Shown: positions 1-64,000 of the stretch, one piece after another
How positions within the stretch are numbered: the first letter of the stretch is position 1
How the letters are laid out: every line of letters starts with the position of its first letter
IMG/VR virus record: IMGVR_UViG_3300012983_001373
Location: 39,621 to 103,620 of that record
Strand: one strand, 5' to 3'
DNA length: 64,000 nt
Origin: a virus
Taxonomy: Duplodnaviria > Caudoviricetes
Program-made: the position numbers and the translations under genes
Notes under the pieces: model-generated
What the model saw: the letters and a program-made list of their open reading frames with translations, nothing else
What the model was told of the DNA's origin: nothing
Databases searched by the model: none

Positions 1-473
1 GTTACTGCACTGTTTCTTATTTTTTCAGTTGATACAGCTCTTGTTCCATCTTTTTTGTCATCGCTAGTTCCTGATAATTTTTCATTAGTAATATTTTGAT
101 CAGCTATTTTAATAGTAGTTACAGCGCTATCTGCTATTTTAGCTGTAGTAATGTTTTTATCTTTAATTTTAGAAGTGGTTACAGCAGCGTCGCCTATTTT
201 ACTTTCAACAACAGCCTTATCTTTTATAAGAGAAGTTTCTACTGTTTGTTCTTGTAATGTTTTAACTGCATGCAGCTTCGCATAAATACCATTTCCTCTT
301 TTTATTCTAATAAAAGAACCATTTGCACCGTATGATGCGAATATTGCACCAGCGTCTATTGCTGAGTTATCTACGGTAGAAAATTCTTCTCCATCTTCAG
401 ATGAGAAACAATAAGTAAGAGCACGTCCATCTTCTACAACTGATTCTGTAATCTTTTTAATACCTACTGCCAT
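1..473 (-). CDS. Tail fibre-like protein with 10-aa (A/N)VTTxKIxD repeats (truncated by window edge; not in the ORF track)
   Basis: Manual translation from ATG at 473-471, which overlaps the upstream stop as TAATG: MAVGIKKITESVVEDGRAL...KAVVESKIGDAAVTTSKIKDKNITTAKIADSAVTTIKIADQNITNEKL. The frame stays open to position 1. Confidence 0.8.
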   Translation of the reverse strand, partial: MAVGIKKITESVVEDGRALTYCFSSEDGEEFSTVDNSAIDAGAIFASYGANGSFIRIKRGNGIYAKLHAVKTLQEQTVETSLIKDKAVVESKIGDAAVTTSKIKDKNITTAKIADSAVTTIKIADQNITNEKLSGTSDDKKDGTRAVSTEKIRNSAV

Positions 474-2197
474 TATTTACCACCGTCCTCTAATGAATTA
501 GATATTATTCCGTTATCAGTAGAAACAACTAATGACATAAGACCTTCATACACTTCTGCACTTACATCATGTGGAGTATTAAATGTTATTTGGAATTCTA
601 TTTCTGTCATAGGTGCATCAAATTCAAAGTCATAAACTAATTGATAACCTGATTCCATACCGTTAACCCAAACTCTATTAGATATTGTACTAGGTTCTGA
701 ACCTTTTGCTAATGTCCAGAATGATTCATCATCATTAGCACCTTGATTTCTTCCTTTTACAATAACAGAATAGTATTCATCGTTTTTGTTGTCTCTGTTT
801 ACAGGGTTGAATGTTATTCTAACTCTAGTTGCCTCACTTTGTTCTAATACAAAAGAGCCTGAATAAGCACCAACTACAGTAGGAATATATCTAGCTTCAA
901 GTGTTTTAACTGCACCAACTCCTAAATATATATCTGATAAGTATCCAGATGCATCTGCAGCTTCAGGAGATAATGCTCCGTCGTTACCTATCCAATATGT
1001 ATCTTGATGGAAATCTGCTATACAAGGTTCTCTAAATCCACCTAACTTCCATATGTTTCCGTTAGAAGTACCTTTAGCTTTTACTATTACAACATACTTT
1101 CCTGGTGTTTCAAGTCTTTTATCTTGAGCCAATGTAAATGAATATGTTTTAAATACGCTAAGAGCTTTACCACTTTGCATTTCATTAGACATTATACATT
1201 GTTCACTATTAGGGTCATATATTCCAGTTTCACTATATGGATATACTTCAAGATGTAAGTTTCCTGGATTTCCTTCAACAGATAAAATTAAATCTATTTG
1301 TCTTAAATAAGTATAGTTTAATGAAGCAGGTACTGTAAATGTAGTAGCAAAACCAGCTACGTTTTTATCTAAGTTTAATTCTCCAACACTAACTCTTTGT
1401 TCCCCATCTTTTATTATTGCATGTATACTATTTCCTGCATCTAAATCTCTTACTGTATCTTCTTTACCAAAGAAGAACATACCATTTCTATAAACTCCAT
1501 ATGTTTTATCTACTGTATCAGGAGTATAATCCATAAAGAATTCTCCAACATTTAATTCAGTATTGTTTACATCTATTATTTCACGACATACTGGTTGTTT
1601 ATCACTATTGCTTCCGTATATAATAAGTTTTTGTCCTTTAGTATAATCTCCTCTTTCTAATGTTTGTACTATACCATCAGAAGTTATAGTGTCTATTATT
1701 TGAGTATCATTTATATATTTTTTTAATCCCATTTTAAATGGATCAACTAAACCATTATAAACTTTACTTGCAGGATCTAAGTTCCCTGTAACCATCATAT
1801 CTCTTTTCATATGATACATTTCATTTCTAAGAACTCTCATATCTTCTGCCACATTTAAAGCAGCCTTAGAGGCGTCTTGAACAAATGAAATACCTTCTAA
1901 GTCAGTCATTAAATCATTGGCATTTATTGTTTTAGGATTTCCATTTGCGTCTAGTTGTACTTTTCCTTCTTCATCTAAACAAAGTAATCCTTGAGCTAAA
2001 TCTACAAGACTTCTATCGCTTACTAAACGAGTACCGTTTTCGTCTTGTAATAAAGATGCTTGAGCGATGAATCTTGAAGGAATACCGTCAACTGCAACGG
2101 TATCCCCAGATGGATCATCACTTGTTCTAAACCCATGAACTATCTTTAAATAGTTTTTAAGGGCAATTAAATCTAATTGACTTAAATTTATTGACAC
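473..2197 (-). CDS. Putative virion structural (baseplate/tail) protein
   Basis: 581-aa ORF (track start 2218). SD-like GGAGATGA favours GTG at 2197 (VSINLSQL). Beta-rich C-terminal half; lies inside the tail operon. Confidence 0.6.
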   Translation of the reverse strand: MSINLSQLDLIALKNYLKIVHGFRTSDDPSGDTVAVDGIPSRFIAQASLLQDENGTRLVSDRSLVDLAQGLLCLDEEGKVQLDANGNPKTINANDLMTDLEGISFVQDASKAALNVAEDMRVLRNEMYHMKRDMMVTGNLDPASKVYNGLVDPFKMGLKKYINDTQIIDTITSDGIVQTLERGDYTKGQKLIIYGSNSDKQPVCREIIDVNNTELNVGEFFMDYTPDTVDKTYGVYRNGMFFFGKEDTVRDLDAGNSIHAIIKDGEQRVSVGELNLDKNVAGFATTFTVPASLNYTYLRQIDLILSVEGNPGNLHLEVYPYSETGIYDPNSEQCIMSNEMQSGKALSVFKTYSFTLAQDKRLETPGKYVVIVKAKGTSNGNIWKLGGFREPCIADFHQDTYWIGNDGALSPEAADASGYLSDIYLGVGAVKTLEARYIPTVVGAYSGSFVLEQSEATRVRITFNPVNRDNKNDEYYSVIVKGRNQGANDDESFWTLAKGSEPSTISNRVWVNGMESGYQLVYDFEFDAPMTEIEFQITFNTPHDVSAEVYEGLMSLVVSTDNGIISNSLEDGGK

Positions 2198-2204
2198 GTA
2201 ATCA

Positions 2205-5200
2205 TCATCTCCATTCAAAAGTTATTTTATCTATTTTGCGTTCATACTTTTCAGTTCCATATAAATGTTTGTACTCCTCCCACTCCATAGGGAACATATT
2301 AAAATATTCATACATAGGATCTATCTTTAATGCATCGTTGTCTAATAATTTAATACCTCTTACACCATGTCTAGTTACTAATTCGTATTTTCCTTTATAT
2401 AAAACACCATTTATATATATCTTCACATGGTCAACTGTATTAGTTAATGAACGAGGAATATCATAATAATCTTCACTAAACTCAAATGTTCCATATGAAG
2501 AAGTTAATACATCAAATGTAACTGATTTAAGAGATAAGTCATTACGTTTTTCTACTAATATAACATCCCTATTTGTAGTAGGTATGTAATATAAATCATT
2601 TTCTTCAGGCAGTCTCATAATACGTTTTGGATAATTTTCATAAGCTTTGATGATTGATTCTTTAAAATTATCTGATAAGTATTCATTGAATAAGCACTTA
2701 GCCATTACCTTTGGTTCTGGCATTGGATTTAATCCACATATATTTGCTTCAAACATTATTTTATCATCATCATACTTATGATATTCTTCAGGGTATAACA
2801 TAACACCGTTTAAATATACATTTGTTATAGCAGGAGCCAATGCAAAATCTGCTTGTATTGAATCTTTAGCAAGTTTATATATTTGACCATGGTCTGTATT
2901 AGCATTTGTCTCTAAGTTTATATAATCACGGTAAGCCGCAATTACTTCTTGTCCTTCTATATGTTCTATAACATATTGTATTGATTCATTATTAAGTTCA
3001 TCATAAATATATCTAGCTAATTGTAATGCACTTACTAATAAACTGTTAGTCATAAATGCATCTCTTAAAGGTCTATTCGCTGATATGAATTTAGTATTAA
3101 GTACATTTTCATATTTCGGATCAGTTAATAAATCTTCAGGATCTTCTACACTTGCAAACTCATTGTATATATAATCTAATACTACTAATGTATCTTCAGG
3201 TATATCTAATTTAGGTAAGTCAACTTGATATGTTCTAGTTGTACCATCGTCTATATTAACTTCTCTATTCTCTATCATTAAACCATTATAATATGTGCTT
3301 AATGAATTGTTTCCAGTTAACCATACATCAAATCGAGATGCTTTTCCTTCATAAGTGAAAGTACCTTTACCTATCTCTACTTTTACATTATTATTAGAAC
3401 CAGAAATCAATGGTTCATCTATTTGATTGCAATAAGTATGAGCGAAATAAGTTAATAAAGGAGAACCAGTCCAGAAATCATTAATTTGGTCTTCGCTTAA
3501 TAGAACATTTATAGAGCCTTTTCCTACATAGAATCCAAGAATTTCATTTATAATTCTTAAATCCATACCTTCTAATCTTACTCTATCTCCTGTCGCTTTG
3601 TGCATATAATACACTTCATTGCCATAGTCATCAGCTTCAAATGTTATTTGTCCTGGTTTATAATAATTCTCTGCAGAGTTTGCAGCGCCTCTTAAACCAT
3701 CTCTATCTAATAATATAGCATTTCCTAAATAAACAATTGCATTATTACAGTTATTGTAAACTGATTCAGTTCCTCCATCATCTATTCTTACTGAATAAGA
3801 ACTAACATCATTATCAAATACTAAATTTAAAGCAGATTCATCTGCATTATCTATTCTAAATACAGAGAACTCTAACTGTTGTTTTTGGTCTATATCATAA
3901 ACACTGTTTATTCTTATTCTACCATCGTCAACAGCTATGTCTCCATTAGTAGGAGTCATTAATAAACCGTTAACTATAACTATATATTCTTCATCAGAAG
4001 ATATTGCAGGATGATCTATAACTCCATCTATACATCTACCAGTAGTTATAAAAGATGTTTCAACATCAGCCACGTAGAATGTATATAATTCACCTTCTGC
4101 TAAATCAAAGTTTTTAATAGTTATTTTAGTTTTATTATCTTCAATAACCCAGTTTATATCTTGTGTAGCAATTAAACCATTACTCATCATAGAAAGCCCG
4201 TTACAGAATACCATTGGCTTAGCATAATTTGTTAATGGCTCATCTATTGCAACAGTTACTGTTTGTTCTTTTTTATTATAATCAAGACAAGAACCAAATA
4301 AACTTCCATTATCGTCATCTACACCGAATGTATAATCTTCAGTTCTTTCAGGGAATAATAACACTGTCATTTGCATATCGTTCATTATATTTCCTTCGTC
4401 ATCTACAGTGAATTTAATGTTCCCATCACTTTTATCATATTCATATATAACACTACTTCCACCTGGATAACTATATTTAGATTCAAGTGCTAAACCATCT
4501 ACGAATAAAGAAGGGACTCCATCAAACATACCTACGTAGTATGAAGAAGGACCTGAAACAGGGATAGCATTTTGTATAGTACTACCTAGTATAGTAGGAT
4601 AATCTATAAATGAATAAGTTATTGCATATATGTATTCATATTTTTTCATGGCACTTTCTGATAATTTTATACCATTATTATGAACAACATAATCTCCGTC
4701 GTTTTTACCTTTGGTTCTTTCTTTTACTAAAAGAAAACCACGAGGGTCTGCACTAATATGCCCATTGTTTTTATCTTTTACCGTTCTGAAACCATAATAT
4801 TCAGTGTTTAAAGTTGCAACTCCTATGTATCCATAGTTAACAGAGTTTGGGTCTTTATCTATTTTAATAAATCTCTTTTGAATATTGTGAAGTCTACTTG
4901 TGTCTAAATGAATCCAATGTGCTTTATCGCTCATTTTTGATTTGTCTACACGTATAGTTATATCACTATCTTCATTATATTCATCACCAAATGGAGAATA
5001 GAACATAAAGTGTTCTGCGTCATCTCCAGGGACTTTTCCACTTGCAAACATTCTTCCTTTAGTAGTTAAAGGAACAGGGAATACGTCTGGATTAGATTTA
5101 GATTTTTCTAATGGACTTAGGAATTGAAAGCTTAATCCACTGAACACATTAACTGTGCTACTCATTGTTTGAGCTTTTACTGGCATCCAAGCCATAACAT

Positions 5201-5549
5201 CAGGATTCATATAACTAAGTACTCCAGTGTTAGGATCAACGCCTAGTTGGTAATCAGTTGCGGTGTTTTCTTCTATTAATTTTTGATTTGTATTAGCTGG
5301 ATGATAAAACCCTTTAAATAAAGGCGACCAACCTTCTCCTTCTCCTTGATACGCTTCTAATATATCCATTAATGTATCAGGTTGGAATCTTAATGCTCTT
5401 TCTGGAATCTGTTCTTGTCTTTCTTGAACAGTTTCAGCATTTCTATATCTTTCATCATTTAAGTATTTTAGCGCCATAAAAAGTTGATGCCATTCTTTAT
5501 TAAGAACTTGCTCATTTTGACGCCCCATATTAAATTTACGTCCTGCCAA
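2205..5549 (-). CDS. Putative tail/baseplate structural protein with repeated (V/I)x(L/I/V)NG beta modules
   Basis: 1119-aa ORF (track start 5564). SD AAAGGTGGTG favours TTG at 5549. Repeats LFVDGL, VFCNGL, VIVNGLL, TYYNGL, VYLNGVML and IYINGVLY are of the same type as in 17701..20388. Confidence 0.6.
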   Translation of the reverse strand: MAGRKFNMGRQNEQVLNKEWHQLFMALKYLNDERYRNAETVQERQEQIPERALRFQPDTLMDILEAYQGEGEGWSPLFKGFYHPANTNQKLIEENTATDYQLGVDPNTGVLSYMNPDVMAWMPVKAQTMSSTVNVFSGLSFQFLSPLEKSKSNPDVFPVPLTTKGRMFASGKVPGDDAEHFMFYSPFGDEYNEDSDITIRVDKSKMSDKAHWIHLDTSRLHNIQKRFIKIDKDPNSVNYGYIGVATLNTEYYGFRTVKDKNNGHISADPRGFLLVKERTKGKNDGDYVVHNNGIKLSESAMKKYEYIYAITYSFIDYPTILGSTIQNAIPVSGPSSYYVGMFDGVPSLFVDGLALESKYSYPGGSSVIYEYDKSDGNIKFTVDDEGNIMNDMQMTVLLFPERTEDYTFGVDDDNGSLFGSCLDYNKKEQTVTVAIDEPLTNYAKPMVFCNGLSMMSNGLIATQDINWVIEDNKTKITIKNFDLAEGELYTFYVADVETSFITTGRCIDGVIDHPAISSDEEYIVIVNGLLMTPTNGDIAVDDGRIRINSVYDIDQKQQLEFSVFRIDNADESALNLVFDNDVSSYSVRIDDGGTESVYNNCNNAIVYLGNAILLDRDGLRGAANSAENYYKPGQITFEADDYGNEVYYMHKATGDRVRLEGMDLRIINEILGFYVGKGSINVLLSEDQINDFWTGSPLLTYFAHTYCNQIDEPLISGSNNNVKVEIGKGTFTYEGKASRFDVWLTGNNSLSTYYNGLMIENREVNIDDGTTRTYQVDLPKLDIPEDTLVVLDYIYNEFASVEDPEDLLTDPKYENVLNTKFISANRPLRDAFMTNSLLVSALQLARYIYDELNNESIQYVIEHIEGQEVIAAYRDYINLETNANTDHGQIYKLAKDSIQADFALAPAITNVYLNGVMLYPEEYHKYDDDKIMFEANICGLNPMPEPKVMAKCLFNEYLSDNFKESIIKAYENYPKRIMRLPEENDLYYIPTTNRDVILVEKRNDLSLKSVTFDVLTSSYGTFEFSEDYYDIPRSLTNTVDHVKIYINGVLYKGKYELVTRHGVRGIKLLDNDALKIDPMYEYFNMFPMEWEEYKHLYGTEKYERKIDKITFEWR

Positions 5550-5572
5550 ATCAAATTCCACCACCTTTCAAT

Positions 5573-5587
5573 CTATTTTATTATTAC
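5573..5587 (-). promoter_or_regulatory. Putative phage late promoter motif GTAATA-N6-TAG
   Basis: Minus strand GTAATAataaaaTAG, between a hairpin and the RBS. The same motif occurs at four other intergenic sites. Confidence 0.6.
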
Positions 5588-5596
5588 TAAACATTA

Positions 5597-5622
5597 GACT
5601 GCACCTCATTAAAGATGCAGTC
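5597..5622 (-). terminator. Stem-loop (possible weak intrinsic terminator) after the 2134-aa gene
   Basis: Minus strand GACTGCATCT-ttaatg-AGGTGCAGTC, a 10-bp stem with one G-U pair. The U-tract is weak (taatgttt). Confidence 0.55.
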
Positions 5623-5637
5623 ATTGTTTTAAATCTA

Positions 5638-8600
5638 TTATTTTCGTCTACTCATTGCTGATATAGCCTCTATTAATTCTCTCCAATCATCGAAGTAAGT
5701 TTTACATAATGTAGAGTAAGTATCTGGCCCCTTGCTTGTTTCTTCTGGTATTGCTCTTTCAATATCATTAAATAATTCAGGGTCAGCCTCAAATCCTTGA
5801 GGGTTTTTATATTTAATTACAGAGAACAGTGTATAACAGTAATCTACCATATCATTAAAATCTCTAGCTTCCATATAATAATCACCCTTACCTTGTGCTC
5901 TTAATTTTGCTAATTCTGCACTAGTAGGTATTGATCTATATGGTACAGGTTTAGATATTCTAACGTCTTTAATTATTAATAAGTAGTTTCTGTTATAAGA
6001 AGTTGTTGCTCCACCGTGAGTAAACGCTATTCTTATTTCATCGTAATGTTTAGGTCTTGTTGTTAACATTATAGATTTCTTACCACCTGAATCAGATAGT
6101 TTAACTGTTTCGTCTATTTCACCATCAACTATATATTGTAAGTATGCTTCAGATTTCGGAGGCATAACTACTGGTTGTGGTGTAGGTTCTACTGGAGGTG
6201 GTGGTGGAGGTGCTGCCTCATAAGTTTTATAAGTATATATCTTTAATGTTTTCGTACAAGTTACATCATCGTATGCACATCTATTAGAAGACAATGTCCA
6301 TCTTATATAAGTGATACCTTTGTTTTTTAATGCTGATGCTGGTATTTGTACTGTCGTATTAACATAATCTGATGAATTACTATGATTAACTCTAGTTGAC
6401 CAATTGTTTGCACCAAATAGTTCTATCTTAGAATATTTACCAGAATGCCATCCATAACCATCTAAATATAGAGTTAATGGTTTATTTGCATCAACTAAAC
6501 CATCAGCAGATGAAGTACTAAAATTATAGATTCTAGTATGATAATCACTTGTGTCATCAGTATAATAATAATCATGTAAATAATGATGTCTATCATTAAA
6601 TGGACAGTTTCCATATACTGAGAAAGATGTTCTTGCATACGCTTTTCTATTAGTTCCTTTATCTAAAACAGAAACATTAACGTTTACATAACCTGAGCAA
6701 TGGAATTGGTCTGAAGTCCATAAACAAGAACCTTTTCCATCTTTTATAGTTACTATTAATTTTTCATGTTCTTCATTACATCCTGTGACATTAATCATTA
6801 CTTCTGCTTTGTTTCCAACACAACCTTTTATATCTATTTTCAATTGTAATGCTGTTTGTCCTGCTACAAATAATCCATTATGACAACAACCATTATAACG
6901 ATTAGTAGTTGTTCCTGGAGGCAATGATAATTCGACTGTTAAATTGCTACCTATTCTAGAACTATCTCCTGCCGCTCTTGTATCTCTTCTTACTAATCCT
7001 TCTTCTATATCATCTATTGCCATGATTTCTGATGCTGCTGCTGTTGCATGCATTTTATTAAAGAAATTTGCGTCTATTACAGCTTTTGCAGTATAATCAA
7101 GATGTGTTGTAGTATAATGACAAGGATAAGCATAATTATAATAATGAGGTACACGATAGTCTTGTAATATTGCTCCTGCTTCGTGGTTCTTTTTATTTTT
7201 ATTTAAGTTTGCTGCAAGAGTATAAGGGTATGATGCAACAGATGTCCTAGTTTGTTGATTTCTTAATTCGTTTTCACTAAATACTGTCTGGCTTAATCTA
7301 TCTATAGAACCTAAATGCGATATATAAGTATGATTCATTCCTGCATAAAGTTTTGCATTTTGCGCATATGAAGGATGGAAATAAGTTGTATTTGTAGTTG
7401 GATCCCAACATCCACCAGAAAATCTGTATAAGAACAACGGCATATTATAAATATTAGCATTTATACCTCTAAAGTCATGTTCTCTAGCGTACACTACAAA
7501 TGGAGCAGTGATTGTTCTATAATGTCCTGAAGTATCCATTATTCTAACATTTAACACACAATTTCTAACAGCTCTTACTGGAATTAATGGTATAAACCAT
7601 TCTCCTGTAGCAGTAAAGTTTGTGAATTGACCAACAGGAACTCTTTGCCAAGATGTAGACATTCCTCCTGTTATTCTATATTCAACTTTAGCAATAGGAA
7701 CTACTGTATAATAATTTACAACAAAATGAACAGTTCCATATTCCATATATCTATTATGAAGAGGACCATCAAAACCACCGAACAACTGTAAACCTTGTAC
7801 TGAAAATGCAGGAGGCACAGTAGGGACTACTGGAGGTGGTGCAGGAGGTTCTTCAATTACTTCTTCTTCTATTGGGTGATCATAATTCGTGGAGTCATGT
7901 AATGTATAATCTACTGTTATCGTAGAGTTAGGAGGAATAGTCTCACAACTAAATGCTTGATAAATACCACTACTTACACCTTCTCGGTCAGTTGGGCATT
8001 TTAGATATACAGTATCTTCATCATTAAATCCGTCAAGACCTTGACTCTTATAAACTTTTAAGCCGCCCCAATTTTTCCAAGCTTCTAAAGTAAAATTATT
8101 ATAAGACAAATGAGCGTCGTTAAATGTTCCATTCATTACAAAGTTTTTACAGTTGTATTCATTAGAAATTACATTCAAATAATTTCTTAAGCTGTGTAAA
8201 TCATCAGCTTTTAATGGGTCTATATATTTATGTTTAAAATAGAATCCATCATATTTAATTGTTATTTTTTTCTGATGAAGTCTTTCTCTCTTATTTAGTA
8301 CAGAAGGTGTACCTATATCTACAGCTTGACCATTATGGTCTATAACTTGGAAGTTTCTGAATTTAAGAGTATGTAATCCAACCGCATCAAATTTAATAAC
8401 TACATATTCATCATCATCTGTTCTTGTAAATTCTATTTCTTTGCTTATCCATTGTTCTCCATAATGTATTTCAGGAACAAAATGTCCATGATAATGCGTA
8501 TATGGAGGATGATAAATAACGTGTTTATGCCAATGTCCACACACCCAAGTATGAGTGTAACAATGAACTATTCTATGTGGATGATGACATATGTAACCAC

Positions 8601-11600
8601 CTGTATTAGCAAAGTGGAATGCTCTTTTCGCATAAAAATCATATTTTAATTTATGTTTCTTGCCTTTAACTATTTTATCCTTTGGTATTCTAATTTCAAG
8701 TACATTATTTGTAATTCGTGCAAAATCATCAACTCCATCTGGAAGAACAAAACTATTGTTTAAATATGGATTTGATGTTAACAATATTTCTGATTCATAT
8801 AATTTACGAGTAGTCCATTCACCTGCTGCCGTATAATAGAATACATCGGTAGAGTTATCTACATATGGTTTAACGAATAAAGCAAGTTGATTATCCCCTG
8901 GATTTATTAGATAACGTCCTTCAGATTCAGGCATTCTATATTTAAAAGCATATTTTTTATTTTGTAGCAATTCAAATGTATTAATATCTCCTAAATCTAT
9001 TTGGTGTGCTTCATCAAAACTGTTGCTACGACACTCTAAGAACAATCTATAATCTTTATATTTATTTATAATCAATGCGTTTTCAGACGGTTCTACTCTT
9101 TGATTTTCTCCTAACCATCTATTTCTATATAGCCATCTACAATCATAGAACCAGTCATGAGGACAATATATAGGATGTGTCCAACCACGATATCTATAAT
9201 AATGATGATGATAATAACACCAGTTCATATGGAAATGTGGTAAATGATGACTATGAGTTCTATTTACATTAAATATAATAGGGTTAGATTTCCATTTTGC
9301 AGCTTTAAAATCTGCAGCGAAATCTATTGATTCATCATAAACCAATTTTGAATTATGAAGTATATTGTTTGCAGGTAATGCAACTTCAACACTTATTTCA
9401 GGGTTTCTTTCTGTAACCCAATCTCCATTAACAGGGTCAACGAATTTTAGATTTAAATTTAAATCTTGCTTAACTACAGATACTATATTTGATGTACTAT
9501 ATATGCTAGGGAATCTATGATGATTTGCATAGTAGAATGCCACAGCTGTTACAGTACAATCTGCAGGATAAGACGTTAAATCAAACGACGTATTAAATGT
9601 CCTGAAATTATAAGCAGAAGGCATACCATGCGGAGTAAAACAATGATGCCATTTTCTATCGCTATATTGAACCCAAGTACGTCCATTTTTACCATCTCTT
9701 TTACCTGGGTTAGGTCCATTTACTATTTTTCCATCTTTATCTCTAACAATTAAACATAAATCAACTAAGAATGTTATATCAATATTATTAAATCTAGTAT
9801 CATATAGAGGATTTCTATATGTGTAAGTTATTTTATTAGCTTCATTTTCTGCAACTCCTAGAGTTAACTCTGGTGGGTCATATGGTAGAGTACACATTGG
9901 AGTCATTGTTTTATGATTTATTGAAGCTTCATCGGCTGAATAAATATATTGTCCTAAACTATTTATCCATTTTCTTTCTATGACGAACATTAATATTGTA
10001 TCCCCTGGTTCTACATGTTCCATAAATTGTAAAGCATAATATTTATGAACATCTTTAGGATACATATACATATTTTTACCATTTTGATACATTGGTTTAT
10101 TAGAAAAATCTTCGCCAAAATCTTTAAATACGTGTAAACTAAATGTATTAGGATCTATATTTGCGAGAAGTCTTTCTTGAAGTCTTTTTCTTGTACAATT
10201 CCAATAACCATAATGATATCCCCAATAGTGTCTACAATGATATTCAACATTGAATAAATCAGTATGTGCTGATGCATAAAATATTTTATAATCTTTAGGG
10301 TCGGTACTAGTACCTTGGAAATACATCTTAGCACCTTCTTCTATGAAGATACCATCCCAACCATCAACAAAATACCATCTTGGTGGATTTTTTTGTATAG
10401 GGTCAAGTTGTCTTATTTGAATTGTTTTTTCAACTACGTTACCTGACATATCTGATACTCTTACATCTATATAAATAATATTATGCCAAGTATTAAAATT
10501 AGGTTCCCATACTGCCTCGTTTTGATTCCAATGCCCTGATCCTCTTGGAGGTCTGTTTATATAATACCAACCAGTATAATAATCTCCACGTGCTCTTATT
10601 TGTACATTTGTTATTTGATAAGTAGATGTATATTTAATAGTTATTTTTTGAGGTATTCCTGTTACATAAGTATTTGTGTTATCAAGATAACCATTAGCAT
10701 ACATACTTGTTATTTTTAAATCTCCACGAGATTCGTCAATACATACTTGAATAGTTTTTGACGCTGTATTATTATATTGGTCATAAATAATAACTGTTAC
10801 ATTATAGACTCCAGCACGAGAGAATTGATAAGAAAAACTACCTTGTGTTTGGTTCCAAGAATAAACACTTCGGTCATAGTCATTATTTATTCTATAATAA
10901 ACTCTACTGATTCTTGATTTACTTGCTGAATATTTTATATTAAACGATACAGGTTTCGTTACAGCAAAAGAACCAGTGTTGTCTGTTGTTCCTGAAGGAG
11001 TTATAGAATGAATTTTTAATTCACTATCATCATATAAAGTTGCATTGATAGTCTTTCTTGTAACGTGTCCAGCAGTATCGGTTACAACAGCTGTTATACT
11101 AGTTGCACCTGTATTTTGCATTATAGCTGATTCCCAATAATGCGATTTACTAGGATTCCATAATGTGGCGTCTTGATAATTTTTACCTCTTATTTCATAT
11201 TTAACAGAAGAAATATTAAGCGTACCAGAAACAGATAAATAAGTTTTAAATCTTGTTTCTCCAGCTATATATTGACCGCCTTCATTATAAGTATCAGAAC
11301 GAAGATAAAAGTTATTAATATTTAAATCATAATTAGGATTATGCACTTTGAATGCTTGAATGCTATATTGGTCTGCAATTACTCTTCCGTCAACAATTGT
11401 TTGAAGTCTTAAATATGCTTGTCTAGTTTGTTGCTTAGAAACATAACTATAAAAATTACTAGGTATTGTTAAATTATGCTCTCCTGCTTTTAATTGCCAT
11501 CCAATAGCTACCCAACCAGAGTTATCTGTTCTCATATGGATATCATGTCTAGCTTCAGAAGTTTGTGCAGCTATTTTTACCCATGCTTTCGCACCTATGT

Positions 11601-12042
11601 TCAATGTATTTGTTGAATATCCAGTAAGAGATGATGCTCTAGGAATTGGTGTTAATGTAAAATTTCCAGATACATATACATCTCCAAAAGATATTTTAGT
11701 TGCATGAAGTATACTAAAAGATATTGTTTTTTTACCATCGTTATTATGATAGATAGTTACAGATTTACTAGCTAGTGTTTTTGAAGCACCAACTGAAGAC
11801 TTTCTTAAATCGAATGTAACAGTCTGTGAGCCATAATTTCCTCCATTTATAACAAACTGTACATAAGAACAGTAGCTATTGTTATAAGAAGAACTATTTG
11901 CAGCAGTTTTTATCATCTTCATTGTAAAAGTCAATGTCGTACAGTTACTAGCAATATTTCTATTAGACTCAGTTACTGTAACTTGCCATTTATAACTTTT
12001 CTTATTTACAGTATAAGTTTGACTAGCTATTTTAATCACCAC
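5638..12042 (-). CDS. Giant tail fibre/receptor-binding protein: DUF859-like N-terminus, Ig-like repeats, His/Cys/aromatic-rich inserts, CBM-like domain
   Basis: 2134 aa. The N-terminus (SNRNIASNCTTLTF...TIYHNNDGKKTISFS...LTPIPRAS) resembles phage DUF859-type tail proteins. Ig-like repeats end in VTDTAGH, IYDQYNN, VSDMSGN and IMDTSGH. The true start may be ATA at 12030. Confidence 0.7.
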   Translation of the reverse strand: MVIKIASQTYTVNKKSYKWQVTVTESNRNIASNCTTLTFTMKMIKTAANSSSYNNSYCSYVQFVINGGNYGSQTVTFDLRKSSVGASKTLASKSVTIYHNNDGKKTISFSILHATKISFGDVYVSGNFTLTPIPRASSLTGYSTNTLNIGAKAWVKIAAQTSEARHDIHMRTDNSGWVAIGWQLKAGEHNLTIPSNFYSYVSKQQTRQAYLRLQTIVDGRVIADQYSIQAFKVHNPNYDLNINNFYLRSDTYNEGGQYIAGETRFKTYLSVSGTLNISSVKYEIRGKNYQDATLWNPSKSHYWESAIMQNTGATSITAVVTDTAGHVTRKTINATLYDDSELKIHSITPSGTTDNTGSFAVTKPVSFNIKYSASKSRISRVYYRINNDYDRSVYSWNQTQGSFSYQFSRAGVYNVTVIIYDQYNNTASKTIQVCIDESRGDLKITSMYANGYLDNTNTYVTGIPQKITIKYTSTYQITNVQIRARGDYYTGWYYINRPPRGSGHWNQNEAVWEPNFNTWHNIIYIDVRVSDMSGNVVEKTIQIRQLDPIQKNPPRWYFVDGWDGIFIEEGAKMYFQGTSTDPKDYKIFYASAHTDLFNVEYHCRHYWGYHYGYWNCTRKRLQERLLANIDPNTFSLHVFKDFGEDFSNKPMYQNGKNMYMYPKDVHKYYALQFMEHVEPGDTILMFVIERKWINSLGQYIYSADEASINHKTMTPMCTLPYDPPELTLGVAENEANKITYTYRNPLYDTRFNNIDITFLVDLCLIVRDKDGKIVNGPNPGKRDGKNGRTWVQYSDRKWHHCFTPHGMPSAYNFRTFNTSFDLTSYPADCTVTAVAFYYANHHRFPSIYSTSNIVSVVKQDLNLNLKFVDPVNGDWVTERNPEISVEVALPANNILHNSKLVYDESIDFAADFKAAKWKSNPIIFNVNRTHSHHLPHFHMNWCYYHHHYYRYRGWTHPIYCPHDWFYDCRWLYRNRWLGENQRVEPSENALIINKYKDYRLFLECRSNSFDEAHQIDLGDINTFELLQNKKYAFKYRMPESEGRYLINPGDNQLALFVKPYVDNSTDVFYYTAAGEWTTRKLYESEILLTSNPYLNNSFVLPDGVDDFARITNNVLEIRIPKDKIVKGKKHKLKYDFYAKRAFHFANTGGYICHHPHRIVHCYTHTWVCGHWHKHVIYHPPYTHYHGHFVPEIHYGEQWISKEIEFTRTDDDEYVVIKFDAVGLHTLKFRNFQVIDHNGQAVDIGTPSVLNKRERLHQKKITIKYDGFYFKHKYIDPLKADDLHSLRNYLNVISNEYNCKNFVMNGTFNDAHLSYNNFTLEAWKNWGGLKVYKSQGLDGFNDEDTVYLKCPTDREGVSSGIYQAFSCETIPPNSTITVDYTLHDSTNYDHPIEEEVIEEPPAPPPVVPTVPPAFSVQGLQLFGGFDGPLHNRYMEYGTVHFVVNYYTVVPIAKVEYRITGGMSTSWQRVPVGQFTNFTATGEWFIPLIPVRAVRNCVLNVRIMDTSGHYRTITAPFVVYAREHDFRGINANIYNMPLFLYRFSGGCWDPTTNTTYFHPSYAQNAKLYAGMNHTYISHLGSIDRLSQTVFSENELRNQQTRTSVASYPYTLAANLNKNKKNHEAGAILQDYRVPHYYNYAYPCHYTTTHLDYTAKAVIDANFFNKMHATAAASEIMAIDDIEEGLVRRDTRAAGDSSRIGSNLTVELSLPPGTTTNRYNGCCHNGLFVAGQTALQLKIDIKGCVGNKAEVMINVTGCNEEHEKLIVTIKDGKGSCLWTSDQFHCSGYVNVNVSVLDKGTNRKAYARTSFSVYGNCPFNDRHHYLHDYYYTDDTSDYHTRIYNFSTSSADGLVDANKPLTLYLDGYGWHSGKYSKIELFGANNWSTRVNHSNSSDYVNTTVQIPASALKNKGITYIRWTLSSNRCAYDDVTCTKTLKIYTYKTYEAAPPPPPPVEPTPQPVVMPPKSEAYLQYIVDGEIDETVKLSDSGGKKSIMLTTRPKHYDEIRIAFTHGGATTSYNRNYLLIIKDVRISKPVPYRSIPTSAELAKLRAQGKGDYYMEARDFNDMVDYCYTLFSVIKYKNPQGFEADPELFNDIERAIPEETSKGPDTYSTLCKTYFDDWRELIEAISAMSRRK

Positions 12043-12055
12043 CTTTTTTTACTTT

Positions 12056-12070
12056 CTATTATTTAATTAC
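12056..12070 (-). promoter_or_regulatory. Putative phage late promoter motif GTAATT-N6-TAG
   Basis: Minus strand GTAATTaaataaTAG, just downstream of a terminator and upstream of the RBS. Confidence 0.55.
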
Positions 12071-12077
12071 CAGTTCT

Positions 12078-12109
12078 AATAAAAATAGCACCCAGTTATG
12101 AGTGCTATT
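12078..12109 (-). terminator. Intrinsic terminator
   Basis: Minus strand AATAGCACTC-ataact-GGGTGCTATT followed by TTTATT, immediately after the stop at 12112. Confidence 0.75.
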
Positions 12110-12111
12110 CA

Positions 12112-15100
12112 TTATTGCCCTTCTGGCTCTTCTGGTGTTTCAGGTTCTTCTGGTTCTAATTTTTTAAGTCTTTCGTCTAGCGAAGCTAAAGTTTTATTTA
12201 TCTCTGTTATTGCATCACTAAGGGTTTTTAATTCAGTTTGTAAAGCGTCATTTAATTTCTCTTTAGTTACACTTTTGTTTGCTATTTTAATTGTAGTTAC
12301 AGCTAAGTCTGCTATCTTACCTGTAGTTACTGCAAGATCAGCAAGCTTTCCTGTACCTACATTTAAATTAGCTATTTTTCCTGATGTAACATTTAAGTCT
12401 GCTATTTTATCTGTAGTCACTGCTCCGTTATTTATTTTAACATTAGTAACTGCATCACTTGCAAGTTTATCAGCAGTTACTTCATAGTTTTTAATTTTAT
12501 CTTTTGTAATAGCATTATTTGCAATTTTAGCTTCGGTTACAGCATTTTTATTTATTTTATCAGTTGTGACTGAACTATTTACTAGTTCTGTTGTATTTAC
12601 TTGTAATCCTGTTATAGAACCAGACTGATTATTTATAGTAAGCTTTTTAACAGAAACATTTCCTGAAGCATCTACAGTAAATGAATTATTAATATTTATA
12701 CCATTTTTATTAATAGCTATTTCATCATTGTCTCCTGCTTTGAAATCTGCTTTTGTTATTGAACCATTAGTAAGTGAATAATTGGTACAAGTCATTTTAC
12801 CTGCAACTGAAACTTTAAAGACATGATTTATATCTATGTCTCCACCTGATATAGTTAAATTATTTGCAGTTGCTACTCCATCTATATCAACTTTAAAAGC
12901 ATTATTATTTATATTTAAACCTTCTCTATTAAAAACAATTCTTTCTTCATTTGTTTTATTTGTCATTTTTATAACTGGATTAGTTATAAGTTTTTCATCT
13001 AACGCACCTTCATTTATATGATGTCCTTTAATACAATTAGGTAGTAAGCTGTTACCAGATATAGAACCTTGTGTTTGGTCAAAAACACTACCATTCAAAG
13101 TACCTTCTTCTATTTGGGATCCAGTAATCATTAGAGTTTTTGCAACGACGTTCCCTTGTGTATCTACTGAAAATAATCCATTGTTAACAAAGATACCATC
13201 ATCATTTAAAATAAACTTACCATCTGTTGTTTGAATAGTTGCCCCTGTAATAATTTTACCGTTGATAGCATGAGCTTCTATTTTATCTGCTGTTATTGCA
13301 CCGTCAACTATCATTTCTGCAGATGCCTTTTTATTGATTAATACATTTCTAATAAAGAATTGATTATCTGATTCATCATTTAATAATACAATATCTGTTG
13401 CTAAAAATATATCTGTATGAGTTATTGTTTTATTTGCTGATTCATTTTGAATTGTAAATTCTAATTCATATGTTTTAAGATTATGGTCCATAGCCCATTG
13501 TTCTTCTACTAAATCAATATAAGAATCGTCATCATAATATTGTCTTATATATAAATATAAGAGACGTTCATCATCAAACGATGAGCTACCTTCAAAAGAT
13601 AAACGATAGACTTCACCTTTTTTGAAAGTTGGATTTCCATACATCTCATTCAACATTAACATATTGTCAAATATAAAATATTTTTTCTCATTAACCACTA
13701 TTGTTTTAGCATTATATAAATTCCCTGCTTCAGAGTCTGGATTTATTAGACATAAATTAGAGAAATCTCCAAGCATAAGTTTATTTGCCAATATAGTGTT
13801 AGTTTGAATTAATCCTCCATTTATAGTAGTAGATCCTTCTATTGCTCCGTATGCCCACTCTTTAACTCTATCGTAAGTATTGTCTACTATATTTTGAACA
13901 TCTTCACTTAATTTCTCGTGAGATACTGCTCCCATTGCAAGAGAACCTGCTTCTATAGATTCAGTTTTTATAAACGTACCACTTATATATAAATCATTCT
14001 TACCTGTTTCAGGATTAACTGTTTCATATATCCCTTTCATCTCTCCGTTGTTAGTAAGTGCTCTTAATACTTCTTCATGACTGACAGTTTCTTGATTTTT
14101 TAATATATCAGCTATGTCTTCAGGAGATAATTCCCAAGGATAAAATGTATTAGTATTATATAAGCTAAGTTCTGTTATATAAAATTCACACATCTGCATA
14201 GGCTCTACACCTATATAAAGATTTAACGCTTCTGTATTTGATAATGTATTAAATGAAATTGTTATTTGAACAAATTTTGTATCTTTTACAGTGTACTGCC
14301 TAGTTTTTATATCTGTTGTTCTACCTAAATTATCAATAGATGATACTTTTACATATACAGCGTCACCAGTATAAGTATTGTCCATTTTAGAATAGATTTT
14401 AAAACTAAAAGTATAAGTATCGTTCTTTTTGATAGGGAACAAAGTTTTTTGAGCCAAACCAGCAGATATTTCAGTATTGGGTGTGGGTATTCTATTCATT
14501 AATCTCATACAACGATAGTTTGCTATCTCTGATACTTCATAAGGATACAAATATGTACTATCGTCTGTTGTATAATGTTTTGTATTGTAAGTCCAGAAGT
14601 TAGAATTTCTAATAAGGTTTCTAACAGCCTGGTCTGATTTACCTACTTCATTCCATTTTTTATTAACAGCATCCCATATCTTTATAACAGATGGAGTCAT
14701 GTTTGTATCTATCCATATAGTACCATCTATAGGGTCTGCAGGAGGATATATACTTGAAAACATTTCATTTACATCTATTAAAAAGATTCTAGCTGTTGCT
14801 ATACAAGTTCTTTTGTTTTTTATAATATCATAAGCGTCTACTTGTATTAAGCATTTTCCATCTACTTCATTTTTATTTAAGATGATTTCAGAGGAGCCAT
14901 TGTAATCGCTCCCCCAACTAGTATCTTCTTCTATGTTATCAGAATCAAAAGAGAAACGGCGCCAAACTATATCTTTATATTGTTTAGTTACGTCTTCAAA
15001 TCCTTTATAAATTCTAAATGTCAATATAGTGTCTATATCATAAGGTTGAAACAATTCGCCGTTTGAGCTTAATAATTCTGCTTGATATTTATATGAATCA

Positions 15101-15159
15101 TCCACTGCACTTAAAACAATAGAAGCTGTTGTCAAAATATTTTTTAAATTAAAAGCCAT
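12112..15159 (-). CDS. Tail fibre / host-specificity protein (Ig-like N-terminus, carbohydrate-binding-like module, beta-rich shaft, 10-aa repeats, C-terminal coiled coil)
   Basis: 1015 aa, ATG with AGGAG RBS. NLIRNSNF starts a CBM-like module. Also contains SAEMIVDGAITADKI and tandem VTTDKI/VTEAKIA/VTADKLA/VTTGKIADL repeats. Confidence 0.75.
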   Translation of the reverse strand: MAFNLKNILTTASIVLSAVDDSYKYQAELLSSNGELFQPYDIDTILTFRIYKGFEDVTKQYKDIVWRRFSFDSDNIEEDTSWGSDYNGSSEIILNKNEVDGKCLIQVDAYDIIKNKRTCIATARIFLIDVNEMFSSIYPPADPIDGTIWIDTNMTPSVIKIWDAVNKKWNEVGKSDQAVRNLIRNSNFWTYNTKHYTTDDSTYLYPYEVSEIANYRCMRLMNRIPTPNTEISAGLAQKTLFPIKKNDTYTFSFKIYSKMDNTYTGDAVYVKVSSIDNLGRTTDIKTRQYTVKDTKFVQITISFNTLSNTEALNLYIGVEPMQMCEFYITELSLYNTNTFYPWELSPEDIADILKNQETVSHEEVLRALTNNGEMKGIYETVNPETGKNDLYISGTFIKTESIEAGSLAMGAVSHEKLSEDVQNIVDNTYDRVKEWAYGAIEGSTTINGGLIQTNTILANKLMLGDFSNLCLINPDSEAGNLYNAKTIVVNEKKYFIFDNMLMLNEMYGNPTFKKGEVYRLSFEGSSSFDDERLLYLYIRQYYDDDSYIDLVEEQWAMDHNLKTYELEFTIQNESANKTITHTDIFLATDIVLLNDESDNQFFIRNVLINKKASAEMIVDGAITADKIEAHAINGKIITGATIQTTDGKFILNDDGIFVNNGLFSVDTQGNVVAKTLMITGSQIEEGTLNGSVFDQTQGSISGNSLLPNCIKGHHINEGALDEKLITNPVIKMTNKTNEERIVFNREGLNINNNAFKVDIDGVATANNLTISGGDIDINHVFKVSVAGKMTCTNYSLTNGSITKADFKAGDNDEIAINKNGININNSFTVDASGNVSVKKLTINNQSGSITGLQVNTTELVNSSVTTDKINKNAVTEAKIANNAITKDKIKNYEVTADKLASDAVTNVKINNGAVTTDKIADLNVTSGKIANLNVGTGKLADLAVTTGKIADLAVTTIKIANKSVTKEKLNDALQTELKTLSDAITEINKTLASLDERLKKLEPEEPETPEEPEGQ
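12250..12585 (-). repeat. Tandem 30-bp / 10-aa coding repeats (xxVTxxKIxx) in the fibre shaft
   Basis: About 11 units, e.g. NSSVTTDKIN KNAVTEAKIA NNAITKDKIK NYEVTADKLA SDAVTNVKIN NGAVTTDKIA DLNVTSGKIA NLNVGTGKLA DLAVTTGKIA DLAVTTIKIA NKSVTKEKLN. Confidence 0.85.
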
Positions 15160-15170
15160 ATAATCAACTC

Positions 15171-16697
15171 CTATTCAGGTGAATTATTATATGAATTAAT
15201 TTCATGTGCTGTACTAATTAATGCTTCAGCATCATCTTCGCTTATTCCTAATTGTTCATTAAGTATTGCAGCTGCTATTAAATCTTCTTCTGTAGGATTG
15301 TTAATTATTAATGCTTCTCTTGCCATTGCAGCTTGTGCTGCTGCTTTATCTACTACTACACATTGGAATGTGTTTACAGTATCCACATCAGTAGCTTTAA
15401 TTGAAAGAACTCTACTTGTAGGTCTTAATGTAATAGAATCATTGTCATCCATTCTAGCCATTTGTAATTCACCAGCATCGTCTAACCATAATGTATATAC
15501 CTCTTCTCCATTATTAGATAATCTAAACCAATAATATTCGAAGTCAGTATCATATCTTTCATCATTATTATCTAATAAAGAACCTTGGTAATTTATCATA
15601 CAAGTTAATGTAGTTCCCATAGCATTCATACCTTGATAAATTTTATCTCCATTAGAAGAATGTATAAATGATTGTATAGCGTCTGAAGTATCGTATACTA
15701 CTTCTACTGCTGAATATTCTCTGTTTGTAGTAGAATCTTTAAATGTTGCTTTAAGAACGCTAGAACCAGCTATAAGAGCAGGGTAAAGTCTTAAATAGAA
15801 ACCGCCTCTTGCACTTTCCGTTTCTTCTGTAACAAAGTTTCCAAACTCGTCTTTGCTTGTATAACGACGGATTTCAAACATATCCATATAACTATATTCT
15901 TCGTTATTTTGTTTAGTACCATCTAATAATACCCAACTTGCTCCGTCTACTCCTCTTAAATACCATTTAAGATTAGAAGAAGTGATTCCATTTTCTATTG
16001 CTTGTTGTATATCTTCTTCTACACCATCTTTGAAATAAGATGCATATAAGTCTATATATCCAGGAACACCGTTTCTTATAGTAGTACCATTAACAGAATT
16101 GATAATTATTTCATTAGAGCCTTGTCCAGTAGATAAACAATTTAAATCTAGTTCATATATTTGTTTAACATTTTGTCTTGCAAATGGATCAAAATAATTA
16201 AATCTACATATAATAGTTGCAGAACTATCTTTATTTATTATGTTATCTTTTATAACAAGGAATCTTTTATCTTCTGTTTCATGTTTATAACTAAATCTAG
16301 TATCTATCTCTGGGTCTATTAATGTTTCAATACCATTAATATCTCTTATAAACCAATTTAGATTTTGAGTATTAATATATGGAGTATAATTACCATCACT
16401 ACTAACATCTTCAAGACTTGGATATTCTGTTGCATCGAATAAATCTGGAGCATATTCTTCTGCTGTTCCAGGATTCTTAACTATAGTTGAAGCATATAAA
16501 TATGGTTTTAATATTAAATTATTTTTCTTCCAATCTGGAGAGAATGGAGAACTACTTCCTGTAAGATAAACTTGGTTTTTACCACCCTTAACAACAGTTA
16601 AACCACCTATTAAATTAGCTACATCTGTTTGGTCTGTGATTGTTATAGATGCAGTAGTTTTAATTTGTTGGTTATTAATGTTAAAAATATTAGCCAA
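15171..16697 (-). CDS. Tail protein with Ig-like domains
   Basis: 510-aa ORF (track start 16703). SD AAAGGAGTGA favours TTG at 16697. Contains ASITITDQTD, FSPDW and two SxNGxxIxxG...TL...Y.W modules typical of Firmicutes phage tail proteins. Confidence 0.6.
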   Translation of the reverse strand: MANIFNINNQQIKTTASITITDQTDVANLIGGLTVVKGGKNQVYLTGSSSPFSPDWKKNNLILKPYLYASTIVKNPGTAEEYAPDLFDATEYPSLEDVSSDGNYTPYINTQNLNWFIRDINGIETLIDPEIDTRFSYKHETEDKRFLVIKDNIINKDSSATIICRFNYFDPFARQNVKQIYELDLNCLSTGQGSNEIIINSVNGTTIRNGVPGYIDLYASYFKDGVEEDIQQAIENGITSSNLKWYLRGVDGASWVLLDGTKQNNEEYSYMDMFEIRRYTSKDEFGNFVTEETESARGGFYLRLYPALIAGSSVLKATFKDSTTNREYSAVEVVYDTSDAIQSFIHSSNGDKIYQGMNAMGTTLTCMINYQGSLLDNNDERYDTDFEYYWFRLSNNGEEVYTLWLDDAGELQMARMDDNDSITLRPTSRVLSIKATDVDTVNTFQCVVVDKAAAQAAMAREALIINNPTEEDLIAAAILNEQLGISEDDAEALISTAHEINSYNNSPE

Positions 16698-16713
16698 AAA
16701 CAATCACTCCTTT

Positions 16714-17220
16714 CTATTTATTTTTTATACTTGCCATATAAGCATTATATGCGTTTCTAACAAATTCATTTTCATCTTCTCCTGATAAGTAAGCACAATG
16801 GAAAGTTGCGCGTCTATTAACGTCTTCATGTGTTATATATAGTGTTTTCATACCATATGAATGACGCAGATTCCATTCTTTATCTGCTACTGAATCATAT
16901 GAAGATCTAATCCATTTAAAATGTCTCATATCTATTCTATCTGTCATATCTACATTGTTTATTATAAGTTTCACACTAAGAACTAATTCAATAGAAGGAG
17001 AGATAAAAGTTCCTTTGTCACTATGTATTTCTAATCTATAAGTATTATCGTCCGATTCTATATCTATATCAGGAGAGGCGTTATCTTCCTCTCCTAAATT
17101 GTAACCTGACTCTTTTATCTTCTCTATTATCTCTGCAATAGATAAATCATATCTTTGATAACCATCATTCCATACAGGATGAACTACATGCTCATCTTGT
17201 TCCCATGGTTTCTTACTCAA
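16714..17220 (-). CDS. Tail protein with a single Ig-like module, paralogous to the N-terminus of 12112..15159
   Basis: 173-aa ORF (track start 17235; TTG at 17220 follows GAGGAAG). YRLEIHSDKGTF...FKWIRSSYDSVADKEW aligns by eye with YQAELLSSNGELF...IVWRRFSFDSDNIEEDTSW. Confidence 0.55.
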   Translation of the reverse strand: MSKKPWEQDEHVVHPVWNDGYQRYDLSIAEIIEKIKESGYNLGEEDNASPDIDIESDDNTYRLEIHSDKGTFISPSIELVLSVKLIINNVDMTDRIDMRHFKWIRSSYDSVADKEWNLRHSYGMKTLYITHEDVNRRATFHCAYLSGEDENEFVRNAYNAYMASIKNK

Positions 17221-17686
17221 AGTCTTCCTCTTCACTTTCTACTTTATATTCTAAATAGAAATATAGACTTTTTAATTCTGATTTAATATTATCAGGTATT
17301 GGCCCAATTTCTATATCTATTGTTTTGTAATTAGTGTGATTTGCTTCTTTACCATTGTTTGTAGCACCTGATAGATTTCCAAAAAATATTGTACCACCAT
17401 TCATATCTACTTCTAATTCTTGTAATTCAGAACCATCTATAGATACTTTTATTAGATTTAATAAGAAATTATTTTCATAAGTTTTAAATCCTAATACTAA
17501 TGTAGCGTCTTTAATATCTTGTATATCTTCTGTTCCTAAATAGTTATTCCAAACTCTTATAGTTTTTTTAAGAGTTCTACCAGGAGTTAAACTATCTTCT
17601 TCGGTATAGTTTTTAAATGTACTATACTCGAATTCATTTTGAGCTATCTCTTCTAAGACTTGCCACGAAACTCTTGGGTTCTTCAT
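17213..17686 (-). CDS. Hypothetical virion protein
   Basis: 157 aa, ATG with AAAGGAG RBS, within the tail operon. Confidence 0.6.
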   Translation of the reverse strand: MKNPRVSWQVLEEIAQNEFEYSTFKNYTEEDSLTPGRTLKKTIRVWNNYLGTEDIQDIKDATLVLGFKTYENNFLLNLIKVSIDGSELQELEVDMNGGTIFFGNLSGATNNGKEANHTNYKTIDIEIGPIPDNIKSELKSLYFYLEYKVESEEEDFE

Positions 17687-17700
17687 TTAAACTCTCCTTT

Positions 17701-20388
17701 CTAATCTTGTAATGTTCTTCCAGGACCATCATCTAACTTAATTCCAGATATGAAAACTCTACCTGTTATAGCATTAGCTTTTAAGAATTTAATATAACTT
17801 TTATTGTCTTGGAAGACTATTGAATAATCTTCATCTCTAATAAGATTCTTATCTAATTCTATTTCTTGGTCTCCTATTGTTATATTATATCTTATAAATG
17901 CTGTTACATAATCATTTGGATATATATCTTCGTCAAGAGGTTGTGAGTTTATTCCTGGGTCTCTTCTTTCTAAACTATAATTAATATGTTTTAATGATTT
18001 AATTAAGTTGTTTATTACAGTAGGAGGCATTTCAGATAAAGATAATATTGTATTAGGTACATTATGCTCTGGTTGGTCTTCTGTATCTTCAGTAGGAAGA
18101 TTTAACACTCTATTTATATCGTTTATCTTTTCATATAAATCTGTTCTAAGTGCAGAGATTGAATCTTCAAAATTATCTGTTCTATTAACTAATCTATCCA
18201 TATAACTATTTATATGGTCATAAGAATATATGTTAGTAGTTATTTTGTAGTTATAGTTTGCAGTACTTTCAAAATTGTTTATTTTAAATTTAGTACAAAC
18301 AGAAGCTTTTTTCTTAAAATAGTATCTTAAATAATCGCCTTCTACTTCTTCTTCTATTGGAAGCGCATAGTCATATGGAAGTTGCCCTGATTCAACAACT
18401 TGCTTTGGTTTGTAATATCCAAACTCTTCAATATAATCAATACCGTTAATAAGTTTTAAACCATTTTTAAATACTTCTAATTGGCATTCACCAAATCCAT
18501 ATTTAGCATTTTGTAATGTAAATACTCCATCAACTACTACATCAGGATTTATTATATCTTCATCAACAAATGTAGCTGTTCTTTCTAATTTTCTATTTAT
18601 AGGGCCAACACATATTCTACGTTGTACAGTTGCTTCTATAAATAGATTATTAGTTCCATCATAGTCTGTATAAATACTGTTTTCAGCATCTCTACCAGAG
18701 TCTAATGGTTCTAATAAATAGAATCCTATACCACTATTATCAAATGAATCTTCATCTAAATAATTCTTATTGATATAATCAGAAGTCCATCCAAAATGAT
18801 TTGCAGCCGCATCTCTTATTTCTTTTGGTAAATCACTGTCTGATCTAAGGTCATGTATTCTTATTTCTTTATATTGGTCTTCATGTAATGGTATTTGATT
18901 GACCATTATAGTAAGCTCTCCTCTATTAGGAGTGAATAACATATTTAAATCTTTTTCTCTTTCAAATAAGAAGTATTGATATTTATTAGGATAGAAAGTA
19001 TGAGAACCTTCTTCTATCTCTCTACCTTCGTCTAAGCTATTAGCTAGAACAGAATCAAAATATGCACAGTCTGCACCTTGGTCTGTTTTATATTGGTATT
19101 TGCCAGGTATTCCATCATACCATGTACAATATACTTTTGTGTTTTTAGAGTTCACATATGTTTGTTTATTTAATGGAACCCACATAAACTGTCCATCTTT
19201 ATATTCTATAGTATAAGTAATAACATCGCCCATCTGTAAAATTATATCTGGATTTTGGTCAGGTCTTTGTAAATCACTCATAAATCTTATTATATTTCCT
19301 TCTGTTGTATTAGCAGCAGCGTTACCGTCTGGACTTGCTAAAGCATGGCTAAGTTCTTCATAATCTCTATCTTTAACAAGTTTAACTCCATTAAGATAAA
19401 CAGATAATTCTCCAGTACCTATGCCAAAATCTGCTTCAGTAGCAAATGTTATATCTCCAGCGAAATCTCTAGGATAAATTCCGTCGATTTCTATTTTGTT
19501 TCTATATACATAACCGTCTGTAGCATGCCAATAATACATTGTATTATCAGTAGGGTTTAACCATATAGTATTCTCTACAGGAGTTTTAGGCTCTTGCATA
19601 TGTATTATCTGTAAGTCTTCAAAAGGAGTACCGCACACATACAATGTACCATTTCTATCTGTATATAAGTTTCTTATAGTTCTTAAATCTGTTTTAATAT
19701 CCATATAAGCATGTGGAACAGAATCGGCTTCATCTCTGTACTCATGGTCGATTTCTATATATGCTAATAGATATCTTGCGTCTGTTGGAAGTATTGCAGA
19801 AGGAGTAGTAGATGTAGTACCTTGTTTTACTTTTATATTAAAGTTCTTATCTATGTATAGTGTATCTATTCTTTTTGCTGTATAATAATAAGTTATTTCA
19901 ACTTCTTTAGTTGTTGAGCCAGATATGGTCAAGACTTTATCACGTACATTTCTTACTCTTATAAAGTCATCAATACTTAAACTGTTTCTATATTTAACTT
20001 GGATACCAGAGATATCTGGTTCATAACTTAATAATCTTTCAACTGGACATCTTCTACTTAATGCATAAGGAACAAATTTTATAACAGCTTGTTTGTTAGC
20101 ATCAAGTGTTACATATTCTTTACAAGAACTTAATATAGGTAGCTCTATATCAATTTTTTGTTCTTCTATAAAAATTTCGTCACCTGAATCATCTATTATT
20201 GAGCCTTCTGTAACAGTTACACTAAAGTCGGTTTCTGATTGATTAAAAATTATATCTAATCCGTAAGCAATCCCTGTACCACCAACTCCTAAGCGTTCGC
20301 GACTTATTTGGTCTTCTAGCTTTTCAAAGTTTTCTTGTATTTCCTCTGGTCTAATACCATCAGAAAAATCAATAACGTTTAGTGCCAC
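17701..20388 (-). CDS. Putative baseplate-attached tail fibre/structural protein
   Basis: 895 aa, GTG with GGAG RBS. N-terminal GIAYGLDI...VTVTEGSIIDDSGDEI and KRIDTLYI...VKQG...P.P...LAYI resemble baseplate/fibre attachment domains. Repeated VYLNG..L..DY.E modules. Confidence 0.6.
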   Translation of the reverse strand: MALNVIDFSDGIRPEEIQENFEKLEDQISRERLGVGGTGIAYGLDIIFNQSETDFSVTVTEGSIIDDSGDEIFIEEQKIDIELPILSSCKEYVTLDANKQAVIKFVPYALSRRCPVERLLSYEPDISGIQVKYRNSLSIDDFIRVRNVRDKVLTISGSTTKEVEITYYYTAKRIDTLYIDKNFNIKVKQGTTSTTPSAILPTDARYLLAYIEIDHEYRDEADSVPHAYMDIKTDLRTIRNLYTDRNGTLYVCGTPFEDLQIIHMQEPKTPVENTIWLNPTDNTMYYWHATDGYVYRNKIEIDGIYPRDFAGDITFATEADFGIGTGELSVYLNGVKLVKDRDYEELSHALASPDGNAAANTTEGNIIRFMSDLQRPDQNPDIILQMGDVITYTIEYKDGQFMWVPLNKQTYVNSKNTKVYCTWYDGIPGKYQYKTDQGADCAYFDSVLANSLDEGREIEEGSHTFYPNKYQYFLFEREKDLNMLFTPNRGELTIMVNQIPLHEDQYKEIRIHDLRSDSDLPKEIRDAAANHFGWTSDYINKNYLDEDSFDNSGIGFYLLEPLDSGRDAENSIYTDYDGTNNLFIEATVQRRICVGPINRKLERTATFVDEDIINPDVVVDGVFTLQNAKYGFGECQLEVFKNGLKLINGIDYIEEFGYYKPKQVVESGQLPYDYALPIEEEVEGDYLRYYFKKKASVCTKFKINNFESTANYNYKITTNIYSYDHINSYMDRLVNRTDNFEDSISALRTDLYEKINDINRVLNLPTEDTEDQPEHNVPNTILSLSEMPPTVINNLIKSLKHINYSLERRDPGINSQPLDEDIYPNDYVTAFIRYNITIGDQEIELDKNLIRDEDYSIVFQDNKSYIKFLKANAITGRVFISGIKLDDGPGRTLQD

Positions 20389-20399
20389 CCTCTCATCTC

Positions 20400-22307
20400 C
20401 TATTCTTCTTCGTCTTCAAAGAATATAACTACATAATCTTCTCCGACTTTATATTTATTAACCGCTTCGAGTATTCTATCCTCATATTCTCTATATTTTG
20501 TTGGCATTGTAATCACAAGAGTATTACCTTTACGATAAGGACGACCATTAATATGTCCTATATCTAACATATTAAAATCATCTCTAGCGTCTTCTCTAAG
20601 ACCTCCGCCTAGTTGTCTTATATCTGTTAAATAAGTTTGGTCCATTGATTGACTAACTTTAATTATTGCTAACTTAACTATATTTAAATTTTCATAATCA
20701 TATTCTTCGTCATAACAATAATATATATTGTTTGTAGTTAAGTCAAAGTATAAAGCATATGTTTCATTTATTATTGCATCTTTTCCATTGACTTCTGTTT
20801 TAATATATGGTATTTTTACTGTTAAATCTTTTTGTAAATTGATACCGTACTTAGTACTTTTAAATGGAAACAAGCGAATAACTAAATCTTTATCTTGTTC
20901 TATTAGATATAACTTATTCGTTATGTCTGATTCAGTCATATAATATATTTGGTCTGCATAATATATCTTTCCATCTTTATATATGGAAATCCAACCAACA
21001 GGTTTTTCAGGTTCAATATATTGTGCGTTTTTTAATTTCTCCATATGGAATATTAATCTATCTGATTCAATTCCTTTACAGGAAATAGTATCTATTATAC
21101 TTGCCAAATCATTGTTGTCTACAGGTAGTTGTGTATTATTATCATATATATCTATATTATATATTCTATAATCGCCTTCATTTAATCTAAGAATCTCTGT
21201 TAGTTTTTTAGACGATAAGAATTTGTTTTTAACATGAAGTTGATTATTTATCACTTCATAATTAGGAACATTATATGATATCCATTCATTTATCTTTTCT
21301 GATTTCTTATATGATATAAGATAAACATACATCATTACTTCATATATTAAATCTTTATATCTAAGAGGGTCTTGAAGAACATCGTTATTAGAAATAATTT
21401 CAAAACCTTTTCCTTTGTGTTCTATAATTAAAATAGGACTTAATGCTTCATTAAATAAATGATGAACATTTACTCCATCTATTTGAGAAAATTCAGGTCT
21501 TAATAAGTTAAAATAGAAATCACTATGAACAGTGCTTTTTGATAATACAATAGGATTTTTAACAGTGAAATCTTTTATTGTTGAACTGCTATTGAATGTT
21601 ATATATCCTAAGTTATCATTTGTATATCTATATTTATAATGTGTATCGCAGCCCACCCATACATTCACATTATGTTCTAAAAGTGTATCTATACCAGCTT
21701 CAATTTCTGATTCTTTACTAAGCCAGAATCCATTCCATGTTTCCATAAATACAAAATCTTTTTTATTTAAATCTGAATAAAAGCAACTTAAATCTTCTTT
21801 ATTATTATTTATAGAAATATTAGGAGGCATTAATTTACGTCCTGCTGGATTAGAGAATATTTTTGATAATCTTAAGCCTAAATCTTGAGTATCTTCTTCA
21901 GCACAACCAATGTTTATATTGTATTTCTTACTACTACGATATGAATTTCTCATATTCTTTTTAGCTGTTACTACATATGAGAATTGATTTGGAACAAATG
22001 ATTGAGGTGGAGTATATAAATATTGTTCACCTATTCTATTAATTAATTTAGATGAATCTTGTGCTTCACCTGCGCTATTGAATAGTAACATATCCATATC
22101 TAACTCCTGCCCAGGTATGACAGGAGTATTATGAAAACTTGAAGAAGATGATGACTTTAAAAAGTCTTTTTCTATAATAGCTTTTATTTCATATTCGTTA
22201 TAATCTAAATTTATATAAGATAAAGGTATGTTTAAATTAGTATTTACTTTTGATTCATTAACTAATTTAATATCATGTTTAGAAGGATAAATTTTAATTT
22301 GGGCCAC
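20400..22307 (-). CDS. Putative baseplate structural protein
   Basis: 635 aa with C-terminal DIRQLGGGL...DIGHINGRPYR, located in the baseplate cluster. The true start may be ATT at 22298. Confidence 0.55.
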   Translation of the reverse strand: MAQIKIYPSKHDIKLVNESKVNTNLNIPLSYINLDYNEYEIKAIIEKDFLKSSSSSSFHNTPVIPGQELDMDMLLFNSAGEAQDSSKLINRIGEQYLYTPPQSFVPNQFSYVVTAKKNMRNSYRSSKKYNINIGCAEEDTQDLGLRLSKIFSNPAGRKLMPPNISINNNKEDLSCFYSDLNKKDFVFMETWNGFWLSKESEIEAGIDTLLEHNVNVWVGCDTHYKYRYTNDNLGYITFNSSSTIKDFTVKNPIVLSKSTVHSDFYFNLLRPEFSQIDGVNVHHLFNEALSPILIIEHKGKGFEIISNNDVLQDPLRYKDLIYEVMMYVYLISYKKSEKINEWISYNVPNYEVINNQLHVKNKFLSSKKLTEILRLNEGDYRIYNIDIYDNNTQLPVDNNDLASIIDTISCKGIESDRLIFHMEKLKNAQYIEPEKPVGWISIYKDGKIYYADQIYYMTESDITNKLYLIEQDKDLVIRLFPFKSTKYGINLQKDLTVKIPYIKTEVNGKDAIINETYALYFDLTTNNIYYCYDEEYDYENLNIVKLAIIKVSQSMDQTYLTDIRQLGGGLREDARDDFNMLDIGHINGRPYRKGNTLVITMPTKYREYEDRILEAVNKYKVGEDYVVIFFEDEEE

Positions 22308-24117
22308 CCCCTATTACGATGTATCCGTTTATTGTCGGAACCATCTTAGTATTATAATAGTGTATTTCGTTCATATATTGTAAATCGCTTGTAGCATATT
22401 TATAATTATCGTATATAACGTTTACATCTTCTCCGTCTTGAACAGCTATACTTAAATCATATCTATTATTTATATAATTGTAGTTTAAGCAATAGCTTTT
22501 ATCTTTTACATAATCAACTATTATCATTTGATATTTATCTATGTCAGCAAATCTAATTTCTCCTGTTTCTTTATTTATATATCTTAAATTTTCTTCGAAA
22601 AGAATATCATATGAATCAGCACAGGCATCTATTGTATCGTTATTAGGTGTTTTAACTTCTAATAATCTATCTAGTTCAAATCTACTGTATTTCTTAATAC
22701 AATAAACTACAACAGAACCAGAAACGTCTAATGGCTTTTCTGCTAATTTTACTGAATATCTTGGTTCAAAATACTCTCTTTCTGTATTTGTAAAATGATA
22801 TTTCTTAACGCCGTTTTCATAATAATATCTATATGAGCTTGATAAATCAAATGGTAATTCATGTCCATCAGTTATTACTACAGGCGACTTAATTATGCCT
22901 GGTATAGTATCTCTTAACTCGTCTTCTAGCGTAACGTTAGAAACAGTTCCATTGTAATCATGTATAACAAAATCTTTTATTTTTGAATTTGTATTTGAAA
23001 ATAATTTTATTATGTTACCTTTTACATTTATAGTTTTAACTAACATGGAGTTAGGATTGTATATGTTTAACACTCCTACTCCAGTATCTAGACTTTCGTA
23101 TTCATAAGAATAATAAACTCCGATTGCCAAATTTAAATCGTCGATGCTATAACTTTCTCCATCACAGTTTATAATAAAATATTCATCTACTTCATAAGGA
23201 ACTGTATTAACTGATGCATTAAATGAAAATTTATTTATATTATCTAAAGTTATAGTTATTAAACTTTCATCTATAATTCTTATATTATCAAAATCAGGTG
23301 ATGTTCTAATATAGCTATTGCTTTTTGATGTAGTAATAGCAATGTTTTTAATAGTGCCTTTTGTTCCTTTGAATTTTAATGATACAAGAGATTCGTCTTC
23401 GTGTACTGTGAATTCTATACCTCTTAATATATTTTTCTCTTCGTCATCTATTCTACTATCATTTGATACAAACACATAAGGTTTTATATCTGATTCAATA
23501 GAGTCATATTTTAGATAATATGTCCCACGAGGTAAAGGAATCTCTATTTGTTCTATTTCTGCAAGTCCATTACAATTTGTTAAAACAAATCCGTCTTGAA
23601 TAAAATCTATATAGCCACCATTAGTATGTTGCATGTTAACAGTCCAACCAAATGGTATAGCTGAAGCTATTGAGATATTGTTTATAACATTATCTTTATT
23701 AGAATAAAAGCCTATATAATAATCTTCCATATCATAATCACTTTTAAATTCTGTAATAACATATCCTCCTACAGATATAGCGAATATGTTTGATTGTTTT
23801 TGTAATATGATTTTTAAATCATCAGTACCTGCTATAGAGAGTGCGGCTCTATAAGAGCCAAGCACTCGTTGTAAGTCATTTTCTTTATATATAACTTCAA
23901 GTGATTTGTGTGTTAATTTAAACATTATTATTCCATTGCTTTTAGTTAATGTATGACTTGTTGCATTTATAAGCATTATTCCAAAGCCATTATTTATATA
24001 ATCTACAGACACTTCAATACGACAGTCTCCTGAATAAATATGATTGTCATATAAAACATCTTTCTCATAAAAAGTAATTCTATCTTCTGTACTTATTCTA
24101 CAATTAGATTGAAGCAA
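22294..24117 (-). CDS. Putative baseplate/tail structural protein (beta-rich)
   Basis: 607 aa, TTG with GAGGTGA RBS, abutting the upstream stop. Confidence 0.55.
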   Translation of the reverse strand: MLQSNCRISTEDRITFYEKDVLYDNHIYSGDCRIEVSVDYINNGFGIMLINATSHTLTKSNGIIMFKLTHKSLEVIYKENDLQRVLGSYRAALSIAGTDDLKIILQKQSNIFAISVGGYVITEFKSDYDMEDYYIGFYSNKDNVINNISIASAIPFGWTVNMQHTNGGYIDFIQDGFVLTNCNGLAEIEQIEIPLPRGTYYLKYDSIESDIKPYVFVSNDSRIDDEEKNILRGIEFTVHEDESLVSLKFKGTKGTIKNIAITTSKSNSYIRTSPDFDNIRIIDESLITITLDNINKFSFNASVNTVPYEVDEYFIINCDGESYSIDDLNLAIGVYYSYEYESLDTGVGVLNIYNPNSMLVKTINVKGNIIKLFSNTNSKIKDFVIHDYNGTVSNVTLEDELRDTIPGIIKSPVVITDGHELPFDLSSSYRYYYENGVKKYHFTNTEREYFEPRYSVKLAEKPLDVSGSVVVYCIKKYSRFELDRLLEVKTPNNDTIDACADSYDILFEENLRYINKETGEIRFADIDKYQMIIVDYVKDKSYCLNYNYINNRYDLSIAVQDGEDVNVIYDNYKYATSDLQYMNEIHYYNTKMVPTINGYIVIGGGPN

Positions 24118-27100
24118 TTACATCACCTCTAATTCTATATTATTAAATTTCACATATGTCTGACGAGATTTTAATACTACTTTATATTGAACAAATCTTG
24201 CATCTTTTAATAACACATTATTTGTTATATTGAAATTAGCATTAAAAGGTATTAACTTCCATTCGCTCCAAACATCAACTCTGTTAACATCACGAGATGA
24301 TCTTATATATATCATAACGTTATTAACATCACTTACATCTTCTATATCAAGTTTTTTAACTTTTACATCTATAATATCTTGTAAGTCATATATCTTAGAT
24401 TCTATATAACCAGATTGACCTGTTTTAATTGGCAATAGATTTTCTTCTGTGCTTCTATATTCTACAAACACAGTAACATTGTTTATAATTTTATTAGCAG
24501 GTACATTTATTTTTAATTTAACATATCTCATTAACTGCTCCCCTACGATATGTCCAGTATTAGAATAAATAACTTGTTTGTTTTCAAATGGACCGTTTTG
24601 ATTATTTGCTGTTAATACATCACATACAAAACCTTGCATATTTGCGAATTCTATATCATTTATTTTAACTATTAGATTCTTAACAGTTTTAGGGTCTCCT
24701 ATATTAATTAAAGGTGTCTCTATAACTCCTTGTCTATTATCTGTGAATGCATAGTCAGGATTGACTCCTATATTAGACAAATAACATTTCATAAAATCAT
24801 TGTCAGTATCAAGTTCAAATATTTTAGTTATATACCAGTCAATTGCAGATGTGTTTTTAATATAACCGTTAGACATTAAACCAGCTTTATATGCTTTATA
24901 ATCTTTATTATTTTTAAGTTTAAGTTTTATACGGTCGCCTTGAACTCTCTTATCTTCAAACTTTAATCCTAATAAATCTATATTTTTAGTATGCATATTA
25001 GCGTTATTTATATCTGTACTTAAAATTAAATCATCTAAAACACCTGTGCCTTTAACTACTAAATAATAACGAACATCGTCATTCTTGTTAATAACAGTAT
25101 TTCTTATATCTTCTGATGCGTTTTCAGATATAATTTGTTTATCTATTTTTATATTTAAAGCTCTATTAAATTTAATTCCTAAATAAAGTTGTTCTTGTCC
25201 TATATAAGTTTCTATACCTGGCGTAGCATAGAATGAAAGGTAATTAGGACCATTTTCTAAGTATTCTGTTATGTCTATAAATGCATAACCATTATATACT
25301 TTAGATTCAAATTTAATTCCTAAGTCATTAAGACCTTTTGTTAATTCCATTTCCATTCCAAAACAATTCCAGTCATTAAATGAATCACAAGCTGTTAAAG
25401 TATTTAATGCTGATATACCTCTTGATAAAGGTAAATTAGTATTATAGTTATAAAGTTCAGCTACATTTTTTAATCTCATTTCGCTATTATATAAATAGTT
25501 ATTTGTTTCTTTATAAGTAGTTAATTCACCACCTGATAAATCTACATTGGTAAATGTATAATATTTATTATTTGACATCTTTTGATCACCATTGTTGCCA
25601 AATAAATAATACTCTCTACCATTCATATAATAGTAACCTGTTTTAATTAAAAGAGTATCTTCTTCTATATACTTTCTAAACACTATTGTATCTTTACCTT
25701 GTAGTATGGATTCAAAAGTAGGCTCGCTACATGAAGTATATATTAAATCAATATCATCGAAAGTAAAATCTAAAGTACCGTCTTCGTTAAGATTATTTAC
25801 TTCGTTCTTAATATTTATTTTATCTTTATCTCTAAAGTTTTCTCTAAAGATTGAACCCAATTCAGAATAAGCTAACATATCATAATCAGCTTTTTCATAT
25901 AAATACTCAGTGCTAAATTGGAATCCTACTGGTTTCTTTATAGAATAAACTATATAAATTTTATTTTCTGGTGGCGCCTGATTCCATATTAAAATACCTG
26001 CGTCATTTATTATATTCGTTCCTGGAATTTCTTTTATATAATGTGTTGTATAAGGTATAGTACTTAAATGATAAATAGTATCTATATTAGAAAAAGTAAG
26101 TTTATTAAAGCCGCTATTGTCTATTGTTAATTCTTCATGCTTTAATAAGTTTTCTGTTTCTGCTGTACCATTATAATATTGATAAGCTACAGAGACTCTA
26201 TCGTCTTTAGGTTCTATTATAAAGTGTTCTGTATTTAATATTGTATTATTTGTTAATGTATAAGAATCTTTTATGTCAACAGATGTACTTAAAACTTCAT
26301 TAACACTTATATTAAATGATTGTGAGTTATATGAGTTTTTATTATGTACATCAATTGCTTTATTTTCAATAGCAACAAAAGAGTTGCTTGTACCTATAGA
26401 CCAATCATATAAATCATCTATATCTGTATCGCTATTTGTTTCATTATGGAATTTAATATCTACATTATTTAAAGTTTCATCGAATAGTTTTATTTTATAA
26501 AATAAGAATTTATTTGTATCTAATGTTGGAGCAAAATTATTTATTATAGGTATATTTCTATTGTCTTTTGTTACTGTTGCATACTCATTAACAGCTTCAT
26601 ACATTTGTGCTCCTGCAGGATAAAAACTTATAGAATCAAATGCATTGTAAATTGTATTGCTTCTCGTTTCTGTTCCTCCATTAGAATTAAATATAACACC
26701 TACATCTGTAGGAGTTTTCATATAGTATTTAAAAGCATTTATTCCTTCTACTACTTTAGATGGAATACTTATTATTTCATTATAAGGAGTTCCGCCTGGA
26801 TTACTTCTAGTAATAACTAAACCTGGAGTCAATGCACTACAATATACTTTATCATATGTCATATCAAAATCAGGCATTATAGACTGTATCAATTCATTTA
26901 AAGTTATTTCTCTAGTGTCATTAGTAAATTGACCTTGTAAAGTTATTATACTAGCTTTTTGTCTATTGCTTAATTTTAATCTGTAGAAAGTCACGCCGCT
27001 TTCTACTATTGTTTCTACATACCCTTGGTTTGTTGTTATTTCTGATATGTTCTCATATTGACTTAAATCTAAGTTTATATATGCATTATCTGAAGTAGCT

Positions 27101-29355
27101 TCAAATTCAGTCATTGGTAAATAGTTTTCATTAAATAATTCAAACGTTCCTTTAACTTCTTTAAATAATTGCATATTAGCATTTGTTCTTATGTTTAATG
27201 TTCTTTGGCAATTTGTTTTATATGGTATAGGAACAGATAAATATTCATTATCAAAATTGTTCCCTATTGTAATAGCCTTTAAAAGAGGAGAATTGCCTAG
27301 CTCAGTTTTCATATATAAATTTAAATTTAATGAGCTAAACATAGAATCAATTTTATATCTACAAGGTTTATCAGTTGCTATTAATACACCATTATCAAGA
27401 GAAAATTCTATTTCATAATTCTTATAAACAAAATTACTAAACTTAACATCTTCTCTACTTAAAACTTCTATTTCTATAGTTAACTCGTGAGGCGAATTTG
27501 GTTCACCAAAAAGATTATTTGATAATGCAGGTTCATCTTCACCGTCATCGTTCATCATCATAATCTCTTCTGTATAATTTGCATTATAAGAATGGAACCA
27601 ATTACCTCCACCTAGTACAGTGCTATAAGTTTTAGAATCGGTTTTATCTATTATTCTTATTGTATTAATGCTTGTTGCTTCTGTAGGCTCTATGTAAAAT
27701 GATACGTAATTTGCGTTTATATTAAATGTTATAATCTTTTCTTCAGTAGAAAAGTCTCCACGAACTACATATTCATTATTATCGTTCCAATAACCACCTA
27801 CATAATCTATTAGTGTTTTATTTATATTTACACTTTCACATTCGAAAACATAATCTAAATAAGCTTCTTCATCTATTTCGATATTGACAGAAGCACTGGC
27901 TTCTACATTTCCTGTATCTATAACTATACCGTCTATAGTATTAGCGAAGCCTTCTGAACGATTAAAATGTTCTACAGCATTTAACTTTCTATTATTGTTG
28001 AAAGGAATAAGTTCACTTTCAGCATTTATTATGAATCCATTGCCAGGTACTTTTAAATCAAGTACTTCTACTTCTTCACCTGTCATTGTATCATTATAAT
28101 AAACTTCAGCAGTTGTTATTTTTAATTCTTCATTAGCTTTGTTAGCAAACAATAATTTATATGTATCATTATCAGAAGAAGGAATTATATTGTTCTCTAT
28201 TCTTGTAACGTCTTGTCCCCAATCAAGTGCAATTTCTTCTATTGGTAATTCTATTTTTTTGTCTTTAGCTTCATATACAAATAATTTGATTTCGTCATGA
28301 GTTATATCTTTTAATTCAGATGCAGTGATTTTATATTTAACATTTGTTTTGTTTAATACATTATTATATTTAGTCATAGAGAATTCTATATCTGTATCTA
28401 TATATTTATCTCTTAAATAAACCTGGAATGATTCTAAAGACTTTTGATAAAAATGTATGGTTGCATCAGTTGAATCAACATTGTCTGCAAGAATAACTTT
28501 TAAATCGTCTCCTGAACCTATTCCGTTTTTCCATTCTGTAATAGCTTTATCCCACACATGAGGAATATAAGATATAGATTCAAAATCATATGTCCAAAAA
28601 TCCGTATCCCATCTTTTGCATCTATATATATCTCTATTGACTTCTGCCAACATATCAAGAAGAGTCTCGAAATCTTCATATGGTTTAACTAGATTTTTAG
28701 GAGTAACAGGTTCTATCTTTATATGTTCAGGTTTTATATCAGGACAGTCTGTTAATAACTCTGCTATGATAGCATTCTTTAAACCATCTTCAGAGCTGCT
28801 AGGTAAATTCTGTGCTGTATATAAAATACGTTTAACAAGGTTACTGTTTGATTCCCATTCTTGTCTTCTTAAACTCATAAATGTAGCAAACTCATCAAAG
28901 ATATTCCATATGTGAGTTCTTTCTAATTTATAAAAAGAAGAGTTTTCTCCTATTCTTACTTCTAATCTAGGAACTTTTTCATCATAATCTTCTTCTTTTA
29001 TATAGATGTATCCGTCTTCATAATAAGAATAAGTAGATATTTTTTCAAATTCTTTTGCATCTGTTAAAAAAGGGAACCAGTTATCTTTATAATAAACATA
29101 AACATCAGTAAACGAAGTTAAGTCTCCTACATGTACTTTATAAGCAAAAGTCATAACTTCGTCTTCTTTACCAGTATAACTAATTAAAAAATGTGATTTG
29201 ATGTATTCATCAAGAGCATCTTGTATATAAGTTTCTTCATTTAATATTGCACCAAGAAACTGACCTCCTGTACTTTTTGTATATCTTTTCCTAATATCAG
29301 TCCATTTAGGGAAAAAAGTAATTGCTCTTTTAATCATAGAGTTATAATCAAACAT
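24118..29355 (-). CDS. Large baseplate wedge-associated protein
   Basis: 1745 aa, directly after baseplate J. N-terminal FFPKW and HIWNIFDEFATFMSLRRQEWESN...GLKNAI resemble gpI/gp7-like wedge proteins. Confidence 0.6.
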   Translation of the reverse strand: MFDYNSMIKRAITFFPKWTDIRKRYTKSTGGQFLGAILNEETYIQDALDEYIKSHFLISYTGKEDEVMTFAYKVHVGDLTSFTDVYVYYKDNWFPFLTDAKEFEKISTYSYYEDGYIYIKEEDYDEKVPRLEVRIGENSSFYKLERTHIWNIFDEFATFMSLRRQEWESNSNLVKRILYTAQNLPSSSEDGLKNAIIAELLTDCPDIKPEHIKIEPVTPKNLVKPYEDFETLLDMLAEVNRDIYRCKRWDTDFWTYDFESISYIPHVWDKAITEWKNGIGSGDDLKVILADNVDSTDATIHFYQKSLESFQVYLRDKYIDTDIEFSMTKYNNVLNKTNVKYKITASELKDITHDEIKLFVYEAKDKKIELPIEEIALDWGQDVTRIENNIIPSSDNDTYKLLFANKANEELKITTAEVYYNDTMTGEEVEVLDLKVPGNGFIINAESELIPFNNNRKLNAVEHFNRSEGFANTIDGIVIDTGNVEASASVNIEIDEEAYLDYVFECESVNINKTLIDYVGGYWNDNNEYVVRGDFSTEEKIITFNINANYVSFYIEPTEATSINTIRIIDKTDSKTYSTVLGGGNWFHSYNANYTEEIMMMNDDGEDEPALSNNLFGEPNSPHELTIEIEVLSREDVKFSNFVYKNYEIEFSLDNGVLIATDKPCRYKIDSMFSSLNLNLYMKTELGNSPLLKAITIGNNFDNEYLSVPIPYKTNCQRTLNIRTNANMQLFKEVKGTFELFNENYLPMTEFEATSDNAYINLDLSQYENISEITTNQGYVETIVESGVTFYRLKLSNRQKASIITLQGQFTNDTREITLNELIQSIMPDFDMTYDKVYCSALTPGLVITRSNPGGTPYNEIISIPSKVVEGINAFKYYMKTPTDVGVIFNSNGGTETRSNTIYNAFDSISFYPAGAQMYEAVNEYATVTKDNRNIPIINNFAPTLDTNKFLFYKIKLFDETLNNVDIKFHNETNSDTDIDDLYDWSIGTSNSFVAIENKAIDVHNKNSYNSQSFNISVNEVLSTSVDIKDSYTLTNNTILNTEHFIIEPKDDRVSVAYQYYNGTAETENLLKHEELTIDNSGFNKLTFSNIDTIYHLSTIPYTTHYIKEIPGTNIINDAGILIWNQAPPENKIYIVYSIKKPVGFQFSTEYLYEKADYDMLAYSELGSIFRENFRDKDKINIKNEVNNLNEDGTLDFTFDDIDLIYTSCSEPTFESILQGKDTIVFRKYIEEDTLLIKTGYYYMNGREYYLFGNNGDQKMSNNKYYTFTNVDLSGGELTTYKETNNYLYNSEMRLKNVAELYNYNTNLPLSRGISALNTLTACDSFNDWNCFGMEMELTKGLNDLGIKFESKVYNGYAFIDITEYLENGPNYLSFYATPGIETYIGQEQLYLGIKFNRALNIKIDKQIISENASEDIRNTVINKNDDVRYYLVVKGTGVLDDLILSTDINNANMHTKNIDLLGLKFEDKRVQGDRIKLKLKNNKDYKAYKAGLMSNGYIKNTSAIDWYITKIFELDTDNDFMKCYLSNIGVNPDYAFTDNRQGVIETPLINIGDPKTVKNLIVKINDIEFANMQGFVCDVLTANNQNGPFENKQVIYSNTGHIVGEQLMRYVKLKINVPANKIINNVTVFVEYRSTEENLLPIKTGQSGYIESKIYDLQDIIDVKVKKLDIEDVSDVNNVMIYIRSSRDVNRVDVWSEWKLIPFNANFNITNNVLLKDARFVQYKVVLKSRQTYVKFNNIELEVM

Positions 29356-29361
29356 AGTTTA

Positions 29362-30174
29362 TTATCCCTCCACATTCCAGTATATTATTTCATCTAATAA
29401 GAATTTCGCCACTAGCGTTTGTAATATTTCAAAATCAGTTATTTCTTCATCGTTGTTATACATTTGAACAACATTAAAATACTCTACTCCGTTTACATTT
29501 AAACCTATTTTATTTATCTCTCCTAGTTGTAACATTTTGCCTGGAGCGATATTGTTTATATAATCTTCAATTGATTTTTTTAATTGCATTTTAATAGTTT
29601 CTATATCATAGTCTTCTTTTATATCAAGATAAACAACTAACTTAATTAAAGAAGGTTCTGCTATTTCAAAATATATAATAGAACTTGGAGAAGTAACTTT
29701 TCCTATTTTTTGTTGAGCCTCTCTTAATGCCATTGCTCTTCCTGATTCAGAATAATCAGAAGGGATTAAATATATAGTTGCTGTACCTACGCCATGAGTA
29801 TAAGGAATATAATTTGCAGCTGAACTATATAATAGAATCTTCCCAGTATCTTCTATTGCTTGTCTATTAGAAGATGCATTTCTTTGAACCCAATTACTTA
29901 ATCTATATAAATAATTTTTATCAGATTCATCTTCTTGTCTAGGACAATTTAAGAAGTATCCTGTGTCATCTAATTCTTCTCCTTGTTGCTTTGTAAACAG
30001 ATAAGGTTTTTTATTGTTTTCTATTGTTTTATAAATCGTTTCCATAGAATCGGCTATTGCTTTCATTATCATATCTATAATAGAACGAGGAGCTACGTCA
30101 ACACCTGTAAGCTCGAAAAATTTATTTTTTATGTTCTGATATATTTCTTCAAATGATTTGATAATAATCACCAC
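29362..30174 (-). CDS. Baseplate J-like (gp6-type) wedge protein, compact
   Basis: 270 aa. Contains KSFEEIY, GEELDDTG...R.EDESD..Y..RL, GVGTATIYL and IEDYINNIAPG..L.L..I...NVNGV, all baseplate J hallmarks. It follows a gp25-like gene. Confidence 0.8.
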   Translation of the reverse strand: MVIIIKSFEEIYQNIKNKFFELTGVDVAPRSIIDMIMKAIADSMETIYKTIENNKKPYLFTKQQGEELDDTGYFLNCPRQEDESDKNYLYRLSNWVQRNASSNRQAIEDTGKILLYSSAANYIPYTHGVGTATIYLIPSDYSESGRAMALREAQQKIGKVTSPSSIIYFEIAEPSLIKLVVYLDIKEDYDIETIKMQLKKSIEDYINNIAPGKMLQLGEINKIGLNVNGVEYFNVVQMYNNDEEITDFEILQTLVAKFLLDEIIYWNVEG

Positions 30175-30176
30175 CT

Positions 30177-30692
30177 TTATAGAGTATAATAAAACACTTG
30201 ATTGTTATGTTTTATAGTAAGTTTAATCGTATCATAATAATCTAAATAATTAGATTTTAATTTAACCGCCGTTATTGTAGCATTAGGAAGCAAGTCAGAT
30301 AATGCTTCTTGAGCGCAATAAACAACTTGTTGTAATAATTCATTGTCATCTAAGTTTGCATGCATTAGCATAAAAATCTTAGAGCCAAAATCATCATCTT
30401 TTGATATTGTTCCAAACTCTGTAGATAATCTTATTTTAATAGCTTGTTGTATGAATCTGTTGTCTTCCACAAGTCTACTGTTTTTATTAAAATCAACTGT
30501 ATAAGTATAAAAATCTATACATAAAGTTTGAGCATTTTGTTGAACTGTTTTCGAACTCTTAGTATAGAAATTAAACGTTAAAGCATTTGAAGGACAAAGA
30601 AAGAAATTAAATGTAAGTCCGCTTTCTTTCACCATCTCTGTTTCTTCAAATGTAATATCTCCAGTTGATGTTAAGTATAGATCTAAAGCCAT
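30177..30692 (-). CDS. gp25/GPW-like baseplate wedge protein
   Basis: 171 aa, ATG with GGAGG RBS. Contains DLYLTSTGDI and IQQAIKIRLSTEFG....DDFGSKI, the gp25-like signature. Confidence 0.75.
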   Translation of the reverse strand: MALDLYLTSTGDITFEETEMVKESGLTFNFFLCPSNALTFNFYTKSSKTVQQNAQTLCIDFYTYTVDFNKNSRLVEDNRFIQQAIKIRLSTEFGTISKDDDFGSKIFMLMHANLDDNELLQQVVYCAQEALSDLLPNATITAVKLKSNYLDYYDTIKLTIKHNNQVFYYTL

Positions 30693-30702
30693 TTAATCCC
30701 TC

Positions 30703-31251
30703 CTATTTACCATTATCTTTAACATCAGATAAATCTTTAATATTTCTCTTATAATCTAATATATCCTCAACAAAGTCAGTTAATATGTCTAATCTAGGGT
30801 CTATCACATAAGCATCTAGTATATTACTAAACATAGCAAAACGTGCTGGTCTTCTAATAAGTACATATTGTTCTAATGTTGGCTCCCATGCTTTTACTAA
30901 TATAGTTGAATCCATTGTCATGTTTCCCATAACTGTATTCATATTGGACATAAGATTTGTAAATTCTAATAACTGTGTATTTAATTTGTGTTTATTAATT
31001 ATAAAATCAGAACAGTTTAATTCTTTAGTAACAGTGTTCTCTACTGAATTTAATGAGTTTTCTATTATAGTACCACTTTGTCTGTCAATTTTATGTTGTG
31101 CATAAATACCACTTGTAGCGCTTATAGAGCCAGAACTTTTTATTGTTATTCCTGACTTACCTTTCTTAGATGCAATAGTAACATCTTTACCTTTACTTGC
31201 TGTTGTCGTTTTCTTGAATGCTTCATTAAACAAGTTTGATTTAGTAGCCAA
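30703..31251 (-). CDS. Putative baseplate spike C-terminal-like protein
   Basis: 185-aa ORF (track start 31260). GGAGGT RBS favours TTG at 31251. Short beta repeats (GITIKSSGSISATSG). Lies between the OB-fold gene and gp25. Confidence 0.45.
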   Translation of the reverse strand: MATKSNLFNEAFKKTTTASKGKDVTIASKKGKSGITIKSSGSISATSGIYAQHKIDRQSGTIIENSLNSVENTVTKELNCSDFIINKHKLNTQLLEFTNLMSNMNTVMGNMTMDSTILVKAWEPTLEQYVLIRRPARFAMFSNILDAYVIDPRLDILTDFVEDILDYKRNIKDLSDVKDNGK

Positions 31252-31612
31252 TATATCCACCTCCGCTTCCTGTTATATCAGCATATATATCATCATACGT
31301 CATTTCTTCTATTGCTGCTGCCTCTGCAAAATCAAAACTACCTATTATAACATATCTTTTAAATTTTTCAGTTACTTTTACGTAATCTCCTTTTTCAGGA
31401 AACCATTTGTCCCCTAGAGCTGCATCAGTAACTTGTACTTTAACATTATATACTGTTTGACCTATACCGTCCCTTGATATTAAAGATACAGTACAAGAAT
31501 TTGTTGCTTTGTCTGTAGAAATAACTTCTCCAACTTTTTCTTGGTCATTTTTATATTTAGTATTTTGATTAAGCAAATTAGCTCTAATTGCTTTACTTAA
31601 CATTCCTGACAT
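31241..31612 (-). CDS. GpV/gp5-like OB-fold baseplate spike protein
   Basis: 126-aa ORF (track start 31621; RBS spacing favours ATG at 31612). Contains GEVISTD...CTV and WFPEKGDYVKV...VIIG, the PxxGDxV OB-fold motif. Follows the hub gene. Confidence 0.6.
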   Translation of the reverse strand: MSGMLSKAIRANLLNQNTKYKNDQEKVGEVISTDKATNSCTVSLISRDGIGQTVYNVKVQVTDAALGDKWFPEKGDYVKVTEKFKRYVIIGSFDFAEAAAIEEMTYDDIYADITGSGGGYIGY

Positions 31613-31635
31613 ACAAATCATCTCCTTTAAATCTA

Positions 31636-31650
31636 CTAATTGTATATTAC
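31636..31650 (-). promoter_or_regulatory. Putative phage late promoter motif GTAATA-N6-TAG
   Basis: Minus strand GTAATAtacaatTAG, between a terminator and the RBS. Confidence 0.6.
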
Positions 31651-31651
31651 T

Positions 31652-31687
31652 AAAACATAAAACCCCTTCTCATAAGAGAAAGGGCTT
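31652..31687 (-). terminator. Intrinsic terminator
   Basis: Minus strand GCCCTTTCTC-ttat-GAGAAGGGGT followed by TTTATGTTTT. Confidence 0.75.
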
Positions 31688-31691
31688 ATAA

Positions 31692-34600
31692 TTATACTTC
31701 TGGATACACGTTAATCATACATTTATCTCCACTCATTTTATAAGTAAATACTTCTTTTCTAGAACCGTTCTTAGTCCAATAAATAGCTGATTGAATTGAC
31801 TTAACCGCGTTCTCTAATGCTGTAGCATCATCAGATGATATAACAAACCAGAATCCAGTATTCTTCCATGTATTAGGATCATTAAGACGAGCGCCACTTA
31901 AAAATGCTACTTCTTTTTTCTTTAAGTGTTCATCGTTTAATATTAGCTTTAATACATATAAAGCATCTTCTTGTATCATAGGTAAGTCCATTATAGGGAA
32001 ACTAGCTAATGCATTATTCTTAGTGTAATTATCTACACCCATATAACGAATTATACGAGAACCAGATTCAAATGGAAGAGTTACTTTTACGTTACCTTGA
32101 CTGTGTGCTATAGTTAAACGTTTTACAACAGGATGGGAACCAGCCACTGCCTTTTTGATATCTGGATCATCTTCTATAGGATATAAGTCTAATACATTCT
32201 TATTAGAATAGATAGATGTTATATTATATTTTGATTTACCTGTAGTATCAGTTGCTGTTTTAATTCTTTCTTCGTTAGTTAATTTATAAGGAGAAATAAA
32301 TAAATTTTCATAACGTTTATAAGTTGGGTCTGAACCTTTTTTGGTATCCAAAGTTGCTAATCTATATTTAGTTTTTAGTGTTTGTATAGTAGCAGAACGA
32401 CCACTGAAATCTTTTGATACTTCACCATATAAGTCTTGAAGTAATGCTTCTGTTTGTCCTTTAGATTCTACATTTTCTAAGTACTCTTGATCTACATTTA
32501 AAGTTGTTAACGTGTTAGACCAATTAAGAAGAGTTTTATTATATTCATCTCTATCTACAAATAAGTTAGTTAAATATTTTCCTCCTCCCCATAAAGAATC
32601 ATCTAACCATCCTACACAACTTGCTATCATACCTTGAACTGAATCTTTTGCATCTTCTTCTGAATAGTCGTATCCAACTACAGAGCCTTTATGTCCAGCC
32701 ATACCTGCAATTAATGGTCTTTGATTTTTAAATACAGGATAAACATCTAATACTTGAGTATTTCTTATCCAACGAGTTATATACGATTTAGCATTCTTAC
32801 CTGCTACATATATAACTGCTGCTAATGCTGCCGTTGAAACCAACGCTGTTCCTGATATACTACCGACAATACTCGATATTGCAGTTTTAAATGAACCGCC
32901 TGCTACTGCTGGAGCTGGTAATAATCCTGCTACTGGACCACTTCCTAGAGCAGCCACCGCTGCTGATTCAGTTGCTCCTGCTGCCATATATTTAGATATG
33001 ACACCTGCTGCTGCTCTTAGTAATTTAGAATCTATACGAGCAAGTTTTTCTATTATAGCTAAACGAGTTCCTACAGCAGCAACACAACTTGCTGAAACTC
33101 CACCGAAACAAGATTGACGCGCACCTTCATGTCCATCTTCTGATCTTACTATTACATCTGGGTATATAGTAGTAGTAAAACCTGTTTGAGCATTCATAGA
33201 ATAAACTACACCTTCAACTTCCATTTGTCCTACCATATCTTCATATGCATCATTGATAGATATTCTATCATAAGGCTTAACTGAAGGATCTCCTATTACA
33301 CATATTTCACCTACATACATTCCCATTACAGATTCTCTTAATGCATTCATTGTAACTCTTTCAGCTAATGATTTATTAACTTTATTTGTCTCAGCGTCCA
33401 TGTTCCATTCTTCAGAGAAATAAGTTATAAATGGTATATCTATACCGCCATTACCAACACCAACCAATCTAGTATCAACTGTCATTGATTTCTGATATTC
33501 AGGATAAATATTTATATCAAGATACATTGGCCCAACTGTTTTTGATTCTTGACCCCACCATAACCAGTCAGAACCTTCCCATATACCAGTAGCATTAGTT
33601 TTCATATTCTTTTCTGATGCCTTAATAGAATTATAAACTATATCTGTATAAGAATCATAATAATGGAACTGTTGGAATGGTTTACGTTTTTCAACATACT
33701 TACCATCCTTCATATTATATTTAAATGCATAATAGTGATTAGGCTTACCTAAGAATACTGTACTACGGAATCCAAAGTCTCTGATTGCCCCAATATAACC
33801 ATGGCCACAATATGCACATAATTGAAGTACGTCCCAGAAAGTTTTATCTTGTAAGTTTGTATTAACAGTAGGTGCAATTTGTGTATTTGTTTCAGAAGGA
33901 TATAGTTCATTTACACCTGCCAATAAAGTACCATCAACAACCTCATATAAATTTTGCACTAATTCACTCTCTTCAAAGATGTCTCTAAAACGTCGGTCTC
34001 CAAAATGGAAGATACCGAACGGGTTATCAGAATAGAATCGACCGCTTGACCAATCGCGCGCGACCGTTTTAAATACTCCACCGTGTTGAGCTGTTAATAA
34101 CTGTACTAATAAATTACGAGGAGTTAAACCACCACGAGCCATTGAACCACGTAGGTCTTTAAATAAAGTCGTCCATGATTGTGATTCGATTATATTAGTT
34201 GCATCAGCTTCTCCTAATGCATTAAGTGGATTCATTAATTCATGTCCATCACCTTGAGCGACAATAGAAACAACATCTCCTACATCTACTTCAGCTATCT
34301 TACCATTGAACACTGTAGGAAGTTTAGATGCGTTTGCTCCGTATCCCATTCTAACATGTATTCTTATACCTGGTTGTAATACGACAGTGTCACCTATTTC
34401 TTTTCTTATACGAATAGCATCTTCTTTTTTAACATAAGTCTTAGGTGAGAATATACTTGTAAACACATCTTTTATAGTATATGTATCTACATATTGTTCT
34501 CTTGTAGTATTATCATAAGCATTTGCATAAGATGCAAACATGTTTGACATTGTAAACATGCAAGTATCTGCAGGCATCTTTCTAGTTTTTGTTACTGTTA

Positions 34601-37600
34601 AATCTGATATTGCTGACATATTATAGAAGTTATCAAATAACTTCCAAGAACCAATCTTACGTCCTTCATCTATAAATGTTATATAATAAGTTGGGAACGC
34701 TCTAAGCAATCTACCACGTTTATCATTAATTAGCATATCATAAAAACTATGAAGTGTATAAGCCTGTACGTCTTCAGCTAAAGATGTATATGCTTCTTTA
34801 AGTATACTATTTAAAGCTTTTTGAGAATCAGAAGTAGTTGATGCTTCTGCTTTTTCTTTGATTTGTACGTTAGTCATATATCCTGCAGTAGCAGATAAGA
34901 ATTTAGCTAACACGCTATTTGTTCTATTTCCAAATACTATAGAAGTAGTTGTTAGACTATTCAATACATCAAATCTTCTACCTTCTAAATAACTTAAAGT
35001 AGTTTCATCAGGTCCCGAAGGCATATTTGCCGCAGCCTCTAATATAAAATAAATAAGTCTTGCACAAAAACTTTTAGAATAAGTTTCTGGAATATTATCC
35101 ATTATTGCATTTATTGTTTTAGCTTGATTTTCTGTTACTCCGTTTGTAACTTCTATTCTATCTTCGTCAACATTGTCATGTGCTTCTTCGTTAGCTTTTG
35201 TCCCTGGAATCAACCATTCAAAATAATTTGCGCCACCAGCAACTATTTTTCCTGTTCTTTGCCAAAAACTATCGTCAGCCCAGTCTTCTTGTGTTTCTTC
35301 CCATCCACCTTTAAGGAACTCCCACCAACTATGGTTTTCCTCTCCTAGCATAACGTTTTTAGTCTCATCCCAGTTATCTAATATGAAATCTATTTCAGAG
35401 AAATAATAGCCGTCTATAATTTGTTTTCTAAGATAAACTAAAGCAATTCTAATAAATGCTGCAGTATTTACACCATGGTCTTTACATATCTTAGTTTTAT
35501 ATTCTTTAAGTTCTGAAGAGTTAGCTGCTAGTTTATTGTAATAAGGGTCAATGAATCCATCTTTATAGTTATCATAGAACTTGAATGTATTAGAAGTATA
35601 TTGTACTTTACTTCTAGGAAGAATACGTTTTTTAATATCAGTAACAGCTTCTGATCTAATAGCAAACATACCAAATTCTTTACCATATTTAATAGCTGCA
35701 GATTCAGATTTAGCTTGACGACCGTCTGCTGTTTTACATCTAGGTAAGCCATTCTTATTAAATTGATTTGGTCCCCAATCAGAAACAGTATTCGCATCAG
35801 TTTTCGGTTCGTTACCTGATTGAGTACAAGCTGCCGCTAACAAGAACATAAATAAGAATCCTAATGGTCTAGGTTTATGGGCGTCTTCTTCCATTGCTCC
35901 AGTTGTATCCCACATCCAGTTTGCTCTAACACTCTTATCATAATCATCAATAGGACATAATAATTTTAATAGTTTGTTTCCTTTGTCATAATCTTTAAAG
36001 AAATCTTCTGTACATCTATTAAAGAATATCATTAACTCTTCTTCTTCATTTTGGAATAAATGATTGTATTCGCCACGAGAAAACTTTTTATAGTTTATAG
36101 GCTCTGCTAATATTGAATCAATTAATTCAATAGCTTCTTTTCTTTTCTTAAAGATTTCTTCAGCATATTGATTTGCTTTATCAGCAGCATCTGTTTTTGA
36201 AGTTGATAAGTTTGAACTACCGCATTTTTCAACTGCTTCATTTGTACAAGGAGGAGCCATAGTAGCAACGTATCCAGGTTGTATTTCCCATCCTTCTGTA
36301 GGGTCACATATAGTTAAGTAATACAACATATTTCCTATTTCAGCACTATCTTCGCTATATTTAATTTCGTCTCTAGCTTTGTTGCCTTTTTTAGGAACAG
36401 ATACTTTAGAGTCTGCCTCTATATTTGCCATAGCCTCATCATAAAGCTCAGCTAAGTCTCCTTGATTTATTATACTAAAACCAGATGTAGAAGTAACTTC
36501 AGTCGTAACTTCTTGACCTAATGTATCTGTAAATTTAACTTGACGTTTTTTATCTCCACCTTCTTTAACATCTTTTGTATGGAATAGATGTTTAGCAAAT
36601 ACTTCTTTGATATTCTTTTTAATTATTTTAGAAGTATATTCATATCCATAAATCATATAAAAATCTGGGTCAGGGAATATTCTTTCGTTTCCTGCATATC
36701 TAATAAAGCTATAACCTACATTCTTTAATTCTTTTAATAGAGGTAAATCTAAGTCTGGATATGTTTCTGCATTAGCAAGAGATCTCTCTATATCAAAATA
36801 AGAACTTATACCAGCATCTGATTTGTCTGTAGTTTGTTGATTACTTTGTAACTTTTGCATCATTTCTCTTTGTCTCATTGCTCTATCTACAGATGTAAGT
36901 CTCATTTTTATTTCATATAATCCAGGATAACCTTCTACTGTTTCAACAGCTATATTGTCTATAAGTACTTCATTTATACCTGCCATTTGTAAGTATTGAT
37001 TTTTAATTCTTATAGGCCAACATGAAAGAATTCTTCTATATGTTTTAGCTATGTTATATGCATGAGCTGGTAGTGTATTTAACATTGATACCGTTGTTTG
37101 GTCTTCTGTAATTATGCTTAATTCTATAGAAGTATCTGAAGAACCCATATATTGCGGAGCAGAACCGTCCATTATTTTTAATGATAATTCAGTGAATGTA
37201 TTTGTCAATCCTATTGCTAATCCGTTTAAAGGAACGCTTGTTATAAAAGGTCTAAATTTCATTGCAGCAGGATTAGTGTAGTCATATTCATTTGCCATTG
37301 TTTCATTAGTATCGTTTTGAGGTTGTCCATCATAAACATCAGATTGTCTTTTTAAAGTATCTGGAATTGATGTTCCTCCTGTTACTGAAATAGAAGTAAT
37401 TTTTCTATTGTTATCAAATTTAAGTAAAACATCTACTGTTATTTTATTGTCTTTAAATACATCTTTAATTGATTTAGCGCCTATTACATCTTTTACTGTT
37501 TCTTTTATATTTGCAAAATCTTGTTCTGTTAAAGTGCTTTTACTAAGATGAATATCAAAAGACCATTTTAAATTATTGTTTCCTTTTATATCTATTTGTT

Positions 37601-39998
37601 CTCTTAATACAACTTCTCTTACAGCGTTACTAGATAAAGCTGCATCTTCCATCTTCTTAAATAAAGGTTGTATATATGTATCTACGACTGTTTTGCCTCT
37701 CTCTATAACATTTGATTTTACATTCGTAGACTTACTTCCTAATACATTAGTTATTTCATATAGAATGACATTTTCCAGTTGTTGAATTTGCGGTATATAA
37801 CAATCTTTTTTCATCTTATTTATTGTCGCAGAATCAAGTTTTAATTTGTCTCCTAATTTAGCAAGGTCTTTTAACCAAGCTTTCGCTTCTTTAGATAATT
37901 CTATAGCCACTGGTTTTTGTCCATAATAATCCTCATCTTTTTTTGCACTTAATGCAACTTTTAACCAGTCTTCATCAGGTACATAGAATGAAATTTTATC
38001 AGAACCCTCACAAAACTTAACAGGCATTAATGCGGATTTTACTGTTGTGTTTTGTCCATTGTTTTTATTAAAATAATATGTTTCTAAATATTCTTGAGAA
38101 TTATAATCATATTTCTTTAATAAATTTCCTTTGTGAAGAAGTCTTTGATAATAATATCTGAATATCTCCCAATGAATACATTTAGCAAATATAGGATTCA
38201 TTTCAGATACTTCACTTACGTCTGCATCTTCATAATCAATTGGTATGTCTGGCATATAAATTCTATAATTGAAATCTCTTAATGTAAGAGTTGCTTTCAA
38301 TAATCTAGGATAACCATCAACAGTCCCCATATGAAAGTTAACAAGAGTTACTGCTTCTATACCTAAGACATCATTTATATATTGACTCTCTATTGGAAGA
38401 TAAGGAGTTAATTTAAATTGAGCAAGTAAGGCGCGTAACCCATTCATATAATAAGTTCTTTTTGAACCGTTTGGTAATGTTACTTCTGTAGGTATACCAT
38501 TAATACCATAATCATCATAAAAGAATAAATCTATTTCAAGATAATGTTCTCTAGGCCCCATACCTTTAACCATAGAACCTTTACCACGAAGAATGTTTAC
38601 TCTTTCATATTCAACATTAGAAACAGAACGTATGTTTGTAGGAGGTATTAAAAATAAAACATCTCCTAGCATCATAGTACAATTTCTAAATTTTTTAAAA
38701 TCTATACCTGTTATTTTTTTATGAAAAGCATTTCTTTCATTATATGATTTTTTAGATTGTTCTTCGAATGAATCAAGAAATTTTTGATTGTCTTTATCAT
38801 AAGATGGTAAATTAAAATCAGATGCTACGTTTCCATATATATTATTTAACTCTGCAGAGTCAGAGAAATCTGGATTACCTATAACATTATCATGGTTTGC
38901 TAATATATATTTATTTGCATTTATCCATACTTCTTTACCATTAACATTCTTCTTAACATATATCTCACCAAGAAAACGTCCTAAACCGTCTGTACCAAAT
39001 GGACAATAAGATAATCTACTTAAAGGAATATCACCTACAGAATCTTGCCATTGGTCAATCATATCTGCTACAGCTTTATGAACATTCCACCAGTGGTTAT
39101 AATACAGTTTATATTTACTAGAAGTCTTTGTTGCTTTAGTTCCATTTGCATCTAATTTAAGAACTATTTCAGATGCACCACTTAACAAATCTAATAAGTC
39201 GTCTTTTGCTTTATATCCATCTGCTATAGTTCCTTCTTCTGATTCATCTTTACTAGATAGAACTCTATAATAAACATAGCCTGACTTCTTATCAGAAGAC
39301 CCCAGATATTTATCCATAGATTCTTCTTTAGTTATCTCTACATAATTTTTTCCGTTTTTATATAGTTTAACTGTATCGCTGCTATTACGTTTAGACGCTT
39401 TACCGTTTTTGTAATTACAATTAAGAAGTATCGCATCTTTTTGTTTTGCTTCAGCATATGTCATAGTTACTATGTCTTCAGGTCTCATAGCCTGTATAGC
39501 AAAGTGAGGTATTTCAGGAGCATCTATACCAACACTTCTGACTACTAATGTATCTGCACTATTTGTTTTTATTAAATTAGCAATACAATAATCATCAAAT
39601 GAATTATATGTTTTACCATTTAATGTGAAAGAAAAACCTGTATCTAAAGAGCCGAAATCAAACTTCATTGTATCGCCGTCAGTCTCATTTAATATTTTTG
39701 ATCTTTCTTCATAATCAAATCCTTTACATTTAATATAAAATACTTTGTTTTCTGAGTCATATCCAGACTGCATCATTCCTGGCGGCTCCATATAAAATGC
39801 ATTCTTAACAGCATCATCTTTATTTCCGTCAGATATGTCTTTTAAAAAATCTGACATTAAATCATCGTCCATCATTTCTTCTAATGTAGGGACAGTATCA
39901 GATATATCAAGGTCATCATAATCTTTTCTTGACTCTATCATATCTTTATATTTATCAGAAAGAGCTGCTCCAGTAGTGCCTGAATTATTTGTTGCCAC
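31692..39998 (-). CDS. Giant baseplate hub (gp27/GpD-like) protein with an N-terminal thermonuclease (SNase) domain and a late hydrophobic segment
   Basis: 2768 aa, GTG with AAAGGAG RBS. SNase motifs DGDT (aa107), RSVGIDAPE (aa154) and DGLGRFLGEIY (aa337). Hub-like PGIRIHVRMGY...VFNGKIAEV and IGDPSVKPYD...EVEGVVYSM..TGFTTTI. Upstream of the spike, gp25 and J genes. Confidence 0.7.
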   Translation of the reverse strand: MATNNSGTTGAALSDKYKDMIESRKDYDDLDISDTVPTLEEMMDDDLMSDFLKDISDGNKDDAVKNAFYMEPPGMMQSGYDSENKVFYIKCKGFDYEERSKILNETDGDTMKFDFGSLDTGFSFTLNGKTYNSFDDYCIANLIKTNSADTLVVRSVGIDAPEIPHFAIQAMRPEDIVTMTYAEAKQKDAILLNCNYKNGKASKRNSSDTVKLYKNGKNYVEITKEESMDKYLGSSDKKSGYVYYRVLSSKDESEEGTIADGYKAKDDLLDLLSGASEIVLKLDANGTKATKTSSKYKLYYNHWWNVHKAVADMIDQWQDSVGDIPLSRLSYCPFGTDGLGRFLGEIYVKKNVNGKEVWINANKYILANHDNVIGNPDFSDSAELNNIYGNVASDFNLPSYDKDNQKFLDSFEEQSKKSYNERNAFHKKITGIDFKKFRNCTMMLGDVLFLIPPTNIRSVSNVEYERVNILRGKGSMVKGMGPREHYLEIDLFFYDDYGINGIPTEVTLPNGSKRTYYMNGLRALLAQFKLTPYLPIESQYINDVLGIEAVTLVNFHMGTVDGYPRLLKATLTLRDFNYRIYMPDIPIDYEDADVSEVSEMNPIFAKCIHWEIFRYYYQRLLHKGNLLKKYDYNSQEYLETYYFNKNNGQNTTVKSALMPVKFCEGSDKISFYVPDEDWLKVALSAKKDEDYYGQKPVAIELSKEAKAWLKDLAKLGDKLKLDSATINKMKKDCYIPQIQQLENVILYEITNVLGSKSTNVKSNVIERGKTVVDTYIQPLFKKMEDAALSSNAVREVVLREQIDIKGNNNLKWSFDIHLSKSTLTEQDFANIKETVKDVIGAKSIKDVFKDNKITVDVLLKFDNNRKITSISVTGGTSIPDTLKRQSDVYDGQPQNDTNETMANEYDYTNPAAMKFRPFITSVPLNGLAIGLTNTFTELSLKIMDGSAPQYMGSSDTSIELSIITEDQTTVSMLNTLPAHAYNIAKTYRRILSCWPIRIKNQYLQMAGINEVLIDNIAVETVEGYPGLYEIKMRLTSVDRAMRQREMMQKLQSNQQTTDKSDAGISSYFDIERSLANAETYPDLDLPLLKELKNVGYSFIRYAGNERIFPDPDFYMIYGYEYTSKIIKKNIKEVFAKHLFHTKDVKEGGDKKRQVKFTDTLGQEVTTEVTSTSGFSIINQGDLAELYDEAMANIEADSKVSVPKKGNKARDEIKYSEDSAEIGNMLYYLTICDPTEGWEIQPGYVATMAPPCTNEAVEKCGSSNLSTSKTDAADKANQYAEEIFKKRKEAIELIDSILAEPINYKKFSRGEYNHLFQNEEEELMIFFNRCTEDFFKDYDKGNKLLKLLCPIDDYDKSVRANWMWDTTGAMEEDAHKPRPLGFLFMFLLAAACTQSGNEPKTDANTVSDWGPNQFNKNGLPRCKTADGRQAKSESAAIKYGKEFGMFAIRSEAVTDIKKRILPRSKVQYTSNTFKFYDNYKDGFIDPYYNKLAANSSELKEYKTKICKDHGVNTAAFIRIALVYLRKQIIDGYYFSEIDFILDNWDETKNVMLGEENHSWWEFLKGGWEETQEDWADDSFWQRTGKIVAGGANYFEWLIPGTKANEEAHDNVDEDRIEVTNGVTENQAKTINAIMDNIPETYSKSFCARLIYFILEAAANMPSGPDETTLSYLEGRRFDVLNSLTTTSIVFGNRTNSVLAKFLSATAGYMTNVQIKEKAEASTTSDSQKALNSILKEAYTSLAEDVQAYTLHSFYDMLINDKRGRLLRAFPTYYITFIDEGRKIGSWKLFDNFYNMSAISDLTVTKTRKMPADTCMFTMSNMFASYANAYDNTTREQYVDTYTIKDVFTSIFSPKTYVKKEDAIRIRKEIGDTVVLQPGIRIHVRMGYGANASKLPTVFNGKIAEVDVGDVVSIVAQGDGHELMNPLNALGEADATNIIESQSWTTLFKDLRGSMARGGLTPRNLLVQLLTAQHGGVFKTVARDWSSGRFYSDNPFGIFHFGDRRFRDIFEESELVQNLYEVVDGTLLAGVNELYPSETNTQIAPTVNTNLQDKTFWDVLQLCAYCGHGYIGAIRDFGFRSTVFLGKPNHYYAFKYNMKDGKYVEKRKPFQQFHYYDSYTDIVYNSIKASEKNMKTNATGIWEGSDWLWWGQESKTVGPMYLDINIYPEYQKSMTVDTRLVGVGNGGIDIPFITYFSEEWNMDAETNKVNKSLAERVTMNALRESVMGMYVGEICVIGDPSVKPYDRISINDAYEDMVGQMEVEGVVYSMNAQTGFTTTIYPDVIVRSEDGHEGARQSCFGGVSASCVAAVGTRLAIIEKLARIDSKLLRAAAGVISKYMAAGATESAAVAALGSGPVAGLLPAPAVAGGSFKTAISSIVGSISGTALVSTAALAAVIYVAGKNAKSYITRWIRNTQVLDVYPVFKNQRPLIAGMAGHKGSVVGYDYSEEDAKDSVQGMIASCVGWLDDSLWGGGKYLTNLFVDRDEYNKTLLNWSNTLTTLNVDQEYLENVESKGQTEALLQDLYGEVSKDFSGRSATIQTLKTKYRLATLDTKKGSDPTYKRYENLFISPYKLTNEERIKTATDTTGKSKYNITSIYSNKNVLDLYPIEDDPDIKKAVAGSHPVVKRLTIAHSQGNVKVTLPFESGSRIIRYMGVDNYTKNNALASFPIMDLPMIQEDALYVLKLILNDEHLKKKEVAFLSGARLNDPNTWKNTGFWFVISSDDATALENAVKSIQSAIYWTKNGSRKEVFTYKMSGDKCMINVYPEV

Positions 39999-40016
39999 AG
40001 AATCATCTCCTTTATT

Positions 40017-40045
40017 AGAAAAGACGGCGATTTAACGCCGCCCTT
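40017..40045 (-). terminator. Intrinsic terminator-like hairpin between the RNAP-like and hub genes
   Basis: Minus strand AAGGGCGGCG-ttaaat-CGCCGTCTTT then TCT. Confidence 0.65.
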
Positions 40046-40053
40046 AATTTATT

Positions 40054-43000
40054 TTAGAAATAATCATTTAATACGTTTTCTATATCTTTGTCGTTGTATC
40101 CTCCTGATCTAGAAGTTTTAATATTCATATTAACATTTACGCCGCCACCAACAGAACTATTAGCTACTTGTTTTAATGCTTTCTTTAATTGTCTGTTGCC
40201 TTTCTTTGTATCTCCATTTATATTGATAATATATCCTCCAGTATTATTAGGAGTCATTTCAGGCGGTGGAGTACTTCCAAAGTTAAGAGGTGGATTCTTT
40301 TGAGTTTCTTGTGTTATTGTTTCAGCGTTAGCGTCATTTAATGGGTTCCCTGATGCATAACCAGCAATAAGTAATCCTGAAGCTAATCCTAGAACACCCA
40401 TTGCCATATTCTTACCAAGTGAGCCAGAACTGTTCATTACCATTTTCGATATGTTATTACCAACTACTTCGCTTAAAGCTTCAACAGTTTGTCTACTTGT
40501 TAAGTTATCAGCAGCATCTCCCATTGCTCTTTTGATATTATCTTGTGCAATTTTTTGTTCGTTCTCTACAGCACGTTGGAAGTGAGTATTATGTGATTTA
40601 GATGTTTTTTGCCATGTAGCCATTTCTATTGCTTTACCCATCATAGTAGAATCTGTATCGAACATACCTATAGCATCTTCTAAGACAGAATCATAGTTAC
40701 CACTTCTACCGAACTTACCAAATGAATCAATCATACTTCTTGTACTTGGACTAGCTTTTCTATCTAATAAGTGTCCTGATATATCTATGTATTCATTTAT
40801 CATGTATTGTGCTTTTGCTGTTTTATCAGTTAAGTCCATACCAGATACTTGAGTAGCTAGTTCGTCATATTTATCTGCCAGTTTACCTTCGTCAATGTAT
40901 TGAGTCATCCAGTTATGTAACAATTCTCTATTTGTATATTCGCCTTGAACTTCTGCATGTTCTAAGCCTTGTTTCTTGATTCTAGAGAATATGTCTCCGA
41001 ATTCTATTAGTCTATCGTCTCCTGCTTTGATAGCAACCTTTTTAGAAGATATAGGTGCTTGTTCAAATTCATCTGCAACTTTAGAAATTATTGCTGACTT
41101 TCTAAGGTCAAACATTTCGCTGTTTGGATTACCATAATAAGCTTTAGCTGTTTGAGTTATTCCGTATAATGTACTGTTGACATTACCAGTTGCCGCTATA
41201 CCTGTTTTAGACATAGCTTCTGATAAGTAGCCACCAATTTTTAAACGTTGAATAGCTGCATTTTGAGCGCCTTCCATAACTGCATCATCAATACCTAAAG
41301 AATTTAGATTCATATCTTTTAACTCTTGCATAGCCATAAGAGCTTGGTCAAGAGCTTTACCTTCGTTCTTCATTGCAAGTATATTATCTGCATCTCCAAA
41401 CAATTCAGAGTATTTAGATTTGTCTGCTAGTAAATCTCCACTTTGTCTTACTATACCAATCATTTGATTAACAAGTTTTTCGTTATCAGCAACTTCTGCA
41501 AATGTAGGGTCATGTGCTAATGTACTTAAAGTTATGTGTCCTAATATAGAGCCTCCACCATCTACTGCAGATACTACACTTTTTCCTCCTCTTGATATTG
41601 CTTGAGCAGATAATACTTTTTCATTATCTCCCAATACCTTATCAAGAACTTTAGTATTATAATATCTATTTACTCCAGTAGCATCTTGAGCCATTTTAGT
41701 ATCTATACGTTTAAATACATCATAAACTTCTTCATCAAATCCATTGGCAATTGTTTGCTCTCTAATATAAGCTTCTCTTGCATCTCTAGTATCAAACTGC
41801 ATATTGCCCATTGTACTAATAGTTTGTTCTCTAGCTAATTCATATTCTAAATGATTAACGCCTTTATGTTCTACCATAAATCTAGAAACAGAGTCACCGT
41901 CTGAGTCAGCATTCATTTTTAATGCTGTTATCGGAGACATTAAAGTGGCATTTGGCGCTTGAACTGTATCATTTAAATAATGTCTAGTTGATACTAAAGA
42001 ATAATCTCTGATGTTCGGATAACGGTCATCTACCATTACTGTACCTTTAGTTTTTAAATGCTCTATCATTTCGTCTTTAGTCATACCTAATTTATCTAGA
42101 TAATCTTGGTCGAAGAATCCTCTTTTCTCAAATGCTTCCATTGAGTCAAAAGAATAATCTATATGAATACCTTGTTCAGTTAACTCTGCTAAAGTCTTAC
42201 CTTCAAATGTAGCTTGTTGTAATAAAGGATTCTTAGATGTATTCATTGTAGTTAAAATTTTATTTCTGTCCGTAGCTACATATATACGTTGTTGCGCAAT
42301 TTGATGAGCAGCAGTATTTTTATTAGTAAACTTATTAAGTGATTCATTTATTTCATCTATTGTATTTATTATATTTTCTTTTAATTGTGGAGCAAGTTCT
42401 TCGTTACCATGTACAGCTTGATAGTCTTTATATTGGTCAGCTAGTCTACCTGCTAGTTTGTGCCAATCACGTTTAACTTCCCCTTCTGGTAGTTCTATTC
42501 CCATACCAGGAATAGCTACATATTTATAAGTACCAAAATCATCTCCTAAGTTAAGAAGCGTATTTTGTTTAACCATTGAATCATAAGTAGCAGAAGAGCC
42601 ACTACCAAATGTATTAATATATTCCGATGGACTCATTTCTGTGAATCCCATGTCTATCATTTCATCAACAGTTATTGCTTGATTTAGATTGTTAAAGTTT
42701 TTAGCTTTTGAAATACTTCTCATGTCATACATTTTTTGAGCAGAATCAACGCCTAGTTCTGGTGCTAATTGCTGTTCTGTAAAAGCATCATACACTTCTT
42801 TAAGATGTTTATATTTATCTTGCTTTAACATATCTTCTGTTAAAACATCTTCTGTAAGAGGATTATAATAAACTTGGTCTTCTAATTGTTTTCTAAGGAA
42901 TCCAAACGTATTAACTTCATCGCCAGTATCATCTAATGCACCTATTGCAGTTATAGTTTCTTCTAGCTCTTTTCTTCTAATAGGGTCAGCTTCATTTAAC

Positions 43001-46000
43001 ATCTTATCTATGTTTTCTTTAGCCATATCCCTATCTATAACATAAGAAGATCTTAAAGTGTTTAACTCTTGGTCTCCTAATTTCATTAAATGACCTGTTT
43101 CTTCTAAATCACGTACCTTATTTTTTAAATCACCTATTCTAACATTATAATCGTCTATCATAAGCTGAGCCATGAAGTCTCCTTCAGGAGCAGCATTATT
43201 TTTATCTATATATTGTTGTCTTTCAGCTTTTAGTTCTTTTATTTTTTTAAGAACATCTACATACTCATTAGTCATACCAGATTGAGTTTCAGGGTCAATA
43301 ACAATACGATTGCCTGCAGCACCCATAGGAAGTATAGTATTGTCTTTATCTCCTACATACCACATACGTCCTATTATCTCTTCTACTTCACCTGCGTTTT
43401 TACCGTGTTTTATTTCTCTCTTATGAACAAATCTGTCTTGCATAGGAGCACCTTGTTGTCCTAACCATTCATCAGCTTCACGGAATAACGCTTCTAATGT
43501 ATCTGTATCTACTGTATCTCCATTTATGCTTTGGTCAAATAATTGTCCATTCTCAAACATTAAATGTCCGTTGACATTGAATAATTTTTTACCTTGAGTT
43601 TTAGGGTCAACACCTGCTTCTCTAGCTGGTTTAAAGAATTGATATTTGTCGTTGTACATTTCAACGAATTTATCAAGACCTAATTTACGAGTTTCAGCGT
43701 TTTCTACTTTTTCATCAGAACTATACTTACCAAGCATAGCTACAAGTTCATTAAGAGAACCAACCATCATTGTACCTTTGTTACCATGGCCTGATATATT
43801 ATCGTTCCCTATAGCTGCTATACCAGGAAGAACACCTTTTTTACCAAATAACATTTCTGTTAATACATAACTTTCTTCTTGTGCAGCTTCGAATAACTCA
43901 TCTATAGTTTTGAATCCACCTGCTTTAAGAGCGTCCATAAGTCTTTCTTCGTCTTTAAACATTGCTTTAAATGCTTGTGGAGTTGGAGTAACGTTACCTA
44001 TTAATTCTTGAGGTATACCGCCATAAGCATCCATGACTTTAGCTATATCTTCATTTAAGTATCCCATTCTTATACGTGCTAAATGGTTCATAGATTTTTC
44101 TGATTCATCTATAAGTATTTTAGGAAGAGTAGTCTTATTGATATCTTCTATAGTATAAGCAGCTTTTAATCCTTCTTTTTCAAAGATATCCATCGCTCTA
44201 CTCAACATAGAGTTACGGTTGTTTATATCAACATCTTTGAACATACCTATGTTTTTATTAAGTACTTCAGTTATTTGTTTATCAGAAAGTCTTACGCCTT
44301 CTTCACTACGTACAGTAAATTCTAATAAACCATGATTCATTTTATTAACCCAATCAGTTGTACCACCACCGAATTGAGCATAAGGTATAACATCTTCACC
44401 ATGTTTTAAAATTTCTCCCGTTACAGAAGTATATTCTAATACTCCTTCTGGAGACATTTTTACATTTCCTAATAAATTATAAAGACGCTCATATTTATCG
44501 TTAAGTATCTTTTGACTTTTAATATTCTCAGGTAAACCTATATTAATAAAGTCTTTACCTTTTGATAATGTTTGCACATTAGCTGCTATTGTTCCACCAG
44601 TAAGTTCATCAAACATTTTGGCATTGAATACCTTTTGTTGTTCAAATGTATTCATTATAGAATACGCCATTTCATAAACGTTTTTCTTTTTAGCTTCTGT
44701 TAAGAAATCCCAATTGTTTTCTCTTAATACTTTATCCATATTTGTGTCAAGTAAAGCTTCTATACCTGCTTGTCCTGTGTATAAAGTACGAGCTGTAAAT
44801 GTAGATGTAAGCTCTCCTATTCCTGCAACAGATGTATAGTTAATTACTTTGTCTTGTGCAGATTCAAATAATGCACCTTTATAAAATAAAGTATCTGCTT
44901 TGGCAGCAACTGCATCAATTGCTTCAGATGCTAAATAATAAGTATGACCTGCAGCAGTATGTTGTGGACGTCCCCCATTTGAGAATGCATTCATTAAACC
45001 AGTTTCAAATCTTAGTCCAGCGCCCATAGTAATTCTTCTTGAATAATTAGATTTATCTTTAGATGCACTGTTTAAGAAAGATGCTATGAACTTAGAATCT
45101 TCAGTACCTGTTTGACTCATTTCTCTTACTATTTGAGGCCAATAACTACCTATAAGATTCATAACAGCAGGGTCTAAATCTCCTGGTTCTAATGTTTTAC
45201 CACTTAACTTAGTACTAAGTAATTCTTTTACATTGTCAGGTAGTTGTAATTGTTCACCTATATGTCTAAGGCTACCGTTTTCTCCAAATATTTCTGGTAG
45301 TAATTTATCAAGATTATTTGTTTGTACTTTATAGTTGGCTAAATGATCACCTGGAGTATATTCATATCCAGCTTGTTGTAGTATGTCTTTACCAACTTTT
45401 TTACTATATCTTCCAAACGTAGCTATATCAAATTCTCCATTTTTTAAATCTCTTTCTAATCTTCTAGTTACTGCTTTATTAGAATGAGATAATTTCCCTA
45501 AGTTAGTCGTTACAAATGAATTCCCATTACTATCCCAATCCATTACAGGCATAAGACCAAACTCTTGATTTCCTACTTTAGCAACTAAACTTTGACCTTG
45601 CAAATGAACTTTAGGTATATGTTCAAAATCAATAGCTTTGTCTCCATATTTAAAAGCCAATTCTCCATTTCCACCTATAATCATTCCTCCGTTAGGAACA
45701 ACAGAACCAGCTTTTATTATATCAAATAATTGATTAGATATATCTTCTTCTACCTTGTTGTATAAAATAGTCTTATGTTTCTTTTGTATAAAGCCTAGAC
45801 CATCTATAGCTTTTTCGTATTCTGCTCTGTCTGGCATATAGTGTCCTAATACATTTGTTTTAACAAAAGCCATAAGTTTTTTATCAGACATTTTTGATAT
45901 ATCTTTTTTTCTATTAGTACTAGCGATTATTTCAGATATAAAACCTTCTCTTTTTCCTATACCATTTAAAGCGATATTGAAGTTTTCATCTACGACTTCT

Positions 46001-49000
46001 AAAGAAAAAATATTTGATTCTTTAATAATACCTTTAGACATATTCTTTTCTTTCTCATAAGCCATAGCTTTTACTACGTCTAAAGCAGTATTGGAAACGT
46101 TAAAATCTCGTGTGTTTTCAGTTATTTCTCGTGCGGCTTTTTCTAAATAAGGATTATCGTTTATATCAAAATCTTCACTCTTAACAAGAGTTCTTATGAA
46201 TTGAGCAACAGCATCTCTTTCATAAACTTCTGGATTTTGAGATAAATCTAAATCGCCATATCTTTGTTTAACAAGTTGTTTTACTAATGTAAATTGTTCA
46301 TTGTTTCTTTTCGTATTAACAGTGATTACATTACTATAATCATTCACATTAGACATAGTAAGAACTTGATTAACCTTAGATCTCTCTAATGCAAATTCTT
46401 CAGGTAGTCTAAATTCATATCTCTGTTTAAGATTATAAACTGTGTCATGTGCAATAGAAGAATTAGTTGCAGCTCTCATTAGTTTGACAGGGTCATCTTT
46501 ATACATTTCTTCTGCAACTCTAGCTTGTGCTGTTTCAACTACTTGTAAGAACATTTCGTTCTGCTCAGCAAATGTAAGATTGTGTTTAGTTGCATACTCA
46601 GATACTTCTTTAGTAACTGCAGCATAGAAATCTTTACGGTCGCTCATATATTCATAAGCAGTTGCAGCAGGTCTAGCCGTATTAGAAGAGATTTTAGTTT
46701 TGCCAGTTTTTTTATCTTTAAAGCCGTATAAATCTTGTAAGATTTTAGCAGCTTCTTTTAATTCATCATCGTCAAAACTCTTAGGAGATTGAGTTAGTAA
46801 ACTTACAATGTCTTCTGCATCAGCATTCTCTCCAAATTTTTTAGTGATATACTCATGTGCTTTTAAGAACTTTTTAGTATTATGATATGCTTTTTCTCCT
46901 CTTAAATACTTATTTCTAAAACGGTCAGATGCAAGAGTGGATGAACTTTTTGTAGTTGCAAGATTAACTAACTCTTCGTCAGTAAACTTGTTTCCTATTA
47001 TACCAACCATTCCATCTTGAACAACCCCTACATTTAAGATGTCTCTAGCCTCGTCTCCTGTTACTTTCCACTTACCAGCCCCACCTTCTGCTACCATTGT
47101 TAGGTTAGCTATAAAGGCAGATACATCGTCTTCTGATGCAAAGTTTTGTACATATAACATATCGTCATAACCTTTACCTGCATTCTGTCCTACAGCCAAT
47201 CTCATATGAACTTGGAATAATTCAGGGCCACTTAATTCAGGTACAAGTCTACCTAAATCTTCAGGTAGGTCTTTTGTATTAATTTTTTTAATTGCTTCTA
47301 TTGTATAAAATTGTCCTTGATTTAATTCTGTCCCCATGTAAAAATTATCTTTTACTGCAGGAGCTAAATTATCAAGATTCATTTTATAATTTGAACTGGT
47401 AAAGACTTCCCCAGTTACAGGATTGACTGTGTAATTAAATAATCCTTTACCTTGGAAATCACGTCTAGTACCTTTTCTAGCATAGAATAATTGTTCGCCA
47501 GGTTTTATTTCTTTACTGTCAAAAGTTAAACCTTGTAAGCCTACGCCACCTGCATCAGTCATAAAATAATCAAATAATGATTCATATTGTTTACCATTGA
47601 CTTCTATGCTTCTAGTAAATACATCTTCAAGTACTAATGTATCGAAGTCTGCCATGTGAGCAATACCGTCTTCAAAACGGTCTTTGAACCAAGCTTCACC
47701 TATATACTCTTGCCCAGATGTTTTACCTTTTGCCTTTTTAATTATACCAGCGTCATTATTTAATAATGTTTCTGTACCAAACGCATTTTTAATAGCATTA
47801 AATACAGGAAGAGAGTCCAGGAAGTTATCTTTAGGAACACTAAATCCAACTTGCCCTCCAAATGCCTTCTCATAATGTTCTACTATCTGTTTAGCTTGAG
47901 AAGAAGTAACGCCTAATAAATCTCTGTATGTTCTATCTAGAGTTTCTTGAGATGCCATTTTATAACCATACATCACTCTACTTAACTCTGTGTTCATTAC
48001 ACGCATATCGAAAGGTCCATGGTTTTGACCAATAACCATACCTAAATCTGCTTTACTCATATTGTTCATTTCTATAGTAGCATCCATTAAAGCAGCTATC
48101 GAATTCTTAACTCCCATATCGTTTACTGGAGTTGTGTCGTGTACTTTTCTTAACTTCTCCCAACCTTCTTTAAAATTCTCTAAACTTAAAAAGTCTTCTG
48201 CATTAACATCAGATAAACTTTCCATAACATAATAACCCTTTTGAGGATCTAGTTTAACTACTGTGCCTTTATGAGAATAAAGAGCCATACGAGATGCAGT
48301 GACACGATATTTTTCATTAGCCATGATTGCATCAGTATCGCCTTTTTCAAGTAGTTTAACAATATCATCATAAAGCTTTTTGTTCTCAGGTGTTTCTTGT
48401 ATCCCTAAAACTATATTTGTATTTTTAATATCTTTAGTTTCAAGATTTATATCTCTCATAGAGAATTCTGTTATACCAGACGGATCCCATACACCTGATT
48501 GGTTTTTACCACCGATAGTTTCTGTATCGAATATATATAAATGTCTACCACCAGGATTCTTTTTAAATTCTTTTAACTTTTCATATTTTTTATTTACATC
48601 TACAAGAGAAGCTGTTAAGCCTACTTGTTGATTAGACCAAGCAAATGTTTTAGATACGTCTTCAGTATTTATAAGTCCAGCGTATACATCAAAGAATCCT
48701 CTTGATTGTAATTGTTGAACTAATTTAGAGATTCTTTTATCTTCTACATTTACTCCGCCTATTGGATTTATTTTTTTAGTATTTATAATATCTATGCCAT
48801 TACCATCATATAGATTTATTGACTTAGGTTTAAATATATCTTCCATTTCTTCTTGATAATTAAGAACGTTAGTAGCTTTTTTAGGAGTTGTTCCTTCCAT
48901 ATTCTGCTTACGTATTTCTGCAGCCTGTTTTACTTTACGTTGTAAGGTAACAGGATTTAAAGGAGCATTAGTAAATTGTTTCTTTTTATTATAACGAGCC

Positions 49001-49002
49001 AA
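40054..49002 (-). CDS. Putative virion-associated single-chain two-barrel RNA polymerase with an N-terminal DEDDh 3'-5' exonuclease domain
   Basis: 2982 aa, TTG with AGGTGGTGA RBS. Beta'-like R2327YP and N2364ADSDGD. Beta-like H1739GNKG or K1628-x7-K1636. Exonuclease motifs FD159TE161T, QNHGPFD332 and AH449MADFD454. C-terminal hydrophobic helix. Confidence 0.75.
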   Translation of the reverse strand: MARYNKKKQFTNAPLNPVTLQRKVKQAAEIRKQNMEGTTPKKATNVLNYQEEMEDIFKPKSINLYDGNGIDIINTKKINPIGGVNVEDKRISKLVQQLQSRGFFDVYAGLINTEDVSKTFAWSNQQVGLTASLVDVNKKYEKLKEFKKNPGGRHLYIFDTETIGGKNQSGVWDPSGITEFSMRDINLETKDIKNTNIVLGIQETPENKKLYDDIVKLLEKGDTDAIMANEKYRVTASRMALYSHKGTVVKLDPQKGYYVMESLSDVNAEDFLSLENFKEGWEKLRKVHDTTPVNDMGVKNSIAALMDATIEMNNMSKADLGMVIGQNHGPFDMRVMNTELSRVMYGYKMASQETLDRTYRDLLGVTSSQAKQIVEHYEKAFGGQVGFSVPKDNFLDSLPVFNAIKNAFGTETLLNNDAGIIKKAKGKTSGQEYIGEAWFKDRFEDGIAHMADFDTLVLEDVFTRSIEVNGKQYESLFDYFMTDAGGVGLQGLTFDSKEIKPGEQLFYARKGTRRDFQGKGLFNYTVNPVTGEVFTSSNYKMNLDNLAPAVKDNFYMGTELNQGQFYTIEAIKKINTKDLPEDLGRLVPELSGPELFQVHMRLAVGQNAGKGYDDMLYVQNFASEDDVSAFIANLTMVAEGGAGKWKVTGDEARDILNVGVVQDGMVGIIGNKFTDEELVNLATTKSSSTLASDRFRNKYLRGEKAYHNTKKFLKAHEYITKKFGENADAEDIVSLLTQSPKSFDDDELKEAAKILQDLYGFKDKKTGKTKISSNTARPAATAYEYMSDRKDFYAAVTKEVSEYATKHNLTFAEQNEMFLQVVETAQARVAEEMYKDDPVKLMRAATNSSIAHDTVYNLKQRYEFRLPEEFALERSKVNQVLTMSNVNDYSNVITVNTKRNNEQFTLVKQLVKQRYGDLDLSQNPEVYERDAVAQFIRTLVKSEDFDINDNPYLEKAAREITENTRDFNVSNTALDVVKAMAYEKEKNMSKGIIKESNIFSLEVVDENFNIALNGIGKREGFISEIIASTNRKKDISKMSDKKLMAFVKTNVLGHYMPDRAEYEKAIDGLGFIQKKHKTILYNKVEEDISNQLFDIIKAGSVVPNGGMIIGGNGELAFKYGDKAIDFEHIPKVHLQGQSLVAKVGNQEFGLMPVMDWDSNGNSFVTTNLGKLSHSNKAVTRRLERDLKNGEFDIATFGRYSKKVGKDILQQAGYEYTPGDHLANYKVQTNNLDKLLPEIFGENGSLRHIGEQLQLPDNVKELLSTKLSGKTLEPGDLDPAVMNLIGSYWPQIVREMSQTGTEDSKFIASFLNSASKDKSNYSRRITMGAGLRFETGLMNAFSNGGRPQHTAAGHTYYLASEAIDAVAAKADTLFYKGALFESAQDKVINYTSVAGIGELTSTFTARTLYTGQAGIEALLDTNMDKVLRENNWDFLTEAKKKNVYEMAYSIMNTFEQQKVFNAKMFDELTGGTIAANVQTLSKGKDFINIGLPENIKSQKILNDKYERLYNLLGNVKMSPEGVLEYTSVTGEILKHGEDVIPYAQFGGGTTDWVNKMNHGLLEFTVRSEEGVRLSDKQITEVLNKNIGMFKDVDINNRNSMLSRAMDIFEKEGLKAAYTIEDINKTTLPKILIDESEKSMNHLARIRMGYLNEDIAKVMDAYGGIPQELIGNVTPTPQAFKAMFKDEERLMDALKAGGFKTIDELFEAAQEESYVLTEMLFGKKGVLPGIAAIGNDNISGHGNKGTMMVGSLNELVAMLGKYSSDEKVENAETRKLGLDKFVEMYNDKYQFFKPAREAGVDPKTQGKKLFNVNGHLMFENGQLFDQSINGDTVDTDTLEALFREADEWLGQQGAPMQDRFVHKREIKHGKNAGEVEEIIGRMWYVGDKDNTILPMGAAGNRIVIDPETQSGMTNEYVDVLKKIKELKAERQQYIDKNNAAPEGDFMAQLMIDDYNVRIGDLKNKVRDLEETGHLMKLGDQELNTLRSSYVIDRDMAKENIDKMLNEADPIRRKELEETITAIGALDDTGDEVNTFGFLRKQLEDQVYYNPLTEDVLTEDMLKQDKYKHLKEVYDAFTEQQLAPELGVDSAQKMYDMRSISKAKNFNNLNQAITVDEMIDMGFTEMSPSEYINTFGSGSSATYDSMVKQNTLLNLGDDFGTYKYVAIPGMGIELPEGEVKRDWHKLAGRLADQYKDYQAVHGNEELAPQLKENIINTIDEINESLNKFTNKNTAAHQIAQQRIYVATDRNKILTTMNTSKNPLLQQATFEGKTLAELTEQGIHIDYSFDSMEAFEKRGFFDQDYLDKLGMTKDEMIEHLKTKGTVMVDDRYPNIRDYSLVSTRHYLNDTVQAPNATLMSPITALKMNADSDGDSVSRFMVEHKGVNHLEYELAREQTISTMGNMQFDTRDAREAYIREQTIANGFDEEVYDVFKRIDTKMAQDATGVNRYYNTKVLDKVLGDNEKVLSAQAISRGGKSVVSAVDGGGSILGHITLSTLAHDPTFAEVADNEKLVNQMIGIVRQSGDLLADKSKYSELFGDADNILAMKNEGKALDQALMAMQELKDMNLNSLGIDDAVMEGAQNAAIQRLKIGGYLSEAMSKTGIAATGNVNSTLYGITQTAKAYYGNPNSEMFDLRKSAIISKVADEFEQAPISSKKVAIKAGDDRLIEFGDIFSRIKKQGLEHAEVQGEYTNRELLHNWMTQYIDEGKLADKYDELATQVSGMDLTDKTAKAQYMINEYIDISGHLLDRKASPSTRSMIDSFGKFGRSGNYDSVLEDAIGMFDTDSTMMGKAIEMATWQKTSKSHNTHFQRAVENEQKIAQDNIKRAMGDAADNLTSRQTVEALSEVVGNNISKMVMNSSGSLGKNMAMGVLGLASGLLIAGYASGNPLNDANAETITQETQKNPPLNFGSTPPPEMTPNNTGGYIININGDTKKGNRQLKKALKQVANSSVGGGVNVNMNIKTSRSGGYNDKDIENVLNDYF

Positions 49003-49016
49003 TATATCACCACCTT

Positions 49017-49030
49017 CTAATACATATTAC
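49017..49030 (-). promoter_or_regulatory. Putative phage late promoter motif GTAATA-N5-TAG
   Basis: Minus strand GTAATAtgtatTAG, directly before the RBS of the RNAP-like gene. Confidence 0.55.
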
Positions 49031-49035
49031 ACAAT

Positions 49036-49065
49036 AAGAAAAGGGCACAACTTGCGTTGGCCCTT
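49036..49065 (-). terminator. Intrinsic terminator with a GCAA tetraloop
   Basis: Minus strand AAGGGCCAAC-GCAA-GTTGTGCCCTT followed by TTCTT. Confidence 0.8.
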
Positions 49066-49069
49066 AAAT

Positions 49070-49537
49070 TTAATTTAAGTAATCTTCCACTTCTTTTCTA
49101 TATTTTATTGGAATGTCATCTATGGATTTTAAATCTCTTTCAACCATAGCTGCATAAAATCTACCCATAGGAGTTAATCCAGAACTTTCATTTAACATCA
49201 TTACTGAACCCATCATAGCATCCATCATAGAAAACATTTCATCTGCTGCTGTAAATAATATATCAAGCATCTCATTAGTTTCGTTTTGATTATTTTTTAT
49301 TTTTGTTATTTCACTTGTTTCTACTGATTGTCCTTTCTCGTTTATATATACTACACCATAATTATCTATTGAATCATATGGACTTAAATATACTTTATCA
49401 AGATGTCTTGAATTGTCAGAAGAAAAGATTTTGAATCCTTCTTTTGCTTCTAATATTCTTAATCCTGCTTTACCTATAGGAGAGTAAAGGACATAGCCTT
49501 CACCCTCTTGTATTATTTTTTTATCATGGTTTATCAT
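49070..49537 (-). CDS. Tail fibre assembly chaperone-like protein with a C-terminal CD1375/XkdX-like motif
   Basis: 155 aa. C-terminus FYAAMVERDLKSIDDIPIKYRKEVEDYLN. Lies immediately after the giant fibre gene. Confidence 0.65.
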   Translation of the reverse strand: MINHDKKIIQEGEGYVLYSPIGKAGLRILEAKEGFKIFSSDNSRHLDKVYLSPYDSIDNYGVVYINEKGQSVETSEITKIKNNQNETNEMLDILFTAADEMFSMMDAMMGSVMMLNESSGLTPMGRFYAAMVERDLKSIDDIPIKYRKEVEDYLN

Positions 49538-49552
49538 TCAATCCCCTCCTTT

Positions 49553-52500
49553 TTATTGAACTGTCCAACCTTTTTCTATTGCTATTGCTAATTGATCGTC
49601 TGAAAGTTTTGCTAAGTTTTCTTCACCTATAAATAACTTTTTAACGCTGAATGTTTTTACTAAGTTGTTGAATATAGAAAGTAAAGAATCTACTGATAAA
49701 TTAATACAATCATCTATATAGAATAATGTATCATTTATATTTTTAAATGAAATAAAATCTGTTAGCCATTTACAGTTATAGAATATACCTGCATAACCGA
49801 AGTCTACATTTATAACATCCCAAGCTGATAAATCTATTGTTCTTGTTGCATCTGATTCTACATTCCAATGATGAGCAAACATAAATGCTACACTTTGTAA
49901 ACTTGCTATATTCCAACTATTAAAGAATGAGTAATCTGCTAAACGGAATCCTCCGAACATATAACTCATGTCTTTTACATTGCGAACATCCCAATTTTTT
50001 ATAGCAGAACCATCTTTGCTTGTAGAATCATTGTAACCATATCCTCCAACAGCATAGAACATAGAGTTCATATTAGTAACACTAGATACATCCCAATCTT
50101 CTAATCCTGCAAGTGTCGTTATTTTACTTTCACCTTCAACACAGAACATATGTTTCATAGTTGTTACTTTTGAAGTTTTCCAATTCTTTAACGGAGTTAA
50201 ATTAGAAAGCTTTTTACATTCATAGAACATATAAGCCATATCTGTTACATTCTCTGTTTCAAAATTAGCTAAACCACTTATGTCTTCAAGTTCAAGACAT
50301 CCTCTGAACATACCGTTCATATTATAAACATTCTTTGTAGAATATGATTCTAAAGCGCTTATATCTTTTAAACTACTCCATCCTGCAAATAATTCTTTAA
50401 AGTTTAAACCGTCAATAGAAGACCAATTTGCTTTATTGAATATAGGAATTAATAAGTCTAAAGATTCTAATCTTGATTGACAACCTAAAATATCAATTGA
50501 AGGTATTTCTACAAATGTATCACAGATTAGCTCTACTTGAGAGTCAGTTAAATTCACATTATTAAATAATTTACTCATAGATTTTACTTTAGTTGTATCT
50601 ATCTTAGATAAGAAAGCAAATATAGCATCAAAGCTTAAAGAAGAACAATTATAGAATGCTTTGCTTATGTCTGTAACATCTACAGGTTCTAAACTATCTA
50701 AACCTATTATATCTGTAACATTAGATGCTCCATAGAATAAACCTGACAAGTTTGCTCCTATAATCATATCAGTAACATCTAGAGTAGTAAGTACGTCACA
50801 GCTAGCAAAGATATTGTCTCTATTAACTACTTTGGAAGTATCCCATCCATTCATGCCAATTGATTGTAATACTTGACAACCATAGAACATAGATGACATA
50901 TCCGTTACGTTAGAAAAATCCAATTCTTCCAATCCAATAATATCTGTTAAGCTATACATTAAATAGAATGCTTTACTACAAGTTTCTAATTCTACTCCTA
51001 CTAGATTAGTTAAATCAATAGAAGTAACATTATTTAAACCTACGTTATCATTATTAGTATAAGTATTTCTTATACCACGAGCATTAGAATCACATTTATA
51101 ATCCGCAGGAATTTCTGTTATTTTAGTTATTGAAATACCTTCTCTAGAATTTAATTTTGGCTTCTTAAGTTTTACAGTATACACTCCATGCTCGTCATAA
51201 GTATGTCTACATAAATAAGTTCCTGATGATAGTGAGTTGGCAACTGTTAAATCATCTTCTCTGCCATCTCCCCATAAAACAGCACCTTCATTTGATACTG
51301 TAAACGATACAGTTAAAGATTCTAATAGGAGAGTATCTATTACAACTTCTAAAGTATCTTCAAATTTAAATGCTAATCCTCCCCAGTTTTCAGGAATAGA
51401 TGTAACTCTATCTTTTACTCCATCTATTTTATCTATATTAACACCTGTATAGCAATCTATATGGTTTTCTCCTAAATCAGTATATTCTTTGTTCCAGTTA
51501 GATACTATTTCTTTCATTCCTGCACAGTTTTTAAAACACTCTGTAACATTAGTTGCCCATATAGGGAATTCTATATCTTTATATAATGAAGAGCAGTTTC
51601 TGAACATTCCTGAAAAATCTGTCATTTCTTCTTTTATATCTGTCATAATTATTTCTTTTACTTTACTGTTTCCATAATATGAAGAAGTATATAAGAAGCT
51701 ATTTACTTGTTTAGGATATCCCCAAGTTATATTATTTAATACAATAGTTTTTTCAACAGTATTTCCCCATAAGTTATTAGGTGTGTTATTGAAATTAGAG
51801 AAATCCCAACCAGATAAATCAAAGTATTCCATTGGTACAGAATAGAATAAACCATTAACTGTACGTACATTCTTTGTGTCCCAAGTATTTAAACCAATTA
51901 TATTTTTTAATGCTATACAATTATAGAACATATTATCTATATTAATAACATGACTGTTAACTAAATTAGAAACATTTGCTGTTTGTAATAATTGACAATC
52001 ATAGAATAAATTTCTTAAAGAATAAACTATATCACTTTCTTCATCGTTATTTAATTTCCATCCGCTTAAGTTTATTTCTTTAACTTTAGTTCTTGCGAAT
52101 ACTGAATATATAGATGTACAAGAAGTTAAATCCCAATTTTCAGCTCCTGTAAAATCAGTTATACCAGAACCATCAAATGTTGATTCTAAAAATTCTAAGC
52201 CTGATGTATCCCATAGATTCATACCTGATAAAGCTGTTAATTTTGGACAATTGTAGAATACAAAACCTAGTTCTTTACATACATTATGAACTTTAAAGTT
52301 TTCTACTGTATCTAAAACTTCACAACCTGAGAATGTATTATTAAATACAGTACATTGAGATAAGTCTCCAAACTTAATTGTTTTAAGTTTTTTATTATCT
52401 ATAAACGTTCTAGATAAATCAGTTGGAATACCACATGTAAAATCAACATATTCTAAGTTTTTACAATCACTGAACATATTAGTATAATCAATAGGTGTAT

Positions 52501-55500
52501 TTGGAACTTTGTGAACCTTAGTTAAATATTTTTTCATAGCTTCAGGTGGAAGAGATTCTCCGTCTCCTAATAAAACTTTACCTTTGATTATATAAGCTCC
52601 TGGGTTTTCATAAGTATGAGTCAATTCGCCTTGGGTAATTGTTCCATCGCCCCAATCTATTCTACCGTTATCTAATAAACAGTCTTTGTTAGGGAATACA
52701 ATTTTTACATTGATAGTATCTGTAGTTAATTCATATACAGCAGTATTTTCATTTTGGAAGTTATTTCCTCCCCATTCAACAGGTATTCTATCTCGTCCTA
52801 CTTCATATTCTGTTAAGAAAATTTCTTCTCCATTGAATTTAGTAATTACTTCACAGCCAGAATAACAATCTTCTGTAACTAAGTCTTTACTTATATATTC
52901 TGTTTCCCAGTTAGTAGTTACGTCTTCTAAAGCAGAACAGTTTTTAAATGCGCTGCTTACGTCTAACACTGTGTCTTTAAATGCTATGTCTTGTTTTGCA
53001 TCAGAGCCTTCAAAACATTGTTTAAAGTTAGTTACTTTAGCAGGTATACGTAATAACTTAGGATTTTCTAAATTAGTACAGTTAGCGAATGTAGATTCCA
53101 TATGAACCAAATTAGGAAGTCTGTCTAATAAGTTATTAATTTTTAATGCATCAACTTTACAGTTTTTAAATACACTACTGATACTTGTTATCTTATCTAA
53201 CATAGCGTCACATTTGATTCCATATTCTCCACTTAAATCAAAACCTTTAAATGAATTATCTAGAGTAGAGCCAACATAGTTAGTTAAGTCGTAAGTACCA
53301 CTCACAGGAACCACGAACTCTTCAGGAGTTTTGTTTTTATTTATTATCGGTATTTCATTTTTCGGAGCTAAATTTAAGTTCTCTGCATGAGTTAAACTTA
53401 ATCCAGTAAAATCACAAGTTTCAAGTATTGCTCCAGATAAATCATATCCTTCCCAATCTTTATCTACTATATGTTCACTAGGTCCAGTTATAATAGATTT
53501 AATTTCATTAGGCATAGGGAAATCTATATTCTTTATAGTTGTAGGAACTAATATACGTTTTAATCCTTGTAATCTTCTAGCGTTTGAAGATATAGTGTTT
53601 ACTCCGAACATTGCACTAAGGTCAACTACAGCGCCTTCTGCAAATGCTATCTTATATTTTTCTGGGTCACTTACATTAAATGTAACTTGAGGTATTTGAG
53701 GAGTATCTGCTATGACGATAGATTGGAATGCACTAACATCATTGATACCAAGCATATCATCAAATCCAACACCTACTAAGTTTTTAAGTGATTGTAATTT
53801 AAGTGTTTTTAATTTATTAAATCCTGAGAATGACATAAACACTAATCTATCCATTGAGTTAGTAATTGCTAAATCTTGTACATATTTAAATGGACTAAAA
53901 TCTATTTCATCATCTTCTTCATATGGATAATGTAATGTTTGGATTTTATTACAGTTTGTTATTTGTACTGTTTGAAGATTTCTACAGTATTCATCTGTAG
54001 CCATATTAGAAGGTAAACCTACACGTTTTAAATGTGTTTGATTTGATATCTGAACAACTTGTGTTGTAGCAGGATAATAAAGTTCTTCTAAGTTCCCTCC
54101 TGATTGCATTGTGTAAATAGCTGTTAAAGATGTGTTATAACAGTTACAGTATCTTAGATATTTACATTCTTGTATGTTAAGAGTAGGTTGCGCCCCAATA
54201 CCTGTACCTAAAGCAGGTGAATTACTTATGTCTATTCTTTGTAATTTAGTACATACAGATAAGTCTGTATTTATTAGATTAGGTGAATGACATTCTATTT
54301 CTGTAAGTCTATCTGCATTAGCGATAAGCATTGTAGTAGGTTCTAGATTAGAAACATCTCCTAGAGATTTTAAATAATGTCCACCATAAACCATTATCTC
54401 TTGGTCAGTTGCTGTTGGCATATTGTATTCAAATCTAACTGTTTCTCCACGTCCAACTCTTTTAACTTGAAGACCTGTGTTATTTGCTTCATCTCTCCAT
54501 TTAACACGAAGATACATAGGGATATATGTTTGTATATCAAGATAAACATGACCTAACTTACTTGAACGTAATGTTATATAATCCGCTGTAGAAACTGTAT
54601 AACCGAATAATGTATCACAATATAATAATCTTTCTCTTAACCATTTTCTTATATGATGTTCTCCACTACCATGAAGAGCATATAGATAAGATGATTCATA
54701 GTTAAGATACTTAGTCTGCATGTCTATGTTATAATATTTAGCAGGTATCTTTTGTATTTGTTCTTCTAATAAGTACTTCATCATATTCTCAACTGTAAAA
54801 TGTTTTTGTCTCATTATTGCATATTGAGCTTCTAGTTCAGCTGCGAATAATTCTCTTACTCTTCTCCATAAAACAGAACCAGTTGTATTAAATACGTGTT
54901 CGTCTCCCATTTCGATATCCATATCAAATTTTAAGAACCCTGTATTGTCTAGTCCTAGTGTTGTATCGGCGTCGTATACTTGTGGATACCATATACGTCC
55001 ATCCCATGTTGCAAGTTTCATATTTTTACCAAGTGAATCGACTGCTCCAACAACATATACATATAAGAAGTATCTTAATAAATATTGTAAGTTGAAATAA
55101 CGAGGCATGTTGTCTTTAAAGTCTTCGTCAGAAGAATCATTTACCCATTCAACTAAACGAATTAATTCTTCCATACTATCGTTTCCTGCTGCTCTAGTTG
55201 GTGGGAATAAGCATTCAAAGTCTGATTTGTAATAATCAAGTTTACTTTTCCCTGATGCTTCTGTCCATTTATAGAATGCACCTGCTGTTGTATCAGAGTT
55301 CGCAGACACTTCGTATACTAAACAAGTTCCAGTATCTTCATAACCATAAGACTTAGTAGAATAACGGTCTAAGTTAAAATTGTAAACACCTTGTAATTGG
55401 TCATTTATATACATTAAACAAGGGAATCCATTTACAGTATTTCTTACATTAGGATTCTTTTGTTGAGCAGGGTTTTTTTCATCATATAAACATTCATTAA

Positions 55501-57625
55501 CGAATTTAGCAAGACCAGCATTACGGCTATGAGTAGATTCCATATAGTCTGCTTTAAAACAGTATACATCTTCTTTAACACCATTAGGGTAAGGAGTATA
55601 TTCAAATGGAGCCATATTTTCATCTTTAAGTCTAGCTGTAAAGTTCTTTAATACATATTGTAATGAAGAAGTACCTTGCCAGTTAACTTGACAATATGGT
55701 AAGTCAAATGATTGTCCATACTTATCTTCGTTTGGAGATGTATATTTGATTCTCATTGTAACTGGTGTTTCAAGAGTCATCTTAGATGTATCTCCGTACA
55801 TTCTAATAACAGGAAGTGTTTTGTTATTGTAGTTAGCATCATTTAACTCTTTTTGTTTATTAAAATCTTTTTCTTGTGATATAAAGTTTTGAAGTATTTC
55901 ATCGTCAGATAAAGTTCTACTATAGATTCTTACATCTTTTATTTCACAAGCACCAAAATTAGTTTGTCCCTTTTTACTATTTAAGAATATTTTTTGTGCG
56001 TGTGAGAAGTCTTCTCTAACAGCTGCAGTCCCTGAACCTTTATCAGATAAGAAGAATGCTCTTGAACAAATACCGTCTATATATATTTTTCCAAATTTAT
56101 TTTTTCTATCTATAACAAAAGATAATGTCATCCAAGTATCAGCGTCTGTACTTACTTTACCTGGTTGAGCTAAAGAACTCATAGTAGATTCTTCTAAATC
56201 TATATAAACTCCTTTATAAGGAGGCTCTATATCAGTGTAATCAAATATTCTTGCGCCTACTATTCCTATATCTATTCCTTTAAATTGAACTTCTATTGTA
56301 GACCCATATATAGCATTATCTTTCCATGGAAAATAATCTATTTCAACATATGAATTTCCATCACATACTAAAGTGTCATCTATCCAACCATTAGTGAAAT
56401 AGTTAAAATTATGTAATGTAGCTTTTACTCCGTTACCGCTATTGTCTATAGGATTTTCTTTATCGCTATCTTGGTTAGTTCTACCTTCAGCACTTAATCT
56501 ATAAACAAGTCCTGATTCAACTATTTGAACTGGAGTATATTCTCCTTCTACAATTGTGAACTCTCCTGATATAACTTGATGTTCTCCTTGATTACTTGTA
56601 ACTTCGATAGCCCATGTATGAGAACCTATAGCAGCAGTACTGATAGTCCAATAATAAGAACCAACACCTGAAACAGCAGTTTTTACTAAATTATTGTCTA
56701 ATAAAAATCTTATATTAAACTGTTCAGTAGATGCTTTAGAAATACGATAGTTAATAGCTACAGGATAACCATATTCAAATTCTCCACCTTGGAAAGTTGT
56801 TGATACATATAATGAGTCAGAGTTTACAACAACTATATTGAATGTATGAACACTAGTTTTATAAGGTCCACTTGTCATATATAAACTAACTTTATGTATC
56901 CCTACTCCTAAGTTTTCAAAAAGATATTCATTTGTACCTGATTTACAAACTACTTCAATTTCGTCATAGTCTATTGTTAAATGCATTATAATATCTTCAT
57001 TAGATGCACTTGTTACTTTGTATTGCATTAGAATCATATCAGTTACAGTGTAGTCAGCTGTACTGTCAAATTCTATTTCTAAATCTAAACCACCACATAC
57101 GATATTCCATATAAGTTGGTTAGATAATAAACCCGCTCTGTCTTTTACATATATAGCAACTTCTGTTTTAAGATTAGTAAGTTTACCTATATTAATTTTG
57201 TTACTCCCTTGTTTCATATTGGGAATACTATCGACTTCTATACCATCTATGATGACATATGCTGTCCCTTCACCAAGATTAGGAGAAGAGAAGAAGATAG
57301 GTATAATTACATCTGTATCTTTTTCAACTATTGTTCCATCTAAGAAAGTTGATGTAATTGTAGGAGCTGCAGTACCACCACCGCCTCCTCCACCATGCTC
57401 TTTAAGCCACTCAATATCTTCACTATGTTGCATTAATGTAGATTTGTGAGTCTTCATTGAATCTGATAATTCCGATAGTTTAGAAGACGCTTCTCTCAAA
57501 GCGCCCTCCACATTATCAGAAGTAAAGTTTCCTTGAAGGTCAGTCAGTTTAATATCTATGGCATCTGTACTACCAAATACTTCCCATTCACCAGTTTCTT
57601 TATTAAACTTTTTAGTTGATGACAT
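49553..57625 (-). CDS. Giant fibre/adhesin: Ig-like, LamG, CotH-like kinase, LRR, PKD-like and DUF285/BspA-type repeats
   Basis: 2690 aa. LamG-like (IYIDG...IKDVRIYSRTLSDDEI). CotH-like FKADYMES, GVYNFNLD, VDSLGKNM and YDADTTLGLDNTG. LRR region. WGDG PKD-like motifs. Many WD(T/V)SxVTNMxxMF 25-aa repeats. Confidence 0.75.
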   Translation of the reverse strand: MSSTKKFNKETGEWEVFGSTDAIDIKLTDLQGNFTSDNVEGALREASSKLSELSDSMKTHKSTLMQHSEDIEWLKEHGGGGGGGTAAPTITSTFLDGTIVEKDTDVIIPIFFSSPNLGEGTAYVIIDGIEVDSIPNMKQGSNKINIGKLTNLKTEVAIYVKDRAGLLSNQLIWNIVCGGLDLEIEFDSTADYTVTDMILMQYKVTSASNEDIIMHLTIDYDEIEVVCKSGTNEYLFENLGVGIHKVSLYMTSGPYKTSVHTFNIVVVNSDSLYVSTTFQGGEFEYGYPVAINYRISKASTEQFNIRFLLDNNLVKTAVSGVGSYYWTISTAAIGSHTWAIEVTSNQGEHQVISGEFTIVEGEYTPVQIVESGLVYRLSAEGRTNQDSDKENPIDNSGNGVKATLHNFNYFTNGWIDDTLVCDGNSYVEIDYFPWKDNAIYGSTIEVQFKGIDIGIVGARIFDYTDIEPPYKGVYIDLEESTMSSLAQPGKVSTDADTWMTLSFVIDRKNKFGKIYIDGICSRAFFLSDKGSGTAAVREDFSHAQKIFLNSKKGQTNFGACEIKDVRIYSRTLSDDEILQNFISQEKDFNKQKELNDANYNNKTLPVIRMYGDTSKMTLETPVTMRIKYTSPNEDKYGQSFDLPYCQVNWQGTSSLQYVLKNFTARLKDENMAPFEYTPYPNGVKEDVYCFKADYMESTHSRNAGLAKFVNECLYDEKNPAQQKNPNVRNTVNGFPCLMYINDQLQGVYNFNLDRYSTKSYGYEDTGTCLVYEVSANSDTTAGAFYKWTEASGKSKLDYYKSDFECLFPPTRAAGNDSMEELIRLVEWVNDSSDEDFKDNMPRYFNLQYLLRYFLYVYVVGAVDSLGKNMKLATWDGRIWYPQVYDADTTLGLDNTGFLKFDMDIEMGDEHVFNTTGSVLWRRVRELFAAELEAQYAIMRQKHFTVENMMKYLLEEQIQKIPAKYYNIDMQTKYLNYESSYLYALHGSGEHHIRKWLRERLLYCDTLFGYTVSTADYITLRSSKLGHVYLDIQTYIPMYLRVKWRDEANNTGLQVKRVGRGETVRFEYNMPTATDQEIMVYGGHYLKSLGDVSNLEPTTMLIANADRLTEIECHSPNLINTDLSVCTKLQRIDISNSPALGTGIGAQPTLNIQECKYLRYCNCYNTSLTAIYTMQSGGNLEELYYPATTQVVQISNQTHLKRVGLPSNMATDEYCRNLQTVQITNCNKIQTLHYPYEEDDEIDFSPFKYVQDLAITNSMDRLVFMSFSGFNKLKTLKLQSLKNLVGVGFDDMLGINDVSAFQSIVIADTPQIPQVTFNVSDPEKYKIAFAEGAVVDLSAMFGVNTISSNARRLQGLKRILVPTTIKNIDFPMPNEIKSIITGPSEHIVDKDWEGYDLSGAILETCDFTGLSLTHAENLNLAPKNEIPIINKNKTPEEFVVPVSGTYDLTNYVGSTLDNSFKGFDLSGEYGIKCDAMLDKITSISSVFKNCKVDALKINNLLDRLPNLVHMESTFANCTNLENPKLLRIPAKVTNFKQCFEGSDAKQDIAFKDTVLDVSSAFKNCSALEDVTTNWETEYISKDLVTEDCYSGCEVITKFNGEEIFLTEYEVGRDRIPVEWGGNNFQNENTAVYELTTDTINVKIVFPNKDCLLDNGRIDWGDGTITQGELTHTYENPGAYIIKGKVLLGDGESLPPEAMKKYLTKVHKVPNTPIDYTNMFSDCKNLEYVDFTCGIPTDLSRTFIDNKKLKTIKFGDLSQCTVFNNTFSGCEVLDTVENFKVHNVCKELGFVFYNCPKLTALSGMNLWDTSGLEFLESTFDGSGITDFTGAENWDLTSCTSIYSVFARTKVKEINLSGWKLNNDEESDIVYSLRNLFYDCQLLQTANVSNLVNSHVINIDNMFYNCIALKNIIGLNTWDTKNVRTVNGLFYSVPMEYFDLSGWDFSNFNNTPNNLWGNTVEKTIVLNNITWGYPKQVNSFLYTSSYYGNSKVKEIIMTDIKEEMTDFSGMFRNCSSLYKDIEFPIWATNVTECFKNCAGMKEIVSNWNKEYTDLGENHIDCYTGVNIDKIDGVKDRVTSIPENWGGLAFKFEDTLEVVIDTLLLESLTVSFTVSNEGAVLWGDGREDDLTVANSLSSGTYLCRHTYDEHGVYTVKLKKPKLNSREGISITKITEIPADYKCDSNARGIRNTYTNNDNVGLNNVTSIDLTNLVGVELETCSKAFYLMYSLTDIIGLEELDFSNVTDMSSMFYGCQVLQSIGMNGWDTSKVVNRDNIFASCDVLTTLDVTDMIIGANLSGLFYGASNVTDIIGLDSLEPVDVTDISKAFYNCSSLSFDAIFAFLSKIDTTKVKSMSKLFNNVNLTDSQVELICDTFVEIPSIDILGCQSRLESLDLLIPIFNKANWSSIDGLNFKELFAGWSSLKDISALESYSTKNVYNMNGMFRGCLELEDISGLANFETENVTDMAYMFYECKKLSNLTPLKNWKTSKVTTMKHMFCVEGESKITTLAGLEDWDVSSVTNMNSMFYAVGGYGYNDSTSKDGSAIKNWDVRNVKDMSYMFGGFRLADYSFFNSWNIASLQSVAFMFAHHWNVESDATRTIDLSAWDVINVDFGYAGIFYNCKWLTDFISFKNINDTLFYIDDCINLSVDSLLSIFNNLVKTFSVKKLFIGEENLAKLSDDQLAIAIEKGWTVQ
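49620..53200 (-). repeat. DUF285/BspA-like ~25-aa leucine-rich surface-protein repeats (coding)
   Basis: Examples: WDTSGLEFLESTF, WDLTSCTSIYSVF, WDTKNVRTVNGLF, FETENVTDMAYMF, WKTSKVTTMKHMF, WDVSSVTNMNSMF, WDVRNVKDMSYMF. Confidence 0.8.
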
Positions 57626-57662
57626 GTCTTCACTCCTTTACTTGTATTTTTAAATCTATTTC

Positions 57663-60029
57663 TTATTTGTGTCTATCTTCAGAATAATTTATAGTATGAG
57701 TATCAAATTGATGTTCAGTTACGCTATCTAAATCTTTACTTATAGTTGCGTCTTTAAATTCATCTACAGATATAACTCCTCTTATTTCATATGAATCTAC
57801 TTTTATTGAATCATAAGTTATTTGTAAATCCATATAAACTGGGTTTTTTGGTAATGCTTGTGCAGCTAACCACCATGGAGAACCATCAGCATTTATATGT
57901 TTTTCATCAGGAACTTTTCCAGTAAGATTTAATGGTTTTTCTTTTCCTGATAATTTAAATCCACATGCTTGATTTAATAAATAAACAGTACCATTTACTA
58001 AGTCTTCTGCTCTATTTACTTCTTCTCCATTTGCTTGTTTTTCTTCTTTTATGTCAAGGTCTTTTGTTCCTGTTATAACAGTTACATAATCATTATAATC
58101 AGGATTTACATTAAAGTCATATCCTGTTCTTATAGATTTACTTCTTGACCAAGCATGATTGTGTCCGCATAAGAATAAGTCTACTTTATGTTTTTCAACT
58201 GGAGCAACCCATCTTTGTAAACGTTTAGTTCTACCAACAGTAAATGGACTTAAGTGAGCGAATACTATAACCCATCTAGGTTGTACTTCTCTTTGCTCAA
58301 CTTCTGTTAAATGTTCATCTAACCAATCAGCTTGAGCTTGTAAGAAAGCTTCTTTTGATGCCCATTGATTATCTCCTGAACCAACATGAGTCATGTCTTC
58401 ATTAGAATTTAAACAAACAAAATGCACATATCCTAAATCAAAAGCGTATACTGAATTAGCGAATTGATTTTCAGCAGTTATATAATAATTGAATGCATCT
58501 GAATATTTTTTATCTATCAAATCGTTATTACCACAAGTTATTACGTGAGGAATATTTCTAGTTATATCTTTAGCATAATCATAATAGTATTGCCATTCAA
58601 ATTTACGATTAGCATTTTGAGATATATCTCCTGTATTTAAATGGAAGTCATATTGATCAGCTTTTTCATTTAAGAATCTAGCTGCTGTTTGCCATACATC
58701 ATATTCTTTTTTAGTCCAAGCTTGTTGGTCAGTAGTCCATAATATTCTTAATTCATCATCTTGTCCATATTCTTTTATTTCAAATGAATATATATCAGAA
58801 GAACATCCATCAGTTCCAACTTGATATTCATATTTTCCTACTTCTAAATCATGGATTATACATCTATGAACTGAAGTATCTCCATCAATATTAGCAAATA
58901 ATTCAGTAGTAGTTTCTTTAGATATCCATTTAACTTCTCCTTCTTTTCTGTATTTAACAAATCCGTTTTCACATAAAGGAGTTTGGAAAGTAAATGTTCT
59001 AGTATGTTCTCCGTCTTCACCGTACATAACATTTATCATAGCAGGAAGAGTTTCTTTTTGTTTTGGTTTGTCATAGAATTCATTCCATCTTCCATCTGCA
59101 ACACATCTAGGACCATATATAGCAACGTTACAAGTTTTATAATCTATTGGTTCACAGTCTGATTTATTGTTTCCTTTTGCAGAAGCATTTGAACCTATAT
59201 TATAATCTGTATCTTTTGCTACGTCTTGACAGTTAGCTATTAATAAACTGTTAGCATAGTCAACTCTATGAACTGCAGTGTTTTCATCCATACAATTTAA
59301 ATATCTTGTTTCATATGCCCATACAGTATCTTCAGAGTTTTTACCTCCTGCTCCTAGTAAGTCAATGTATCTTTCATTTACATAATTAACTACTCCAGAT
59401 ACACCGTCTTTTGTTTGTCTTACAGGATTGTCTTCAGGAGTTTCATCACCTAAACATAAATAAGCAGAGAAACCTTTTTCAGAGAATTGCATATCCCATT
59501 CCATATCGTAATTCATAACATTTAATCTTACGCCTTGAGAATAAGGTGCAGTGTGTTGTCTACCTCTTATAAGGAATGAATGTTTAGCTGGAACTATTCC
59601 TTCAAGAGCTAATGATTGCCATCCGCTTCCTTTTGATCTATACCAAAGATAAACTCCTTTAAGATTTATATCTTTATTATTGAAATTGTATAATTCTATA
59701 AAACCATGAGATACAGGAGTTCCTGTAGTTACATTTCCTCCACCATACATTTGATTTATAACTAATCCAAAATATTCTTTGTTTACTATATTGCTTATAT
59801 CTTTTTCAAATACTTCTGCAGGCACTGCTACTACTTTTCCGTTTTTAACCATAACTCTGTATTTATTATCATCGTCACCAGTTATTTCTACGTAGTCTTC
59901 AGTAAGATTGTCAGCGCCTTTTATATTTTTAACCTTAACCATTTTGTTTTGTCCATCAATGGCAATTGGTATCATTTCTTCACCAGTCAGATTAATAATC
60001 TGAGTTAATTCTGAAATCTTTTTAGACAT
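57663..60029 (-). CDS. Lamin-tail domain + FN3/PAP-N + calcineurin-like metallophosphoesterase (purple acid phosphatase-like) virion-associated protein
   Basis: 788 aa. LTD-like LVINQMYGGG...FIELYN...INLKG. Phosphoesterase motifs TDQQ, TGDISQN, GNND, FAH and GHNH. N-terminal KKISEL module. Confidence 0.75.
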   Translation of the reverse strand: MSKKISELTQIINLTGEEMIPIAIDGQNKMVKVKNIKGADNLTEDYVEITGDDDNKYRVMVKNGKVVAVPAEVFEKDISNIVNKEYFGLVINQMYGGGNVTTGTPVSHGFIELYNFNNKDINLKGVYLWYRSKGSGWQSLALEGIVPAKHSFLIRGRQHTAPYSQGVRLNVMNYDMEWDMQFSEKGFSAYLCLGDETPEDNPVRQTKDGVSGVVNYVNERYIDLLGAGGKNSEDTVWAYETRYLNCMDENTAVHRVDYANSLLIANCQDVAKDTDYNIGSNASAKGNNKSDCEPIDYKTCNVAIYGPRCVADGRWNEFYDKPKQKETLPAMINVMYGEDGEHTRTFTFQTPLCENGFVKYRKEGEVKWISKETTTELFANIDGDTSVHRCIIHDLEVGKYEYQVGTDGCSSDIYSFEIKEYGQDDELRILWTTDQQAWTKKEYDVWQTAARFLNEKADQYDFHLNTGDISQNANRKFEWQYYYDYAKDITRNIPHVITCGNNDLIDKKYSDAFNYYITAENQFANSVYAFDLGYVHFVCLNSNEDMTHVGSGDNQWASKEAFLQAQADWLDEHLTEVEQREVQPRWVIVFAHLSPFTVGRTKRLQRWVAPVEKHKVDLFLCGHNHAWSRSKSIRTGYDFNVNPDYNDYVTVITGTKDLDIKEEKQANGEEVNRAEDLVNGTVYLLNQACGFKLSGKEKPLNLTGKVPDEKHINADGSPWWLAAQALPKNPVYMDLQITYDSIKVDSYEIRGVISVDEFKDATISKDLDSVTEHQFDTHTINYSEDRHK

Positions 60030-60044
60030 TCAAATTCACATCTC

Positions 60045-60683
60045 CTATTCTAATAATAAATTTGTATTATCTTCTAATAAAATATTATTTCCGTTTTCAA
60101 GAAGTAAAGCTTCTTCATTAACAGTTGTTTGGTCTTCTAATTGTAATGGAGTACCGTCTTCTAATAATAAAGAAGTACCATCTTCTAATAATATATCAAA
60201 CTCTTGTTCATCATCATCAGGTGGAAGTATAGGGTCATCTGGAACATCAGGACGACTACCGCCTCCATTGATTTCTAGATATTCAACTCTAGCTTTTAAG
60301 TCTCTAACTTCTTGAGTCAACGCTCTGATAATATCTTTCATCTCAGCTATGATAGTGCTATCAGATTTTGTTATTGTATTAGAACCATCAGTATCAAGCC
60401 ATAATGCATTTGTATCATCTGGCTCTTCAGGTTGCATAACAACATTTCCGCCGCCACCGCCGCCAACTGAGTCTACTTCAAACAGTCTCCATCTTCCTAG
60501 TTTTTCTGTTGGTGTATTAGATGCATCGTATGTATATCGTTTTTTGTTTTCATTACAGAATGTTATAAAACCAGTTGGGACATCATTACAGTTTTTCATT
60601 TGTTCCAGAGTATCAAAACTTTCTCTACTATCTAAGAATTTTTTACCTAAGTATTTAAAGTTATCTATAATATTTAAACTCAT
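60045..60683 (-). CDS. Small fibre/appendage adaptor protein with C-terminal LLE(D/N)G repeats
   Basis: 212 aa. N-terminal IIDNFKYLGKKFLDSR module, Gly linker, coiled coil, then ILLEDGTSLLLEDGTPLQLE...LLLENGNNILLEDNTNLLLE. Confidence 0.6.
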   Translation of the reverse strand: MSLNIIDNFKYLGKKFLDSRESFDTLEQMKNCNDVPTGFITFCNENKKRYTYDASNTPTEKLGRWRLFEVDSVGGGGGGNVVMQPEEPDDTNALWLDTDGSNTITKSDSTIIAEMKDIIRALTQEVRDLKARVEYLEINGGGSRPDVPDDPILPPDDDEQEFDILLEDGTSLLLEDGTPLQLEDQTTVNEEALLLENGNNILLEDNTNLLLE

Positions 60684-60694
60684 ATTATGCCTCC

Positions 60695-61855
60695 TTAACT
60701 GTAAACCTGAATAGCGTTTTCTATTGTCATAGGGTCAGTTAGAGTATAAACACTATATGTTACATTATTGATATCTTCTTCTGTATATGTATATGAATTT
60801 ATATACTCGAAGTTATTAGCATCTTTGATAGATGTAAGTTTACCAAAAGACTTAGGATATTTATAGATTAGTACGTCATTGATACAAGTGATATTATTCC
60901 ATGTAAATGCTTTGGTTGTTTTTATTAGTTTAGTAGAAGCAAGTCCTACGCCATAATAAGATGCACTTACTGCAGTTATTCTTAATTCATATGTCAATGT
61001 ACCTTCCTTGATAGCTGTATCAGGATAAGGAACACCTGTTGTTGTATCTTTAATAGGTCCAGCTGTATATGATATTTCTAATTTAAAAGTAGTAGTTTTA
61101 TTTACTCCGTCTACTGTTATTTGTCTGGTGTTGTCTCCAGAGCTTATTTCAACTCCGTCTCTATATATTTTAACACTGTTAATATTTCCACCATCGTTTT
61201 TATTATATACAGGAGTCAATGTTAATTGAGTAGACGCTCCTAATTCTATAACTGTTTTGTTAGCATTAAGATTTATAGTAGGTGCTTTATAGACAGGAAG
61301 TATATCTTGAGAAGGTGGAAGTTTTTGTAAACTATCTACTGCTTCTTTTAACTTATCTATTTCTAATAAAATAGATGGGACTTTTTCAGCTTGTTCTTCT
61401 ACGCTGTTAAGTGCTATATTCATTAATTCAGTTCTATCTGTTAAATCTTCTACCTTATTATCTGTCTCACCTATAGACACTTCAAGGTCGTCTAATGCAT
61501 TATTCATTCCAAATACAGTGTCATACACATTAGAGAACTCTATTGCTACGACATCTAATCTTTCATCTAAGTCACGTCTTATTTCTTCAAAATTTTCATT
61601 CACATAATCTAGTTGAACATATTGAGTAAGCCATATTTGAATTCTATCAAATATTTCTGCTTTCATATCTTCACGTTTTAAGTAAAGGTCTAAATCAATG
61701 TTTTGTAGTTTTTCTAACTCTTCTTTTGTAAGAAGGAAGTTATCGTGAACTCTAGCTAAAAGCTCGTCTATTATTTTTCCTGAAAAATCGAGGAAATAGC
61801 AATCCCAGATATCACCAGCAACACCGCTTAACGGTTTTCTTTTTGATTCATCCAC
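60695..61855 (-). CDS. Coiled-coil fibre-like virion protein with C-terminal beta domains
   Basis: 386 aa, GTG with AAAGGAG RBS. Long heptad region, then an Ig-like domain and YKYPKSFGKLTSIKDANNF. Confidence 0.6.
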   Translation of the reverse strand: MDESKRKPLSGVAGDIWDCYFLDFSGKIIDELLARVHDNFLLTKEELEKLQNIDLDLYLKREDMKAEIFDRIQIWLTQYVQLDYVNENFEEIRRDLDERLDVVAIEFSNVYDTVFGMNNALDDLEVSIGETDNKVEDLTDRTELMNIALNSVEEQAEKVPSILLEIDKLKEAVDSLQKLPPSQDILPVYKAPTINLNANKTVIELGASTQLTLTPVYNKNDGGNINSVKIYRDGVEISSGDNTRQITVDGVNKTTTFKLEISYTAGPIKDTTTGVPYPDTAIKEGTLTYELRITAVSASYYGVGLASTKLIKTTKAFTWNNITCINDVLIYKYPKSFGKLTSIKDANNFEYINSYTYTEEDINNVTYSVYTLTDPMTIENAIQVYS

Positions 61856-61901
61856 TAGCAGGTCTCCTTTCTTTTATTATAGTAAAACAGTTGTGTATAA
61901 A

Positions 61902-61916
61902 CTAATTATTTATTAC
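61902..61916 (-). promoter_or_regulatory. Putative phage late promoter motif GTAATA-N6-TAG
   Basis: Minus strand GTAATAaataatTAG, downstream of the terminator at 61944-61970. Confidence 0.55.
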
Positions 61917-61943
61917 TTAATATAACTAAACGATAACACAATG

Positions 61944-61970
61944 AAAAAGACTGGCTTATTCACCAGTCTT
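61944..61970 (-). terminator. Intrinsic terminator overlapping the stop codon of the 611-aa gene
   Basis: Minus strand AAGACTGG-tgaataag-CCAGTCTT followed by TTT. The TAA stop lies in the loop. Confidence 0.7.
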
Positions 61971-63791
61971 ATGTTCATCACCTAATGTCATAGTATTGTT
62001 AAGTAAACTAGCCATTATTTCATCTATGTCTTCATTAGTAGTTCTATAATTAACTGCAGTCTCTAAGTCACTGATATCTGATTCCATTCTGTTTATTCTA
62101 GTCGTTATATTATTTAATGTATTATTTAGTTTTTGGTCTTCTCCTTTTAATGAATTTACATCAAGAACCAAGCTATTTATTAAATCATTAATAGAATCTA
62201 TACTTGCTTTTACTTCTTCTTTTACGGCATATTTGTTTAAATCAATAGCGATTATTTTTTCTTCTATTAAATGCTGAACAGATTCTACCAAATCTGCTAT
62301 ATCAGCAGCACAGTGTTCATGTCCTATTTTTGATAAATTAAATTTATTGTTTTCTTCTTTTTCTAATTCTTCAATAAGTTCATCGAACTCTGTTTCTATT
62401 TTAGAGAATTCTTCTCTTGAAATATGCTCTCTAACTTTAAGATTTAAATTTTTAATATTATTATTATTTATTTTTAAATCAGTTATATAATACTCAGCAA
62501 TATATCCTGATATATAAGTATTGTCTTCTTTTCTATTATTAGTACCAGGTAATGGATTATATTTAAATTCTGTACCATCTATAAATAATCTACAATGGTC
62601 ATATGTACCGTCTACAGAGCCAACTCTAGGTTCTCCTCCTGCATAGAATAATTCTATATTTCCTCCTGTTAAGTTATAAGTAATACAGCCTACATGTCCT
62701 CTATTAACACCTTGGTTTTTCTTTATAGTACCACCGTTTATGTTTAATTCAGAAAGGAATGTAGTTCCACTCTCTCCACCTGCAATAAGATGATTAATGA
62801 CCCCATCATTCATATTAAAAACAGCTTGATTGACAACACCGTTTCCTTGGCTTCCTGCAAACATAGTTTCAACAGTTCCGCCATTTAATACTATATGGCT
62901 TTTCCCTACATGGTTTTTATGAGACTTAAGTCTATATACTGATTGTCCTCCTCCTGTAAGTGTTAATACAGAACCATTGTTTATTAGAATGTTTGTAAAC
63001 CCTACATTACCTTCACCTAAAGAACCACCATATACGTTTTTTAAACTGCCGCTTTTTATTATTAAACCAGTTGCAGGATAATGAGCAGGACATTCTAAAC
63101 CATTTCCTCCTGCATATATATCTACATCAGCAGGTACTGTTATAGAATGGTTGTCTATATCTATCCAACTTACAGTGATAAAGTCTTGACCGTTTTCTTC
63201 TATTACAGCTAAAGTACCATTACAGAATACAGCATTTAAATATTCATCAAATTCAGGAGCCTTAGATTCAATACAGTTAATGTTTACGCTTAAATTTTTA
63301 TAATCTTCTTCTGATAACTTATCATAATCAATTGGTTTACCAAGATTAATAACTTCATCTAGCATAGTTCCAAAGAAGAAATTTATACTACCATCATTTT
63401 TTATTGATTTTTGTATTCTAGCAGAATCAAGTTTTGTGTCCAACTCTGTATGAACATTTACGAATTCATCATCGTGTTCAGTTACACGAGTTTCTAGTAA
63501 TCTAGTTCTATCTATTAAATCGTATTCTTGTTCTATAACTTCTTTAGCTATTTGGGGAATGTCAGGTTTGTCATGTAAATCTACATAACTCCCAGTAAAC
63601 GTAGAGAATTTAGTAAGTTTATTTTTATCTAAGAAATCTCTTTCTTCTTGAGTTAATACTCCACCTGCATCTAAACGAGCTAACATATCATCTATTTCTT
63701 CGTGAGTATAATCTAATATATGATAATATTGCTTACCGTCTTTTATAAGAGCCTCTAGAAGATGATTGGATTTTTTGGTTTCTTTGTTCAT
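61956..63791 (-). CDS. Fibre/appendage protein with Gly-rich beta-helix-like repeats and coiled coils
   Basis: 611 aa, ATG with AAAGGAGG RBS. Repeats IYAGGNG, NVYGGS, LTGGG, MFAGS, LIAGG and FYAGG, with (I/L)xxG(S/T)(V/I) strands at roughly 25-30-aa spacing. Confidence 0.6.
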   Translation of the reverse strand: MNKETKKSNHLLEALIKDGKQYYHILDYTHEEIDDMLARLDAGGVLTQEERDFLDKNKLTKFSTFTGSYVDLHDKPDIPQIAKEVIEQEYDLIDRTRLLETRVTEHDDEFVNVHTELDTKLDSARIQKSIKNDGSINFFFGTMLDEVINLGKPIDYDKLSEEDYKNLSVNINCIESKAPEFDEYLNAVFCNGTLAVIEENGQDFITVSWIDIDNHSITVPADVDIYAGGNGLECPAHYPATGLIIKSGSLKNVYGGSLGEGNVGFTNILINNGSVLTLTGGGQSVYRLKSHKNHVGKSHIVLNGGTVETMFAGSQGNGVVNQAVFNMNDGVINHLIAGGESGTTFLSELNINGGTIKKNQGVNRGHVGCITYNLTGGNIELFYAGGEPRVGSVDGTYDHCRLFIDGTEFKYNPLPGTNNRKEDNTYISGYIAEYYITDLKINNNNIKNLNLKVREHISREEFSKIETEFDELIEELEKEENNKFNLSKIGHEHCAADIADLVESVQHLIEEKIIAIDLNKYAVKEEVKASIDSINDLINSLVLDVNSLKGEDQKLNNTLNNITTRINRMESDISDLETAVNYRTTNEDIDEIMASLLNNTMTLGDEHKTGE

Positions 63792-63811
63792 AGTGTTCCT
63801 CCTTTCTTTTA

Positions 63812-64000
63812 TTATTGTGGCGGTATTAAACCTTGTTCTTTTAATACTTCTAAAACTAATTCTTTAACTCTATCTTCAGTAAGTTCAGTTACAGCAGCTA
63901 ACCATTGAGGAGACCTCTTAGATATTCTAGTTATACCAAAAACAGTTGTTATTTCATATAATCTAACAAAGCGATATGGATTAGTATCTAAATTAGTTAC
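63812..64000 (-). CDS. 3' end of an upstream gene (partial, hypothetical)
   Basis: Open frame from the window edge: VTNLDTNPYRFVRLYEITTVFGITRISKRSPQWLAAVTELTEDRVKELVLEVLKEQGLIPPQ, then TAA TAA and the RBS of the next gene. Confidence 0.65.
   Translation of the reverse strand, partial: VTNLDTNPYRFVRLYEITTVFGITRISKRSPQWLAAVTELTEDRVKELVLEVLKEQGLIPPQ

Follow-up and report, generated by a model that had tools for sequence, protein, structure and literature searches.

A phage tail-module protein of 2,982 residues with a predicted two-barrel RNA polymerase core and an N-terminal exonuclease

A gene of the fragment analysed here, which comes from an uncultured giant phage (a window of 64 kb, meaning the whole stretch of DNA) encodes a giant protein, P0001, for which motifs and a predicted structure support a complete single-chain two-barrel RNA polymerase (RNAP) core with an intact active site, polymerisation activity itself being inferred. 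It defines a further, unnamed family of two-barrel RNAPs with a different architecture, in which delivery by the virion is also an inference. Our analysis indicates that the protein is probably carried in the virion to start phage transcription, although no virion data exist. The reading we favour, and hold to be reasonably likely, is a virion two-barrel RNAP with an exonuclease, built into the tail and expelled to transcribe the early genes; its presence in the virion is again inferred. The features discussed are located in Table 1.

Table 1. Features of the P0001 gene and its upstream region (positions in the window; aa, residues of the protein)
Feature	Residues (aa)	Position	Strand	Remarks
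Whole gene: exonuclease / two-barrel RNA polymerase / membrane anchor		40054..49002	-	Open frame, TTG start behind ribosome-binding site
Upstream control region: hairpin and T-run, GTAATATGTATTAG (49017-49030), ribosome-binding site AAGGTGGTGA		49003..49069	-	Read directly
Predicted DEDDh (DnaQ-like) 3'-5' exonuclease, with insertions	~140-480	47563..48585	-	ExoI FDTET (D159, E161), ExoII GQNxxPFD (D332), ExoIII H449-x4-D454
Middle region	481-1449	44656..47562	-	Confidently folded alpha/beta to aa 1200 (model of aa 1-1200)
Predicted two-barrel RNA polymerase core	1450-2649	41056..44655	-	
KILIDESEK, proposed basic pair of first (beta-type, DPBB-B) barrel	1628-1636	44095..44121	-	K1628/K1636 invariant
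GHGNKG	1738-1743 (HGNKG 1739-1743 = 43774-43788)	43774..43791	-	Conserved H, N; not beta-type lysine motif
Long helical hairpin between barrels, possible clamp-type coiled coil	~1906-1971	43090..43287	-	Model helices 463-488, 494-518
R2327-Y-P2329, R-x-P loop of second (beta-prime-type, DPBB-A) barrel	2327-2329	42016..42024	-	R, P 83/83
NADSDGD, metal-binding aspartate triad	2364-2370	41893..41913	-	D2366, D2368, G2369, D2370 each 83/83
Sole membrane-like hydrophobic segment, MAMGVLGLASGLLIAGYAS, Gly-rich	2866-2884	40351..40407	-	Kyte-Doolittle mean 1.6
C-terminal tail, NNTGGYIINI..KGNRQLKKALKQ .. DIENxLNxYF	2885-2982	40057..40350	-	Highest conservation block of whole protein

The reading frame is open over 2,982 codons on the minus strand, and its TTG start is preceded by AAGGTGGTGA. 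The original prediction had singled out NADSDGD, RYP, HGNKG and KILIDESEK, all of which were found again where it had placed them, and had proposed the conservation of DxDGD and RxP in homologs as a check. Both turned out to be invariant: across 83 full-length members of the family (~23-90% identity), aligned with MAFFT, R2327, P2329, D2366, D2368, G2369 and D2370 are present in every sequence, as are K1628 and K1636. The 36 residues between P2329 and D2366 fit the [RK]xPx{20,100}DxDxD filter of PMC10770324 (Suppl. Data 4), and in the model the triad follows strand 903-906 and precedes strand 922-927 of the second barrel.

Which lysine motif was the beta-type one had been left undecided. The KILIDESEK pair stands: besides the two invariant lysines, E1635 is kept in 81 of 83 relatives, and the model places the two on a beta-hairpin (strands 179-182 and 186-192) within the N-terminal barrel region, with the eight-residue spacing of Rpb2 K979/K987 (PMC9508822). 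We propose, without a residue-level superposition, that K1628/K1636 form the DPBB-B basic pair. HGNKG was rejected for this role, its resemblance to beta being misleading. Although H1739 (83/83) and N1741 (80/83) are conserved, K1742 is Lys in only 39 sequences and Arg in 9; in the model the motif falls within a loop predicted with low confidence.

Structure models cover aa 1-1200 and aa 1450-2649, leaving aa 1201-1449 outside both. Structure prediction and fold search, also put forward with the original prediction, gave RNA polymerase matches for aa 1450-2649, and for the non-helical part of this model two independent structure searches returned RNA polymerases only. Beta-prime chains align over model residues 658-1200, up to the end of the core model; QDE-1 also matches and is the closest structure. 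The other barrel, DPBB-B, is present in the same active-site arrangement, and the fold searches put the lysine barrel before the DxDGD barrel, which agrees with the beta-then-beta-prime order in one chain that had been claimed. Beyond the DxDGD barrel, where a bridge helix and trigger loop would be expected, a long helix (model residues 1124-1174, with a low pLDDT of 43-58) carries a conserved ATGNVN..G..Q..K block. The helical hairpin between the barrels matches generic helical hairpins only, and is considered a possible clamp because of its position in the connector (PMC10770324). Foldseek TM-scores are low (0.11-0.15), since nothing outside the core aligns.

At the sequence level, nothing significant was found for any named RNAP family (Pfam, PHROGs, phmmer/hmmsearch against PDB, hhalign against E. 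coli rpoB/rpoC), and PF05183, the Pfam RdRP/YonO-like family, is absent from P0001 and, at E <= 1, from the whole record. Since no sequence method detects the homology, the polymerase assignment rests on the predicted structure and the motifs. The question arises as to whether both could mislead, the protein being an inactive relic, or another barrel fold with a metal-binding loop and no polymerase activity: the homology is invisible to sequence profiles, and the evidence is a predicted model. However, catalytic positions that stay invariant across 83 sequences so far diverged are what selection for catalysis would be expected to leave, and the two structure searches named no other kind of protein for the non-helical part. 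We regard this explanation as very improbable.

The N-terminal domain has an RNase H-like exonuclease fold in which the ExoI DxE, the ExoII D and the ExoIII H-x4-D are all present, and these DnaQ-type motifs are fully conserved in the family. Between it and the polymerase core lie ~1,000 residues; this region has no assigned fold and was barely tested, the fold-search results having been filled by the exonuclease domain. The exonuclease could serve the polymerase by trimming RNA 3' ends, or it could attack host nucleic acids. Cellular RNAPs edit within their own active site, and in the literature searched we found neither a described two-barrel RNA polymerase with a separate DnaQ-type exonuclease nor a paper describing the exonuclease-polymerase architecture. 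An improbable though conceivable reading makes the exonuclease a dedicated 3'-end editing or backtrack-rescue partner of the polymerase, which would then be the first two-barrel RNAP with a separate proofreading-type exonuclease domain. A bolder version would have the module make DNA, or RNA and DNA, like PolD. The entire ~330-kDa enzyme would be threaded through the contractile tail, replacing a conventional tape measure.

The same domains could also belong to a tail protein that is chiefly structural or ejected, as a tape measure or channel former, and whose enzymes do not serve gene transcription: the exonuclease would degrade host DNA or RNA, and the two-barrel module would make primers, dsRNA in the manner of QDE-1, or DNA in the manner of PolD, with the exonuclease as proofreader. 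QDE-1 has both DNA- and RNA-dependent activity (PMC9508822), the fusion of a DEDDh exonuclease to a polymerase is a hallmark of proofreading DNA polymerases, and the adjacent giant protein, which has a PHROG 'endolysin' match, may carry enzyme domains too. Yet the invariant R-x-P loop, which in QDE-1 (the Pro-gate loop) touches the NTP 2'-OH (PMC9508822), argues for ribonucleotides; a DnaG primase and pieces of Pol III alpha are already encoded in the fragment; and the distance between exonuclease and core also tells against it. We find this alternative quite unlikely.

Virion packaging, the other component of the favoured reading, is inferred from where the gene lies, from the membrane-like helix at the C-terminal end and from the 'virion structural' annotation of a distant homolog in a Bacillus phage. 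Tail and baseplate PHROG matches lie on both sides of P0001, and the order P0001, a giant of 2,774-3,000 aa, two small genes and a 171-aa gp25-like gene recurs in relatives of 82% and 26% identity. The giant has a faint DUF6046 match in the distant (26%) relative, the only one in which the gp25-like gene matches a sheath initiator. P0001 occupies the tape-measure slot, immediately upstream of the hub-like giant, the two small genes and the gp25-like/sheath-initiator gene, and we recognised no further candidate for a tape measure in the 64-kb window. A classical tape measure is all-helical, whereas the models predict compact globular domains for both halves that they cover. In a Kyte-Doolittle scan the next best segment after the membrane-like one reaches only 1.17, and the GYASGNPLND flanking the latter is nearly invariant. 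That the conserved tail beyond it docks in the tail or baseplate is inference only. There is no explanation as yet of how a tail tube could accommodate, or let through, a protein of ~330 kDa.

The location in a tail/baseplate module behind a recurring putative late motif, as first described, was confirmed. P0001 has its own upstream copy of this motif, GTAATW-N5-6-TAG, as GTAATATGTATTAG, flanked by the hairpin with its T-run and by the ribosome-binding site, and four further copies are found elsewhere in the window. Each of the five is minus-strand and falls in a short gap between genes; as a count, five does not exceed the expectation from shuffling (7.0). The motif is not sigma-70-like.

Such a motif must have some reader, and P0001 could be an active but unpackaged RNAP, made late and acting in the cell, for example on the genes behind this motif, its tail location being incidental. 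Nothing about the polymerase fold or its active site would differ in that case, and virion data are nonexistent. In contrast, its place upstream of the hub-like giant and the gp25-like gene is kept down to 26% identity, a soluble transcriptase needs neither the C-terminal membrane-like helix nor the conserved tail, and a reader of late promoters encoded only behind a late promoter needs a first copy from the virion. Separate small polymerases in complete relatives are moreover better candidates for late transcription. An unpackaged enzyme seems to us unlikely.

In the favoured scenario, the polypeptide would run from the DEDDh exonuclease through ~1,000 residues of unassigned fold to the RNAP core (lysine-bearing barrel, helical connector, R-x-P/DxDGD barrel, long helix), the membrane-like helix and the conserved tail. 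Synthesised late, together with the tail proteins, it would be incorporated into the virion at the tape measure or in its stead. Expelled through the contractile tail on infection, it would use its C-terminal helix to anchor at the membrane and would transcribe the first phage genes to enter, until a small YonO-like second polymerase, such as is found in complete relatives, takes over.

To our knowledge, virion-delivered two-barrel RNAPs have been shown experimentally in few phage groups only: phiKZ/AR9-type jumbo phages, crAss-like phages and Thermus P23-45. The closest known system is gp96 of P23-45, a virion two-barrel RNAP fused to the tape measure (PDB 8H2M/8H2N; Chaban et al. 2024, PMC10770324). 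This protein of 5,002 aa, from a phage with a non-contractile long tail, has its RNAP at the N terminus and a metallopeptidase, without exonuclease or clamp, whereas P0001 (2,982 aa, contractile-tail phage) has the RNAP in its C-terminal half, an N-terminal DEDDh exonuclease and a connector helical hairpin. No sequence similarity between the two is detectable, and the N-terminal RNAP and long tape-measure part are absent from P0001. Another giant virion-delivered single-chain two-barrel RNAP, phi14:2 gp66 (crAss-like, PDB 6VR4), transcribes early genes (bioRxiv 10.1101/2020.03.07.982082); unlike P0001, it is a capsid/tail cargo of a podovirus, with a DFDxD motif and without exonuclease. 6VR4 was not among the fold-search matches listed, and crAss-like BFVD proteins match weakly (E 7e-3 and weaker). 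The eukaryotic RNAi polymerases, Neurospora QDE-1 and plant RDR2 (PDB 7Y7P, 2J7N, 7W82), have ~1,000-1,400 aa and neither exonuclease nor membrane anchor; of the two lysines, both of which P0001 retains like Rpb2/beta, the first is replaced by Gln in QDE-1 (PMC9508822). P74 gp62 (PDB 8F5M), the gp64 RNA polymerase (PDB 8F72) and SPbeta YonO are free-standing enzymes of ~600-850 aa, in contrast to the tail-module giant.

The distant homolog is gp095 of Bacillus phage vB_BceM_WH1 (LC597490.1; 2,515 aa). The match to the family HMM is very weak (21.5 bits for the best stretch; hhalign probability 55%, E 1.2e-4) and collinear, with exonuclease motifs, RYPTIN..ADHDGD, ISSKK, the hydrophobic helix and C-terminal strands. 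The gene is directly preceded by the tail chaperonins and is followed by a giant and baseplate J. Its depositors labelled it 'virion structural protein', on a basis unknown to us, and not polymerase; homologs occur in phages Edson and vB_BauM_KLEB27-3, with 'virion structural protein' or 'structural protein' as labels across the group. If our reading is confirmed, such labels, like that of 'tape measure', may conceal polymerases, tail-delivered polymerases would be a recurrent solution rather than a Thermus oddity, and the passage of a very large enzyme through a contractile tail would have a testable case.

Searching 1.84 billion cluster representatives (50% identity), we found ~80 metagenomic relatives, mostly of ~3,000 aa and without names; the family belongs to contractile-tailed phages of 240-265 kb. 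As the source record is only ~39% complete, the presence of a second polymerase in this phage cannot be judged. All four near-complete relatives (92-100% complete, 242-265 kb), in which the giant is only 25-28% identical to P0001, carry small YonO-like KxP..DxDxD ORFs. From sequence alone, this suggests that complete relatives possess a pair of polymerases, one virion and one non-virion, and the small ORFs are indeed more alike to the non-virion RNAPs of the P23-45 type than is the P0001 giant.

One 2,982-aa chain combines a two-barrel RNA polymerase fold, whose catalytic residues are all conserved, and an intact DEDDh exonuclease. Its frame (40054-49002, minus strand) holds 2,982 open codons and starts with TTG, six bases 3' of AAGGTGGTGA. 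Structure models covered aa 1-1200 and aa 1450-2649. The latter, built by AlphaFold2 on a 48-sequence alignment, was confident (pLDDT 82.3, pTM 0.78), and its best 50 Foldseek rows against the PDB were all RNA polymerase (RNAP) beta-prime chains (E from 7e-5, probability 0.89-1.00); TM-scores were low because only the core aligns. Its best matches in BFVD were giant phage proteins, unnamed or called 'minor tail protein' (E 6e-10 to 5e-5), followed by many viral RNAPs. The range aligned with QDE-1 presumably spans both barrels, so that the order in the chain is the lysine-bearing (beta-type) barrel, a helical connector, the DxDGD (beta-prime-type) barrel and a long helix. This is the order found in single-subunit two-barrel RNAPs (PMC10770324). 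The fold searches, which match RNAPs and place the lysine barrel first, thus bear out the original prediction of a single-chain enzyme in beta-then-beta' order.

In two-barrel polymerases, the DxDxD triad comes from one barrel and two basic residues from the other (PMC7824862); K979 and K987 are the residues of Rpb2 that bind the product, and the 2'-OH of the NTP is contacted by the R-x-P loop of DPBB2 (PMC9508822). Translation and a motif scan gave the predicted motifs at their predicted positions (see table). With 36 residues between P2329 of the R2327-Y-P2329 motif and D2366, the protein satisfies the filter [RK]xPx{20,100}DxDxD (PMC10770324, Suppl. Data 4). For conservation counts, 83 full-length members were aligned with MAFFT, the most distant at about 23% identity. 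R2327, P2329, D2366, D2368, G2369 and D2370 are invariant (each 83/83), which answers favorably a check that had been proposed for DxDGD and R-x-P; E1454, K1628, K1636, H1739 and K2654 are also found in 83/83, and E1635 in 81.

The original prediction had left undecided which of two motifs is the beta-type lysine motif. We infer that the basic pair is that of KILIDESEK: K1628 and K1636 are invariant and eight residues apart, and the model puts them in a beta-hairpin (strands 179-182 and 186-192) within the N-terminal barrel region. The inference rests on conservation, spacing and secondary structure, as the alignments gave ranges and no residue pairs. GHGNKG is rejected for this role, its lysine, K1742, being kept in only 39 of the 83 members (R in 9). 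The loop itself (43774-43791, aa 1738-1743) is nevertheless under functional constraint (His 83/83, Asn 80/83), for a reason that remains unexplained.

Relatives of the protein are few. A word-indexed search found 48, of 2,833 to 3,096 aa, and an exhaustive HMMER search with 1,200 residues found only 80 among 1.84 billion representatives; most of these are about 3,000 aa long and align end to end across the queried residues, the remainder being shorter entries. None is named and none carries a Pfam domain. Pfam and PHROGs searches of the whole protein and five sub-ranges yielded sub-threshold noise only, and comparison with PDB sequences (phmmer, and hmmsearch with the family profile) only carbonic anhydrase and apolipoprotein noise. 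The whole protein had no tblastn match in 50,697 phage records, and scanning viral contigs with the single sequence gave no match either. Comparison of family sub-alignments with E. coli rpoB and rpoC by hhalign was not significant (prob < 3%), although the rpoC alignment nevertheless paired ADSDGD with ADFDGD. Overall, we hold it highly probable that the protein is an active two-barrel RNA polymerase.

The model of aa 1-1200 was likewise confident (pLDDT 86.8, pTM 0.82). Foldseek E-values were weak, but the rows with high probability named TREX2, TREX1 and a DnaQ domain. The DEDDh exonuclease at the N-terminus is intact and very likely active, since all five catalytic residues (D159, E161, D332, H449 and D454) are invariant (83/83). 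The region from aa ~630 to 1200 is confidently folded and had no fold match, the exonuclease domain having filled the Foldseek lists.

Features of the polymerase gene, its surroundings and related loci
Feature	Position	Strand	Remarks
FDTET	aa 158		opens DEDD-type exonuclease motif set
KILIDESEK	aa 1628-1636		translation and motif scan
HGNKG	aa 1739-1743		translation and motif scan
RYP	aa 2327-2329		translation and motif scan
NADSDGD	aa 2364-2370		translation and motif scan
Hairpin and T-run, then GTAATATGTATTAG	49017-49030 (GTAATATGTATTAG)	-	upstream of polymerase gene, read directly
GTAATW-N5-6-TAG copies	5573-5587, 12056-12070, 31636-31650, 49017-49030, 61902-61916	all -	window
2,768-aa downstream giant	31692-39998	-	PHROG 20474 'endolysin', E 1.6e-164, aa 1742-2324
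2,690-aa upstream giant	49553-57625	-	CotH, LamG-like, LRR, PKD, many DUF285 repeats
788-aa gene	57663-60029	-	calcineurin-like metallophosphatase, purple-acid-phosphatase N-terminal domain; precedes 2,690-aa giant
vB_BceM_WH1 gp095	L008:8181-15728		2,515-aa 'virion structural protein'; cultured Bacillus jumbo phage, tape-measure region
0305phi8-36 ORF146	L010:12624-20237		'hypothetical tape measure protein', mass-spectrometry-verified in virions
Small YonO/RdRP-like ORFs	L021 (G002), L022 (G003), L023 and L025 (G001), L024 (G004)		KxP..DFDGD or KYP..DTDFDG; G001-G004, near-complete relatives

The viral record, from IMG/VR, is a linear contig 103,620 bp long. Because its CheckV completeness is 39%, and distant relatives with the same giant gene measure 242-265 kb (one with terminal repeats), it is probably a fragment of a jumbo phage genome of about 260 kb. 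None of the genes recognised in this partial record codes for a capsid protein, a portal or a terminase. The plus strand carries a replication module (UvrD, SNF2, DnaG, NrdD, Pol III alpha pieces and a 1,795-aa lysin), and the window lies in a minus-strand structural module. PHROG matches to a tail protein, a tail fibre and baseplate wedge proteins (gp25-like, gp6-like) flank the polymerase gene, in keeping with its predicted place in a tail/baseplate module. The 2,768-aa giant, which also has a sub-threshold match to Pfam DUF6046 (22.7 bits for a cut-off of 27.4), probably serves as a hub/spike protein and carries domains that degrade the cell wall. The 2,690-aa giant and the 788-aa gene, the latter with sub-threshold lamin-tail-domain similarity, are unusual enzymes in a tail module.

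The gene order CotH/DUF285 giant, 155-aa gene, polymerase gene, giant of 2,774 aa, two small genes, 171-aa gene is identical in a relative at 82% identity. In another, at 26% identity, the homolog is again followed by a 3,000-aa giant (faint DUF6046), two small genes and a sheath-initiator gene. The polymerase gene occupies, in a conserved manner, the slot where contractile-tail phages keep their tape measure, and nothing in the window was recognised as a conventional tape measure. The protein has a single membrane-like segment, a C-terminal hydrophobic helix at aa 2866-2884, with a Kyte-Doolittle score of 1.6 against 1.17 for the next best segment. Conservation along the chain is highest in the block that comes after this helix. 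The C-terminal 343 aa returned nothing at or above 0.9 in the ESM Atlas; a Tape_meas_lam_C cluster at rank 20 (0.85) is a lead only.

All five copies of GTAATW-N5-6-TAG are on the coding strand. Each occupies a short gap between genes, with a hairpin before it and a ribosome-binding site 10-25 nt further on. The motif is not over-represented in the window (5 observed, 7.0 in shuffles), and we dropped that argument; only its placement is notable. It is plausibly a phage-specific late promoter; standing before the polymerase gene and four other late units, it may act as the promoter for the enzyme that transcribes late genes, whichever that is. One more stretch, AGTAATAATTAAATAG, comes close to the motif and is found just outside the left edge of the window, at 39075-39145 of the record.

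The DxDGD region, searched by tblastn under relaxed settings, matched gp095 of the cultured Bacillus phage vB_BceM_WH1 (E 0.9). RYPNIR..ADSDGD is aligned with RYPTIN..ADHDGD at gp095 1941-2004 (hhalign prob 55%, E 1.2e-4), and the family HMM aligns collinearly in three places: exonuclease motifs FFDIENIG and GQNINTYD, the DxDGD barrel (21.5 bits), and ISSKK with a hydrophobic helix and C-terminal strands. The gene follows two tail chaperonins and one giant, and precedes another giant and baseplate J. It has no polymerase annotation, and has homologs in phages Edson and vB_BauM_KLEB27-3, the latter labelled 'structural protein'. As the basis of the depositors' 'virion structural protein' label is unknown, gp095 gives weak but independent support for a virion location. 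Bacillus phage 0305phi8-36 ORF146 has an ExoI-like YLDIETTG at aa ~1222; it was rejected as a homolog and gives no support, because it has no DxDGD and no HMM match.

Eight relatives came from scanning viral contigs with a profile; four of them lie in records of 242-265 kb (92-100% complete, one with terminal repeats) and are only 25-28% identical to our protein. All four near-complete relatives also encode small ORFs with KxP followed, after 55-65 residues, by DFDGD or DTDFDG, in frames of ~650-800 aa at four loci and ~1,550 aa in G003; G001 has two copies. One of these ORFs has a weak Pfam RdRP match (E 0.002). We regard the small ORFs as candidates for non-virion RNA polymerases that would partner the giant of the tail module; the lineage would then follow the pattern of P23-45 and the phiKZ group, with a giant, late-expressed, probably packaged polymerase and a small free one. 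No paralogy can be claimed, since the polymerase core and the small ORFs do not align significantly (hhalign prob 1.2%). In our 39%-complete record we found no small KxP..DxDxD polymerase gene, no match to PF05183, PF00940 or PF00623, and only noise for sigma-70 region 2 (E 0.099); the Pfam absences mean little given this incompleteness and because the PF00940 control matched nowhere.

By analogy with gp96, the tape-measure-fused virion RNAP of Thermus phage P23-45 (PMC10770324), the protein would be assembled into the tail and expelled on contraction; with its C-terminal part keeping it at the membrane, it would then transcribe the first genes of the entering DNA, before a small non-virion polymerase and/or the host RNAP took over. 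We lean towards delivery in the virion, without great assurance. Possible roles of the exonuclease are rescue or editing of RNA 3' ends, or else attack on host nucleic acids. Single-chain two-barrel virion RNAPs are already known, namely gp66 of crAss-like phi14:2 and P23-45 gp96. Our family differs from both in sequence, domain order and the fused exonuclease, and, unlike them, belongs to a contractile-tailed phage with a genome of probably ~260 kb. No exonuclease-fused or tail-module RNAP was found described in full-text searches of the literature, except that of P23-45.

The 26%-identical homolog, on a logan SRR14722434 contig (62,834 bp), is translatable only with TGA read as Trp; therefore at least one branch of the phage group uses, or infects hosts using, genetic code 4. 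Two intergenic regions of the early module (L001:1007-1206 and L002:4693-4852) have in common a long, structured-looking stretch, ..GTAATC(A/C)GA..GAAGGCTA..AGTCAG..GCAACGCATAG..CCACGAGGC.., which fits group I introns. The early module has a tRNA-Thr (GGT) at its end (L002:13070-13144).

Follow-up and report, generated by a model that had tools for sequence, protein, structure and literature searches.

Why should a phage tail protein carry a nuclease of the DnaQ type on the same chain as an RNA polymerase (RNAP), and does this nuclease serve the polymerase or a purpose of its own? The question is raised by a jumbo phage of the ruminant gut that encodes, among its tail genes, a protein of 2982 amino acids with both predicted enzymes. 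The window analysed here is a stretch of 64,000 nucleotides from this phage. Two cultured relatives have the exonuclease in the corresponding tail gene but no polymerase, and the nuclease is therefore probably injected cargo with its own job and not an RNAP proofreader.

Gene layout and the exonuclease domain

The protein is read from a single open reading frame without internal stop. From the N- to the C-terminus it comprises a leader, the DEDDh exonuclease, a post-exonuclease region, a long linker region, the single-chain two-barrel RNAP and a conserved C-terminal module. The features, all on the minus strand, are as follows.

40054-49002 (-): whole reading frame, 2982 aa, in the slot of 0305phi8-36 gp146, with the hub gene directly downstream
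47593-48555 (-): predicted DEDDh (DnaQ-like) 3'-5' exonuclease domain, aa ~150-470, with two large insertions (AF2, VIA-align, ESM Atlas)
48520-48528 (-): ExoI catalytic D159 and E161, first strand of the AF2 model (whole motif aa156-165, 48508-48537)
48007-48024 (-): ExoII N327-x4-D332 (whole motif aa324-332, 48007-48033)
47815-47817 (-): invariant D396, the conserved D-T/S-L position of DnaQ-like domains by alignment with E. coli DnaQ
47641-47658 (-): ExoIII H449-x4-D454, DEDDh subtype (whole motif aa448-454, 47641-47661)
47083-47565 (-): conserved post-exonuclease region, aa480-640
43285-45009 (-): predicted beta-like half of the RNAP, aa1332-1906, with invariant E1454, K1628, K1636 and H1739
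41848-42285 (-): predicted beta'-like catalytic barrel, about aa2240-2385, with R2327-x-P2329 and D2366-x-D2368-G-D2370
40057-40425 (-): C-terminal module with a Gly/Ala-rich hydrophobic helix (aa2866-2884), common to gp146 and MTATph1 CDS0031
31692-39998 (-): baseplate hub, 2768 aa, homolog of 0305phi8-36 gp147, the context marker that defines the slot

A goat-gut contig from an independent run spans 39500-49500 with 244 substitutions and 0 gaps relative to the window. The RNA run X16 gave scattered short contigs only, which are no basis for judging expression.

[quoted passage not shown] Together with N327 and D396 they show no variation across 45 homologs (18-51% identity), and since the mean column identity of this alignment is 24%, the motifs are not due to chance. 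A survey for co-occurrence of the DEDDh set and DxDGD, which the note had proposed, found the five catalytic residues and DxDGD in 87/87 full-length homologs. In one sequence pair, the exonuclease domain had a dN/dS of 0.12, within the range of the RNAP halves (0.09-0.14) and below that of the termini and the inter-barrel region (0.18-0.23).

The long insertions between the motifs are real, the ExoI-ExoII and ExoII-ExoIII spacings being 173 and 117 aa, where E. coli epsilon has about 90 and about 60. They are located at about aa200-300 and aa340-390 and add together about 150 residues. A likely consequence of these insertions is that sequence searches against Pfam (the RNase_T profile included), PHROGs and the PDB, run with the whole protein and with pieces of it, returned no significant match for the exonuclease domain. 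A family profile freed of the insertions recovered the ICP1 exonuclease (P 3.6e-9) and RNase T, the latter at a P of 1.6e-4, hardly better than the 2.2e-4 reached by the top one of 900 shuffles, while a partial-family profile gave weak TREX-type matches only, at the right motifs (E 0.05-2.8). A tblastn search of the region against cultured phages returned the ICP1 exonuclease alone (E 0.1), and no stand-alone homolog of the domain was found in the range of 187-597 aa.

Structure prediction, the check suggested with the original claim, gave a confident AF2 model of aa140-520 (pLDDT 88.2, pTM 0.85). The model predicts a DEDD/RNase H-like fold across the whole exonuclease domain, with the catalytic residues on the expected strand and helices. 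All 50 VIA-align matches listed belong to the DEDD/DnaQ-like exonuclease superfamily, the best being the S. aureus DinG exonuclease (9ii8, Z 12.1), and E. coli epsilon (1j53) aligned with Z 11.8 and an rmsd of 3.1 over 171/174 residues. The top six (Z 11.0-12.1) are mainly DNA exonucleases, namely the DinG exonuclease, epsilon twice, a PolC-type polymerase, Plex9/TREX1 and ExoI. Lower matches include the RNA-type enzymes 3'hExo (Z 10.4), RNase T (Z 10.0), REXO2 (Z 9.6), CAF1 and PARN, as well as Cap18 and diDNases. DNA- and RNA-specific matches differ by 1-2 Z units only, and the shared fold does not fix the substrate. Foldseek against the PDB was weak (best E 3e-3, with UvrC and Hsp70 noise, and DnaQ and TREX2 at high probability), and fold identity was settled by VIA-align. 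In the ESM Atlas the nearest named clusters carry RNase_T, and one neighbour is named as an oligoribonuclease family.

Motifs, modelled fold and conservation thus support a DEDDh enzyme with an intact active site, as the earlier note had read it. The domain has its fold and all five catalytic residues in common with E. coli epsilon, DinG, the PolC exonuclease, ExoI, TREX1/Plex9 and RNase T. Nevertheless, it is only 12-17% identical to DnaQ-like exonucleases, holds about 150 extra residues in the two insertions and sits in a predicted virion giant instead of on a DNA polymerase or helicase.

The polymerase part and its place in the tail module

The AF2 model of the polymerase core (pLDDT 83.8) predicts beta-like and beta'-like folds on one chain. 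VIA-align matched it to the phiKZ nvRNAP (7ogp_C, Z 11.2), the AR9 RNAP (7s00_C, Z 10.9) and cellular beta chains (Z 9-10), and Foldseek to bacterial beta' chains (best E 1.6e-4). These best structural matches, at Z 9-11, are multi-subunit enzymes without a DEDDh domain, whereas the protein described here is single-chain and has one. D2366/D2368/D2370, R2327/P2329 and K1628/K1636 are invariant in 45 diverse homologs, although the Lys region aligned poorly in three Bacillus orthologs (WH1, Edson and KLEB27-3). A companion claim had assigned importance to the Lys of HGNKG (aa1739-1743), but this residue is not conserved; the invariant pair is K1628-x7-K1636, with a spacing that we take to be that of K1065/K1073 in E. 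coli beta. The invariant Arg of R-x-P occupies the ribose-recognising position of RNAPs, and the Asn preceding DxDGD is variable among homologs. A YonO/eRdRP-like identity was rejected, as the protein has no PF05183 match and QDE-1 reached just Z 7.5 as a structural match. Searches of cultured phages by tblastn with the RNAP core and two distant homologs returned no matches.

The model and the motifs therefore point to a single-chain, cellular-clade two-barrel RNA polymerase, in line with the fusion that the earlier note had described. In all, we are highly confident that a real, active DEDDh enzyme is fused to a real RNAP, the catalytic activity of each being predicted. [quoted passage not shown] Likewise, the HD phosphohydrolase fusion reported on beta parts of group 1 Bacillus jumbo phages is a different enzyme (PMC7824862).

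The cultured relatives were located through the neighbouring hub gene and not through RNAP core or exonuclease queries. The hub, which also has a PHROG match, hit five distinct cultured phages by tblastn (E 1e-61 to 3e-76). The order gp145-like gene, DEDDh-RNAP gene, hub is found in five metagenomic records and in cultured WH1, Edson and KLEB27-3. These three Bacillus phages carry the same fusion, unannotated, with DEDDh and DxDGD kept. Their proteins, vB_BceM_WH1 gp095 (BCO16148.1), Edson XXQ04534.1 and vB_BauM_KLEB27-3 gp034 (UNY39803.1), are true orthologs with an N-terminal DEDDh domain, the R-x-P and DxDGD motifs of the RNAP, the C-terminal module and the same slot, but they are 2434-2515 aa long, about 15% identical to the 2982-aa protein and annotated just as structural or hypothetical proteins. 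WH1 gp095 and KLEB27-3 gp034 bear the label 'structural protein', the basis of which is not traceable. No paper on WH1 or KLEB27-3 virions and no virion proteomics for RNAP-bearing members were found in the literature.

Virion RNAPs of the P23-45 gp96 type are encoded beside the hub within the tail module, and so is the 2982-aa protein. In the cultured phages the tail chaperones and the slot are separated by a gp145-like gene of about 1900-2700 aa, and in metagenomic records G002-G005 and G007 such a gene is directly upstream of the slot; it was not found in the 104-kb fragment (39% complete) of the phage described here. By eye, a PD-(D/E)xK-like stretch can be read in the gp145-like protein of L009. 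With this gene in between, the slot protein is not the first large gene after the chaperone pair, the position of a tape measure, and the intervening gene lowers the case for its being a ruler.

Slot orthologs without the polymerase

Two orthologs in the same slot were found that lack the polymerase, 0305phi8-36 gp146 and Moorella phage MTATph1 CDS0027. Both have the full DEDDh motif set and no DxDxD anywhere, which weakens the proposal of the earlier note that the nuclease proofreads or trims transcripts. In gp146 the ordered set D1223/E1225/D1446/H1685/D1690 scores 42.5, against a mean of 2.5 and a maximum of 17.3 in 100 shuffles; in CDS0027 the set D870/E872/D994/H1053/D1058 scores 48.8 (shuffle maximum 16.2). 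CDS0027 also matches Pfam RNase_T at 24.2 bits (cut-off 24) and finds gp146 by blastp (E 6e-10). Against the whole-domain profile gp146 is strongly diverged, with a P of 3e-4 comparable to the best shuffle, and because this profile barely scores it, its assignment as DEDDh rests on the ordered-motif test together with the MTATph1 bridge. A segment related to the post-exonuclease region (aa480-640) follows ExoIII in both proteins. In the same way, a profile of the C-terminal module detects gp146 (P 4e-6) and CDS0031 (P 1.5e-9), the best of 2100 shuffles being 2.6e-4. The MTATph1 gene is interrupted by a transposase insertion and may be decaying. Word-based scans, which reach close relatives only and say nothing about absence, returned no further RNAP-less or chromosomal orthologs and one 100%-identical piece of gp146 itself.

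gp146 (ABS83704.1) was named a 'hypothetical tape measure protein' (Hardies et al. 2007, PMC2147016); it has the slot and the C-terminal module in common with the 2982-aa protein. Its DEDDh set, absent from the annotation in its record and in that paper, lies mid-chain (aa1220-1690) without an RNAP motif, whereas in the 2982-aa protein it is N-terminal and accompanied by the RNAP. The tape-measure label came mainly from tail length, with the chaperone genes 'one gene removed' (PMC2147016), so gp145 is an alternative tape measure. The GenBank note of gp146 reads 'identified as virion protein by mass spectrometry', which lends indirect support to delivery of the fusion with the genome, as had been proposed. 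The phage 0305phi8-36 encodes a separate eRdRP/YonO-like RNAP, gp99 (PF05183, E 1e-20). PF05183 was not found in WH1, KLEB27-3, G002 or G004; for MTATph1 and Edson there was no match, but in a search in which nothing at all scored and which is therefore uninformative.

On these sequence grounds, the exonuclease appears to be the more widely kept cargo of the slot, the polymerase not being required.

Possible roles of the nuclease

The best explanation overall, tentatively held, is a tail-delivered giant of the gp146 type that carries both enzymes and whose exonuclease works on DNA ends. The giant, part of a 0305phi8-36-like contractile-tail module, would be a packaged virion component that enters the host on infection, where its two-barrel RNAP would start early transcription. 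On the same chain and independently of the RNAP, the two-metal DEDDh 3'-5' exonuclease would act on DNA ends at entry, trimming or resecting the 3' ends of the incoming linear genome, and such resection might aid recombination or circularisation, or give the RNAP an entry site. The parts of this reading differ in strength: that the protein is virion-borne and injected is likely, that the main job of the exonuclease is independent of the RNAP's transcript is the better-favoured view with less assurance, and DNA-end processing specifically is a tentative choice of substrate. Several points stand against it. The RNAP-less orthologs number only two, one with its gene split by a transposase and the other strongly diverged, and the Z gap between DNA- and RNA-specific structural matches is small. 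In the RNAP-bearing family both activities never separate (87/87), as functional coupling would also give, and a resecting nuclease would endanger the phage's own genome unless limited.

Several other roles deserve consideration. Removal of misincorporated or backtracked 3' ends, or trimming of the fused RNAP's transcripts, would fit the perfect co-retention with the RNAP active site, the RNases within the DEDDh family (RNase T, 3'hExo, CAF1 and PARN) and the oligoribonuclease neighbour in the ESM Atlas. Yet persistence of the nuclease without the polymerase argues against this as its main job, about 860 residues separate the exonuclease domain from the polymerase core, and the best structural matches are DNA exonucleases. 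Moreover, two-barrel RNAPs hold the RNA 3' end inside the active centre, which would leave within reach only RNA that has been released or has backtracked; we regard this role as unlikely. Equally unlikely is an injected nuclease for anti-defence or host takeover that would destroy short DNA or RNA oligomers, retron msDNA, guide nucleic acids or broken host DNA. It too would be independent of the RNAP and suits gp146 and MTATph1, there are documented cases of multidomain phage proteins that are injected and bear effector domains (PMC5512222), the matches include Plex9/TREX1, Cap18 and diDNases, and the L009 protein may be another tail giant with nuclease-like cargo. Against it, conflict effectors tend to be exchanged or to disappear sporadically, whereas the domain is fixed in place and intact in 87/87 homologs down to 18% identity. 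The few copies in a virion would also amount to a low dose relative to the host DNA.

A link to DNA replication is less probable still. The domain, perhaps after cleavage, could proofread the phage's own DnaE-type Pol III: epsilon is among the top structural matches, five related genomes (205-265 kb) each encode two DnaE paralogs, and a search for a stand-alone PF00929 or PF13482 gene detected none, although this absence is weak evidence because the same Pfam models also miss the DEDDh domain described here. The gene lies in the late tail module, apart from replication genes, and the PHP metal-ligand motifs are kept in 7/7 phage DnaE sequences aligned, as is typical of DnaEs that proofread for themselves, M. 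tuberculosis DnaE1 among them. Such a substitution seems improbable, and identity as a Pol III epsilon subunit was rejected on the fusion into a tail gene and these PHP motifs. Fusion of a 3'-5' exonuclease to a polymerase is a hallmark of DNA polymerases. The whole chain could accordingly be a two-barrel DNA polymerase, PolD-like in logic (PMC7281927), with built-in proofreading, and the variable Asn before DxDGD would allow it. This is very improbable: the three catalytic Asp and the invariant R-x-P Arg are kept, the structural matches are RNAP beta/beta' chains with PolD not among the matches listed, the phages already have two DnaEs, and the exonuclease also occurs without the polymerase. 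Finally, the lack of significant Pfam, PHROG or PDB sequence matches for the domain could suggest a chimeric assembly, chance motifs or an inactive structural domain, but this is scarcely credible given the gap-free goat-gut contig, the same architecture in 87 homologs and three cultured phages, the invariant catalytic residues and the confident model.

It is conceivable, though doubtful, that exonuclease and RNAP are mechanistically coupled in one injected machine. The DEDDh domain would then resect the incoming genome end and so load the RNAP without a sigma factor, or edit the RNA that the RNAP makes. If true, this would to our knowledge be the first two-barrel DNA-dependent RNAP with a dedicated DnaQ-type nuclease module.

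Fusion of an RNAP to a tape measure already has a precedent in gp96 of Thermus phage P23-45, a virion two-barrel RNAP (Chaban et al., Nat Commun 2024, PMC10770324; bioRxiv 10.1101/2022.12.01.518664). Like the 2982-aa protein, gp96 is a single-chain two-barrel RNAP in a giant protein of the tail module, for which injection and transcription of the first genes have been proposed. It differs in its 5002 aa, N-terminal RNAP and 800-nm tail, against a central RNAP and a contractile tail here, where the RNAP best matches phiKZ/AR9 and cellular subunits and is preceded by the DEDDh domain. The text of the gp96 preprint mentions no nuclease (10.1101/2022.12.01.518664), and the study's supplements in text form do not list WH1, KLEB27-3 or 0305phi8-36. 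The earlier note knew of no characterised example of a DEDDh-RNAP fusion, and none is described in the open-access literature searched; a DnaQ-type exonuclease on a two-barrel RNAP is thus an architecture not found there.

These results would extend tail-borne virion RNAPs from one Thermus lineage to widespread 0305phi8-36-like jumbo myophages, a group common in ruminant and other gut samples. They suggest re-annotation of 0305phi8-36 gp146, a 'tape measure' since 2007, as a nuclease-carrying virion protein. Three cultured Bacillus phages allow testing, and the RNAP-less orthologs offer a natural comparison that may separate the nuclease's job from transcription.

The exonuclease and polymerase parts of the fusion

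The window carries phage structural genes in series on the minus strand and has a GC content of about 30%; its source virus record of 103.6 kb has an estimated completeness of 39%. The features under study are:

40054..49002, minus strand: DEDDh exonuclease-RNA polymerase (RNAP) fusion ORF, 2982 aa
downstream of the fusion gene: hub, a baseplate protein, 2768 aa

An earlier note had claimed a complete DEDDh exonuclease at the N-terminus of the RNAP, and ORF translation confirmed its three motifs (D159/E161, N327-x4-D332 and H449-x4-D454). As no Pfam, PHROG or PDB sequence match was found to support them directly, they were examined through conservation and structure. A query with aa 140-520 retrieved 39 homologs, almost all of about 3000 aa, and phmmer, run exhaustively, found 52 representatives, each a long protein or a fragment. 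The same protein family was recovered from the RNAP side, and no stand-alone exonuclease homolog of 187-597 aa was found. Comparison of 45 diverse members (identities of 18-51%) left just 28 invariant positions. D159, E161, T162, N327, D332, D396, H449 and, as the eighth, D454 belong to the exonuclease, the remainder being mostly RNAP residues. The conservation of the acidic residues was borne out, the five catalytic DEDDh residues being kept, together with DxDGD, in all 87 full-length homologs. When the window gene was compared with one relative, the exonuclease had a dN/dS of 0.12 and the RNAP halves had 0.09 and 0.14; values in the termini and inter-barrel region were 0.18-0.23. An assembly artefact was ruled out because a goat-gut contig aligns gap-free along the entire fusion gene, differing by 244 substitutions; the sequencing runs holding the gene best come from goat, bovine and unspecified animal gut. 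The fusion is real and conserved.

The AlphaFold2 model of aa 140-520 (pLDDT 88.2, pTM 0.85) places D159/E161 on the first strand and N327 after a later one; D332 falls in the helix that follows, and H449 stands just before the helix containing D454. This modelled arrangement is the canonical one for DEDDh enzymes. When this model was compared with 48,161 chains using VIA-align, DEDD-superfamily domains filled all of the best 50 matches listed, in agreement with the RNase H-like DEDD fold expected from the motifs. The best match was S. aureus DinG exonuclease (Z 12.1), followed by E. coli epsilon (Z 11.8, rmsd 3.1, 171 aligned residues), a PolC-type polymerase (11.3), Plex9 (11.2), ExoI (11.0), 3'hExo (10.4) and RNase T (10.0). 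In the same way, the nearest named clusters in an ESM Atlas feature search carry RNase_T.

The polymerase model (aa 1300-2450, pLDDT 83.8) indicates a fused two-barrel enzyme of the cellular clade. In VIA-align, aa 1332-1906 matched the beta-type chains of phiKZ nvRNAP (Z 11.2) and AR9 (Z 10.9), and those of plastid, vaccinia and Pol I/III/IV enzymes (Z 9-10), while Foldseek returned bacterial beta' chains (best E 1.6e-4). A YonO/eRdRP-like identity was rejected. The invariant RNAP lysines are K1628 and K1636; the HGNKG lysine previously mapped to beta varies freely among homologs, and that assignment did not hold.

A tail-module slot with an apparently optional polymerase

The order of fusion gene, hub and baseplate genes (gp25-like and J-like) is kept in nearly every locus examined. 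The hub matches gp147 of phage 0305phi8-36 and proteins of the cultured Bacillus phages WH1, Edson and KLEB27-3 and of Moorella phage MTATph1. In WH1 (gp095), Edson and KLEB27-3 (gp034) the gene directly upstream of the hub carries DEDDh and DxDGD; these are true orthologs, currently labelled structural or hypothetical only. The second-best viral structure match, a BFVD entry of 1257 aa, is possibly half of WH1 gp095. Near-complete related gut genomes measure 242-265 kb.

In 0305phi8-36 this slot is occupied by gp146 (L038:11612-19225), annotated as a hypothetical tape measure and found in virions by MS. Its C-terminal module is common to the fusion family (profile P 4e-6 versus best shuffle 2.6e-4), and it has no DxDxD anywhere. 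It does contain the ordered motifs D1223/E1225, N1441-x4-D1446, D1486 and H1685-x4-D1690. On an ordered four-motif score trained solely on the metagenomic family, gp146 reached 42.5, where shuffles gave at most 17.3. Its score is on a level with those of the true orthologs (40.8 and 49.1), and neighbouring giants scored about 0. MTATph1 CDS0027 scored 48.8, passes Pfam RNase_T and aligns with gp146 across ExoIII and the region after it (E 6e-10); no frame of that locus holds DxDGD. Since both RNAP-less proteins retain DEDDh and the C-terminal module, the slot appears to encode a modular scaffold in which the RNAP is optional, a view drawn from two proteins and motif statistics. A separate eRdRP-like RNAP is present in 0305phi8-36 and was not found in WH1, KLEB27-3 or the related metagenomic genomes G002 and G004.

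The gp146 motif set (aa 1223-1690, with very large insertions) has stood unannotated under a tape-measure label since 2007. The MTATph1 slot gene (L040:12006-19362) is split by a transposase and an IstB-like ATPase gene, an insertion we read as IS21-like, which leaves CDS0027, with DEDDh, on one side and CDS0031, with the C-terminal module, on the other.

Neighbouring genes and features of the relatives

In the window and L001-L004, the region upstream of the RNAP gene holds a CotH/LTD block that comprises a 2690-aa protein with CotH kinase, LamG, LRR, PKD and DUF285 domains (49553-57625), preceded by a 788-aa LTD/purple-acid-phosphatase protein (57663-60029). More distant relatives have a gp145-like gene there. 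In locus L009 this giant (1859-9979, 2706 aa) has an extra N-terminal region in which a PD-(D/E)xK/Cas4-like pattern is visible by eye at about aa 265-300. In KLEB27-3 (L041:4817-11970) the gene is broken into gp031 and gp033 around the 211-aa gp032, possibly an intron-borne insertion. A GTAATA-containing element, usually following a terminator-like hairpin, precedes the RNAP gene (window 49003-49070; homologs in L012, L014, L015, L016 and L018) and is a late-promoter candidate. SNase-like motif fragments at the hub N-terminus (window 38900-39700) may represent a second nuclease cargo of the tail module.

Structural genes of G002, a complete 263-kb genome, read through TGA (L013, 9500-27400). 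Under table 4 the RNAP ORF there extends to about 2950 aa; the hub has seven in-frame stops, every one a TGA, and 12 TGA occur in the gp145-like gene (G002:C1:211228-214944). Neither DnaE gene has an in-frame stop. The pattern looks like recoding of the stop codon, employed mainly in late genes. G002-G006 (e.g. L032-L037) each carry a pair of divergent DnaE (Pol III alpha) paralogs, and the source fragment has one, split into two ORFs (G000:C1:18087-21185).

Possible role during infection

The fusion protein is most likely carried inside the tail core and passed into the host on infection, given its slot, the detection of gp146 by MS, a C-terminal hydrophobic helix and the analogy with the tail-borne virion RNAP gp96 of Thermus phage P23-45. 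It may also be the tape measure, but in relatives a conserved gp145-like giant sits between the chaperone genes and the slot gene, and most of the fusion chain is globular enzyme. Once delivered, the RNAP would start early transcription. The exonuclease would work independently of nascent RNA, because its motifs are present in RNAP-less gp146 and MTATph1, and trimming or proofreading of RNA is accordingly improbable in our estimate.

DNA ends of the incoming genome may be the substrate, since the closest matches in structure come from DNA exonucleases and a few copies injected with the genome would reach its leading end; this overall reading is the one we tentatively favour. Destruction of host or defence substrates appears unlikely, on a par with the RNA role. 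An action as epsilon would fit the two DnaE genes of related genomes, where DnaQ was not detected, but the PHP metal-ligand motifs of both paralogs are intact, and we consider it very unlikely. Still less credible is a two-barrel DNA polymerase.

No description of a DEDDh-RNAP fusion was found in the literature covered, outside subscription journals. The P23-45 preprint mentions no nuclease, and WH1, KLEB27-3 and 0305phi8-36 are unlisted in the accessible part of the published paper's supplements. The fusion, undescribed in that literature, adds a variant to the tail-borne virion RNAPs, and its predicted nuclease function is directly testable in cultured Bacillus phages.
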